A stretch of DNA of 34,438 bases from a bacterium. Its GTDB lineage: Bacteria > Desulfobacterota > GWC2-55-46. Of this stretch, positions 1 to 34,438 are shown one piece after another. The translations under genes and the position numbers were made by a program. The notes below the pieces were generated by a model, which saw nothing but the letters and a program-made list of their open reading frames with translations, was not told where the DNA came from and did no database searches. Within the stretch, counting starts at the first letter, position 1. Each line of letters begins with the position of its first letter. The stretch is from contig SCQA01000094.1 of NCBI GenBank assembly GCA_004298725.1, positions 1-34,438 on the forward strand, in the 5' to 3' direction.

Positions 1-118
1 CAACATTTCGCTTACGTTGATATTTATTGCCCATACCGCGTTTTTTACCATACATAGCCGATCGCCCGCCGGAAAAACAAACCAGCCTAATGCCGAAAAA
101 TACCGCGCCTGAAAAACC

Positions 119-153
119 TTGACAGAGCCGCTTTTTTTGTATACTGTATACAA
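119..153 (+). promoter_or_regulatory. TTGACA box followed by a perfect 17-bp palindrome (operator-like) containing TATACT
   Basis: TTGACA 119-124. TTGTATAC-T-GTATACAA at 137-153 is a perfect palindrome. The spacing from TTGACA to TATACT is only 15 nt, so promoter function is uncertain. Confidence 0.3.
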
Positions 154-372
154 TGAAGGCGTGGCACGCGCTTAGTCAAAAAAAAGCTGTATAAACGCTT
201 GTTACCGGCGGTATAATGCGCGTTATCGCTAAAATATCTTTAAAACAATCATTAAGCTGAAGAACTCTCAGCTATAAAAGTTCAAGCCAATGCAAAAAAA
301 GCAGTAGCAAATTTTTAACGTCTGCAAATCAACGCAGTACATAAATTTCAGGGGTAGACTTTACAAACAACC

Positions 373-520
373 TTAAGGGTGTCTCTAAAAATTAGAAATT
401 TTTTCCGAGGTCGAGGCGGGGCGAAATAAAAAGCGGAGCATATATGTGAATATGTGAGCATTTTTATTTCGTCCTAACAAAGAGATCGGAAAAAAGGGCG
501 ATTTTTAGAGGTACCCTTAA
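373..520. mobile_element. MITE-like palindromic element, copy 1 (140-bp core 377-516 flanked by TTAA/TTAA)
   Basis: Terminal inverted repeats GGGTGTCTCTAAAAAT / ATTTTTAGAGGTACCC. The interior is also arm-to-arm complementary (TTTTTTCCGAGGTC / GAGATCGGAAAAAA; CGAAATAAAAAGC / GCATTTTTATTTCG). About 10 mismatches to copy 2 over about 140 nt. It ends 30 nt before the mdh ATG. Confidence 0.75.
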
Positions 521-547
521 AAACAAAATGACTTCAGGAGAGCATAA

Positions 548-1477
<930 letters not shown>

Positions 1478-1480
1478 ATC

Positions 1481-1557
1481 AGTTATCAGTGTACGGGCAT
1501 CGGTTACAGGTGAATTATGAGCAGTTACAATTCACCATTCACTATTCCCAGTCATTT
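1481..1557. repeat. Degenerate tandem heptamer tract
   Basis: Read in sevens: AGTTATC AGTGTAC GGGCATC GGTTACA GGTGAAT TATGAGC AGTTACA ATTCACC ATTCACT ATTCCCA GTCATTT. It contains the 8-bp hairpin GGTGAATT/AATTCACC. Located between mdh and fumA. Confidence 0.6.
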
Positions 1558-1568
1558 CAGGAGTCTTC

Positions 1569-2405
1569 TTGAGAACGATACAAACAACGGAAATTATCGA
1601 AAAGGTCAGGAAGCTCTGCATAAACGCGGCTTACTACCTTGAAGACGACGTTGTAGCGGCTATAAGAAGCGCTGTAAAGGCCGAAGAATCGCCTCTCGGT
1701 AAAAGTTCGCTTGGCCAGATAATAGAAAACTTTGAAATAGCCGGCAAAGAAGACCTGCCTATATGCCAGGACACCGGCATAGCCGTGTTTTTCGTGGAAT
1801 ACGGAAGAGAAGCGCATATTAACGGCCCTCTCGAAGAGGCGATTAACGAAGGCGTCAGGCAAGGCTACAAAGACGGATATTTAAGAAAATCCGTCTGCCA
1901 CCCTTTAACAAGACTCAATACCAACGACAACACACCCGCCATCATTCACATCAGCATGACTGAAGGCGACAAGATAAAGATAAAACTTGCCCCGAAAGGC
2001 GCCGGAAGCGAGAACATGAGCAAACTTGCCATGCTGAAACCTGCTGACGGAATAGACGGCATAAAAAAGTTTGTCGTCGAGACTGTAAAAAACGCCGGCG
2101 GAAACCCCTGCCCTCCGATAATCGTCGGCGTAGGCATAGGCGGCAACTTTGAAAAATGCGCGATACTGTCCAAAAAAGCCCTTTTAAGGCACATCGGTAG
2201 CCCTAACCCGGATAACGCGCTAAGGGAGCTTGAACAAAACCTTCATACCGCTATTAACAACCTTGGCATTGGCACTATGGGCTTTGGCGGCACTGTTACG
2301 GCTCTTGCCGTGCATATCGAGGCGCATCCATGCCACATAGCAAGCCTTCCAGTGGCAGTGAACATACAGTGCCACGCAAGCAGGCACAAAGAGGTAATTA
2401 TATAA
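1569..2405 (+). CDS. fumA: Class I (Fe-S) fumarate hydratase, alpha / N-terminal-domain subunit (FumA/TtdA family)
   Basis: 278 aa with a TTG start. Motifs ICQDTGIAVFF and APKGAGSEN are typical of the Fe-S hydrolyase alpha subunit. The stop TAA (2403-2405) overlaps the ATG of the beta subunit (TAATG). L-tartrate dehydratase cannot be excluded from sequence alone, but the context (mdh upstream) favours fumarase. Confidence 0.85.
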   Translation: MRTIQTTEIIEKVRKLCINAAYYLEDDVVAAIRSAVKAEESPLGKSSLGQIIENFEIAGKEDLPICQDTGIAVFFVEYGREAHINGPLEEAINEGVRQGYKDGYLRKSVCHPLTRLNTNDNTPAIIHISMTEGDKIKIKLAPKGAGSENMSKLAMLKPADGIDGIKKFVVETVKNAGGNPCPPIIVGVGIGGNFEKCAILSKKALLRHIGSPNPDNALRELEQNLHTAINNLGIGTMGFGGTVTALAVHIEAHPCHIASLPVAVNIQCHASRHKEVII

Positions 2406-2965
2406 TGACCGAACCTATACGCATAACGCCTCCTTTTACCTCCGCTGACATTGACAAACTTAAAGCCGGAGACAATGTTTTGATAACCGGCGTGATATAC
2501 ACGGCAAGGGACGCGGCGCACAAAAGGCTTATTGCGTTACTTGATAAAGGCGAAAAACTTCCGTTTGACTTAAAAGGACAAGTCATATATTACGTCGGGC
2601 CGACTCCGGCAAAACCCGGGCAGGTTATAGGCTCGGCCGGGCCGACTACAAGCGGCAGAATGGACGCTTACACCCCACGCCTTCTTGAGCTTGGGTTAAA
2701 AGCGACGCTCGGCAAGGGACAACGCTCCGAAGAGGTGCTTGACGCCATGAAGAAGCATAAGGCCGTTTACATGGCCGCTGTCGGCGGAGCCGCGGCGCTT
2801 ATTTCAAAGTGCATAAAAAAAGCTGAAATTATCGCATACGACGACCTCGGCGCCGAGGCCATAAGGCGGCTCGAGGTCGTTGACTTTCCCGCGATAGTCG
2901 TAAACGACTCAATGGGCGGAGACCTCTTTACGCAAGGCACTCAAAAATACAGGAAGGCCGTCTGA
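2405..2965 (+). CDS. fumB: Class I fumarate hydratase, beta / C-terminal-domain subunit
   Basis: 186 aa counted from ATG 2405; the ORF-track start at 2330 lies inside fumA and is rejected. Motifs GVIYTARDAAHKRL and YYVGPTPAKPG..GSAGPTTSGRMD. The stop TGA 2963-2965 overlaps the hdrC ATG at 2965. Confidence 0.85.
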   Translation: MTEPIRITPPFTSADIDKLKAGDNVLITGVIYTARDAAHKRLIALLDKGEKLPFDLKGQVIYYVGPTPAKPGQVIGSAGPTTSGRMDAYTPRLLELGLKATLGKGQRSEEVLDAMKKHKAVYMAAVGGAAALISKCIKKAEIIAYDDLGAEAIRRLEVVDFPAIVVNDSMGGDLFTQGTQKYRKAV

Positions 2966-3372
2966 TGAAGATAAAGCTCGCGCAGTCAGCCATTGAAGGC
3001 AGTGAGATAAACCAGCTTGAACGCGTAACAGGCGAAGAGCTTAAACGGTGCTACCAGTGCGGCAAATGCTCGGCAGGTTGCCCAGTGTCATTCGCAATGG
3101 ATATACCGCCGACACAGATAATGCGCTTTCTTCAACTTGGCATGTTTGACGACGTAATGAAGGCGAACTCTTTGTGGGTCTGCGTCGGGTGTTTGCAATG
3201 CTACGCGCGTTGCCCGCAGGGTTGCAGTGTGGCGAACGTGCTTGAGGGCCTCCGCCAGATGGTGCTTAGAAAAGGCGAGGATCACTACGGCGTTAAGGAA
3301 ATATCCGCGCGCTTTCTTGAAAAAGCGCCCCAACAGGCTATAGTTTGCGGTTTCAGAAAGTTCGTAAGCTGA
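2965..3372 (+). CDS. hdrC: Heterodisulfide reductase subunit C-like (2x[4Fe-4S])
   Basis: 135 aa with two ferredoxin-type motifs, CYQCGKCSAGCP and CVGCLQCYARCP. The start codon overlaps the fumB stop, indicating translational coupling. Confidence 0.8.
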   Translation: MKIKLAQSAIEGSEINQLERVTGEELKRCYQCGKCSAGCPVSFAMDIPPTQIMRFLQLGMFDDVMKANSLWVCVGCLQCYARCPQGCSVANVLEGLRQMVLRKGEDHYGVKEISARFLEKAPQQAIVCGFRKFVS

Positions 3373-3393
3373 ATTTTGGGTATATTGCGCTAC

Positions 3394-3463
3394 GTGATTA
3401 GTAGCCGGCGTTTAGTTGGTTGAACGTTTCTCTGCTAATCACCATACACTAACCACTAATCAC
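3394..3463. repeat. Degenerate tandem heptamer tract (forward then reverse-complement units)
   Basis: GTGATTA GTAGCCG GCGTTTA GTTGGTT GAACGTT TCTCTGC TAATCAC CATACAC TAACCAC TAATCAC. TAATCAC is the reverse complement of GTGATTA. The tract abuts MITE copy 2. Confidence 0.6.
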
Positions 3464-3611
3464 TTTAGGGTGTCTCTAAAAATTAGAAATTTTTTCCGAG
3501 GTCGAGGCAGGATGAAATAAAAAGCGGAACATATATGCGAATATGTGAGCATTTTTATTTCGTCCTAACAAAGAGATCGGGAAAAAGAGCAATTTATAGA
3601 GGTGCCCTTTA
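3464..3611. mobile_element. MITE-like palindromic element, copy 2 (core 3468-3607 flanked by TTTA/TTTA)
   Basis: Same length and orientation as copy 1. It is flanked by a direct (not inverted) 4-bp TTTA on both sides, consistent with a target-site duplication. It is inserted between hdrC and hdrB and ends 9 nt before the hdrB ATG. Confidence 0.75.
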
Positions 3612-3616
3612 TTAAA

Positions 3617-4486
3617 ATGAAGATACCCTACTACCCAGGCTGTACTTTGAATACCGTTGCCAAGGACTTCGACTTGTCCGCAAAGACATCTGCCCTTGCC
3701 ATGGGCTTTGAACTTGCCGAGCTACCGCAGTGGAACTGTTGCGGCGCGACATTTCCGCTTACGCCGGATAATATCATCGCTCTTACGGCTCCGGCAAAGG
3801 TTTTGTCAAACGCAAGGCTCGCCGGCGACACGCTGACCACGCTCTGTTCTGTCTGCTACAACGTATTGAAACGCACAAACAAAGTAATTAGAGACGACAA
3901 AGAGCGCCGCTCAACCATAAACGGTTTTATAGAGGCCGACTATGACGGAAGCCTTAATATAATACACTTCCTTGAAATATTGAGGGACAGAATAGGCTTT
4001 GAAAAGGTAAAAAAGGCGGTTAAAAAACCGCTTAACGGCTTAAAAGCCGCTTCATACTACGGTTGCATGTTACTCCGGCCTTTTGAGGACATGGGCATTG
4101 ACGACTCCGAAGCGCCAATGATAATGGAAAACCTTGTTACAGCGCTTGGCGCCGAGCCGGTAACATTTCCAAATAAAATAGAATGTTGCGGCGCGCACCT
4201 TGCCATGAACAACGAAGATATCGTCACAAGACTTTCCGGCAACGTAATGACGTCGGCAGTCAACAGCGGGGCCGAAATAATAGTAACCACTTGCCCGCTT
4301 TGCCATTATAACCTTGAAAAGAGTCAACCTAAGGTGGCGGAGTCAACCCCGGGCTACAAGAACGTGCCTATCGTATATTTTACCCAGCTTCTCGGCCTTG
4401 CGCTCGGTCAGAATGAAGCAGGCCTCGGCTTTGACAAGAACCAATGGGACGCACGGCCTTTACTGAAGAAAAAGGGGTTGTTATAG
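3617..4486 (+). CDS. hdrB: Heterodisulfide reductase subunit B-like (two CCG domains)
   Basis: 289 aa from ATG 3617 (MKIPYYPGC...). An alternative GTG at 3602 lies inside the MITE copy. Two Cys-rich CCG units: YYPGC...NCCGA...CSVC and YYGC...CCGAH...CPLCH. Confidence 0.86.
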   Translation: MKIPYYPGCTLNTVAKDFDLSAKTSALAMGFELAELPQWNCCGATFPLTPDNIIALTAPAKVLSNARLAGDTLTTLCSVCYNVLKRTNKVIRDDKERRSTINGFIEADYDGSLNIIHFLEILRDRIGFEKVKKAVKKPLNGLKAASYYGCMLLRPFEDMGIDDSEAPMIMENLVTALGAEPVTFPNKIECCGAHLAMNNEDIVTRLSGNVMTSAVNSGAEIIVTTCPLCHYNLEKSQPKVAESTPGYKNVPIVYFTQLLGLALGQNEAGLGFDKNQWDARPLLKKKGLL

Positions 4487-4545
4487 GCTGGTTTTATGGG
4501 CGATACACGCGGCAATTGATTGAAGAGCAATAGAAGAGGATTTTT

Positions 4546-6519
4546 ATGCCAAGAATAGGCGTTTTCGTTTGTCAGTGCGGAAATAACATAGCCGCCACGG
4601 TTGACACAAAAAAAGTCGCCGAGGAGATGAAAAACCTCCCGGGCGTCGTATTTGCCTGCGACTACAAGTTCATGTGCTCGTCACCCGGGCAGGATATGCT
4701 TAAAAACGCCATCAAGGACAACAAACTTGACGGCGTAATCGTATCGGCCTGCTCTCCGCACATGCACGAAAAGACCTTCAGAAAAGCGTGCGAATCAGCG
4801 GGCCTTAACCCTTATCAGTGCGAAATAACCAACATACGCGAGCAATGCTCGTGGGTGCATCACGACAAAACCAAAAAAGCCGGCACGCTTAAAAGCGCCG
4901 ACCTTACGAGAATGACGATAGAGCGGCTTAAAAAAAATAAGCCGCTGGCCAAAATAAAGATACCCGTTAAAAAGAAGGCCATTGTAATAGGCGGCGGCAT
5001 AGCAGGCATACAGGCGGCGCTTGACATAGCCGAAGGCGGGGTTGACGTAATTATCGTCGAAAAAGAGCCGTCAATCGGCGGCAACATGGCGCGGCTTTCC
5101 GAAACCTTCCCAACCATGGACTGCTCGCAGTGCATCCTCACGCCGAAGATGGTCGAGGCCGAGCTTCACGAAAGAATAACGCTTTATACGTATTCTGAAA
5201 TTGAAAAGGTTGACGGCTACATCGGCAACTTCACGGTGCAGATACGGCGTAAATCAAAATACGTTGACGAAGAGCGTTGCACCGGTTGCGGAGAGTGCAT
5301 TGAAAAGTGTCCGTTCAAGGTGGATAGCGCCTTTGAACTTGGCATGACCAAGAGGAAGGTCATTTACACGCCCTTTCCACAGTCCGTGCCGAACGTGCCG
5401 GTAATAGACGCGCCCAACTGCACCAAAATTCAAAAAGACAAATGCGGCGTGTGCGCCATAGTCTGCGGGCCGAAGTGCATCGACTTCAAGATGGAAGATA
5501 AAATAGTCACCGTGGAAGCGGGCGCAATTATAGTGGCAACCGGCTACCAGCTTATGCCCAACGAACGCTTCGGCGAATACGGCTACGGACGGATAAAAGA
5601 CGTTATAAGCGGTATGCAGTTTGAAAGGCTTGCGTCAGCCTCCGGCCCCACTGGCGGAGAAATAAAAAGGCCGTCCGACGGCAAGGTGCCAAGAAGCGTA
5701 GTCTTTATCCAGTGCGCCGGTTCAAGGGACGAGAAAAAAGGCGTATCATACTGCTCAAAGGTATGTTGTATGTACACGGCAAAGCACACCATGCTTTACA
5801 GCCACAAGGTGCACCACGGCCAGTCATATGTTTTCTACATGGACATCCGGGCCGGCGGAAAACGCTACGAAGAATTCGTAAGGCGCGCCATAGAGCACGA
5901 CAACGCGATGTATTTAAGAGGACGCGTGTCGCGCGTATATGAACGCGACGGCAAGGTACTTGTGCAGGGCGCGGACACCCTTTCAGGCAATCAGGTGGAA
6001 ATAGAAGCCGACATGGTCGTACTTGCAACCGCCATAATTTCAAGAGACGGCGCGGACACGCTTGCGCAGAAGCTCAGCATAGGCTACGACAAATACAAGT
6101 TTTACAACGAGTACCACCCCAAGCTTAAACCGGTCGAGACCGTCACCGCGGGCATATTCCTTGCCGGAACATGCATGGGGCCCATGGACATACCGGACTC
6201 GGTTGCTCAGGGTAGCGCCGCGGCAAGCAAGGTGCTTTCTCTTTTTTCAGCGGATGAAATGACAAGAGAACCGATAACGGCCATTGTAAACAAGGTTACC
6301 TGCAACTCGTGCTGGGACTGTTTAACCGCCTGCCCGTATTCTGCCATTGAAAGAGACGCGGTAAAAAACAGGCAGGGCGTAATAACAAAATGGCTTGCGA
6401 AGGTGAACGAAGGCGTGTGCCAGGGGTGCGGCGTGTGCGTTGCCGCTTGCAGAAGCAAGTCAATTGACCTGCGCGGATACACGGATGAGCAGGTTTTTGC
6501 GGCGATAAACGCGTTTTAA
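4546..6519 (+). CDS. hdrA: Heterodisulfide reductase subunit A-like (FAD plus multiple [4Fe-4S])
   Basis: 657 aa. N-terminal IGVFVCQCGNNIA, FAD fold KKAIVIGGGIAGIQAALDIAEGG, and ferredoxin motifs CTGCGECIEKCP, CGVCAIVCGP, CNSCWDCLTACP and CQGCGVCVAAC. Confidence 0.92.
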   Translation: MPRIGVFVCQCGNNIAATVDTKKVAEEMKNLPGVVFACDYKFMCSSPGQDMLKNAIKDNKLDGVIVSACSPHMHEKTFRKACESAGLNPYQCEITNIREQCSWVHHDKTKKAGTLKSADLTRMTIERLKKNKPLAKIKIPVKKKAIVIGGGIAGIQAALDIAEGGVDVIIVEKEPSIGGNMARLSETFPTMDCSQCILTPKMVEAELHERITLYTYSEIEKVDGYIGNFTVQIRRKSKYVDEERCTGCGECIEKCPFKVDSAFELGMTKRKVIYTPFPQSVPNVPVIDAPNCTKIQKDKCGVCAIVCGPKCIDFKMEDKIVTVEAGAIIVATGYQLMPNERFGEYGYGRIKDVISGMQFERLASASGPTGGEIKRPSDGKVPRSVVFIQCAGSRDEKKGVSYCSKVCCMYTAKHTMLYSHKVHHGQSYVFYMDIRAGGKRYEEFVRRAIEHDNAMYLRGRVSRVYERDGKVLVQGADTLSGNQVEIEADMVVLATAIISRDGADTLAQKLSIGYDKYKFYNEYHPKLKPVETVTAGIFLAGTCMGPMDIPDSVAQGSAAASKVLSLFSADEMTREPITAIVNKVTCNSCWDCLTACPYSAIERDAVKNRQGVITKWLAKVNEGVCQGCGVCVAACRSKSIDLRGYTDEQVFAAINAF

Positions 6520-6578
6520 CGCCACGGCCTCATTACAGCTTGTCAGACTGCTGATATTATAATCAAGGATTTATCATA

Positions 6579-7040
6579 ATGACGGAACATACTGAGCAAA
6601 CAGAATCCTGCGGCTTCGAGCCTAAAATAATGGCCTTTGTGTGCAACTGGTGCACCTATGCCGGCGCCGACCTTGCCGGAACGAGCAGGATGGAATACAG
6701 GCCGAACGTGCGGATAATTAAGCTCCCCTGCACCGGCAGGATAGACCCGCTATTTATCATCAAGGCCTTTGAAAACGGCGCGGACGGAGTGCTCGTCTCC
6801 GGTTGCCACCCCGGAGACTGCCACTACACCACCGGCAATTACCACGCAAGGCGCCGCTGGATAGGCTTTAAAAACCTTATGGAGTTTACGGGCATTGACA
6901 TGAGAAGGCTTCATTTTTCATGGGTATCCGCGTCAGAGGCCATCAAGTGGGTTGACCTGATAAACGGCATAACCGATGAAATAAAGAAAATAGGGCCGTT
7001 CATGGAATACAAGGGGCTGAAGGAAAAAGCCAGCCTGTAA
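6579..7040 (+). CDS. flxD: MvhD/FlxD-type delta subunit ([2Fe-2S] electron-transfer protein)
   Basis: 153 aa. MAFVCNWCTYAGADLAG...IKLPCTGRIDP...LVSGCHPGDCHY is the classic MvhD/FlpD signature. It sits directly after hdrA, as in hdrCBA-flxDCBA clusters. Confidence 0.88.
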   Translation: MTEHTEQTESCGFEPKIMAFVCNWCTYAGADLAGTSRMEYRPNVRIIKLPCTGRIDPLFIIKAFENGADGVLVSGCHPGDCHYTTGNYHARRRWIGFKNLMEFTGIDMRRLHFSWVSASEAIKWVDLINGITDEIKKIGPFMEYKGLKEKASL

Positions 7041-7071
7041 CTAAGCCGCGCAAACAAAGAGGGAGCGTCGC

Positions 7072-7284
7072 ATGGCAAATGAAATATCCGTTAACGCGGT
7101 AATAATTGAAAACGAAGACGGCACTTACAGGGCGTTATGCCCGGACCTCTCCGTGGAATCAGTCGGTAAAAATTCCGACGACGCTTTAAGAAACCTGAAA
7201 GACGCCGTAACAAAACACGTAAAAGAAAAAGGCGCGTCACTTAATTCGGTAAAGTGCATGAAGCTTAGGGTGCAGGTAAACTGA
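7072..7284 (+). CDS. Small HicB-like / UPF0150-fold protein
   Basis: 70 aa. The pattern EDGTYRALCPDL...GKNSDDALRNLKDAVTKHV resembles the N-terminal HicB antitoxin-like fold. GAGGGAG lies upstream of the ATG. No hicA partner is present. The stop overlaps the next start (TGATG). Confidence 0.45.
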   Translation: MANEISVNAVIIENEDGTYRALCPDLSVESVGKNSDDALRNLKDAVTKHVKEKGASLNSVKCMKLRVQVN

Positions 7285-7715
7285 TGAATACTTCAATCGC
7301 CGAGTGCGTAAAATTCACTAACGAAAACCCGCGTTGCTTCCTGGCCACAGTTGAGGGCGACCAGCCGAGGGTGCGCGGCATGCACCTGATGTTTTCTAAT
7401 GAACAGGGTTTTTATTTTACAACAGGCAACTTTAAAGGCATGTACGGCCAACTTCAGAAAAACCCCAAGACCGAAGTCTGCTTCTTTTCGCCTAAAGAAA
7501 TGCGCTCGATGCGAATTGCGGGCGAAGTCGAGTTCATAACGGACATGAAAGAAAAAGAGGAAATATTCAAAAAGACCCAGTGGCTTAAAAACATCATCGG
7601 CACGCACGACAACGCCATGTGGACGCCTTTCAGAATACAAAGGGGCGTAGCTTACTTCTGGACAATGGCCGCTAACCTTGAAAAGCCAAACTACATCGGT
7701 TTTGATTTTAAATAA
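7284..7715 (+). CDS. Pyridoxamine 5'-phosphate oxidase-like FMN-binding split-barrel protein
   Basis: 143 aa. LATVEGDQPRVRGMHL...FYFTTGNFKGMYGQLQKNPKTEVCFF...MRIAGEVEF is typical of the PNPOx-like family. Translationally coupled to the preceding small ORF. Confidence 0.55.
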   Translation: MNTSIAECVKFTNENPRCFLATVEGDQPRVRGMHLMFSNEQGFYFTTGNFKGMYGQLQKNPKTEVCFFSPKEMRSMRIAGEVEFITDMKEKEEIFKKTQWLKNIIGTHDNAMWTPFRIQRGVAYFWTMAANLEKPNYIGFDFK

Positions 7716-7725
7716 AAAACAGGCA

Positions 7726-8619
7726 ATGGAAAACATTTTAAGAAAAAAAGCAAAAGAGCTTCTTGAAACCGGCGCCGTAAAAGTGGTAATCGGCTACGGC
7801 TGGAACCGCTCAAAAACAAGGACGACTCCGGTGTTCATAACAAAACCGGAAGACGCGGACAGGCTCGTCTTCAATCCGCTCTGCGTCAACAACCTGTCCG
7901 TCTATCTTACGAGGAAGTTTAAAGACATACAAGCCCTCGGCAAGCCCGCGATAATCGCCAAGGGTTGCGACATAAAAAACATCGTGGTGCTTATAACCGA
8001 AGCGCAATTACAGCGCGAGGACGTTTTTATAATCGGCATGGTCTGCGAAGGCACGGTATATAAACAAGAACTATGGAAAGGCGAGCTTTTGCCGCAAATC
8101 ATGCCAACGAAGTGCCACAACTGCGGAGTAAGGAACCCGCACGTGGCGGACGTTATAATCGGCGAAAAGTCAACCTTTGTGCCGCCGGAAAAACCAACCG
8201 GCATGGTCTTTGACAAGATAAAAGACATTGACTCCAAAGACCAGTCAGCGCGATGGGGCTTCTGGATAAATGAATTTTCACGGTGCGTAAAGTGCTACGC
8301 GTGCAGGCAGGTCTGCTCGCTTTGCTACTGCGAGAGGTGCATAGCGGAAAAGAACATGCCGCAGTGGATAGAGACAAGCGCGCACCCGAGAGGCAATCTA
8401 TCGTGGAACCTCACAAGAGCCATGCACCTTGTGGGCAGATGCACGTTTTGCGGCGAGTGCGAAAGGGCGTGCCCTGTAAATATACCGCTGAACCTAATAA
8501 ATCAGAAGATGATACTTGTTGTGAAAGACGCTTTTAATTTTGAGTCCGGCTACGACGAAAAAACGCATCCGCCGATGATAGTCTTCAGCCCGGATGACAA
8601 AGACAACTTCATAAAGTAA
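7726..8619 (+). CDS. flxC: Iron-sulfur protein, FlxC-like (F420-hydrogenase-beta / AsrA-related 4Fe-4S protein)
   Basis: 297 aa from ATG 7726; the ORF-track start at 7678 overlaps the previous gene. Cys clusters CHNCGVRNP, CVKCYACRQVCSLCYCERC and CTFCGECERACP. The position after flxD matches the flxDCBA order. Confidence 0.6.
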   Translation: MENILRKKAKELLETGAVKVVIGYGWNRSKTRTTPVFITKPEDADRLVFNPLCVNNLSVYLTRKFKDIQALGKPAIIAKGCDIKNIVVLITEAQLQREDVFIIGMVCEGTVYKQELWKGELLPQIMPTKCHNCGVRNPHVADVIIGEKSTFVPPEKPTGMVFDKIKDIDSKDQSARWGFWINEFSRCVKCYACRQVCSLCYCERCIAEKNMPQWIETSAHPRGNLSWNLTRAMHLVGRCTFCGECERACPVNIPLNLINQKMILVVKDAFNFESGYDEKTHPPMIVFSPDDKDNFIK

Positions 8620-8631
8620 GTTAAAAAAAGA

Positions 8632-8666
8632 CGGTTATCAATTACCGGTTATCGGTAATTGATACG
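8632..8666. repeat. Heptamer tract forming a perfect 12-bp hairpin
   Basis: CGGTTAT CAATTAC CGGTTAT CGGTAAT TGATACG. Positions 8636-8664 read TATCAATTACCG-GTTAT-CGGTAATTGATA. Located between flxC-like and flxB-like. Confidence 0.65.
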
Positions 8667-8700
8667 CCGCCTTTTACGAAATGGAACAAAGGCGCGAGAG

Positions 8701-9726
8701 ATGGCGAAGACAGTTGAAAAACTTTTAAAAAAAGAAAACCTTGATAAACTCATAACCTCTGTCAAAGCTGACGGAGGCCGCTGGATTGCGCCTGTTACGG
8801 ACGCGCGCCAAGTCGTCTTCAAGGCCGTGACAAAGCATGAAGATATGGCCTCTGACTACATACTCGCAAGAAACTCTTATAAAGAGGTTCTCTTTCCGCA
8901 AACGGAAGTCATTGCCGAATACTCGGTTTCAAGAGAAGGCTCCGAGATGCACGGCGTTGAATTAACCCCGGCTGAGACTGTCGTTTTCGGGGCACGCCCC
9001 TGCGAGGCCGCAAGCCTTAAATCGCTCCGTTCGGTATTTACATGGGACTTTATTGACGAATTCTACACAAAGCGCGAGGAAAAATTAATCATCATAACCG
9101 TTGCCTGCACAAAGGCGGATGAGGCGTGCTTTTGCACCACCGTAAACATCTCGCCGGAATCAACCGAAGGCTCGGATATTTACCTTAAAGAAACCGTCAG
9201 CGGCGATTACCTTGCTCACGGCGCAACTGAAAAAGGCAAAGCATTTATGGCAAAACACGGCAATACCTTTGAAAACGCGCCAAAAGACGCGCAAACAAAA
9301 AAACTCGTCATGCCGGAAGAAATAAATGGCATTGACCTTGATAAAATTTCAGAGCGCCTTAAAAAGACCGGCCATTACGAAGACCATGTCTGGGCGGAGC
9401 TTACGAGAAAGTGCATCGGTTGCGGGGCATGCACATACGTCTGCCCGACGTGCCACTGCTTCGACATAACCGACGAAGGCACGGCCATTGAAGGCGAGCG
9501 CAGAAAGAACTGGGACTCCTGCCAGTTCGACGCCTTTACCCTGCACGCAAGCGGCCACAACCCGCGCGACACGCAGTTTAAAAGGTGGCGTAACAGGTTC
9601 ATGTGCAAAATGCACATTTACCCTGAAAAGTTTAACTCAACAGGTTGCGTCGGTTGCGGCAGATGTGTACGCGTCTGTCCGGTAAGGCTTGACATAACCG
9701 AAGTGATGGAGGCGCTGTCGAAATAA
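8701..9726 (+). CDS. flxB: Iron-sulfur protein, FlxB-like (AsrA / sulfhydrogenase-beta-like)
   Basis: 341 aa from ATG 8701; the TTG at 8659 lies inside a 12-bp hairpin. Motifs CIGCGACTYVCPTCHCFD and CVGCGRCVRVCP, plus ARPCEA and ACFC. Confidence 0.65.
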   Translation: MAKTVEKLLKKENLDKLITSVKADGGRWIAPVTDARQVVFKAVTKHEDMASDYILARNSYKEVLFPQTEVIAEYSVSREGSEMHGVELTPAETVVFGARPCEAASLKSLRSVFTWDFIDEFYTKREEKLIIITVACTKADEACFCTTVNISPESTEGSDIYLKETVSGDYLAHGATEKGKAFMAKHGNTFENAPKDAQTKKLVMPEEINGIDLDKISERLKKTGHYEDHVWAELTRKCIGCGACTYVCPTCHCFDITDEGTAIEGERRKNWDSCQFDAFTLHASGHNPRDTQFKRWRNRFMCKMHIYPEKFNSTGCVGCGRCVRVCPVRLDITEVMEALSK

Positions 9727-9731
9727 CCGTT

Positions 9732-10565
9732 ATGAATAATATTTATCTGCCTCAGCTTGTTACAATAGAAGATATCTACGACGAAGCACCGGACGTTAAA
9801 AGCTACCGCCTTGTGTTTAAGGACAAAGCCGTGCGCGAGGCTTTCGACTTCAAGGCAGGCCAATTCGGCCTGTACTCGGCCTTCGGCCTCGGAGAGTCGA
9901 CTTTTTGCATAGCGTCGTCGCCGACGCGCAAGGGCTATATTCAATGCACGTTCAGAAGAACAGGCCGCGTAACAGGCGGGCTTGACGAGCTTTCCATAGG
10001 CGGCACAATGGGTTTTCGCGGCCCTTACGGCAACTGGTTCCCATTGGACGAATGGAAGGGCAAGAACATTGTCTTTATCGCCGGAGGCATCGGCCTGCCG
10101 CCGGTACGCTCGGTCATATGGAACTGCCTTGACAGAAGGGAAGACTTCGGGAACATTACAATCGTTTACGGCGCAAAAACAGTTGCCGACCTCGTCTATA
10201 AAAACGAGCTTGAACACTGGGGCGGCAGGCCTGACGTAAAACTCATACAAACCGTTGACCCGGGCGGAGAGACGCCTGAGTGGAAGGGCAAAACAGGCTT
10301 CGTGCCGACGGTGCTTGAAGAGGCCGCGCCAAAAGCTGAAAATTCAATTGCCGTAACCTGCGGCCCTCCTATAATGATAAAATTCGTGCTTGCCACGCTC
10401 AAAAAACTCGGCTGGAACGACGAACAGGTCTACACAACGCTTGAAAACAAGATGAAGTGCGGCGTGGGCAAATGCGGCAGGTGCAACGTGGGCGACGTGT
10501 ATATATGCAAAGAAGGCCCGGTCTACACCGCCGCCGGAGTAAAAAAGATGTATAACGACTTTTAG
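9732..10565 (+). CDS. flxA: FAD/NAD(P)H-binding oxidoreductase with C-terminal [2Fe-2S], FlxA-like (PyrK/AsrB/HydG family)
   Basis: 277 aa. FNR-like fold (KAGQFGL, IAGGIGLPPVRS, TCGPPIM) and a C-terminal cluster CGVGKCGRCNVG...C. Confidence 0.72.
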   Translation: MNNIYLPQLVTIEDIYDEAPDVKSYRLVFKDKAVREAFDFKAGQFGLYSAFGLGESTFCIASSPTRKGYIQCTFRRTGRVTGGLDELSIGGTMGFRGPYGNWFPLDEWKGKNIVFIAGGIGLPPVRSVIWNCLDRREDFGNITIVYGAKTVADLVYKNELEHWGGRPDVKLIQTVDPGGETPEWKGKTGFVPTVLEEAAPKAENSIAVTCGPPIMIKFVLATLKKLGWNDEQVYTTLENKMKCGVGKCGRCNVGDVYICKEGPVYTAAGVKKMYNDF

Positions 10566-10575
10566 GAGCTTAACC

Positions 10576-11364
10576 ATGGCAGACGACAATAAAAAACAGA
10601 AACCGCTTGCGACCGGCGACAGGACAATTCCTCCCGCCGGAGCGAAGATGATTGCCATATACATAATGGGGCGGGAATACATGGTGCCGGAAACCCTCAC
10701 CATAATGAAAGCGATTGAATACGCGGGCTATCAGTACGTGCGCGGGTGCGGGTGCAGGGGCGGCATATGCGGCGCGTGCGGCACCTTCTACCGCTTTACC
10801 GGCGACTACAAATTGCGCTCCGGACTTGCCTGCCAGACGGTAGCCGAACCGGGCATGATAATAATGCAGTTGCCGTTCTTCCCCGCCAACAGGCCGGATT
10901 ACAAACTGGAAAACATGCAGGGAACCCCGCATGAAGAACTTAGAAAGCTCTACCCGGAGGTCTTCAAGTGCGTGGGTTGCGGCACATGCTCAAGAACCTG
11001 CCCCATGGACATAGACGTAATGGATTACATCGCCCTTATGAAACGCGGCGATTTAAAAGGCGCGGCAATAAAGAGCTTTGACTGCGTCATGTGCGGGCTT
11101 TGCGCCTCGCGCTGTCCGGCGCAGATTTCGCAGTTCACGGCGGCCATGTTCGTAAGAAGGGTTTACGGAAAGCATATTCTGCCTAAAGCAGAGCACTTGA
11201 AAAAACGCGTTGAAGAAATAAAAAGCGGCAAGTACGAAAAACTGCTTAAAGAGCTTGAGGGGATGAAGCAGGAAGACGTCAAGAAGCTATACGTGGAACG
11301 CGAGAGAGAACCTGACCTTGCCGAGCCGGGCAAATGGATGCCGAAGGACACGTCTAAGCTGTAA
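10576..11364 (+). CDS. Divergent succinate dehydrogenase/fumarate reductase iron-sulfur subunit-like protein
   Basis: 262 aa. SdhB-type [2Fe-2S] motif CRGGICGAC...LAC, then two complete CxxCxxCxxxCP motifs (CVGCGTCSRTCP, CVMCGLCASRCP), followed by a charged Lys/Glu-rich tail. AGGAG SD. The ATG is 10 nt after the flxA stop. Confidence 0.7.
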   Translation: MADDNKKQKPLATGDRTIPPAGAKMIAIYIMGREYMVPETLTIMKAIEYAGYQYVRGCGCRGGICGACGTFYRFTGDYKLRSGLACQTVAEPGMIIMQLPFFPANRPDYKLENMQGTPHEELRKLYPEVFKCVGCGTCSRTCPMDIDVMDYIALMKRGDLKGAAIKSFDCVMCGLCASRCPAQISQFTAAMFVRRVYGKHILPKAEHLKKRVEEIKSGKYEKLLKELEGMKQEDVKKLYVEREREPDLAEPGKWMPKDTSKL

Positions 11365-11387
11365 GAGCCAAGCCACAGGAGAATACG

Positions 11388-13037
11388 ATGAGCGGATATA
11401 CGCCGGAACTTAAAGAACTTATAAAAAAGGTGGAAGCCACGAGGCCCGCGAGGGTCGAGAAGGCAAGGCGCGGCGAGCACTTTCCAGCCCTCACCATGGA
11501 CGAGAGGAAGAAGTGGCTTGACAACTACCACCCCGACTTCAAGGAAGAAGGCAGGCGCGCCGTTGCCGTAGGGCCGAATATCGGCACAATAATGCCGGAA
11601 GAAGTAGCCTTCGCGCTTGAATCAACAAGCAGGCTCGACACAAAAAAAATAAACCTTTCAAAAGCCGACTATGAAACGGATTTGCTCGTTATAGGCGCCG
11701 GCGGCGCAGGCACCGCCGCGGCGCTCGCGGCGGCGGATAAAGGCCTTAAAGTAATAATTTCCAATAAGCTCCGCCACGGCGACTCGAATACCGTTATGGC
11801 CGAAGGCGGCATACAGGCCGCCGATCAGGAGAGCGACTCGCCTTACTACCATTATCTTGACGTAATCGGCGGAGGGCATTTTTCCAACAGGCCGGAGCTT
11901 GTAGCCGCGATGGCAAACGACGCGCCGCTTATAATCCACTGGCTTGAAGACCTCGGCATGATGTTCGACAAACACGCCGACGGCAGAATGGTAGTAAGGC
12001 ACGGCGGCGGCACGAGCAGAAAAAGAATGCATTCCGCCGGAGACATGACCGGCGCTGAAATAATGCGCGTTCTAAGGGACGAAGCGAAAAACCGCGCCGA
12101 AAGCATCAAGGTGCTTGAATTCTCCCCTGCCGTTGAGCTTTTACTTGACGAAAAAGGCGCCGCTTGCGGAGCGGTGCTTTATAACCTTGAAACCAAAGAA
12201 TATTACATAGTGCGCTCAAAGGCCGTTGTCATAGCCACGGGCGGCTTTGGCAGGCTCCACATACAGGGCTTTCCCACGACCAACCACTACGGCGCCACCG
12301 CCGACGGTATCGTTATAGCTTACCGCGCCGGAGCCGCGCTTGAAGACATCGAATCAACGCAATACCACCCGACCGGCGCGATATACCCGGAACAGAACGT
12401 CGGGCTTCTCATAACCGAAAAAGTCAGAGGCCTCGGCGCCCAGCTTTTAAATATTGACGGCGAGCAGTTCTGCTTTCCGCTTGAACCGAGGGACGTCGAA
12501 TCCGCCTGCATCATCAGGGAATGCACGGACATCAGCAAAGGCGTCATCACGCCGACCGGGCGCTTTGGCGTATGGCTTGACTCGCCCATGATAGACCTTC
12601 TGCACGGCGAAGGCACAATAAAAAAAGAACTGCCGGCCAAATACATTCAGTTCAAACGCTACCACATTGACATAAGCAAAGAACCTATGCTCCTCTACCC
12701 GACGTTGCACTACCAGAACGGCGGCATAAAAATAGACGCAAACGGCAGATCGGCCATTGACGGCCTTTACGCCGCAGGGGAAGTAACCGGAGGGGTTCAC
12801 GGCAGAAACCGCCTCATGGGCAACTCGCTTCTTGACATACTTGTTTTCGGAAGAAGGGCGGGCTTGAACGCCGCCGAGGCCGCCAAAACAAAGTCAAACA
12901 CCGGCAAACTAAGCCTTGCTCACGTGGATAAATTTTCCGCCGAGCTGAAAAAAGCAGGAGTTAAAAACCCGTCAGTCGGGCCGATACTTCTGCCTGACTA
13001 CGCCCCTGAACACGTAAAGACAAGACAGTGGGGTTAA
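11388..13037 (+). CDS. Divergent fumarate reductase/succinate dehydrogenase-family flavoprotein (non-covalent-FAD type)
   Basis: 549 aa. LLVIGAGGAGTAAA FAD fold at about residue 100. Family motifs are retained: QYHPTG, TEKVRGLGA, PTLHYQNGG and HGRNRLMGNSL. The flavinylation position reads DSNTVMAEGG (Asn where SdhA/FrdA have His). Confidence 0.75.
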   Translation: MSGYTPELKELIKKVEATRPARVEKARRGEHFPALTMDERKKWLDNYHPDFKEEGRRAVAVGPNIGTIMPEEVAFALESTSRLDTKKINLSKADYETDLLVIGAGGAGTAAALAAADKGLKVIISNKLRHGDSNTVMAEGGIQAADQESDSPYYHYLDVIGGGHFSNRPELVAAMANDAPLIIHWLEDLGMMFDKHADGRMVVRHGGGTSRKRMHSAGDMTGAEIMRVLRDEAKNRAESIKVLEFSPAVELLLDEKGAACGAVLYNLETKEYYIVRSKAVVIATGGFGRLHIQGFPTTNHYGATADGIVIAYRAGAALEDIESTQYHPTGAIYPEQNVGLLITEKVRGLGAQLLNIDGEQFCFPLEPRDVESACIIRECTDISKGVITPTGRFGVWLDSPMIDLLHGEGTIKKELPAKYIQFKRYHIDISKEPMLLYPTLHYQNGGIKIDANGRSAIDGLYAAGEVTGGVHGRNRLMGNSLLDILVFGRRAGLNAAEAAKTKSNTGKLSLAHVDKFSAELKKAGVKNPSVGPILLPDYAPEHVKTRQWG

Positions 13038-13074
13038 TAAGCGGTATTAGCGGCAAGCCAACGAAAAAAAGCTA

Positions 13075-13103
13075 TTGACAACTTCTTCAGTTTAAAGGAT
13101 AAA
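13075..13103 (+). promoter_or_regulatory. Sigma-70-type promoter candidate upstream of sucC
   Basis: TTGACA (13075-13080), 17 nt, GATAAA (13098-13103), in the 101-nt spacer after the frdA-like stop. Confidence 0.4.
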
Positions 13104-13138
13104 AGATTGCCGAAAAAAATCCATCGGGGGTTCTGGGG

Positions 13139-14314
13139 ATGAACATACACGAGTATCAGGCAAAGAGCATTCTTGCCAAATTCGGCGTACCGGTGCCGAA
13201 GAGCAAAATAGCGTTTACGCCGGACGAAGCCGAAGAAAACTCAAAGGAGTTTTTAAGCGGCGAAGGAAGCGTCTGCGTTGTAAAGGCGCAGATACACGCC
13301 GGTGGCAGAGGCAAGGCAGGCGGCGTAAAACTCGCCAAATCAAGGCAGCAGGTGCGCGAGATTGCCTCGGAACTTCTCGGTAAAATCCTCGTAACTCACC
13401 AGACAGGCCCCGTCGGAAAAGAAGTCAAGAAAATACTCATCGAAGAAGGCTGTGCCATAGAAAAAGAGTTCTACATGAGCCTCGTGGTGGACAGGTCAAG
13501 CCACAAGGTGGCGCTGATGGCGTCGCGCGAAGGCGGCGTGGAAATAGAAGAAGTAGCGGCGCGCTCTCCTGAAAAAATATTAAAAGAATTCATAGACCCT
13601 GCTACCGGACTTATTCCCTTTCAAGGGCGCAAAATCGCCTTTGCCCTCGGCCTTGACAAATCGGTAATAAACAAAGCCGTATCATTCATGACTAAACTTT
13701 ACGACGCGTTTGTCGCCTCGGACTGCGCCATGCTTGAAATAAACCCTCTTGTGCTTACTAAGTCCGGCGACCTAATCGCGCTTGACGCCAAGCTCTCGTT
13801 TGACGACAACGCCCTTTTCCGCCACAAGGACATTGAAGGCATGAGAGACCTTGACGAGGAAGACCCGAAAGAAATTGAAGCTTCGCGCTACAGCCTGAAT
13901 TATGTTTCGCTTGACGGCTCCATCGGGTGCATGGTCAACGGCGCCGGCCTTGCCATGGCGACAATGGACATAATACAGCTCTGCGGCGGAAGCCCGGCTA
14001 ACTTTCTTGACGTAGGCGGCGGCGCAACCAAAGAGCAGGTAACGGCGGCGTTCAAGATACTCGTCTCAGACCCAAGGGTTAAAACAATTCTTGTCAATAT
14101 CTTCGGCGGAATAATGCGTTGCGACATCATAGCCGAGGGCATCATAGCCGCGGCAAAAGAAGTCGGCCTGAAGGTGCCGCTGGTGGTTAGGCTTCAGGGC
14201 ACTAACGTTGACAAGGGCAGAGAGCTTCTTGCCACAAGCGGGCTTAACATCATAACCGCCGAAAAGATGGACGAAGCCGCCCAAAAAGCCGTCAACGCGG
14301 CTAAAAAGGCATAG
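13139..14314 (+). CDS. sucC: Succinyl-CoA synthetase (ADP-forming) beta subunit
   Basis: 391 aa. [20 protein letters not shown], an ATP-grasp region, and [15 protein letters not shown]. Confidence 0.95.
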
Positions 14315-14327
14315 GGGGCTACATACC

Positions 14328-15203
14328 ATGAGCATACTCGTAAATAAAAACACCAGAGTTATCTGTCAGGGCATAACCGGCGAGCAGGGCACGTTCCACT
14401 CAAAACAAATGGTAGCCTACGGCACGAAGATGGTCGGCGGAGTAACGCCGGGCAAGGGCGGCTCGGATGTTGACGGCATACCGGTATTTAACACCGTTGA
14501 CGAGGCAATAAGAAAAACCGGAGCGAACGCTTCCGTAATATACGTGCCGCCGCCGTTCGCGGCTGACGCCATAATGGAAGCGGTTGACGCCGGCATTGCC
14601 CTTGTAATCTGCATAACAGAGGGAATACCGGTTATAGACATGGTCAAGGTAAGAAGGTTCATGGACGGCAAACCGTCAAGGCTTGTCGGCCCGAACTGCC
14701 CGGGCGTCATCACGCCGGATGAATGTAAAATAGGCATAATGCCCGGCCATATACACAAGAAAGGCAACGTGGGCGTGGTATCCAGAAGCGGCACCCTCAC
14801 CTACGAGGCGGTTGACCAGCTTACAAGGCTCGGCCTTGGGCAATCAACCTGCGTCGGCATAGGCGGAGACCCGGTAAACGGCACAAACTTCATTGACGTG
14901 CTTGAACTCTTTCAAAAAGACCCGGATACAAACGCCATTGTAATGATAGGAGAAATAGGCGGAAGCGCCGAGGAAGACGCCGCAGAGTTCATAAAGAAGA
15001 ACGTAACAAAACCGGTTGTCGGACATATAGCCGGCGTTGCCGCGCCAAAGGGCAAAAGAATGGGCCACGCCGGCGCGATAATATCCGGCGGCAAAGGCAC
15101 GGCTGAAGAAAAGATGGAGGCTATGTCCGCCGCTGGCATTAAGGTAACGAAAAGCACCGCTGACATCGGCAAAACAATGCTCCAAGCGCTTGCCAAAAAA
15201 TAA
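14328..15203 (+). CDS. sucD: Succinyl-CoA synthetase alpha subunit
   Basis: 291 aa. [23 protein letters not shown], and the phospho-His region [15 protein letters not shown]. Confidence 0.95.
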
Positions 15204-15212
15204 TATATTTTG

Positions 15213-15243
15213 TTGACGCACGTTGTTTTTGTATGGTAAAAAT
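15213..15243 (+). promoter_or_regulatory. Sigma-70-type promoter candidate for the kor operon
   Basis: TTGACG (15213-15218), 18-nt spacer, TGG-TAAAAA (extended -10, 15234-15242). Located 10 nt after the sucD stop. Confidence 0.45.
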
Positions 15244-15249
15244 GCAGTT

Positions 15250-15494
15250 TCTATCAAGTTGCGCGGGTTACTCTCTGGTCAGTTCGCCAAAGGCGAACAA
15301 TACAAAAGGCGAAGTCCTTACCAGTTGACAAAGTCAACAAAAGTTCACGACCCATCCTGTTCGGATGGGTGCCCCGAAGGCGCCCTGAAGTAAGGCACGA
15401 GACATATTTTTCTCTACGCGAAAGTGACGAGGACAACACAGCAGTTGGGACTTTTTCAACAACCTATAAGCCAATGACGAATACGGAGGGTTAC
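15250..15494 (+). promoter_or_regulatory. Hairpin-rich 5' leader of korD (candidate riboswitch or attenuator; no known family recognised)
   Basis: Hairpins: GTTCGCC-AAA-GGCGAAC (15282-15298), GTTGAC-AAA-GTCAAC (15324-15338), CCCATCC-TGTTC-GGATGGG (15351-15369), the mutually exclusive GGGTGCC-CCGAA-GGCGCCC (15367-15385), and C-GAAA-G (15419-15424). A possible closing helix is CCTTAC (15316-21) / GTAAGG (15390-95). Confidence 0.4.
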
Positions 15495-15698
15495 ATGGGA
15501 GAAGCCGCTTTAAAACTGCCAAACATTCGGATAAACGAAAAACTCTGCAAGGGTTGCAGTATATGCGTTGACTTTTGCCCGACCAACGTCCTTGAAATCA
15601 AAGGCACAGTAGTCGCGGTTAAAGACCTTGCCGCTTGCACGCGGTGCCAGCTTTGCGACCTCCGGTGCCCGGACTTTGCAATATCGGTTATAGATTAA
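15495..15698 (+). CDS. korD: 2-oxoglutarate:ferredoxin oxidoreductase delta subunit (2x[4Fe-4S] ferredoxin)
   Basis: 67 aa from ATG 15495, with GGAGGG 4 nt upstream. CKGCSICVDFCP and CTRCQLCDLRCP. The ORF-track start at 15369 runs through the structured leader and is rejected. Confidence 0.8.
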   Translation: MGEAALKLPNIRINEKLCKGCSICVDFCPTNVLEIKGTVVAVKDLAACTRCQLCDLRCPDFAISVID

Positions 15699-15789
15699 CG
15701 GTTATCAGTTGCCGGTTATCCGTGAACGGATGTAGTTTATACGTTTTACGACTGCACACTAACCGCCGATACCATTTTAAACTACACCA
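15685..15789. repeat. Degenerate tandem heptamer tract starting inside the 3' end of korD
   Basis: CGGTTAT AGATTAA CGGTTAT CAGTTGC CGGTTAT CCGTGAA CGGATGT AGTTTAT ACGTTTT ACGACTG CACACTA ACCGCCG ATACCAT TTTAAAC TACACCA. It fills most of the 134-nt korD-korA spacer. Confidence 0.6.
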
Positions 15790-15832
15790 CAGATTGACTT
15801 AAGAGCGGTCTGTTAGGGGAGGTTTTAAAAAC

Positions 15833-16969
15833 ATGGCTGAACATAAAAAAAAGCTTCTTCAGGGCAATGAAGCCTGCGTTGAAGGGGCTATATACGCCGG
15901 TTGCAAATTTTACGCCGGGTACCCGATAACGCCTTCAACTGAAATCGCCGAAGGCCTATCGGTCAGGCTTCCGAAGATAGGCGGCAAGTTCATTCAGATG
16001 GAAGACGAAATAGCCTCAATCGCCGCGGCCATAGGCGGCTCTCTTGCGGGGCTAAAATCTCTGACTGCCACATCCGGCCCGGGCTTTTCTTTAAAACAGG
16101 AAGGCCTCGGTTACGCTTGCATAGCCGAAATACCGCTTGTAATAATAAACGTCATGCGCGGCGGCCCTTCAACAGGCTACCCGACAGGCCCTTCTCAAGC
16201 GGACATAATGCAAGCCAAATGGGGCACTCACGGCGACCACCCCGCCATAGCGCTGACACCGGCTTACGTGCAGGAAATTCTCACTGAAACCGTCCGCGCG
16301 TTTAACCTCTCTGAAAAATACAGAACGCCGGTCATAGTGCTTTACGATGAAATAATAGGCCATATGAGAGAGCCTATAACAATACCCGAACCAGGCGAAC
16401 TTGAAGTAATTGACAGGGAAAAAGTAACTTGCCCGCCTGACGAATACTTCCCGTATGACGAGCGCTTTGAAGTGCCGCCGCTTGCGCCGTTCGGCACCGG
16501 CTACCGCTATCACGTAACCGGCCTTAATCACAAAAAAGACGGCTTCCCGACGAACGATTCAAAGCAAATTAACGAAAACAACCTCCGCATAATGAGAAAG
16601 ATTGAAAACCATAAAGCGGAAATCTGGAAAAACGAAGAAGTCTCCCTGAAAGATGCCGACGTGGCTGTATTTTCGATCGGCTCCACGGCAAGATCGGCCA
16701 ACTTCGCCGTCAAAGCGGCGCGCGAAGCAGGCATAAAAGCAGGGCTTTTAAGGCCGCTTACAATCTGGCCATTCCCTGACGCGGCGGTAAAGGAGCTTGC
16801 CAAGAGAGTAAAGGCGATAATAGTACCTGAGCTTAACCTTGGCCAGATGGTGCTTGAGGTGGAGCGCTGTGCCGGAGGAGCCTGCAAGGTTGAAGGCATA
16901 CATAGGGTTGACGGCGAGCCGATAACCCCGGCGCAGATACTTGAAATAATAAAGAAGCATGCGAAGTAA
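15833..16969 (+). CDS. korA: 2-oxoglutarate:ferredoxin oxidoreductase alpha subunit
   Basis: 378 aa. LLQGNEACVEGAIYAGCKFYAGYPITPSTEI is typical of KorA/PorA. The D-A-B-G gene order and the adjacency to sucCD favour 2-oxoglutarate over pyruvate as substrate. Confidence 0.86.
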   Translation: MAEHKKKLLQGNEACVEGAIYAGCKFYAGYPITPSTEIAEGLSVRLPKIGGKFIQMEDEIASIAAAIGGSLAGLKSLTATSGPGFSLKQEGLGYACIAEIPLVIINVMRGGPSTGYPTGPSQADIMQAKWGTHGDHPAIALTPAYVQEILTETVRAFNLSEKYRTPVIVLYDEIIGHMREPITIPEPGELEVIDREKVTCPPDEYFPYDERFEVPPLAPFGTGYRYHVTGLNHKKDGFPTNDSKQINENNLRIMRKIENHKAEIWKNEEVSLKDADVAVFSIGSTARSANFAVKAAREAGIKAGLLRPLTIWPFPDAAVKELAKRVKAIIVPELNLGQMVLEVERCAGGACKVEGIHRVDGEPITPAQILEIIKKHAK

Positions 16970-16996
16970 AACAACAGCTATCACGGAGGCTTGGAA

Positions 16997-17857
16997 ATGT
17001 CAGAAGGCACCGTTGCCAAAAAACAAAAGCTTAGCGTACCGTTTGACTACGACAAATACCTAAGGCCCAAAAAACTTCCGCACATCTGGTGCCCGGGTTG
17101 CGGCCACGGCATTGTCCTTAAAGCGCTTCTTCGCGCAATAGAGGCAAGCGGACTGAATAAAGACGACATCTGCATGGTCTCCGGCATTGGTTGCTCAAGC
17201 AGAACACCCGGCTACGTTGACTTCAACACCATGCACTCGCTCCACGGCAGGGCATTCGCCTTCGCGACAGGAATTAAATTCGCTAAGCCGAATATGAAGG
17301 TCATCGTCATAACCGGCGACGGAGACGCACTTGCCATCGGCGGCAACCACTTCATACACACGTGCAGAAGGAATATTGACCTGACGGTTCTCGTTTACAC
17401 AAACGCGATATACGGCATGACCGGCGGCCAATACTCGCCGACCACGCCGCTTGGCGACATAGCCACTACAAGCCGCTACGGAAACATCGAGCCGCCCTTC
17501 GACGCCTGCAAAATGGCCGAGGCCGCCGGAGCGTCGTTTGTGGCGCGCGGCACCGCCTACCACACGCTTGAGCTTGAAAAGACCATACTTGAAGCAATAA
17601 AGCACAAGGGAACTTCGGTTGTTGACATCATTGACGCATGCCCGACTTATTACGGCAGAATGAACAAATACAAGAGCGCGACTCACATGATGGAAGTAAT
17701 TGAAAAAGACGGCACGGTGTCAGTAAAACAGGCCGACAAACTGCCCCCTGAAAAACTTGAAGGCAAGCTCCTGCGCGGCGTTCTATACAAAACAGACAGA
17801 CCGGAATACTGCGAGCAATACGCCACACAGGTAATGGGAAAGGCAACCGGCAAATAA
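16997..17857 (+). CDS. korB: 2-oxoglutarate:ferredoxin oxidoreductase beta subunit (TPP-binding)
   Basis: 286 aa from ATG 16997, with GGAGG 7 nt upstream. WCPGCGHG cluster motif and TGDGDALAIGGNH TPP motif. Confidence 0.9.
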   Translation: MSEGTVAKKQKLSVPFDYDKYLRPKKLPHIWCPGCGHGIVLKALLRAIEASGLNKDDICMVSGIGCSSRTPGYVDFNTMHSLHGRAFAFATGIKFAKPNMKVIVITGDGDALAIGGNHFIHTCRRNIDLTVLVYTNAIYGMTGGQYSPTTPLGDIATTSRYGNIEPPFDACKMAEAAGASFVARGTAYHTLELEKTILEAIKHKGTSVVDIIDACPTYYGRMNKYKSATHMMEVIEKDGTVSVKQADKLPPEKLEGKLLRGVLYKTDRPEYCEQYATQVMGKATGK

Positions 17858-17922
17858 ACCGGTTTTAGCTCTAAGATTTTAGACAATATTTAAGCTATTT
17901 AAACGGAGGGCAAGTAAAAACA

Positions 17923-18468
17923 ATGAGCGCACGGTACGAATTAAGGTTTAGCGGCTCCGGCGGACAAGGCATGATACTTGCCGGTATAATCATGGCAGAG
18001 GCCGCGGCCATTTACGGCGACAAAAATGCCGTGCAGAGCCAGTCATACGGCCCGGAATCAAGGGGCGGCGCAAGCAAGGCCGAGGTTATCATAAGCACCC
18101 AGCCTATTGACTATCCCAAAGCAACGGCAATTGACTGTATGCTCGCCATGACGCAAGAAGCATGTTCAAAATACCACTACGACATAAAGCCCGGCGGCAT
18201 TCTCCTTATTGACAGCAACGAAGTCAAAGACGTGCCAAAAGGGCATTTTAAGACCATAAGCTTTCCGATAATCGAGACGGCGCGTAAAGAACTCGGCAAA
18301 ACAATCGTAGCGAACATAATTTCCCTTGGCATGATTGCCGAGCTTACGGGCATTGTGCCTCACGAGGCGGTTGAAAAGGCCGTACTCGCAAGGGTGCCTG
18401 CCGCGTTTGTCGAGCTGAATAAAAAAGCCGTTCAAATAGGCTTTCAAAGCGCAAAGGGACTCAAGTAA
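17923..18468 (+). CDS. korG: 2-oxoglutarate:ferredoxin oxidoreductase gamma subunit
   Basis: 181 aa. FSGSGGQGMILAGIIMAEAA and SYGPESRGG are typical of gamma subunits. Confidence 0.88.
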   Translation: MSARYELRFSGSGGQGMILAGIIMAEAAAIYGDKNAVQSQSYGPESRGGASKAEVIISTQPIDYPKATAIDCMLAMTQEACSKYHYDIKPGGILLIDSNEVKDVPKGHFKTISFPIIETARKELGKTIVANIISLGMIAELTGIVPHEAVEKAVLARVPAAFVELNKKAVQIGFQSAKGLK

Positions 18469-18499
18469 CAGCCAACACAAAAACTTCCGCGGTATCCAG

Positions 18500-18541
18500 A
18501 CGGTCTAAAGGCTTATCATGCCCTTAGGCCGTTTGTTATTT
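18500..18541 (+). terminator. Rho-independent terminator candidate after korG
   Basis: Imperfect stem of about 11 bp, ACGGTCTAA(A)GG / CCTTAGGCCGT, followed by TTTGTTATTT. It begins 31 nt after the korG stop. Confidence 0.45.
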
Positions 18542-18668
18542 AAAGCATAGGTAACGTCAAGTATTTTGTGTCATAATAAATGGAGTTACGGCTCCTTGTT
18601 TTTTTGTTTTTGCTTGTAACGTAGCACAGGATTAATACCAACACTTGAATACACTTACCAACGCTCTC

Positions 18669-18696
18669 TTGCATCTCCCTTGAAAAGATATATACT
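18669..18696 (+). promoter_or_regulatory. Sigma-70-type promoter candidate upstream of sdhA
   Basis: TTGCAT-16 nt-TATACT in an AT-rich 300-nt spacer. The leader contains the 8-bp hairpin AGCCTGAA/TTCAGGCT (18714-18750) followed by TTTGTCTTGT. Confidence 0.4.
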
Positions 18697-18773
18697 AAAC
18701 TGTATGCGGCGTAAGCCTGAAAAGAACGGCTAACAGACACGGTTCAGGCTTTGTCTTGTAATCGTGAGCGTCT

Positions 18774-20498
18774 TTGGGCTGTAAATGCTCTACTACTAAA
18801 GACATATTGTTTTTTCAAGGAGGCTTTCTGGTAACGCATGATGTCATAATAATCGGCGGCGGCATTGCCGGAATGCGCTCCGCCATAGAGTGCGCCAAAG
18901 CAGGGCTTAACACCGCCATAGTGTCAAAGGTATATCCCGTAAGAAGCCACTCGGTCGCGGCTCAAGGCGGCATTAACGCCGCTTTGAAGTCCACTGATTC
19001 GTGGTCGGCCCACATGGCGGACACGGTCAAGGGTAGTGATTTTCTTGCGGATCAAGACGCTACCGAGGTGCTTTGCAAAGAAGCCGCGTTTGACATAACG
19101 GAGCTTGAGAAGATGGGCGCCATATGGAGCAGGGACGAAAACGGCAACGTTGCCCAGAGACCATTTGGCGGAGCAGGCTACCCGCGCACATGTTACCTTG
19201 CGGACAGAACTGGCCACGGCATTGTTCATGTGTTATACGAACAAATCATAAAACACGGCGTCTTCATATACGACGAATGGCACGTTGTAAAACTCGCCGT
19301 GCTTGACAACGCCGCAAGGGGCATAATCGCCGTTGAATTAAAGACAGGCAGGCTCCATCGCCTGCGTTCAAAAGCAATAATACTCGCTACCGGCGGCTAC
19401 GGCAGAGTATTTAAAACAACCACCAACGCCCTCACCTCAACAGGAGACGGCATGGCGCTTGCCCTTAGCGCAGGCGCAAACCTCATGGACATGGAGTTTG
19501 TCCAGTTTCACCCTACCGTGCTTCCAAGAACAGGCATACTCATAACCGAAGGCGCAAGAGGCGAAGGCGGATACCTGCTGAACTCGAAAGGCGAAAGGTT
19601 CATGGAAAAGTACGCTCCGAAGGCAAAGGAGCTTGCTTCAAGGGACGTAGTCAGCAGAGCCGAGCAAGCCGAAATAAGCGAAGGCCGTGGCGTTGACGGA
19701 TGCGTACTGCTTGACGTCCGCCACCTTGGCGCGGAGAAGATAAACCAGCGGCTTTCACAGATACGCGAGCTTTCAATAAACTTCGCAGGCATTGACCCCG
19801 TTGAAAAGCCCATTCCGGTAAGGCCGGGCGCGCATTACTCAATGGGCGGAGTAATGGCCGGCATTGACGGACAAACTAATATTACAGGCCTCTACGCCGC
19901 CGGAGAGAGCGCCTGCATAAGCGTTCACGGCGCGAACAGGCTTGGCGGCAACTCCTTGCTTGAAGCGGTGGTATTTGGCAGAAGAGCAGGGCAAGCAACG
20001 GAAGCCTTTGTAAAAAGCACAACGCTCGGAGACTTTCCTGACGGCTTTTTGAGCGAGGCCTCTTTTGAACTTGCCGGTATTTTAAAAAGAGAGCCAAGCG
20101 AGCCTGCCTATATAATAAGAAACGAGATGACCGTTGCAATGGAAGAACACGCCGGACTTTTTAGAAATAAAACCGGCCTTGAAAAAGGCCTTGAAAAGAT
20201 AAAAGAACTAAAAGAGCGTTTTAAAAAAGCGGGGCTGACAGACAAAGCCGACGGCTTTAACAGCGAACTGCTCGCGTTTCTTGAACTTGGCAATATGTTA
20301 GATGTGTCCGAGACCATACTTTTAGGCGCGTTAGCGAGAAACGAGAGCAGAGGCGCTCACTCAAGAACGGACTTCCCGCAAAGGGACGACGTTAACTGGC
20401 TGAGGCACACGCTTATCCGCAATCAATCCGGCGAATTGCATCTTGATTATAAGAACGTCGTCATCACAAAAATCAAACCCGCTGAGAGAAAATATTAG
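18774..20498 (+). CDS. sdhA: Succinate dehydrogenase/fumarate reductase flavoprotein subunit (covalent-FAD type)
   Basis: Up to 574 aa. DVIIIGGGIAGMRSA, the flavinylation motif VRSHSVAAQGG, FHPT, TEGARGEGG, AHYSMGG and HGANRLGGNSL. The start is uncertain: TTG 18774 or TTG 18807 lack an SD, and the only strong SD (AAGGAGG 18817-18823) precedes an in-frame CTG at 18828. Confidence 0.9.
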   Translation: MGCKCSTTKDILFFQGGFLVTHDVIIIGGGIAGMRSAIECAKAGLNTAIVSKVYPVRSHSVAAQGGINAALKSTDSWSAHMADTVKGSDFLADQDATEVLCKEAAFDITELEKMGAIWSRDENGNVAQRPFGGAGYPRTCYLADRTGHGIVHVLYEQIIKHGVFIYDEWHVVKLAVLDNAARGIIAVELKTGRLHRLRSKAIILATGGYGRVFKTTTNALTSTGDGMALALSAGANLMDMEFVQFHPTVLPRTGILITEGARGEGGYLLNSKGERFMEKYAPKAKELASRDVVSRAEQAEISEGRGVDGCVLLDVRHLGAEKINQRLSQIRELSINFAGIDPVEKPIPVRPGAHYSMGGVMAGIDGQTNITGLYAAGESACISVHGANRLGGNSLLEAVVFGRRAGQATEAFVKSTTLGDFPDGFLSEASFELAGILKREPSEPAYIIRNEMTVAMEEHAGLFRNKTGLEKGLEKIKELKERFKKAGLTDKADGFNSELLAFLELGNMLDVSETILLGALARNESRGAHSRTDFPQRDDVNWLRHTLIRNQSGELHLDYKNVVITKIKPAERKY

Positions 20499-20500
20499 AC

Positions 20501-20551
20501 GTAGACGCAGGAGCGTCCCAAGATGCGTTCCCACGCAGGAGCGTGCGAACG
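20501..20551 (+). repeat. Double-hairpin palindromic repeat (family 2)
   Basis: GTAGACGC-AGGA-GCGTC followed by CGTTCCCACGC-AGGA-GCGTGCGAACG. It sits in the sdhA-sdhB spacer. Confidence 0.65.
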
Positions 20552-20575
20552 AGAATAAGACCTCTACATAAAACC

Positions 20576-21544
20576 ATGAAGATAAAACTTAAAATAAAGC
20601 GCTCTGCCCCGCTTAACGAGTCTGAGCCGTTTTTTCAGGCGTTTAGCATTGACGCTTATGAAGGCATGACGGTTCTTGAGGCGCTTCTTAAGATAGCGGA
20701 CGAAGACGACCCGACGCTGTCATTTAGAAAGTCGTGCAGGTCGGCCATATGCGGCTCGTGCGCCATGACTATAAACGGGCACGCGCGGCTTGCCTGCAAC
20801 ACGCAGATACTTCCTGAAATTCATAAATTCGGCGAGGTAATACTGGAACCTCTCTCAAACCACGCGGTGCTGAAAGACCTGATGGTTGACCTTGCCCCGT
20901 TCTGGGAAAAGATGGAACGCGTAATGCCGTACCTTACGCCGCCGGACGCTGAAAATACCGCGAAGATGACGAGCGAGGACGAAGCCAAAATAGACAAAAG
21001 CCAGCAGTGCATAATGTGCGGCTCATGCAACTCCGAGTGCAACGCCCTTGAAATAGACGAACATTACGCAGGGCCTGCGGCGCTTGCGAAAGCATGGCGC
21101 TTCATCGGCGATACGCGCGAGGGCTTTGCCGAAAAACGGCTTGATAAACTAAGCACGGAGCACGGCATGTGGGACTGCGTAAGGTGCGGCCACTGCACCC
21201 AGTACTGCCCTAAAAACGTGGCCCCGCTTAAGGCCATCGAGCTTCTCCGCTCGCGCGCCATTAAGCTCGGCATAACGGACAACCACGGGGCGAAACACGC
21301 CCTGTCAATGACAAACTCCATTAAGCGCGTGGGCAGGCTTGACGAAGCGGCCATGACGTTCAAGACGCTCGGTTTTTTAAGGTCTCTTGGAATGATACCG
21401 TTCGGCATAAAGATGGAACTGCACGGCAAAATGCCTCTGCCCCTGATACTGCCGCAGATAGACGGCATGGACGAAGTTAAGGCAATTTTCAAGACGTTTG
21501 AAGAAAAAGACAAAAACAAGGAGGACTCCGGTGGTAAATCTTAA
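20576..21544 (+). CDS. sdhB: Succinate dehydrogenase/fumarate reductase iron-sulfur subunit (extended C-terminus)
   Basis: 322 aa from ATG 20576; the GTG at 20543 lies inside a palindromic repeat. [2Fe-2S] motif CRSAICGSCAM...LAC, then CIMCGSCNSEC and CVRCGHCTQYCP, plus about 80 extra C-terminal residues. Confidence 0.88.
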   Translation: MKIKLKIKRSAPLNESEPFFQAFSIDAYEGMTVLEALLKIADEDDPTLSFRKSCRSAICGSCAMTINGHARLACNTQILPEIHKFGEVILEPLSNHAVLKDLMVDLAPFWEKMERVMPYLTPPDAENTAKMTSEDEAKIDKSQQCIMCGSCNSECNALEIDEHYAGPAALAKAWRFIGDTREGFAEKRLDKLSTEHGMWDCVRCGHCTQYCPKNVAPLKAIELLRSRAIKLGITDNHGAKHALSMTNSIKRVGRLDEAAMTFKTLGFLRSLGMIPFGIKMELHGKMPLPLILPQIDGMDEVKAIFKTFEEKDKNKEDSGGKS

Positions 21545-22403
21545 ATACGCGTATTACCCCGGGTGCGCCTCAAAGGAAATAACCAAAGAGGCGGACAAAG
21601 CCACAAGGCTTGTGTGCGAGGCCCTTGGCATAGAGCTTGTTGACATGCCAAAAGCGAACTGTTGCGGAGCAGGGCTGTTAACCGACTATGACTACGAATT
21701 ATCACTCGCGCTGAACGCGCGCATATTTGCAGAGGCTGAAACAATGAGCCTTGACATACTGACGATATGCTCAACCTGCCTTATGGTCATGTCAAGCGCG
21801 AATAGAGACATGAAAAATAGCGAGAGCGAACTGAACCTTGCCAATAACGCGCTCTCGTCAGCAGGATTGCATTACAGCGGCAAAGGAAAGTTGACGCACC
21901 TTTTATGGGTGCTGGCGAAAGATTACGGGCTTGAAAAACTTTCAAAAAAAGTCGTAAAGCCGCTTACTTGGTTGAAGGTTGCGCCGTTTTACGGTTGCCA
22001 CAGTTTAAGGCCGTCCGACGCGCTTGGAATGGATGACCCGCAAAAACCATGGACCCTTGACGCGGTTATAAAGGCGCTTGGCGCCCAGCCTGTAGAATAC
22101 AAAGGAAAAACAAAGTGTTGCGGATTTCAGATAGACCTTGTAGCCGAAGACACGGCGGTAAAGATGACCGGCAAAAGGCTGATTGAAGCGAAAACGCGCG
22201 GCGCGGACTGCCTTGTAACGCCCTGCCCTTTTTGCCACATAAACCTTGACAACTATCAGGGCCTTGCCGAAAAAAAAGCCGGCCAGAAGATAGGCCTGCC
22301 CGTATTCCACCTCGCGCAACTTGTAGGGTTGGCATTAGGTTTGTCAGCGGAGGATATGAGCCTGACACGGCACCTTGTGTCCGCGGAAGGGATAGTTAGA
22401 TGA
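21531..22403 (+). CDS. sdhE: CCG-domain (HdrB-like) subunit of type-E succinate:quinone oxidoreductase / SdhE(SdhC)-like
   Basis: 290 aa from GTG 21531, with AAGGAGG 6 nt upstream; it overlaps sdhB by 14 nt. Two CCG units: YYPGC...NCCGAG...CSTC and FYGC...CCGFQ...CPFCH. Confidence 0.75.
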   Translation: MVNLKYAYYPGCASKEITKEADKATRLVCEALGIELVDMPKANCCGAGLLTDYDYELSLALNARIFAEAETMSLDILTICSTCLMVMSSANRDMKNSESELNLANNALSSAGLHYSGKGKLTHLLWVLAKDYGLEKLSKKVVKPLTWLKVAPFYGCHSLRPSDALGMDDPQKPWTLDAVIKALGAQPVEYKGKTKCCGFQIDLVAEDTAVKMTGKRLIEAKTRGADCLVTPCPFCHINLDNYQGLAEKKAGQKIGLPVFHLAQLVGLALGLSAEDMSLTRHLVSAEGIVR

Positions 22404-22422
22404 ATAATTTTTACACTAAAAC

Positions 22423-22444
22423 GGTGGGCGGTGCCCACCCTACA
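22423..22444 (+). repeat. REP element (family 1)
   Basis: GGTGGGCGGTGCCCACCCTACA: a 7-bp palindrome GGTGGGC/GCCCACC plus a CTAC (GTAG) head. It lies 20 nt after the sdhE stop. Confidence 0.8.
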
Positions 22445-22481
22445 TTTGTACTGAATTAAATTTGACAGAGCGTTATTTCTA

Positions 22482-22528
22482 CGCAGGACGCTGGAGCGTC
22501 TCCATATACGTTCTCACGCTGGATGAGG
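22482..22528 (+). repeat. Double-hairpin palindromic repeat (family 2), degenerate second hairpin
   Basis: GACGC-TGGA-GCGTC followed by CGTTCTCACGCTGGATGAGG. It lies just upstream of the IS3 orfA fragment. Confidence 0.55.
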
Positions 22529-22532
22529 TAAG

Positions 22533-22748
22533 ATGGAAAAAGTAGACACCAAAAGTCTGATAAAATACAAAGACGGCGGTGTCAGAATGAAAGGGATTCC
22601 GCAGGGAAGGTATACGAAGGAGCTACGAGAGGTAGCGGTAAAACTGGTAACAGAAGGGAACATGTCATTGATAGAGGCGGCTCGGCGGTTGTCATTGCCG
22701 ATATCGACCATGGGGAACTGTGTCAAGGTATATAGAGCCGGTAAGCCT
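22533..22748 (+). pseudogene. Truncated IS3-family transposase orfA (HTH part only)
   Basis: YTKELREVAVKLVTEGNMSLIEAARRLSLPISTMGNCVKVYRAGK resembles the IS3/IS911 OrfA helix-turn-helix. Similarity stops where the inverted REP (22749-22770) begins. There is no orfB and no IS ends. Confidence 0.5.
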
Positions 22749-22770
22749 TGTAGGGTGGGCATTGCCCACC
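22749..22770 (-). repeat. REP element (family 1), inverted copy
   Basis: TGTAGGGTGGGCATTGCCCACC is the reverse complement of the family consensus with 2 loop changes. It lies 7 nt downstream of the RAYT stop. Confidence 0.8.
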
Positions 22771-22776
22771 AAAAAA

Positions 22777-23319
22777 TTATTCTCTCCCAATATCATCAGG
22801 TAATATAACTGCCGAACCGCTTCCCCAATCCTCTGAATACGCGCCTTCTTTAACAAACCTGTGAAACGTCGAAAAAGCCCAATCGCTTGGGGCATTAGCA
22901 TGCCCATGTTTCACCGGGTTATAATGAACGTAATTACAATGTGCCTCAAAATCTCTTTCGTCACGAATTTGATGCTCCCAAAAACGCCTTTGCCAAACAA
23001 GCCCTTCCCTGCGTTTCAAACGAGACGGGCTTTGAAGGCCAGAGATCGCCTGCCCTGCCTTTTTCGTAAATCGTGCTTTAATCAAACCCCATCTCTTTGA
23101 ATAATCAGCATCTCCCTCCGGTAATGTCCAAATACAATGGAGATGATCAGGCAATAAAACCCATGCGTCAATTTCAAATGGTTTTAACAGGCGCACTTCG
23201 TCTATAATTTGCCTAAGAATTGCCCTATTCCCTTCCGAACATAAAAACGGCCGCCTATCGTACGTAACAAGCGTAAAGAAAAACGTCCTGCCTTCTCTTG
23301 CCCTTCGATAGTTTGACAT
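22777..23319 (-). CDS. REP-associated tyrosine transposase (RAYT; IS200/IS605 TnpA-like Y1 HUH enzyme)
   Basis: 180 aa. HUH motif LPDHLHCIW and catalytic Tyr motif YVHYNPVKHG. Flanked by oppositely oriented copies of a GTAG-headed palindrome (22749-22770 and 23336-23357). Confidence 0.85.
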   Translation of the reverse strand: MSNYRRAREGRTFFFTLVTYDRRPFLCSEGNRAILRQIIDEVRLLKPFEIDAWVLLPDHLHCIWTLPEGDADYSKRWGLIKARFTKKAGQAISGLQSPSRLKRREGLVWQRRFWEHQIRDERDFEAHCNYVHYNPVKHGHANAPSDWAFSTFHRFVKEGAYSEDWGSGSAVILPDDIGRE

Positions 23320-23335
23320 ATTTATTAGTTAAAAT

Positions 23336-23357
23336 GGTGGGCGGTGCCCACCCTACA
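23336..23357 (+). repeat. REP element (family 1)
   Basis: Identical 22-mer to 22423-22444. It lies 17 nt upstream of the RAYT start, so the RAYT is bracketed by inverted REPs. Confidence 0.8.
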
Positions 23358-23516
23358 ACTGTGTTCCCATTTACCGGTTTGTCTCTCCGGCGCAGGAGCA
23401 TGGGAGTATTCAGCGACAAAACCGGCATCGAAAGGATATTATTCACTGTCTTTACTTACGAAAATAAAAAACAAGGAACCGCAATCCCTTTCCTCGTGAC
23501 ACAAAATACTTATTAT

Positions 23517-23566
23517 CGTTCCCACGCTCCTGCGTGGGAACGCATCACTGGATGCTCCAGCGTCCC
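23517..23566 (-). repeat. Double-hairpin palindromic repeat (family 2), inverted orientation
   Basis: CGTTCCCACGC-TCCT-GCGTGGGAACG (perfect 11-bp stem), then GGATGC-TCCA-GCGTCC. Its reverse complement aligns with 20501-20551. Confidence 0.65.
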
Positions 23567-23638
23567 GTACAAAAATATCACCACTTGTCATTCCAACGCA
23601 ATCCAGCCTTGCAGGATAACCACCGCCGTCCGCCAAAC

Positions 23639-24304
23639 CTAATACTTCGATACGTTCATCTCCTCCATCTTGCCGGTTACCATATAAACCACGCGCTCAG
23701 CGATGTTCGTAACCCTGTCGGCTGTTCTTTCAAGGTTATGCGCGGCCCAGATAAGGTACGTGGCGTCTTTTATAATCTTCGGGTTTCCCACCATTAGCAT
23801 GACAAGCTCGGAGTAGATGGCGTCGTAGAGCGCGTCCACGTCGTCGTCCTCGTTGCAAATCCTGCGCGCCGTGTCAATGTCCCTTGCCACAAACGCGGCC
23901 ATGCACCTTTTAAGCATTGAATCGGCCTTTCCAGCCATAACCGGCAAATCCACAAGCGGCTTTACCAGCGGCGCGTTGCCTATGGAGAGGCTTATTTTCG
24001 CTATTCCCTCGGAGTGATCGCCTATGCGCTCAAGGTCAGTAATCACGTTTATAACGGCGGCAAGTATGCGCAAATCAACGGCCATGGGCTGTTGAGTGGC
24101 TATTAAGCGAATACACCTTTCCTCTATGTCAAACCTCTTTTGGTTTATGTGAATATCGTTTTTAACGACCTTCTCTGAAAGCGCCATATCGCGCTTTTCA
24201 AGGGCTGTCATGGCGCTATTAAGCGCTTCGCTTACCATGCCCGACATTTTCAGCAACTCGTCTTCTAAATCTTTTAAAGCCTTATGAAATAGTTCTCTTG
24301 TCAT
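23639..24304 (-). CDS. phoU: Phosphate transport system regulator PhoU
   Basis: 221 aa with two PhoU repeats (DLERIGDHSEGIA and NLERTADRVTNIAE). It is the last gene of the pst operon. Confidence 0.92.
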   Translation of the reverse strand: MTRELFHKALKDLEDELLKMSGMVSEALNSAMTALEKRDMALSEKVVKNDIHINQKRFDIEERCIRLIATQQPMAVDLRILAAVINVITDLERIGDHSEGIAKISLSIGNAPLVKPLVDLPVMAGKADSMLKRCMAAFVARDIDTARRICNEDDDVDALYDAIYSELVMLMVGNPKIIKDATYLIWAAHNLERTADRVTNIAERVVYMVTGKMEEMNVSKY

Positions 24305-24341
24305 CTTTCTTCTCCTGAGTTGCTATAGCTGTAGCAATTAA

Positions 24342-25115
24342 TTAACCGAACCTGCCGGTTATGTAATCTTCCGTCATCTGGTTTGAAGGCGTCGTGAAAA
24401 TCTTTTGCGTCTTGTCGAACTCCTTTACCTCGCCCATCATGAAAAACCCGGTCCATTCCGATACCCTCGCGGCCTGTTGCATATTATGCGTAACGATAAC
24501 CACGGTGTAATTCCTTTTCAGCTCGGTCATCATGTCTTCTATCTTGGCGGTTGCCACGGGGTCAAGGGCCGAGCACGGCTCGTCCATTAAAATAACATCC
24601 GGCTGAACGGCAATGGCCCGCGCTATGCAAAGCCTTTGCTGTTGGCCGCCGGACAGAGACAAGGCGGACTCGTTAAGCCTGTCTTTTATCTCGTCCCAAA
24701 GGGCGCTGTCTTTAAGCGCCTTTTCCACGAGAGCGGCAAGCTCGCTCTTTTTGCTTATGCCGTTAAGCTTCAACCCGAACGCGATGTTGTCAAATACGCT
24801 CATCGGAAACGGTGTGGGCTTTTGAAAGACCATGCCGATTTTGCTTCTCAGTTTGATAAGGTCAAGCCCTTTATCCAGAATATTGGCGTTGTCTAAAATA
24901 ATTTCGCCTTCGTAACGATTCCCGGCGTAAAGGTCGTGCATCCTGTTTAGGCACCTTAAAAAGGTGGTTTTGCCGCAACCGGATGGGCCTATAAGCGCGG
25001 TAACTTCATTTTCCTTTACCGCGATGGTTACGTTGTAAAGGGCCTGCTTGGAGCCGTAATAAAAATTAAGGCCCTTTATAATTATCTTGTCGTTGTGGTT
25101 GTTATTATCGTTCAT
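24342..25115 (-). CDS. pstB: Phosphate ABC transporter ATP-binding protein
   Basis: 257 aa from ATG 25115 (MNDNNNHND...). Walker [10 protein letters not shown], signature LSGGQQQRL and Walker B ILMDEP. The start overlaps the pstA stop (ATGA). The longer ORF-track N-terminus lies inside pstA. Confidence 0.95.
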
Positions 25116-25957
25116 GAACCCGTCCTGCCGCGCAACAACAGTCTTGAAAGTATATTTATGAAAAGCACCGTGAAAGTTATAATAAAGGCTCCGCCCCAAG
25201 CCTTCGCGTGCCAGTCGTCATACGGCCCCATGGCGTAGTTGAATATGGTAACGGTAAGCGACGCGGTAGGCTCCGTTATATTTGAATTCCAGAATGCATT
25301 ATTAAAAGACGTAAACAAAAGCGGCGCGGTCTCGCCTGAAATGCGCGCCACGGCAAGCATTACGCCGGTTATTATGCCTCTAAACGCCCCTCTGTAAACA
25401 ACCTGCAGAGTAACCTTCCAATGAGGCGCGCCAAGGGCCAGCGCCGCCTCTCTTGTGGCGTCCGGCACAAGCTTTAGCATCTCCTCGGCGGTCCGCACCA
25501 CTACCGGAAGCATTATTATAGCAAGGGCCAACGCTCCGGCAACGGCTGAAAAACCCTTAAACGGCTTAACAAGCACCGCGTACACGAAAATGCCTATTAC
25601 AATGGACGGCGCGCTTACGAGTATGTCGCACAAAAACCTTACCACCGAGGCAAAGCGCTTCTTCCTTCCGTACTCGGACAGGTACGTTCCTGCGAGTATG
25701 CCCGCCGGCACGCCTATAACCGTTGCCATGCCGGTTATAAGCACGGTTCCCCAAATGGCGTTGGCAAGCCCGCCTCCGGCAACGCCGGGCGGCGACGGAA
25801 GCTCGGTAAAAAAGGCCATGTCCATCGCGCCGATGCCGGAGGAGAATACGTCCTTTAATATCCAGAACAAGAAAAATATACCAAATACGGCGCACAAAAG
25901 CGAGCCTGAGAGAGCGGCACAATTAAAAACTCTGCGCATGAGGTATCTTTTACTCAT
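25112..25957 (-). CDS. pstA: Phosphate ABC transporter permease PstA
   Basis: 281 aa, multi-pass permease with an EAA-type loop (REAALALGA). Overlaps pstC by 4 nt. Confidence 0.9.
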
Positions 25958-26901
25958 GCCTTACCCCTTCCCTTTTGCGGCGCAAAACGCATAGTCATAA
26001 GCTTTGACAAAGCCAGCACTACAAACGTTATGGCGAAGAGTATCAAACCAAGCTCCACAAGGCCGGAGAGGTAAATGTCGTCCACGGCCTCTGTAAATTC
26101 GTTGGCCAGCGTGGCGGAAATGCTTGTAGCGGGGTCAAGAAGCGAAATGCTTAAATCATGCGAGTTGCCAATCATGAACGTAACCGCCATTGTCTCGCCA
26201 AGCGCCCTTCCAAGCCCGAGTATAACCGCGCCCATAATGCCTGACCTCGCAAACGGTATGACGATATTCCAGATAACCTCAAACTTCGTCGCGCCCATGC
26301 CGTAGCCGGACTCTTTCAGCATGGGCGGCACCATCAAAAAAACGTCGCGTATAACCGACGATATAAACGGTATTATCATAATGGCAAGAATAAAACCCGC
26401 GGGCAACATGCCAATGCCAAGCGGAGTGCCCCTGAAAAGCGGCAAAAAACCGAAATTTTCAATGAGAAACGGCTCGACATAAGCGGATAAAAACGGCGCG
26501 AAGACAAAAAGCCCCCACATGCCGTAAATTATTGACGGTATCGAAGCCAACAGCTCTATGGCGGCTCCTACCGGGCCTCTTATTTTTTTAGGAGCCATCT
26601 CGGTTAAAAATACGGCAATGCCTATGCTTACAGGCACGGCTATTACAATCGCTATGGCGGAAAGAACAATTGTGCCGTAAATAGCCGGCAGAGCGCCGAA
26701 GCTTGCACGCACGGGGTTCCAGTCCGTAGAATAAATGAACTTAAAACCGAATGCTTTGATAGCGGGTGCGGATTCAATGGCAAGCACCACAAAGAGGAAA
26801 AGCATCAAAACTATTATGAGCAGTGCGAAAAAAGACGAGACACCCTTAAAAAGGAAGTCCGCAAACCTGTCACGTTTATGCCTGTCAAGTATTCGCATCA
26901 T
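25954..26901 (-). CDS. pstC: Phosphate ABC transporter permease PstC
   Basis: 315 aa permease (KESGYGMGATKFE). Its position between pstS and pstA matches the canonical order. Confidence 0.9.
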   Translation of the reverse strand: MMRILDRHKRDRFADFLFKGVSSFFALLIIVLMLFLFVVLAIESAPAIKAFGFKFIYSTDWNPVRASFGALPAIYGTIVLSAIAIVIAVPVSIGIAVFLTEMAPKKIRGPVGAAIELLASIPSIIYGMWGLFVFAPFLSAYVEPFLIENFGFLPLFRGTPLGIGMLPAGFILAIMIIPFISSVIRDVFLMVPPMLKESGYGMGATKFEVIWNIVIPFARSGIMGAVILGLGRALGETMAVTFMIGNSHDLSISLLDPATSISATLANEFTEAVDDIYLSGLVELGLILFAITFVVLALSKLMTMRFAPQKGRGKA

Positions 26902-26905
26902 AGTT

Positions 26906-26933
26906 TGGTTATCGGTTGTCAGTTATCGGTTTC
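26906..26933. repeat. Tandem heptamer tract
   Basis: TGGTTAT CGGTTGT CAGTTAT CGGTTTC on the + strand, immediately next to the pstC start codon in the pstS-pstC spacer. Confidence 0.6.
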
Positions 26934-27002
26934 TTAACAAAGCTTCATACTTATTTAGATTAGCAGAACAATCACCCTATTTCCGTAAAGCACTTTTCCC
27001 AT

Positions 27003-27054
27003 CTTCCCCCGCCCCCAAGAAGGGGGTTGATATCCCAAGAAAGGGGCGGAGAAG
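27003..27054 (-). other. GC-rich nested hairpins in the pstS-pstC spacer
   Basis: The + strand reads CTTCCCCCGCCCCCAAGAAGGGGGTTGATATCCCAAGAAAGGGGCGGAGAAG. Inner hairpins are CCCCC-AAGAA-GGGGG and CCC-AAGAAA-GGG(G), and the outer arms are CTTCCCCCGCCCC / GGGGCGGAGAAG. Confidence 0.5.
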
Positions 27055-27116
27055 GATACAAAGTAAAGAACATGGGAACGTATCGGGTTTATTACGGCAA
27101 GCTCCGTTGACTCTTG

Positions 27117-28163
27117 CTACTTTTTAGAAACAGGCATACCGTCGCATCTTATTTCCTTAAACCAAGCGTTCTCCATGATGTCATACACCTGCTTGGGTAT
27201 TGGGACATAATCAAGAGCTTTGGCTGATTCAGCGCCGTTCTTGTACGCCCAATCAAAAAAGTCTAACACGGCTTTTGCGTTTTCGCAATTTGCAGGTTTT
27301 TTATGGACTATTATGAATGTTGCTCCGGCAATAGGCCACGCGCCCTTAGCGTCAGTGTCGGTAAGTATAACGGAAAAGCCAGGCGTATTTTTCCAGTTAG
27401 CCCCTGCCGCCGCAGTGCTAAAGCTTGCCATTGACGGCTCCACAAAAGCAGTGTCTTTGCCCTGCATTGAAATCGTTGTAAGCTTGTTTTGCACGGCGAA
27501 CGCGTATTCAACGTAGCCTATAGTATTTTTAATGCGCTTAACGTAAGTGGCCACGCCTTCATTGCCTTTGCCTCCTACGCCTTCAGGCCACTTTACCGCG
27601 GTGCCAAAACCAACCTTATCGCTCCAATCCTTGCTGACCTTTGACAGATAGTTCGTAAATATCCATGTTGTGCCGGATCCGTCAGCGCGGTAAACAGGCG
27701 TAATCCGCTCATCCGGCAATTTTACGCCCTGGTTAATAGCGGTAATCCTCGCGTCGCTCCACTTTTTTATCTTGCCAAGATAAATATCGGCGAGCACGGA
27801 CGGAGTAAGCTTAACGCGGCCGGATTTTACGCCGTCTATATTCACAACAGGCACAACGCCGCCTATAGCCATCGGGAACTGCATAAGGCCCGCTTCATCA
27901 AGCTCCTTAGCGGATAAAGGCGCGTCTGAAGCGCCGAAGTCAACGGTGCCGGCTTTAATCTGCTTTATGCCGCCGCCGCTTCCTATTGACTGATAATTCA
28001 GCTTCAGCTGTGTCTGTTTATTGTAATCATACGTCCACTTCGCGTAAAGCGGGTAAGGGAAAGTAGCGCCGGCGCCGTTTATTGCCGGAGCCGCAAAAGC
28101 TACCGCCGAAATAGCCGCCAAAAAACTCAGGGCAAGCGTTGCAATCAAAGACTTCTTCGCCAT
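27117..28163 (-). CDS. pstS: Periplasmic phosphate-binding protein PstS
   Basis: 348 aa with a signal peptide (MAKKSLIATLALSFLAAISAVAFA). GAGATFPYPLY and SIGSGGGIKQ are typical of PstS. GGAGG lies 6 nt upstream of the ATG. Confidence 0.92.
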   Translation of the reverse strand: MAKKSLIATLALSFLAAISAVAFAAPAINGAGATFPYPLYAKWTYDYNKQTQLKLNYQSIGSGGGIKQIKAGTVDFGASDAPLSAKELDEAGLMQFPMAIGGVVPVVNIDGVKSGRVKLTPSVLADIYLGKIKKWSDARITAINQGVKLPDERITPVYRADGSGTTWIFTNYLSKVSKDWSDKVGFGTAVKWPEGVGGKGNEGVATYVKRIKNTIGYVEYAFAVQNKLTTISMQGKDTAFVEPSMASFSTAAAGANWKNTPGFSVILTDTDAKGAWPIAGATFIIVHKKPANCENAKAVLDFFDWAYKNGAESAKALDYVPIPKQVYDIMENAWFKEIRCDGMPVSKK

Positions 28164-28188
28164 TTTGAACCTCCTTATTAACGCATAA

Positions 28189-28233
28189 AATATATCAAGG
28201 TTATTTTACAGCCGTGTTACAGCAGTGTTAAAC
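28189..28233 (-). promoter_or_regulatory. Pho box plus -10 element of the pstS promoter
   Basis: The - strand reads GTTTAAC-ACTG-CTGTAAC-ACGG-CTGTAAA-(10 nt)-TATATT. These are 7-bp direct repeats with 11-bp periodicity matching the enterobacterial Pho-box consensus CTGTCAT-N4-CTGTCAT, placed where a -35 would be. The start codon is about 26 nt downstream of the -10. Confidence 0.65.
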
Positions 28234-28333
28234 TCACGCTACGCGCGAATAGTAACGTTGTTTAAGTGGCATCTGGCAAACACCTCTACGGTAAAAAACT
28301 TTTATTCATTCTCTTTTTTTGCTTTTTTTGAAG

Positions 28334-28507
28334 TTACGCGGCCTTTCTTGCGTGGGCTCTTAGAATACGCCCCAGCAACATCGGGCATCTGTAATGCTCC
28401 TCCGTGGAGCAGTATGCCGTCTTATCATCTTGATCCGGCGCCACTAAACCCACTGAAGCTCCGCATATTGCCTCTGCTGCGTGATTTTCTAAATATGGAC
28501 ATTCCAT
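28334..28507 (-). CDS. Small Cys-rich protein, 57 aa (not in the ORF track because it is under 60 aa)
   Basis: Hand translation of the - strand gives MECPYLENHAAEAICGASVGLVAPDQDDKTAYCSTEEHYRCPMLLGRILRAHARKAA, ending in TAA. GGAGG (28513-28517) lies 5 nt upstream of the ATG. A Pho-box plus -10 promoter lies 38-71 nt upstream. It contains four Cys (CPY...C...YC...YRCP). Confidence 0.5.
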   Translation of the reverse strand: MECPYLENHAAEAICGASVGLVAPDQDDKTAYCSTEEHYRCPMLLGRILRAHARKAA

Positions 28508-28544
28508 ATCTTCCTCCTTTTTATCTCTGTTTTTTTCTGCTAAA

Positions 28545-28578
28545 AATATACACGTCTATTGTTACAACATTATGACAG
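28545..28578 (-). promoter_or_regulatory. Second Pho box plus -10 element, upstream of the 57-aa Cys-rich ORF
   Basis: The - strand reads CTGTCAT-AATG-TTGTAAC-(10 nt)-TATATT, the same 7-4-7-10-hexamer architecture as the pstS promoter. Confidence 0.6.
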
Positions 28579-28619
28579 TTAAAAGGACGTTCCGTGACAC
28601 AACCGTTTTCAAATTTGGA

Positions 28620-28648
28620 TTGACCCTGTTACTTGCATCATGTAGGAT
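28620..28648 (+). promoter_or_regulatory. Sigma-70-type promoter candidate upstream of hemL
   Basis: TTGACC-17 nt-TAGGAT, about 58 nt upstream of the hemL ATG, which is preceded by AAGGAG. Confidence 0.4.
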
Positions 28649-28706
28649 ATACTTAAACTGATTATAAACATGGCAAAATTCACATATTCACAAGGAGCCT
28701 GAAGAG

Positions 28707-29990
28707 ATGAAAAGCAAAAAATCAGCGCAAATCCTTAAAAGAGCACTGAAATTAATTCCCGGCGGAGTAAACAGCCCTGTAAGAGCGTTCAAAGCCGTAG
28801 GCGGCAAACCGCTCTTTATATCCAAAGCAAAAGGCTCTAAGATTTACGACGCCGACGGCAACTGCTTTATCGACTATATCGGCTCATGGGGGCCGATGAT
28901 ACTCGGGCACGCGCACCCAAGGGTTATATCCGCCATTAAAAAAACCGCGGACAAAAGCACCAGCTTCGGCGCTCCGTCGGAGCTGGAAGTAACTCTCGCG
29001 GAACTGACGTTAAAAGCCTTTCCATCAATGGACATGGTGCGCTTCGTAAGCTCCGGCACCGAGGCCACTATGAGCGCGATACGCCTTGCCCGCGCTTATA
29101 CAAAAAGAGACGGCATACTGAAATTTGACGGCTGTTATCACGGCCACGCAGACAGCCTTCTTGTAAAAGCAGGCTCCGGAGCCGCCACCTTCGGCGTACC
29201 AGACAGCCCGGGCGTGCCGGCGGACCTCGCAAAACACACGTTTAACGCCGCGTACAACGACATAAGCTCGGTAAAAGCCGTTTTCGAAGCAAACCCTTCG
29301 GACATTGCCGCTGTCATAGTTGAAGGCGTACCCGGCAACATGGGCGTGGTGCTTCCGAAAGAAGGCTTTTTGGAATCTCTCAAAAAACTCTGCGAAACAT
29401 ACGGCGCGCTCCTTATAATGGACGAAGTAATGAGCGGCTTTAGGCTCTGCTACGGCGGCGCGCAAAAGATTCACAAAATAAACCCGGACATCACCTGCCT
29501 CGGCAAAGTCATCGGAGGCGGCCTGCCTGTAGGCGCCTTCGGGGGCAAACGGCAAATAATGGAAATGCTCTCGCCGTCCGGTCCCGTGTATCAGGCCGGA
29601 ACGCTCTCCGGCAACCCGGTTGCCATGGTAGCCGGAATAGAAACGCTGAAACTCCTTCAAAAAAAAGGCACCTACGAAAAGCTCTACGTTACAACAGACT
29701 CGCTTTATAAAGGCATCCTCGGAATCGCGAAGCGGCACTCGGTTCCGTGCCATATAAGCGTGGCAGGCGCGATGTTTACCGTATTTTTCACTGAAAATAT
29801 AGTGCACAACTACAGCGACGCACGAACATCAGACCTTGCTAAATTCTCAAAATACTTTACAACGATGCTCAAAAACGGCGTCTACCTGCCGCCGTCTCAA
29901 TTCGAAGCGGTTTTTGTAAGTCTCGCCCACTCAAAGGACGACATTTCAAAAACCCTTGAAGCTGTAGAAAAGAGCTTCAAATCGCTGTAA
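28707..29990 (+). CDS. hemL: Glutamate-1-semialdehyde 2,1-aminomutase
   Basis: 427 aa. LIPGGVNSPVRAF, FVSSGTEATMSAIRLAR, DEVMSGFR and LGKVIGGGLPVGAFGG (PLP Lys region). Confidence 0.95.
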   Translation: MKSKKSAQILKRALKLIPGGVNSPVRAFKAVGGKPLFISKAKGSKIYDADGNCFIDYIGSWGPMILGHAHPRVISAIKKTADKSTSFGAPSELEVTLAELTLKAFPSMDMVRFVSSGTEATMSAIRLARAYTKRDGILKFDGCYHGHADSLLVKAGSGAATFGVPDSPGVPADLAKHTFNAAYNDISSVKAVFEANPSDIAAVIVEGVPGNMGVVLPKEGFLESLKKLCETYGALLIMDEVMSGFRLCYGGAQKIHKINPDITCLGKVIGGGLPVGAFGGKRQIMEMLSPSGPVYQAGTLSGNPVAMVAGIETLKLLQKKGTYEKLYVTTDSLYKGILGIAKRHSVPCHISVAGAMFTVFFTENIVHNYSDARTSDLAKFSKYFTTMLKNGVYLPPSQFEAVFVSLAHSKDDISKTLEAVEKSFKSL

Positions 29991-30015
29991 AAAGCATTAC
30001 TTCAATAATAACTCA

Positions 30016-30057
30016 CACTGACCATGTCCCTTATTGGTATGGTCAGTGCTCGTTATT
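30016..30057 (+). terminator. Terminator candidate after hemL
   Basis: Perfect 10-bp stem CACTGACCAT / ATGGTCAGTG with a 13-nt loop, then CTCGTTATTT. Confidence 0.45.
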
Positions 30058-30124
30058 TAACTAATAATTTAATTACGTGTTAATGCCTGTAATAATATCA
30101 TAATATGTTTATCTTGACAAAACC

Positions 30125-30568
30125 ATGAAATTACTTTTTAATAAAGCAATGCAGTTAAGTAACGTTCACATCCTGATCCTTGCGGTAATCATCTGTTGCA
30201 TTACAGGTTGCGCTGAGATTATGGGCATTCAACCTCAACCAAATATTCAACAGGAGAATGCAAACCTGAAAAAACAAGTCGCTGACCTTGAGGCTTCTCT
30301 AAAAAAGACAAAGCTCAAGATAGACGATATGAGCGATGAACTTGAACTGTTAAACAACATAGTCAGCAACAAAAGCGTGCAGGAGTGCCTTGAAAAAGAG
30401 GCGGACAGGCTGTACATGAGGGGTATGCAACTATACCTTGCCGACAACTTCACAGAGGCCATAACAGCGTGGAAGGATCTTTTGAAGGTTGACCCTGAAC
30501 ATGAAAACGCCAAGATATACATAGACAGGGCAAGGAGAAAATTAAAAGGAATACAGAAGCTGAAGTAA
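30125..30568 (+). CDS. Putative lipoprotein with coiled-coil and a TPR-like C-terminal region
   Basis: 147 aa. Hydrophobic segment followed by lipobox ITGC. No SD. An alternative start at ATG 30149 sits 6 nt after a TTGACA-17-TTTAAT promoter-like pair, which would give a possible leaderless mRNA. Confidence 0.5.
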   Translation: MKLLFNKAMQLSNVHILILAVIICCITGCAEIMGIQPQPNIQQENANLKKQVADLEASLKKTKLKIDDMSDELELLNNIVSNKSVQECLEKEADRLYMRGMQLYLADNFTEAITAWKDLLKVDPEHENAKIYIDRARRKLKGIQKLK

Positions 30569-30721
30569 ACACATTGGCGTAATCGTTTGCCCTTTTACAG
30601 GAAGGCAATACGTAGGGCATTGTCTTCGCCTGAACCAGCAAACGCCGCAAAAGACCAAATTTCTATAGACGGCACAATCCACACCACTGAAAAAAACATC
30701 AACTTGAAAGGATGCCTACCC

Positions 30722-31165
30722 ATGCGTCTAAGAACCGGTCTGCATAAAACAGCCTTTGTATTTTTTGCCTGCCTTATTCTGCAATGCTCAAATACGTCCG
30801 CGCAAACCGCGTTGGATAAAAACATTACTGGCGTTCCAGAGCGCCCGTCCACTGCGTCAGAAACACAGGAGAATTCAACCGACCACGATAACGCCTCACA
30901 TCCACTTTCTTCATACACTGTGCCAACGCTCTCTCATGAGACGTGGCCGGAGCAGTTGCCCATTACCCTGCCTGCCGTCACACGCCGATTGATTTACGAA
31001 GATAATAAAGGAAAGACGCGGGTGCTAACCATTACGCATCCGTCAAAAACAATGCCGGAAGGTGAATTGGCGGCATATGTAAAAAGATGTAAAAACGAAT
31101 GCACGCGCCTATGCGACAACGACGGCGTGTGCCTGCCTCTTTGCCGGGAAGCGTGCGAGGAATGA
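30722..31165 (+). CDS. Hypothetical secreted protein with a Cys-rich C-terminus
   Basis: 147 aa from ATG 30722 (MRLRTGLHKTAFVFFACLILQCSNTSAQ signal-like). The C-terminus reads CKNECTRLCDNDGVCLPLCREACEE. The ORF-track TTG at 30587 is less likely. Confidence 0.4.
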   Translation: MRLRTGLHKTAFVFFACLILQCSNTSAQTALDKNITGVPERPSTASETQENSTDHDNASHPLSSYTVPTLSHETWPEQLPITLPAVTRRLIYEDNKGKTRVLTITHPSKTMPEGELAAYVKRCKNECTRLCDNDGVCLPLCREACEE

Positions 31166-31198
31166 CAAGGCTGATAAAAAAGCGGGAAGAGCTGAGCT

Positions 31199-31227
31199 GT
31201 AGAGACAGGTTTAAAGCCTGTCTCTAC
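31199..31227. terminator. Perfect 11-bp hairpin between convergent genes
   Basis: GTAGAGACAGG-tttaaag-CCTGTCTCTAC. There is no adjacent U-run on either strand, so terminator function is uncertain. Confidence 0.3.
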
Positions 31228-31258
31228 GAAGAACGGCTCTTACTTTGCGATACCAAAG

Positions 31259-31296
31259 CATAACGTGGCGCTACGGCTGTACACTGCCACGTTATG
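31259..31296. terminator. Perfect 11-bp hairpin between convergent genes
   Basis: CATAACGTGGC-16 nt-GCCACGTTATG. There is no clear U-run. Confidence 0.3.
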
Positions 31297-31346
31297 TTGC
31301 CAAAAGTTCCTTAGGTTAAAACAGCCGTTGCGCCGCAAGCGCGTCG

Positions 31347-32396
31347 TCACGCGAGATTTAACGGCAATTTTTCCGGACTTTTTTCCATTGCCTTTAGCGC
31401 TTCTTTAGCATAGCGCGCCTCTGTTTTTATGCCGAGGCCTTCGGCCTCTTTAAGCGCCTTTTTAATGGTAGCCACGCCTTTTGAACAGCTACGCGAGAAC
31501 TCAATCTGCCCCGTTGAAATCATGCAGTATACAACTCCGCGCCTGTCGCCGGTCTCTTTAAAAAGCTTGTAAGCCGAGGCAAAGTCTTTGCCTGCTTGCG
31601 CGTCTTTGCCAAGCATTAAAAAAGCGCTCCCCTCGCCCCATAGCGTATAGGCATAACTTACCTTATCGCCTATCTTTTTATAGTTTGTCTTCGCCTTTTT
31701 AAAATACTCAAGGCTCTCTTTGAAACGCTCCGTCATGCGAAGCGAATTTGCAATGCCGCAGTATGAGTAAGCAATGCCGAATGTATCTCTTGAGCCTCTG
31801 AAAACCCTGTTGGCATCCTTATAATATTTGCCGGATAAGGCATAATCGCCAGCCACCCTATGCGCTCCGCCAAGACCGGTAAGACAGTAACCTACGCCGC
31901 TAATATCTTTATGCGCCCTAAAAATTTCCTTTGCGTCGTTAAAACCTTTAAGCGCGCCTTTAATGTCTCCTTTCAGCCTTAGAGCGCCGGCGCGCGCCCA
32001 CATGGTAAAGGCAACGCCAGCCATGTCACCAAGCTTTTTGTAACGGCCAAGGCACGTATTAAAAATCAGCAGAGCAGGGGTTAACTCGCCGACGGCCCGC
32101 TTTGACAGCCCTAACCCGACAAGCGCGTCAAGGCAAGCAGCCTCGCCTCCGGCCTTGCCGGACTTCCATATTTTTAGAGAAAGAGCGTGCGCCTCTTTAT
32201 ACCAGCGCGCGGCTGTTTTAAAACCGCCTGTCATGCGGCAGGTGTCGCCAAGGCAAAACGCCGAGTCAGCCTTAAGCGCAACGTCACTGCCGGATAATTC
32301 ATACGCCTTGACATACAGGGGTATGGCTGAAAGAAACCGCGACTTAACCCTGTGCTTTTCCGCGGCGCTAAAGATTTTGTTCGGATCTTCCGGCAT
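31347..32396 (-). CDS. Tetratricopeptide-repeat protein
   Basis: 349 aa with a recurring unit of about 40 aa (A..Y...A...F...GD..G.A....G). The start is 2 nt after the glyQ stop. Confidence 0.7.
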   Translation of the reverse strand: MPEDPNKIFSAAEKHRVKSRFLSAIPLYVKAYELSGSDVALKADSAFCLGDTCRMTGGFKTAARWYKEAHALSLKIWKSGKAGGEAACLDALVGLGLSKRAVGELTPALLIFNTCLGRYKKLGDMAGVAFTMWARAGALRLKGDIKGALKGFNDAKEIFRAHKDISGVGYCLTGLGGAHRVAGDYALSGKYYKDANRVFRGSRDTFGIAYSYCGIANSLRMTERFKESLEYFKKAKTNYKKIGDKVSYAYTLWGEGSAFLMLGKDAQAGKDFASAYKLFKETGDRRGVVYCMISTGQIEFSRSCSKGVATIKKALKEAEGLGIKTEARYAKEALKAMEKSPEKLPLNLA

Positions 32397-32398
32397 AA

Positions 32399-33274
32399 TT
32401 ACCTCGCGGCCTTAAGTAGAGGAAAGCCAAGCTCCTCCCTTGTTTTTAAATAACGCTCGGCGCACCTTCTGGCAAGGGTTCTTACCCTGCCGATAAAGCG
32501 GGTCCTCTCGGCAACGCTGATGGCTCCGCGCGCATCGAGCAAATTAAACGTATGAGAGCATTTAAGGCAGTAGTCATACGCCGGAAGCGCAAGGCCGGCA
32601 TCCGTCAGCCTTACGCTCTCCTTTTCATACGTGTCAAAAAGCTTAAATAGCATGTCAACGTCCGCTGAGTCAAAATTGTACTTCGAGTGCTCTATTTCAC
32701 CCCTTAGGTGAACGTCGCCGTAAGTGAGGCTGTCGTTCCATTTAAGGTCAAACACGTTGTCAACGCCCTGAAGGTACATGGTTATCCTTTCAAGGCCGTA
32801 GGTTATCTCACCGGTAACCGGCTTTAAATCAATGCCGCCCGCCTGTTGAAAATACGTAAACTGGGTTATTTCCATGCCGTCAAGCCAGACCTCCCAGCCA
32901 AGGCCCCACGCGCCAAGCGTAGGTGATTCCCAGTCGTCTTCGACAAATCTTATATCGTGGGCCAGAGGGTCAATGCCGAGGGTTTTAAGGCTTTCAATGT
33001 AAATATCTTGTATATCCTCGGGCGATGGCTTCAGAATAACCTGAAACTGATAGTAGCGTTGGAGCCTGTTGGGGTTTTCACCGTACCTGCCGTCAGTCGG
33101 ACGTCTTGACGGCTCCACATAAGCGGCCTTCCACGGCTCCGGCCCAAGCACCGCAAGAAAAGTAGCAGGGTTGAAAGTACCCGCGCCTTTTTCCATGTCA
33201 TACGGCTGCATAACGGCGCAACCCTTGCCTGCCCAAAACTTCTGAAGGGTTAATATAACGTCCTGAAAATACAT
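32399..33274 (-). CDS. glyQ: Glycine--tRNA ligase alpha subunit
   Basis: 291 aa. [36 protein letters not shown] and [21 protein letters not shown] are highly characteristic. Confidence 0.96.
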
Positions 33275-33331
33275 TTCATTCTCCCGTAGTAACGGCTTTT
33301 ACAACCTCAACCATACATTATGCGCGCCGGC

Positions 33332-34114
33332 TTAAACAGAAGCGCACTTGAGCTTCGCAAGAAACTTCTTCGCCTTTAGCTCCTTTCCAGTTTGAAAGGC
33401 AATAAAATCATCAAGAAGGGCGCCGCCCTCCTTTAAAATACGGCCGTTGGGTTTAAGCCTTGCAAGCAGTTCGTTGTCAAACCTTAATGCCGCAATTAAA
33501 AAACGCGCCGTGCCGATGGTTACAGGCACAAGCATTGACGCGCCTGCGGCGCAATCAGGGCAGAGCGCTCCGCCCTTTTCAGAGCTGAAAAATATCCTTG
33601 CGTCTTCACCGTGCCCGGAACCAAAGCCAAGCCTGCACGCCACGCACGATTCAAGGTGCGGCGAAAAACCGAGAATGTCCAGCAACTTAATTTCAAAAAA
33701 ACTCAGCGTATGCGCCGCGTCCGGCAGTTGCGCGGCCATCTTCACGAAACTCAACAAAAGGGAAAATACCCTCGGCAGGCTAAGCCCTTCACGCGTCATC
33801 TCCGAGACCGTCTCAAGCATACAGCAAGCGGCTCCGTAGCGCTCCATGTCGGCTCTCAACCCGGGCATGGCGTCAAGAAGCGTTACCTGCTCAACCCTTA
33901 CAAGCTCGGACTTCTCGCTTGAAAAAAAATCAAGCCTTACATGAGACGCCGGCTCAAGGTTGCCGACAAAACGTTTTTTCGAGCGCCGCGCGCCCTTTGC
34001 TATGCCCTTTATCTTGCCGTAATCAGACGAACAAAACGCGAGTATCCTGTCGGACTCGCCGTAGTCAAAAGAATTCAGTATTACGGCTTCCGTGGTATAA
34101 AGGCCGCGCTTCAT
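33332..34114 (-). CDS. recO: DNA repair protein RecO
   Basis: 260 aa. N-terminal OB-fold region (EAVILNSFDYGESDRIL...GIAKGARRSKKRF) and a Cys4 zinc motif CVAC...CPDC. Confidence 0.85.
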   Translation of the reverse strand: MKRGLYTTEAVILNSFDYGESDRILAFCSSDYGKIKGIAKGARRSKKRFVGNLEPASHVRLDFFSSEKSELVRVEQVTLLDAMPGLRADMERYGAACCMLETVSEMTREGLSLPRVFSLLLSFVKMAAQLPDAAHTLSFFEIKLLDILGFSPHLESCVACRLGFGSGHGEDARIFFSSEKGGALCPDCAAGASMLVPVTIGTARFLIAALRFDNELLARLKPNGRILKEGGALLDDFIAFQTGKELKAKKFLAKLKCASV

Positions 34115-34208
34115 GAAATAATCACCATGATAAAAATTAACACACGGGAAAAAGGCAAGTCAACCGTTATTACTGCGCCGGTAACAGCGGGAAGGAAGGG
34201 CTTTAAGA

Positions 34209-34438
34209 TTATCTTTCAAGGAAGAATAATGCGTCAACCGACCTCATGACGTGCTCGGCTGTGCTTCCGAGCACCATTTCAACAAGCCTTGAGTGCCTGC
34301 TCGCGCCCATAAAAACAAGGTCAAAGCCGTTGTCATTGCAATGCTTCTCAATGGCCGTAGGCGCTTCCCCTTTAAGCTCGGCAAACGACGCAACTACTCC
34401 GTAAGGCTTTAAATAATTCTCAGCGTCCTTTAACGCCG
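34209..34438 (-). CDS. Universal stress protein (UspA family), C-terminal part; the 5' end lies outside the window
   Basis: Hand translation of the - strand gives ...LKGEAPTAIEKHCNDNGFDLVFMGASRHSRLVEMVLGSTAEHVMRSVDALFFLER, with stop TAA at 34211-34209. The D-L-V-x-M-G and LGS motifs are USP-like. Confidence 0.5.
   Translation of the reverse strand, partial: ALKDAENYLKPYGVVASFAELKGEAPTAIEKHCNDNGFDLVFMGASRHSRLVEMVLGSTAEHVMRSVDALFFLER

Follow-up and report, generated by a model that had tools for sequence, protein, structure and literature searches.

The hypothesis that an Hdr-Flx-Frd(-OGOR) system bifurcates electrons was put forward in 2019, both for the gammaproteobacterial symbionts of tubeworms and for Thioflavicoccus mobilis, and the gene order given for the symbionts is frdB-frdA-hdrC-hdrB-korDABC-hdrA-flxDCBA (PMC6315080). 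The homologous cluster of Endoriftia was reported in 2024 to be co-expressed, intergenic regions included, with tfrAB as the exception to its common expression pattern (PMC11636981). The hypothesis has also been applied to Bipolaricaulia (bioRxiv 10.1101/2023.11.26.568696), and a 2026 review covers it (PMC13147460). It was published for Pseudoclostridium thermosuccinogenes as well, whose co-regulated "succinate operon" consists of fumarase, seven Flx-Hdr genes and two Frd genes (PMC7282089, citing a 2019 preprint). Soluble NADH-dependent fumarate reductases are also established (PMC13147460).

The Hdr-Flx-Frd block analyzed here, which has the same fumarase-Hdr/Flx-Frd layout as the P. thermosuccinogenes operon, is of this already published, biochemically uncharacterized kind, and the idea itself is not new. 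The preliminary description had not recognized the block as a characterized system; this still holds for biochemistry, as we found no biochemical data for any Hdr-Flx-Frd member in the literature covered, but the same hypothesis had been published earlier (PMC6315080).

The locus and its flanking genes

The window, by which we mean the whole stretch of 34,438 nucleotides that was analyzed, carries a + strand run in the order mdh-fumAB-hdrC-hdrB-hdrA-flxD-(two small genes)-flxC-flxB-flxA-FeS gene-flavoprotein gene-sucCD-korDABC, with gene identities assigned using Pfam and NCBIfam (all features below are on the + strand unless noted). The first gene, mdh (548–1477), encodes a malate dehydrogenase with Pfam domains Ldh_1_N and Ldh_1_C that passes TIGR01763 (462.7 bits, cut-off 351.85); no ORF lies upstream of it in positions 1–547, and six-frame translation of 1–375 shows none. 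Then come the class I fumarase alpha and beta genes, fumA (1569–2405; PF05681, 9.6e-119) and fumB (2330–2965; PF05683, 3.5e-64). Downstream of the block are sucCD (13139–15203), encoding succinyl-CoA synthetase beta and alpha (Pfam; PRK00696, 593.8 bits, cut-off 370), and korDABC (15369–18468), encoding a four-subunit 2-oxoacid, probably 2-oxoglutarate, :ferredoxin oxidoreductase; korA passes PRK08659 (574.7 bits vs. 411), and the best specific matches of korDABC are 2-oxoglutarate synthase subunits, below cut-off. The family searches thereby bear out the earlier placement of the block among fumarase, succinyl-CoA synthetase and 2-oxoacid:ferredoxin oxidoreductase genes. Neither an ATP-citrate lyase gene nor a free ferredoxin gene lies in the window, so it is not proven that this organism runs a complete reductive TCA cycle.

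Within the block, the order hdrC-B-A-flxD-small genes-flxC-B-A-SdhB-like-FrdA-like was found as originally described, with hdrC starting on the fumB stop codon (TGATG at 2963–2967), 10 nt between flxA and the FeS gene, and 23 nt between the FeS gene and the flavoprotein gene; no membrane anchor is encoded within it. The accompanying claim that the block is free of promoter-like and terminator-like signals holds only roughly: terminator-like matches are not enriched (31 vs. 32.2 ± 6.2 in shuffles), but a few promoter-consensus matches are present. The transcription unit probably ends at a terminator-like hairpin with a T-run at 18582–18605, in the 305-nt korC-sdhA spacer, recognized by pattern scan and sequence as a consensus match only.

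The long spacer said to hold an inserted MITE is the 229-nt hdrC-hdrB spacer, and it does contain a 142-nt MITE-like element (3467–3608, no strand assigned), which has a hairpin inside it and terminal inverted repeats of 18 nt. A second copy (93% identity) lies at 376–510, upstream of mdh, and more copies occur at other intergenic positions in five related MAGs (L004, L006, L043, L031, and L022); the hdrC-hdrB gap in relatives ranges from −19 to +175 nt.

The Hdr and Flx subunits

The HdrC-like protein (2965–3372), with two [4Fe-4S] clusters, best matches the NCBIfam model CoB_CoM_SS_C (1.3e-19, below cut-off), and none of its eight cluster cysteines varies across 47 sequences. The ORF of the HdrB-like protein (3602–4486; PF02754) opens at a GTG inside the MITE repeat, therefore ATG 3617 is the likelier start (3617–4486). 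This protein matches the NCBIfam SdhE-anchor model (2.1e-54) and the HdrB model (2.8e-51), both below cut-off, is 32% identical to the SdhE of the window, and has two complete CCG motifs, which are intact, with ten invariant cysteines, in 54 sequences.

HdrA (4546–6519; HdrA2 model, 5.8e-236) is a flavin- and FeS-containing subunit, the one in which methanogen Hdr has its bifurcating FAD. Its residues 2–654 align end to end with the structurally characterized bifurcating HdrA 5odc_A (E = 9.6e-195), and all cysteine motifs are aligned, so that the full architecture is retained, including the two ferredoxin domains and all of the cluster motifs. The assignment of HdrA as a bifurcation-type subunit is upheld by this full-length alignment, in which all parts of a bifurcating HdrA are present.

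The Flx module begins with a FlxD/MvhD-like [2Fe-2S] connector (6579–7040; PF02662, 8.3e-52). Two small genes follow, a 70-aa ORF of no family (7072–7284), only weakly HicB-like (HicB_lk_antitox, E = 0.012), and a 143-aa PNPOx-like gene (7284–7715; PNPOx_N, 2.8e-14). The FlxC-like FeS protein, with weak Fer4 matches and a weakly FpoF-like N-terminus, more likely starts at ATG 7726 than at TTG 7678 (7726–8619), and the position of its gene is conserved in 46 loci. Similarly, the FlxB-like FeS protein (Fer4_22, 2.5e-32) more likely starts at ATG 8701 than at TTG 8659 (8701–9726); it resembles sulfhydrogenase beta and AsrA, and matches 9nez_B at 1.3e-40. The FlxA-like protein (9732–10565) is an NAD(P)H-binding flavoprotein with NAD_binding_1 and DHODB_Fe-S_bind ([2Fe-2S]) domains, HydG- and AsrB-like (PRK08345, 3.7e-73), through which electrons presumably enter.

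The Frd-like pair and the canonical SdhABE

The FrdB/TfrB-N-like FeS subunit (10576–11364, 262 aa) has the motifs of three clusters, one [2Fe-2S] and two [4Fe-4S], and lacks a CCG domain. Its twelve cluster cysteines are invariant in 75 sequences, and it is 23% identical to the canonical SdhB of the window (E = 1e-5), with all three motifs aligned. The FrdA/TfrA-like flavoprotein (11388–13037, 549 aa; PF00890, FAD_binding_2, 4e-81) has a conserved N-terminal extension of ~95 aa; the C-terminal domain is missing, as is the histidine for covalent FAD attachment. Its best NCBIfam match is TfrA (1.3e-101; 340.9 bits vs. a cut-off of 718); it reaches no curated family cut-off, and the pair misses both the TfrA and TfrB equivalog cut-offs. 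Given this atypical architecture, and with L-aspartate oxidase models and structures scoring nearly as high as Frd/Sdh, the flavoprotein might act on L-aspartate or another enoate or dicarboxylate, its operon position being incidental. We consider this very improbable: the flavoprotein is always paired with an SdhB-type FeS subunit, and once fused to it (P0122/L084), whereas NadB has no such subunit; fumarase lies directly upstream of the block in three separate lineages (the window, L050 and the 4-gene-type L055), and succinyl-CoA synthetase directly 3′ of the flavoprotein in 41 loci.

The FrdA-like nature of the flavoprotein, as initially proposed, gains from its active site, in which every fumarate-binding and catalytic residue is kept: H327, T343, E344, R347, R368, H441, and R475 are invariant in 78 of 78 sequences. 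In all 78, the flavinylated His of FrdA is replaced by an Asn (N134). Non-covalent FAD is a hallmark of enzymes that reduce fumarate without oxidizing succinate.

A second set of genes, sdhA, sdhB, and sdhE (18774–22403), encodes a canonical type-E succinate:quinone/fumarate reductase after korC, a position conserved among relatives. SdhA passes TIGR01812 (769.6 bits vs. 567.3) and keeps the covalent-FAD His (VRSHSVAAQGG), SdhB passes TIGR00384, and SdhE is HdrB-like. These genes were absent from the preliminary description; with SdhABE, the locus encodes a fumarate/succinate enzyme besides the divergent Frd pair.

The enzymes of the flanking genes (mdh, fum, sucCD, and kor) are reversible, and some Desulfobacterota, to which closely related MAGs belong, also use them oxidatively. 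The system could therefore run in reverse, confurcating electrons from succinate and reduced ferredoxin (from oxidative 2-oxoglutarate cleavage) to NADH in an anaerobe's oxidative TCA cycle. However, this direction would cost roughly 40 kJ/mol at standard conditions (textbook potentials), Asn takes the place of the His required to oxidize succinate in all 78 sequences, and canonical SdhABE with this His is available for that direction, which makes reverse operation highly unlikely.

Conserved linkage and the proposed electron path

The suggested search for the same synteny in relatives gave a strongly positive result: immediately 5′ of the FeS gene stands flxA (46 loci) or hdrB (21 loci), and no other gene wherever sequence is available. 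The order of all nine genes (hdrCBA, flxDCBA, FeS, and flavoprotein) is that of the window in 24 of the 24 loci that could be assessed; a further five are cut by the 10-kb flank. The components stay together through rearrangements, as in L083 (korDABC-hdrA-mvhD-hdrC-hdrB-FeS-flavoprotein) and in the published symbiont order. In 21 loci the layout is reduced to hdrC-hdrB-FeS-flavoprotein alone, which makes HdrBC and the Frd pair the older core, with HdrA-FlxDCBA an added input module, and in marine Gammaproteobacteria (L081 and L082) the partner of the Frd-like pair is a plain NuoF-like NADH module. Bifurcation is thus not intrinsic to the pair.

Together with the established soluble NADH-dependent enzymes (PMC13147460), these simpler variants are consistent with a non-bifurcating NAD(P)H:fumarate reductase, in which Flx and Hdr would be a mere electron wire and the excess free energy would be lost. 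The model for this is the five-subunit NADH-dependent fumarate reductase of Hydrogenobacter, in which energy is not conserved. This explanation is unlikely; a complete HdrA would be hard to explain in a simple wire, and hdrA repeatedly adjoins korDABC.

Alternatively, Flx-HdrABC might reduce a disulfide, either that of a DsrC-like protein or one formed by a low-molecular-weight thiol, to be re-oxidized by a thiol:fumarate reductase, a variant also offered in PMC6315080 (Text S1) and PMC11636981. The invariant CCG motifs of HdrB and the TfrA match of the flavoprotein point this way. However, a free thiol/disulfide shuttle needs two sites, and with one HdrBC and an FeS subunit without CCG a single site would both make and consume the thiol, so that a direct wire is simpler; no dsrC-like gene was recognized in the window, and the Tfr cut-offs were missed. 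We regard thiol mediation as rather improbable.

Our best reading, held with about even confidence, is that the products of the block form a single soluble enzyme of many subunits, which uses NAD(P)H to reduce fumarate, and ferredoxin along with it, on an Flx-Hdr bifurcating scaffold. The genes present, their cofactor motifs and active-site residues, and the conserved linkage are observations; that the subunits form a complex and bifurcate electrons is inferred, as are the electron path, the donor (NADH or NADPH) and the direction. NAD(P)H would be oxidized by FlxA, and FlxB, FlxC, and FlxD would relay the electrons to the HdrA FAD, where each pair would be split. The high-potential electron would pass through HdrC, HdrB, and the 262-aa FeS subunit to the 549-aa flavoprotein, whose non-covalent FAD would hand it to fumarate, while the low-potential electron would exit via the ferredoxin domains of HdrA, either to a ferredoxin or straight to the 2-oxoglutarate:ferredoxin oxidoreductase encoded downstream. 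The net reaction, 2 NAD(P)H + fumarate + Fd(ox) → 2 NAD(P)+ + succinate + Fd(red), would yield about −40 kJ/mol (textbook potentials), and the enzyme would serve a reductive route, oxaloacetate → malate → fumarate → succinate → succinyl-CoA → 2-oxoglutarate, the steps of which are matched by the surrounding genes.

Several observations speak against the bifurcating enzyme: the Frd-like pair also works with the simpler partners named above; the window has no free ferredoxin or ATP-citrate lyase gene; SdhABE, in the same gene run, could supply fumarate reduction; the intact CCG motifs leave room for thiol chemistry; and Endoriftia tfrAB is off the shared expression pattern of its cluster (PMC11636981).

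Among relatives, HdrC, HdrB, the FeS protein and the flavoprotein show an identical two-clade split, and the two small accessory genes come and go, with 9 loci having the 70-aa ORF and 2 the PNPOx-like gene.

Gene run and its subunits

An ORF listing combined with Pfam and NCBIfam scans confirmed the unbroken + strand gene run on which the preliminary description had built its proposal of an electron-bifurcating NADH:fumarate(/ferredoxin) oxidoreductase. Within the window no ORF precedes mdh (548–1477), which is followed by the class I fumarase genes fumA (1569–2405) and fumB (2330–2965), and by an hdrC-like gene (2965–3372) that overlaps the end of fumB at TGATG (2963–2967), exactly as had been described. 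Then come hdrB (3602–4486, likely true start at ATG 3617), hdrA (4546–6519), mvhD/flxD (6579–7040, PF02662), flxC-like (7678–8619, likely true start at ATG 7726), flxB-like (8659–9726, likely true start at ATG 8701) and flxA-like (9732–10565) genes, so that the co-directional order hdrC-B-A-flxD-C-B-A holds, with flxD and flxC separated by two additional small genes. These are a 70-aa ORF (orf70, 7072–7284), which is weakly HicB-like, and a PNPOx-like gene (7284–7715), and they occur in only some relatives (9 loci and 2 loci, respectively). The Frd-like pair follows, comprising an FeS protein of 262 aa (10576–11364) and an FAD_binding_2 flavoprotein of 549 aa (11388–13037), and the junctions of 10 and 23 nt before the two genes are also exact. 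Further along the + strand lie sucC/sucD (13139–15203) and korDABC (15369–18468), the latter encoding a four-subunit 2-oxoacid, probably 2-oxoglutarate, ferredoxin oxidoreductase (OGOR). Farther along there are ordinary neighbours, namely a pstSCAB-phoU phosphate transport operon (23639–28163, − strand), a class-III aminotransferase gene (28707–29990, + strand), and glyQ and recO (32399–34114, − strand).

Residues 2–654 of HdrA align with residues 4–646 of 5odc_A, the HdrA that bifurcates electrons in the complex of methanogens (E=9.6e-195), and none of the cysteine motifs is left unmatched. The protein is thus full-length; it has the FAD domain, both ferredoxin domains (the inserted and the C-terminal one) and the complete set of FeS motifs. 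HdrB has two CCG motifs with ten cysteines and HdrC has two [4Fe-4S] motifs with eight cysteines, all of which are invariant across relatives. FlxA combines NAD_binding_1 and DHODB_Fe-S_bind domains, FlxB matches Fer4_22, and FlxC has Fer4 matches. By a crude hydropathy scan, none of the Hdr, Flx and Frd-like subunits has a membrane segment, in agreement with the anchor-less character attributed to the pair.

The FeS subunit shows the order of motifs typical of SdhB, one [2Fe-2S] motif followed by two CxxCxxCxxxCP motifs, and its 12 Cys are invariant in 75 sequences. The second of the three motifs has four Cys, and therefore a [4Fe-4S] rather than a [3Fe-4S] cluster is predicted. It aligns weakly with the SdhB encoded further downstream (23% identity, E=1e-5, all three motifs matched), reaches no curated cut-off (34.6 bits against TIGR00384, cut-off 88), and lacks CCG domains. 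The flavoprotein matches PF00890 at 4e-81, and its best family is TfrA, with 340.9 bits against a cut-off of 718 and with the profile matched only over positions 5–410 of 546. The alignment stops about 70 residues past the NRLG motif, and Pfam gave no match to the C-terminal domain PF02910. At its other end, the flavoprotein has a conserved N-terminal extension of about 95 aa, and relatives with 42–57% identity align with it from about residue 32 onward. A mis-called start was considered for this extension and rejected, as it is 65% conserved across 77 relatives. An AlphaFold2 model of the flavoprotein, built from a 21-sequence alignment, was poor (mean pLDDT 56.7).

The family assignment leaves some room for the unlikely reading that the flavoprotein acts on another substrate, since models for Sdh/Frd and for L-aspartate oxidase come close to TfrA in score, and the score against TIGR01812 is 292.9 bits (cut-off 567.3). 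The active site points to fumarate. H327, T343, E344, R347, R368, H441 and R475 are invariant in all 78 sequences, and by motif mapping this set matches H232, T244, E245, R287, H355 and R390 of Escherichia coli FrdA. The covalent-FAD His is absent; the same 78 sequences have Asn at this position (Asn134, in the motif DSNTVMAEGG). Asn in place of the flavinylated His, together with an intact active-site set, is the signature of an enzyme that reduces fumarate rather than oxidizing succinate.

A second set of related genes, which the preliminary description had overlooked, begins after a 305-nt spacer behind korC. It comprises sdhA (18774–20498), sdhB (20543–21544) and the HdrB-like sdhE (21498–22403), all on the + strand. 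SdhA scores 769.6 bits against TIGR01812 (cut-off 567.3) and SdhB also passes its curated cut-off, and by sequence this set is a type-E succinate:quinone/fumarate oxidoreductase, as in SdhABE(F) or ‘FrdABEF’ of Syntrophobacter fumaroxidans (PMC5947623), in which an HdrB-like CCG subunit likewise replaces the haem membrane anchor. The Frd-like pair passes none of these cut-offs and is only distantly related to the canonical pair (18774–21544), with about 33% identity for the flavoprotein and 23% for the FeS subunit; HdrB and SdhE of the window share 32% identity. Unlike the 549-aa flavoprotein, the canonical SdhA retains the covalent-FAD His (VRSHSVAAQGG). Such a His-containing SdhABE next to the Hdr-Flx-Frd genes suggests that the locus may have direction-specific enzymes for the succinate/fumarate step.

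Conserved linkage and modular partners

All proteins of the window were mapped by tblastn onto the 80 loci of a genome scan. The immediate 5′ neighbour of the FeS gene is flxA in 46 of these loci and hdrB in a further 21, and the contig ends there in the other 13. The nine-gene block hdrC-hdrB-hdrA-flxD-flxC-flxB-flxA-FeS-flavoprotein is kept in the order of the window in all 24 loci with enough upstream sequence, five further loci being merely cut by the 10-kb flank. The synteny test proposed in the preliminary description is therefore passed. A close clade of groundwater and sediment ‘Deltaproteobacteria/Thermodesulfobacteriota’ MAGs (flavoprotein identity 73–81%) retains the entire order from mdh to korC-sdhABE, and sdhA/sdhB/sdhE stay behind korC in relatives. 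The nine-gene block is also kept in locus L050 and in the Nitrospirota MAG loci L052, L054 and L058; the linkage is widespread among groundwater Desulfobacterota-type and Nitrospirota MAGs.

The 21 loci with hdrB at this position have only a 4-gene core, hdrC-hdrB-FeS-flavoprotein (L053, L055, L057, L059–L061, L064–L069, L071–L075 and L077–L080). They belong to Syntrophobacteraceae, Desulfobulbales, Desulfatiglandales and Desulfarculaceae, and two of them come from cultured organisms, Desulfoferrobacter suflitae (L057) and Desulforhabdus sp. TSK (L077). In L055, fumAB lies directly upstream of the core, and in L057 a gene for a GAF/sigma-54 activator is found upstream and an unrelated PNPOx-like gene downstream. 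In a neighbor-joining tree the flavoproteins split cleanly by cluster type (Hdr-Flx vs. 4-gene), and the same split recurs in all four core proteins, with between-type identities of 0.67 for the flavoprotein, 0.56 for the FeS protein, 0.40 for HdrB and 0.37 for HdrC. By this comparative evidence, the HdrBC-Frd core is older than the HdrA-Flx module, or exists without it. We also considered whether the 4-gene core might be the fumarate-induced ‘FrdABEF’ (Sfum_4092–4095) of S. fumaroxidans, but dropped this identification, because the ABEF name fits a type-E enzyme and hence a homologue of the canonical sdhABE of the window rather than the 4-gene core; S. fumaroxidans was not among the best 120 homologues of the Desulforhabdus protein.

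A wider search of 1.84 billion representatives, combined with gene-context look-ups, revealed three further arrangements. First, a Logan contig (L083, 811–9771) has the order korD-korA-korB-korC-hdrA-mvhD-hdrC-hdrB-FeS-flavoprotein, with no Flx genes in between and a flavoprotein that is 56% identical; this contig ends just after the flavoprotein gene. Second, in MAGs of marine Gammaproteobacteria/Thiotrichales (L081 and L082, 9366–12891), an FeS protein (212 aa) and a flavoprotein of the same family (545 aa, 48% identical) are followed by a NuoF-like Complex1_51K subunit; the gammaproteobacterial relative P0123 (48% identical) stands in a NuoF-linked context. Third, MAG GCA_054283745.1 (L084, 5250–7433) encodes both members of the pair as a single fused polypeptide of 727 aa (P0122). 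Taken together, these arrangements suggest that the pair is a soluble catalytic head taking different electron-input modules. Chance clustering was rejected, as the conservation spans rearranged gene orders. That the pair comes together with genes for HdrBC, HdrA and OGOR time and again, each time in another order, speaks for a functional coupling. The three-gene module with NuoF is a candidate simple NADH:fumarate reductase, and an equally plain, non-bifurcating reduction of fumarate by NADH is a rival reading for the window; here, however, the Flx genes come with hdrA, whose product has the FAD domain and all FeS motifs.

Predicted electron path and related systems

The best reading of the gene content is a single soluble complex that would act as an NAD(P)H-driven, bifurcating fumarate reductase. 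In this complex, NAD(P)H would enter at FlxA, and electrons would pass through FlxB, FlxC and FlxD to the FAD of HdrA. The high-potential electron would then travel via HdrC, HdrB and the FeS subunit to the non-covalent FAD of the flavoprotein and on to fumarate, whereas the low-potential electron would leave through the ferredoxin domains of HdrA to ferredoxin or OGOR. With potentials of −320 mV for NADH, +30 mV for fumarate and about −450 mV for ferredoxin, the forward reaction yields roughly −40 kJ/mol, and the reverse is unfavorable. This weighs against reverse confurcation, the rival in which the same path would run backwards, and the Asn signature of the flavoprotein likewise points to the fumarate-reducing direction.

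Thiol-mediated coupling is another rival, in which HdrBC and the Frd-like pair would communicate through a free thiol. In the thiol:fumarate reductase TfrAB of Methanothermobacter, TfrB joins an SdhB-type FeS part to HdrB-type CCG domains. In the window these parts are separate genes, the FeS protein and HdrB being split and an HdrC added, and the TfrB profile is matched piecewise by three separate proteins (E=1e-7 to 1e-9; cut-off 385 bits); compared with TfrA, the flavoprotein lacks the C-terminal part and has the N-terminal extension. Since the genes provide for a single HdrBC, and CCG domains are missing from the FeS subunit, a free thiol shuttle would need one site for both half-reactions, and therefore a direct wire from HdrB to the FeS subunit seems the simpler solution. 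Further, CoM/CoB thiols would not be expected in bacteria.

The bifurcation reading is reasonable in light of the conserved synteny, but as an idea it is not new. In tubeworm symbionts (Ca. Endoriftia, Escarpia symbiont) and Thioflavicoccus mobilis, a cluster frdB-frdA-hdrC-hdrB-korDABC-hdrA-flxDCBA was proposed in 2019 to encode a novel complex in which electrons from NADH are bifurcated between fumarate reductase and OGOR (Rubin-Blum et al., 2019; PMC6315080, Text S1 Note 3), and the cluster was later found to be co-expressed and operon-like (Mitchell et al., 2024; PMC11636981). By these published descriptions the parts are the same, with the putative frdB/frdA pair being tfrAB-like. The order, however, is frdBA-hdrCB-korDABC-hdrA-flxDCBA-aclBA-idh in these Gammaproteobacteria and fumAB-hdrCBA-flxD-x-x-flxCBA-frdBA-sucCD-korDABC in the Desulfobacterota-type MAG of the window, in which no acl gene is present. 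The ‘succinate operon’ of Pseudoclostridium thermosuccinogenes, as far as it is described in PMC7282089, has the layout of the window, with a gene for fumarate hydratase co-regulated with seven Flx-Hdr genes and a pair of genes for fumarate reductase, and the same fumarate/ferredoxin coupling was proposed (Koendjbiharie and van Kranenburg, 2019 preprint, via PMC7282089). According to this description, the host is a fermentative Firmicute with succinate as an end product, and the TCA/OGOR context of the window is lacking. The same idea was repeated for Bipolaricaulia (bioRxiv 10.1101/2023.11.26.568696) and in a 2026 review (PMC13147460). In the literature we found no biochemical characterization of any Hdr-Flx-Frd member, although a very recent one is possible.

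The window shows the published Hdr-Flx-Tfr/Frd(-OGOR) layout, with co-directional hdrABC, flxABCD and an anchor-less two-gene pair beside TCA genes and korDABC, and it extends a known candidate system to another lineage, with its genes in another order, without adding a new concept. What it usefully contributes is comparative: the HdrBC-Frd core, the range of modules with which the pair is combined, the FeS-flavoprotein fusion, the sequence signature of non-covalent FAD, and the presence of a canonical SdhABE at the same locus.

Other known systems share parts of this layout. FlxABCD-HdrABC of Desulfovibrio vulgaris has the hdrCBA-flxDCBA order and the domain content of all seven subunits in common with the window, except that the two extra small genes interrupt flxD-flxC in the latter; as cited in PMC6315080, it is linked to an alcohol dehydrogenase, with DsrC as the proposed high-potential acceptor (Ramos et al., 2015). 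In the window the Frd-like pair is appended instead, and no adh or dsrC-like genes were recognized among its ORFs. MvhADG-HdrABC of methanogens (PDB 5ODC) shares full-length HdrA homology, the CCG pair of HdrB, the two [4Fe-4S] motifs of HdrC and an MvhD-like connector, but its donor module is a [NiFe] hydrogenase rather than Flx (NAD(P)H), and its acceptor is CoM-S-S-CoB rather than, as proposed here, fumarate via an extra FeS/flavoprotein pair. FrdABCDE of Hydrogenobacter thermophilus is likewise soluble, multi-subunit, NADH-driven and irreversible, and serves the reductive TCA cycle, yet by the summary of Miura et al. (2008) in PMC13147460 its accessory subunits are different, and that summary reports neither an HdrA/Flx module nor bifurcation.

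If the complex is bifurcating, fumarate would join the few high-potential acceptors whose reduction powers the flavin-based reduction of ferredoxin. This would explain the very low-potential electrons for reductive carboxylation of succinyl-CoA in anaerobes with no membrane potential spent, which makes the reductive TCA cycle cheaper in energy. The fumarate-reducing step is still not settled in many rTCA organisms, according to a 2026 survey (PMC13147460). A bolder proposal, which we consider improbable, is that Hdr-Flx, the Frd-like pair and OGOR form one supercomplex, in which NAD(P)H electrons are split between fumarate and OGOR, reaching the latter directly with no free ferredoxin involved, and that the N-extended, C-domain-less flavoprotein and its FeS partner constitute a separate modular class of soluble fumarate reductases plugging into HdrBC, HdrABC-Flx or NuoF-type modules. 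Were the supercomplex real, NADH alone would drive two successive reductive TCA steps, fumarate to succinate and succinyl-CoA + CO2 to 2-oxoglutarate.

Repeats, hairpins and transposase remnants

The long spacer that had been described as holding an inserted MITE is the 229-nt hdrC-hdrB spacer, which indeed contains a 142-nt element (3467–3608) with 18-nt terminal inverted repeats (AGGGTGTCTCTAAAAATT...) and an internal hairpin. Upstream of mdh (from 376 to about 510–517) there is another copy, 93% identical, and copies in relatives (L004, 5932–6068; L006, 9791–9923; L043, 17541–17681; L031, 9281–9375; L022, several sites) show that the intergenic position of the element within this operon varies from MAG to MAG. 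The hdrC-hdrB gap among relatives ranges from −19 to +175 nt. There was no Rfam match anywhere in the window, and the MITE therefore does not belong to any known family of RNAs.

Promoter and terminator scans were consensus matches only, and terminator-like matches were at chance level (31 vs. 32.2 ± 6.2). The only convincing terminator candidate is a hairpin with a T-run 3′ of korC (18582–18605), which may separate sdhA/sdhB/sdhE from the upstream unit. The flxC-flxB spacer contains a perfect palindrome (8636–8664) with a 12-bp stem, TATCAATTACCG-GTTAT-CGGTAATTGATA, without a T-run on the + strand, and this could be an operator or an RNA hairpin. Downstream of sdhE there are two transposase remnants, an HTH_Tnp_1 fragment (22533–22808, + strand, E=1.3e-5) and a weak IS200-like Y1 transposase ORF (22777–23319, − strand, E=2e-4), the latter of which could be related to mobilization of the hairpin repeat.

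What the first reader, a model, noticed from the sequence alone, without database searches (positions are those of the whole stretch)
11388..13037. Two SdhA/FrdA paralogues differ at the FAD-attachment histidine: the Hdr-linked copy has Asn
By eye alignment to the family motif R-S-H-[ST]-x-A-A-[EQ]-G-G, the canonical copy (18774-20498) reads VRSHSVAAQGG. The Hdr-linked copy reads GDSNTVMAEGG, with Asn in place of the His that carries covalent 8-alpha-FAD. The Hdr-linked copy keeps the dicarboxylate-binding and catalytic positions (QYHPTG, TEKVRG, LHYQNGG, GRNRLMGNS). Established knowledge: loss of the covalent link lowers the flavin potential and abolishes succinate oxidation while leaving fumarate reduction, as seen in E. 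coli FrdA His44 variants and in soluble fumarate reductases and L-aspartate oxidase. The copy also has an N-terminal extension of about 95 residues before the GxGxxG fold that I cannot assign. Inference: it is a dedicated one-way fumarate reductase, and the covalent-His copy is the quinone-linked, reversible enzyme.
Basis: partly seen in the sequence, partly recalled or inferred. Interest (0 to 1): 0.6.

Follow-up and report, generated by a model that had tools for sequence, protein, structure and literature searches.

The report
Soluble Hdr-linked fumarate reductase flavoprotein
This gene encodes the catalytic subunit of a cytoplasmic fumarate reductase that has no histidine to bind its flavin covalently and sits beside an Hdr/Flx electron-transfer module instead of a quinone anchor; the missing histidine is real, but it is normal for this whole soluble enzyme branch.

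Summary
In every alignment, Asn134 of the 549-aa protein (11388-13037) occupies the column of the FAD-linking histidine of E. coli FrdA/SdhA and of the window's own SdhA (His59). All dicarboxylate and catalytic residues are kept. The roughly 95-residue N-terminal extension is real and conserved.

The protein lacks the C-terminal domain of SdhA/FrdA. It is not a recent paralogue of the SdhA copy. It belongs to a separate, uncurated clade in which Asn is fixed (198/198). That clade groups with the non-covalent flavocytochrome-c family and NadB, not with complex II.

Its Fe-S partner (10576-11364) is fused to it in one natural protein. ESMFold2 predicts that this partner docks on HdrB/HdrC (ipSAE 0.73, best control 0.19).

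The conserved core is hdrC-hdrB-frdB-frdA. This lineage adds hdrA-flxDCBA, and marine Gammaproteobacteria instead add a NuoF-like NADH module.

Best reading: a one-way, quinone-independent, NADH-driven fumarate reductase of a reductive TCA branch, possibly electron-bifurcating. A similar gene-cluster idea was published in 2019 and remains untested. This scan's earlier notes shown to me concern this same window only.

The parts
11388..13037 (+). FrdA-like flavoprotein (P0001, 549 aa): an N-terminal arm, then the FAD and capping domains; no C-terminal SdhA domain
   Evidence: Pfam FAD_binding_2 covers residues 98-481 and nothing else. It scores below every NCBIfam cut-off. AlphaFold2 gives pLDDT 94.2 and pTM 0.92. 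Best structural match is Shewanella flavocytochrome c fumarate reductase, Z 43.5, rmsd 2.1 over 391 residues.
11388..11672 (+). N-terminal extension, residues 1-95 (helices 6-27, 37-47 and 71-77; short strands 56-58 and 68-70; conserved HP(D/N) and GxNxG motifs)
   Evidence: Conserved across the family, including distant members. Folded alone it gives pTM 0.35, so it is not an autonomous domain. No Pfam match. No structural match above Z 3.2.
11787..11789 (+). Asn134 codon, in the column of the 8-alpha-N3-histidyl-FAD histidine
   Evidence: Asn in 198 of 198 family sequences.
11775..11777 (+). His130 codon (RHGD), aligned with FrdA Pro41
   Evidence: Invariant within the subfamily at 66% identity or more. 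Leu or Ile in distant members with the extension.
10576..11364 (+). FrdB-like Fe-S subunit (P0273): a [2Fe-2S] motif, two full CxxCxxCxxxCP motifs and a conserved charged C-terminal tail
   Evidence: Naturally fused in front of the flavoprotein in P0124. Predicted to dock on HdrB/HdrC.
2965..3372 (+). HdrC-like protein with two [4Fe-4S] motifs; its conserved C-terminal tail is predicted to touch FrdB
3602..4486 (+). HdrB-like protein with two complete CCG motifs; the real start is probably the ATG at 3617
4546..6519 (+). HdrA-like FAD and Fe-S protein
6579..7040 (+). MvhD/FlxD-like protein
   Evidence: Pfam FlpD, E 8e-52.
7678..8619 (+). FlxC-like Fe-S protein
8659..9726 (+). FlxB-like (HydB/AsrA-like) Fe-S protein
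9732..10565 (+). FlxA-like NAD(P)H- and FAD-binding protein with a [2Fe-2S] domain
   Evidence: NAD_binding_1 plus DHODB_Fe-S_bind.
18774..20498 (+). Canonical SdhA/FrdA with His59 and the C-terminal domain; the start codon is uncertain
   Evidence: TIGR01812 scores 769.6 against a cut-off of 567.3. Pfam finds both domains. Start region read.
20543..22403 (+). SdhB and an HdrB-like SdhE, the partners of the canonical copy
13139..15203 (+). sucC and sucD, directly downstream
15369..18468 (+). Ferredoxin-like korD plus korA, korB and korG (four-subunit 2-oxoacid:ferredoxin oxidoreductase)
548..2965 (+). mdh and a two-subunit class I fumarase, directly upstream of hdrC

Best explanation
P0001 is the catalytic flavoprotein of a cytoplasmic, quinone-independent fumarate reductase.

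SHOWN from sequence: it has the full fumarate/succinate active site but Asn134 where complex II carries the FAD-linking histidine. It lacks the C-terminal SdhA domain and carries a conserved N-terminal arm.

INFERRED: FAD is bound non-covalently. As in other non-covalent relatives, this gives a low-potential flavin that reduces fumarate but cannot oxidise succinate.

SUPPORTED by gene fusion, synteny and a complex model: the flavoprotein pairs with the FrdB-like subunit encoded 23 nt upstream ([2Fe-2S] plus two [4Fe-4S]). That subunit docks through its first [4Fe-4S] region on the first CCG cluster of HdrB and on the tail of HdrC. HdrCB-FrdBA is therefore a split, Tfr-like core.

INFERRED for this organism: the inserted hdrA-flxDCBA genes add an NADH input. 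Electrons would run from NADH through FlxA, FlxB/C and FlxD to the HdrA flavin, then through HdrC/HdrB and FrdB to the FrdA FAD and fumarate. A second electron may be bifurcated to ferredoxin for the neighbouring 2-oxoglutarate:ferredoxin oxidoreductase in a reductive TCA branch. The His-bearing SdhABE copy would be the membrane or quinone-facing, reversible enzyme.
For: - Asn134 lies in the His column in all alignments and is Asn in 198/198 family sequences.
- H327, T343, E344, R347, R368, H441 and R475 are invariant.
- There is no Succ_DH_flav_C domain.
- With an AprA outgroup, the clade groups with the TIGR01813 flavocytochrome-c family (SH-aLRT 95), whose members also carry Asn. This pair lies next to NadB, away from the His-bearing SdhA/FrdA.
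- The best structural matches are soluble, non-covalent fumarate reductases, Z 43.
- Non-covalent relatives only reduce fumarate (PMC9557727).
- P0124 is a natural FrdB-FrdA fusion.
- The core hdrC-hdrB-frdB-frdA is found in 23 loci of sulfate-reducer families. The arrangement hdrCBA-flxDCBA-frdBA is found in the close clade and in Nitrospirae MAGs.
- Marine Gammaproteobacteria show frdB-frdA-nuoF-like, a second, independent link to an NADH module.
- The complex model of HdrC+HdrB+FrdB scores ipSAE 0.73 against a best control of 0.19. That mark was reached by 58 of 80 solved complexes and 2 of 110 mismatched pairs. The runs agree in at least 95% of contacts and the partner's pLDDT is at least 77.
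- Gene order follows the reductive branch: mdh, fumAB, this block, sucCD, kor.
- The genome has ACL-like or citryl-CoA-synthetase-like genes. No DsrC, DsrA or AprA was found.
- Rubin-Blum et al. 2019 proposed a similar coupling for tubeworm symbionts.
Against: - No biochemistry exists for any member. Flavin attachment, direction, electron donor and bifurcation are all inferred.
- His130 is invariant in the close subfamily.
- HdrB keeps both complete CCG motifs, which would also fit a thiol/disulfide substrate.
- Many carriers have only hdrCB-frdBA, without HdrA or Flx, so NADH or bifurcation cannot be the general mechanism of the family.
- The complex model used my own alignments and three chains, unlike the tool's calibration. 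The HdrB-HdrC part resembles solved Hdr complexes.
- Both trees are quick searches. The flavocytochrome-c branch is long (1.35), so its sister position could be long-branch attraction.
- Adjacency of the flx/hdrA genes does not prove one physical complex.
Confidence: 0.65

Rival explanations
1. Thiol:fumarate reductase only. HdrB oxidises a thiol carrier (DsrC or a small dithiol) and passes the electrons through FrdB to FrdA, as methanogen TfrAB does with CoM-SH and CoB-SH. Flx-HdrA would be a separate enzyme that merely regenerates the thiol.
For: The conserved core in 23 loci is hdrC-hdrB-frdB-frdA, without HdrA or Flx. HdrB keeps both CCG motifs intact. The TfrB profile is an SdhB-like part followed by an HdrB-like part. 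A bona fide TfrA (P0192, 765 bits against a cut-off of 718) also lacks the His. Rubin-Blum et al. discuss this option.
Against: In this genome no DsrC was found, and CoM/CoB are not expected in bacteria (my own knowledge). The model places the FrdB cluster directly against the HdrB CCG1 cluster, so a simple electron wire needs no thiol. The NuoF-linked version has no Hdr at all.
Confidence: 0.2
2. The enzyme runs oxidatively. It would be a succinate dehydrogenase whose electrons are confurcated with reduced ferredoxin onto NAD+, for an oxidative TCA cycle.
For: The cluster also holds enzymes that are reversible in principle, and the genome has a citrate synthase. Succinate oxidation is the hard step in related syntrophs (PMC5947623).
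Against: There is no flavinylation His, and non-covalent relatives cannot oxidise succinate. By my calculation, succinate (+30 mV) plus ferredoxin (about -450 mV) to NAD+ (-320 mV) is endergonic by roughly 35-40 kJ/mol. A His-bearing SdhABE lies in the same cluster in the close-clade loci long enough to include it.
Confidence: 0.05
3. It acts on another substrate: L-aspartate (NadB-like) or another unsaturated acid, as urocanate or cinnamate reductases do.
For: NCBIfam NadB models score nearly as high as the Frd models (290 against 293-341 bits). Asn, Ser or Ala at the His column is also the NadB pattern. The short relatives of about 400 aa in the same clade have no known function.
Against: A separate NadB-clade gene exists in the genome. 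By my recollection of the NadB structural literature, NadB Glu121 binds the amino group; its column holds His205 here, read by eye from the alignment. NadB has no Fe-S partner. All four carboxylate-binding residues of complex II are kept. The gene sits between fumarase and succinyl-CoA synthetase.
Confidence: 0.05
4. FAD is still covalently bound, through His130 or another residue.
For: His130 is invariant in 198/198 close family members, four residues before Asn134.
Against: His130 aligns with FrdA Pro41, with no gap anywhere between K127 and G141. It is Leu or Ile in distant members that keep Asn134. In the model, Asn134 starts the short helix 134-137. By my recollection, the FrdA histidine sits at the same kind of helix start.
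Confidence: 0.03

Closest known systems
Thiol:fumarate reductase TfrAB of Methanothermobacter (NCBIfam NF004900 and NF004898)
   Same: Soluble. The flavoprotein has no flavinylation His (P0192 reads GKGGCTPMAEGG). An SdhB-like Fe-S module is joined to an HdrB-type CCG module. TfrA is the best NCBIfam hit of P0001.
   Different: P0001 scores 341 bits against a cut-off of 718 and matches only profile positions 5-410 of 546. TfrA keeps the C-terminal domain and has no N-terminal arm. Here the FrdB, HdrB and HdrC parts are separate genes. TfrA-like proteins fall in another part of the tree.
Shewanella flavocytochrome c3 and other soluble fumarate reductases (TIGR01813 family, Osm1)
   Same: Two-domain architecture without the C-terminal domain. 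Best structural match: Z 43.5, rmsd 2.1, 38% identity over 391 residues. Family members carry Asn in the His column. Sister position in the rooted tree, SH-aLRT 95.
   Different: P0001 scores below the family cut-off (224.5 against 285.45). It is cytoplasmic and has neither a haem domain nor a Tat signal. It has an Fe-S partner subunit. It has an N-terminal arm where Fcc3 has its cytochrome domain.
Complex II flavoproteins (E. coli FrdA and SdhA; the window's own SdhA)
   Same: Same fold and the same catalytic residues. Partnered with an SdhB-like subunit.
   Different: No His, no C-terminal domain, 33-34% identity, and 293 bits against a cut-off of 567. The partner has two [4Fe-4S] motifs instead of [4Fe-4S] plus [3Fe-4S]. 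There is no membrane anchor.
tfrAB with flxABCD-hdrABC and korABCD in the rTCA clusters of Ca. Endoriftia and Thioflavicoccus (Rubin-Blum et al. 2019, PMC6315080)
   Same: The same gene set in one same-strand cluster, and the same proposed electron-bifurcating role.
   Different: That work concerns Gammaproteobacteria. I could not fetch those sequences, so it is untested whether their tfrA belongs to this clade with the N-terminal arm. The paper does not discuss flavin attachment (a search of its supplements for 'covalent' found nothing).
Five-subunit NADH-dependent fumarate reductase of Hydrogenobacter thermophilus (Miura et al. 2008, as cited in PMC13147460)
   Same: Soluble, NADH-driven, and serving the rTCA cycle.
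   Different: Its genes are reported as scattered (my recollection of the abstract), whereas these lie in one operon-like block.
L-aspartate oxidase NadB
   Same: Non-covalent FAD with Ser, Asn or Ala in the His column, and the same catalytic residues.
   Different: NadB is a separate, well-supported clade (SH-aLRT 100). It keeps a C-terminal helical domain and has no Fe-S partner. The genome has its own NadB.

Membership tests
SdhA/FrdA complex II flavoprotein (TIGR01812, Pfam PF00890 plus PF02910) | N-terminal FAD_binding_2 domain with a capping domain | tested here: met
   PF00890, E 4e-81, residues 98-481.
SdhA/FrdA complex II flavoprotein (TIGR01812, Pfam PF00890 plus PF02910) | C-terminal Succ_DH_flav_C domain | tested here: not met
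   No PF02910 hit. The protein ends about 70 residues after the FAD domain.
SdhA/FrdA complex II flavoprotein (TIGR01812, Pfam PF00890 plus PF02910) | Histidine for the 8-alpha-N3-histidyl-FAD link | tested here: not met
   Asn134 occupies that column.
SdhA/FrdA complex II flavoprotein (TIGR01812, Pfam PF00890 plus PF02910) | Curated family score | tested here: not met
   292.9 bits against a cut-off of 567.3.
SdhA/FrdA complex II flavoprotein (TIGR01812, Pfam PF00890 plus PF02910) | Dicarboxylate-binding and proton-transfer residues (FrdA H232, T244, E245, R248, R287, H355, R390) | tested here: met
   H327, T343, E344, R347, R368, H441 and R475 are aligned and invariant. The FrdA residue numbers are from my own knowledge.
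Thiol:fumarate reductase TfrA (NF004900) | Curated equivalog score over the full length | tested here: not met
   340.9 bits against 718; profile positions 5-410 of 546 only.
Thiol:fumarate reductase TfrA (NF004900) | Fe-S/CCG partner (TfrB) that links the flavoprotein to an HdrB-type site | tested here: inconclusive
   The functionally equivalent parts are present as separate frdB, hdrB and hdrC genes. Docking is predicted, not shown.
Flavocytochrome c / soluble fumarate reductase family (TIGR01813) | Curated subfamily score | tested here: not met
   224.5 bits against 285.45.
Flavocytochrome c / soluble fumarate reductase family (TIGR01813) | FAD plus clamp domains only, with no flavinylation His | tested here: met
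   (family members read GGN in the same column).
Flavocytochrome c / soluble fumarate reductase family (TIGR01813) | Periplasmic location, or a haem domain or partner | tested here: not met
   No signal or Tat motif and no haem motif is visible in the translation, read by eye with no signal-peptide predictor. The partner is a cytoplasmic Fe-S protein.
L-aspartate oxidase NadB (TIGR00551) | Curated equivalog score and placement in the NadB clade | tested here: not met
   290.1 bits against 452.75. It lies outside the NadB clade, which has SH-aLRT 100.
FlxABCD-HdrABC NADH dehydrogenase/heterodisulfide reductase (neighbouring genes) | HdrA, HdrB (two CCG motifs), HdrC (two [4Fe-4S]), an MvhD-like FlxD, two Fe-S proteins, and an NAD(P)H/FAD FlxA, all on one strand | tested here: met
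   Domain-level matches only. No curated Flx model was available.
FlxABCD-HdrABC NADH dehydrogenase/heterodisulfide reductase (neighbouring genes) | DsrC as the disulfide substrate | tested here: not met
   No PF04358 match in the 2.1-Mb genome, which is rated 100% complete.
Five-subunit NADH-fumarate reductase of Hydrogenobacter | Sequence similarity to its FrdA-E subunits | not testable with these tools
   The sequences could not be fetched. The enzyme is known here only from PMC13147460.

The most novel reading that the evidence does not exclude
FrdBA-HdrBC-HdrA-FlxABCD is one physical complex and a new class of flavin-based electron-bifurcating enzyme. Fumarate would be the high-potential acceptor: 2 NADH + fumarate + oxidised ferredoxin give 2 NAD+ + succinate + reduced ferredoxin. 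This would feed 2-oxoglutarate synthase directly. The N-terminal arm of FrdA and the conserved tail of FrdB would then be the adaptors that let one catalytic module plug into HdrBC, Hdr-Flx or NuoF-type donors.
Probability: 0.35. Interest if true: 0.8.

Novelty: new variant of a known kind. Interest (0 to 1): 0.45.

Why it matters
Fumarate reduction is the least settled step of the reductive TCA cycle in organisms that lack a suitable quinol. A 2026 genome survey (PMC13147460) states that many autotrophs carry unexplained 'AB-only' fumarate reductases.

This report defines one such family by testable features:
- Asn in place of the flavinylation histidine;
- no C-terminal domain;
- an N-terminal arm;
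- an Fe-S partner with [2Fe-2S] and two [4Fe-4S] motifs.

The family is common. It was found in 86 of 301 sampled genomes of the phylum, and also in Nitrospirae, in marine Gammaproteobacteria and in a Prochlorococcus genome. It occurs beside three different donor modules. It is present in cultured strains (Desulfoferrobacter suflitae, Desulforhabdus sp. TSK), where it can be purified.

If the Hdr/Flx-linked form bifurcates electrons, one enzyme would supply both succinate and the reduced ferredoxin needed for CO2 fixation. That would change the energy budget assumed for rTCA autotrophy.

Taken alone, the Asn-for-His observation is what a specialist would expect of a soluble fumarate reductase.

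Tried and rejected
- **Geometry of Asn134 and His130 relative to the flavin C8 methyl.** Model coordinates are not given to the script box, so only alignment and secondary-structure arguments were possible.
- **N-terminal arm alone.** No Pfam family. AlphaFold2 gave pTM 0.35. An exhaustive structural search gave a best Z of 3.2, which is noise. Its docking surface remains unknown.
- **Expression.** No RNA holder is listed for the stretch. The DNA holders are groundwater metagenomes.
- **Literature.** One search on TfrA and covalent flavin returned only unrelated papers.
- **Published comparators.** The sequences of the Endoriftia and Thioflavicoccus tfrA genes, the Hydrogenobacter Frd subunits and Shewanella Fcc3 itself could not be fetched. 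TIGR01813 members from related genomes stood in for Fcc3. Those stand-ins lack the H327 equivalent and may use other substrates.
- **PNPOx-like gene as a conserved accessory.** Rejected. The window's type occurs in only 2 of 80 loci. The one next to frdA in Desulfoferrobacter is only 26% identical.
- **Promoter and terminator scan.** Uninformative: 31 terminator-like sites against 32 expected by chance.
- **NadB identity, and flavinylation at His130.** Both considered and rejected (see the rival explanations).
Full report
**Observation.** The second copy, 18774-20498 (P0002), reads VRSHSVAAQGG. The start of P0001 is well supported. AGGAG lies 6 nt before the ATG. More than a hundred homologues at 74-81% identity cover residues 1-549. 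So do most of the 80 genomic loci fetched.

**Which residue sits at the flavinylation site.** HMMER alignments to solved structures pair DSNTVMAEGG with KAHTVMAEGG of M. smegmatis Sdh1 and with RSHTVAAEGG of E. coli FrdA. NadB has Ser there. I fetched E. coli frdA, sdhA and nadB and aligned them with P0001. There is no gap between K127 and G141. Asn134 (codon 11787-11789) pairs with FrdA His (His44 in the mature numbering). His130 pairs with FrdA Pro41.
- In 198 family sequences Asn134 is invariant.
- His130 is also invariant in that close subfamily. In more distant members that keep the N-terminal arm and Asn134 it is Leu or Ile.
- The residues that bind and protonate fumarate in complex II are all invariant: H327, T343, E344, R347, R368, H441 and R475. 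The equivalent FrdA numbers (H232, T244, E245, R248, R287, H355, R390) are from my own knowledge.

Pfam finds only FAD_binding_2 (residues 98-481) and no Succ_DH_flav_C domain. P0002 has both. P0001 is below the curated cut-off of every NCBIfam model. The best is TfrA, at 341 bits against 718, matching profile positions 5-410 of 546. P0002 passes the SdhA/FrdA subfamily model at 770 against 567. P0001 is therefore a truncated flavoprotein carrying an N-terminal arm.

**Phylogeny.** I used the top representatives from an exhaustive search of 1.84 billion proteins. To these I added the E. coli references and the genome's three FAD_binding_2 proteins. The tree uses the core columns only.
- The first quick maximum-likelihood tree gives three supported groups. 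One is a 24-row clade that holds P0001 (SH-aLRT 99). All its members lack the C-terminal domain, and they carry Asn (21) or Lys (3) in the His column. The second is the SdhA/FrdA group together with TfrA-like proteins (96). The third is the NadB group (100), which holds the genome's third paralogue (domains).
- I then added four proteins that pass the flavocytochrome-c family cut-off, and four AprA as outgroup.
- In that tree the P0001 clade joins the flavocytochrome-c family (95). This pair lies next to NadB (92), away from the His-bearing complex II proteins.
- The flavocytochrome-c members also read GGN in the same column.
- A protein that passes the TfrA cut-off (P0192) reads GKGGCT, so it too lacks the His.
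- The two copies in the window are therefore members of deeply separated branches, not paralogues differing at one site. Asn is the normal state of the soluble branch.
- Caveat: both trees are quick searches, and the flavocytochrome-c branch is long.

**Structure.** AlphaFold2 with a 67-row alignment gives pLDDT 94.2 and pTM 0.92, and the arm is confidently placed. Foldseek ranks E. coli FrdA first, TM 0.71. Re-alignment by VIA-align ranks the soluble Shewanella flavocytochrome c fumarate reductases first, at Z 43.5 and rmsd 2.1 over 391 residues spanning model residues 75-501. FrdA follows at Z 39-40 with rmsd 3.6-3.9. Residues 1-74 have no counterpart. Folded alone, the arm keeps its helices but has pTM 0.35, and it matches nothing above Z 3.2. 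It is an arm packed on the body, not a domain. Its partner surface is unknown.

**The partners.** The gene 23 nt upstream (10576-11364) encodes an SdhB-like protein. It has a [2Fe-2S] motif, two complete CxxCxxCxxxCP motifs and a conserved tail. One natural 727-aa protein, P0124, is this Fe-S module fused in front of the arm and the flavoprotein. Mapping the window's genes onto 80 loci shows two arrangements.
- hdrC-hdrB-hdrA-flxD-flxC-flxB-flxA-frdB-frdA occurs in the close uncultured clade and in Nitrospirae MAGs. In the close clade it usually continues with sucCD, fdx, korABG and sdhABE.
- hdrC-hdrB-frdB-frdA alone occurs in 23 loci of Syntrophobacteraceae, Desulfobacteraceae, Desulfobulbaceae/Desulfocapsaceae, Desulfarculaceae and Desulfatiglandales. 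These include the cultured Desulfoferrobacter suflitae and Desulforhabdus sp. TSK.

A third arrangement appears in marine Gammaproteobacteria MAGs: frdB-frdA followed, with overlapping stop and start codons, by a NuoF-like NADH/FMN subunit. A Prochlorococcus genome has the bare pair. The complex model of HdrC, HdrB and FrdB, with FrdB as the scored partner, gave ipSAE 0.73 against a best control of 0.19. That mark was reached by 58 of 80 solved complexes and 2 of 110 mismatched pairs. The runs agree in at least 95% of contacts and the partner's pLDDT is at least 77. The interface puts FrdB residues 116-159, around the first [4Fe-4S] motif, against the HdrB CCG1 cysteines (13-14, 43-48) and the conserved HdrC tail (110-134). 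This supports binding but does not show it. My own alignments and three chains differ from the tool's calibration, and the HdrB-HdrC part resembles solved Hdr complexes.

**Organism and pathway.**
- The window is one same-strand run: mdh, fumAB, hdrCBA, flxD(CBA), frdBA, sucCD, korDABG, sdhABE.
- The genome is 2.1 Mb in 313 contigs, rated 100% complete, and comes from groundwater.
- It has an ATP-grasp/Citrate_bind gene followed by a CoA-ligase-type gene, which looks like ACL or citryl-CoA synthetase. It also has one citrate synthase.
- No DsrC was found, nothing passed the DsrA cut-off, and no AprA was found. It is therefore not a sulfate reducer, and the usual Flx-Hdr substrate is missing.
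- Orthologues at E 1e-120 or better occur in 86 of 301 sampled genomes of the phylum (62 of 201 genera), with up to three copies per genome.

**Literature.** Covalent attachment raises the FAD potential to about -50 to -90 mV. Engineered non-covalent variants drop by 90-150 mV. Soluble fumarate reductases and L-aspartate oxidase, which bind FAD non-covalently, only reduce fumarate (PMC9557727). Rubin-Blum et al. 2019 found tfrAB, flxABCD-hdrABC and korABCD interspersed in the rTCA clusters of tubeworm symbionts and Thioflavicoccus. They proposed an electron-bifurcating complex (PMC6315080 and its supplementary note 3). A 2026 survey repeats this and stresses that many 'AB-only' fumarate reductases are unexplained (PMC13147460). 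I found no biochemical test, and no discussion of flavin attachment for these proteins.

**Mechanism.**
- Shown: the active-site residues, the absence of the histidine, the domain loss, the fusion and the synteny.
- Inferred: non-covalent, low-potential FAD, and hence one-way fumarate reduction.
- Inferred: electrons enter FrdA through FrdB from HdrB/HdrC.
- Inferred: in this organism NADH feeds the chain through FlxABCD and HdrA.
- On energetics, NADH to fumarate yields about -58 kJ/mol (PMC13147460). Pushing a second electron pair from NADH (-320 mV) to ferredoxin costs about +25 kJ; the ferredoxin potential of about -450 mV is my assumption. Bifurcation is therefore feasible, at roughly -35 to -40 kJ net. 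The reverse reaction, succinate oxidation to NAD+, is not feasible.
- The His-bearing SdhABE can serve the quinone-linked, reversible role.

**Rivals.** A pure thiol:fumarate reductase is the main one. It is favoured by the four-gene core in sulfate reducers and by the intact CCG motifs. It is weakened here by the missing DsrC and by the NuoF-linked form. An oxidative role, another substrate, and covalent attachment through His130 are each unlikely for the reasons given above.

**Verdict.** The missing histidine is the expected state of a soluble lineage. The value of the finding lies in defining a widespread, uncurated and modular fumarate-reductase flavoprotein family that cultured strains now make testable. 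The Hdr/Flx-linked form is a candidate bifurcating enzyme that was already hypothesised in print.

Noticed in passing
L098 and L099, 9366-12891: In marine Gammaproteobacteria MAGs the frdB-like (212 aa) and frdA-like (545 aa, with the arm and Asn) genes are followed, with overlapping stop and start codons, by a NuoF-like protein (Complex1_51K, SLBB, NADH_4Fe-4S). This looks like a three-subunit NADH:fumarate reductase with no Hdr.
   Followed up: partly
L100, 5250-7433 (P0124): A natural 727-aa fusion of the Fe-S subunit, the N-terminal arm and the flavoprotein, with no hdr, flx or nuoF genes on its 7.7-kb contig.
   Followed up: partly
L101, 8001-10357: A family member (542 aa, with the arm and Asn) followed by an frdB-like gene in Prochlorococcus sp. 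MIT 1201. This is an unexpected host for an anaerobe-type fumarate reductase.
   Followed up: no
window 10576-11364 (residues 185-262): The charged C-terminal tail of the FrdB-like subunit is conserved to the last residues (Y239, R244, E245, P246, G252, W254, P256, L262 are invariant in 40 sequences). It is not part of the predicted HdrBC interface, so it may hold the FrdA arm or another partner.
   Followed up: partly
window 18774-18845: The SdhA start is uncertain. A strong AAGGAGG (18817-18823) is followed in frame only by CTG (18828). The nearby ATG (18838) is out of frame. The listed TTG start (18774) would add about 18 residues before the Rossmann strand.
   Followed up: partly
window 7072-7715: A weak HicB-like 70-aa ORF and a PNPOx-like 143-aa ORF sit between flxD and flxC. 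The PNPOx type is present in only 2 of 80 related loci. A distant PNPOx-like gene (26% identity) lies two genes after frdA in Desulfoferrobacter (L057, 12435-12920).
   Followed up: partly
window 22533-22808: A 91-aa ORF with a transposase helix-turn-helix domain (HTH_Tnp_1) lies directly after sdhE and marks the end of the TCA block. A pstSCAB-phoU phosphate transport cluster follows on the minus strand (23639-28163).
   Followed up: no
G000 contig C3 (L094, 1-2709): An ATP-grasp/Citrate_bind gene (423 aa) is followed by a CoA_binding/Succ_CoA_lig gene that is cut by the end of the fetched locus. This looks like ATP-citrate lyase or citryl-CoA synthetase, so the genome may run a reductive TCA cycle. 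A separate 384-aa citrate synthase lies on C163.
   Followed up: partly
P0147, P0152, P0159, P0160, P0181, P0189, P0197, P0234: A sister group of short proteins (about 400-415 aa) has neither the arm nor the C-terminal domain. They carry Asn or Lys in the His column and have no known function.
   Followed up: no
L057, 5317-6930: In Desulfoferrobacter suflitae a sigma-54 activator with a GAF sensor domain lies upstream of hdrC-hdrB-frdB-frdA, separated from hdrC by one small 132-aa ORF. This hints that the four-gene form is inducible.
   Followed up: no
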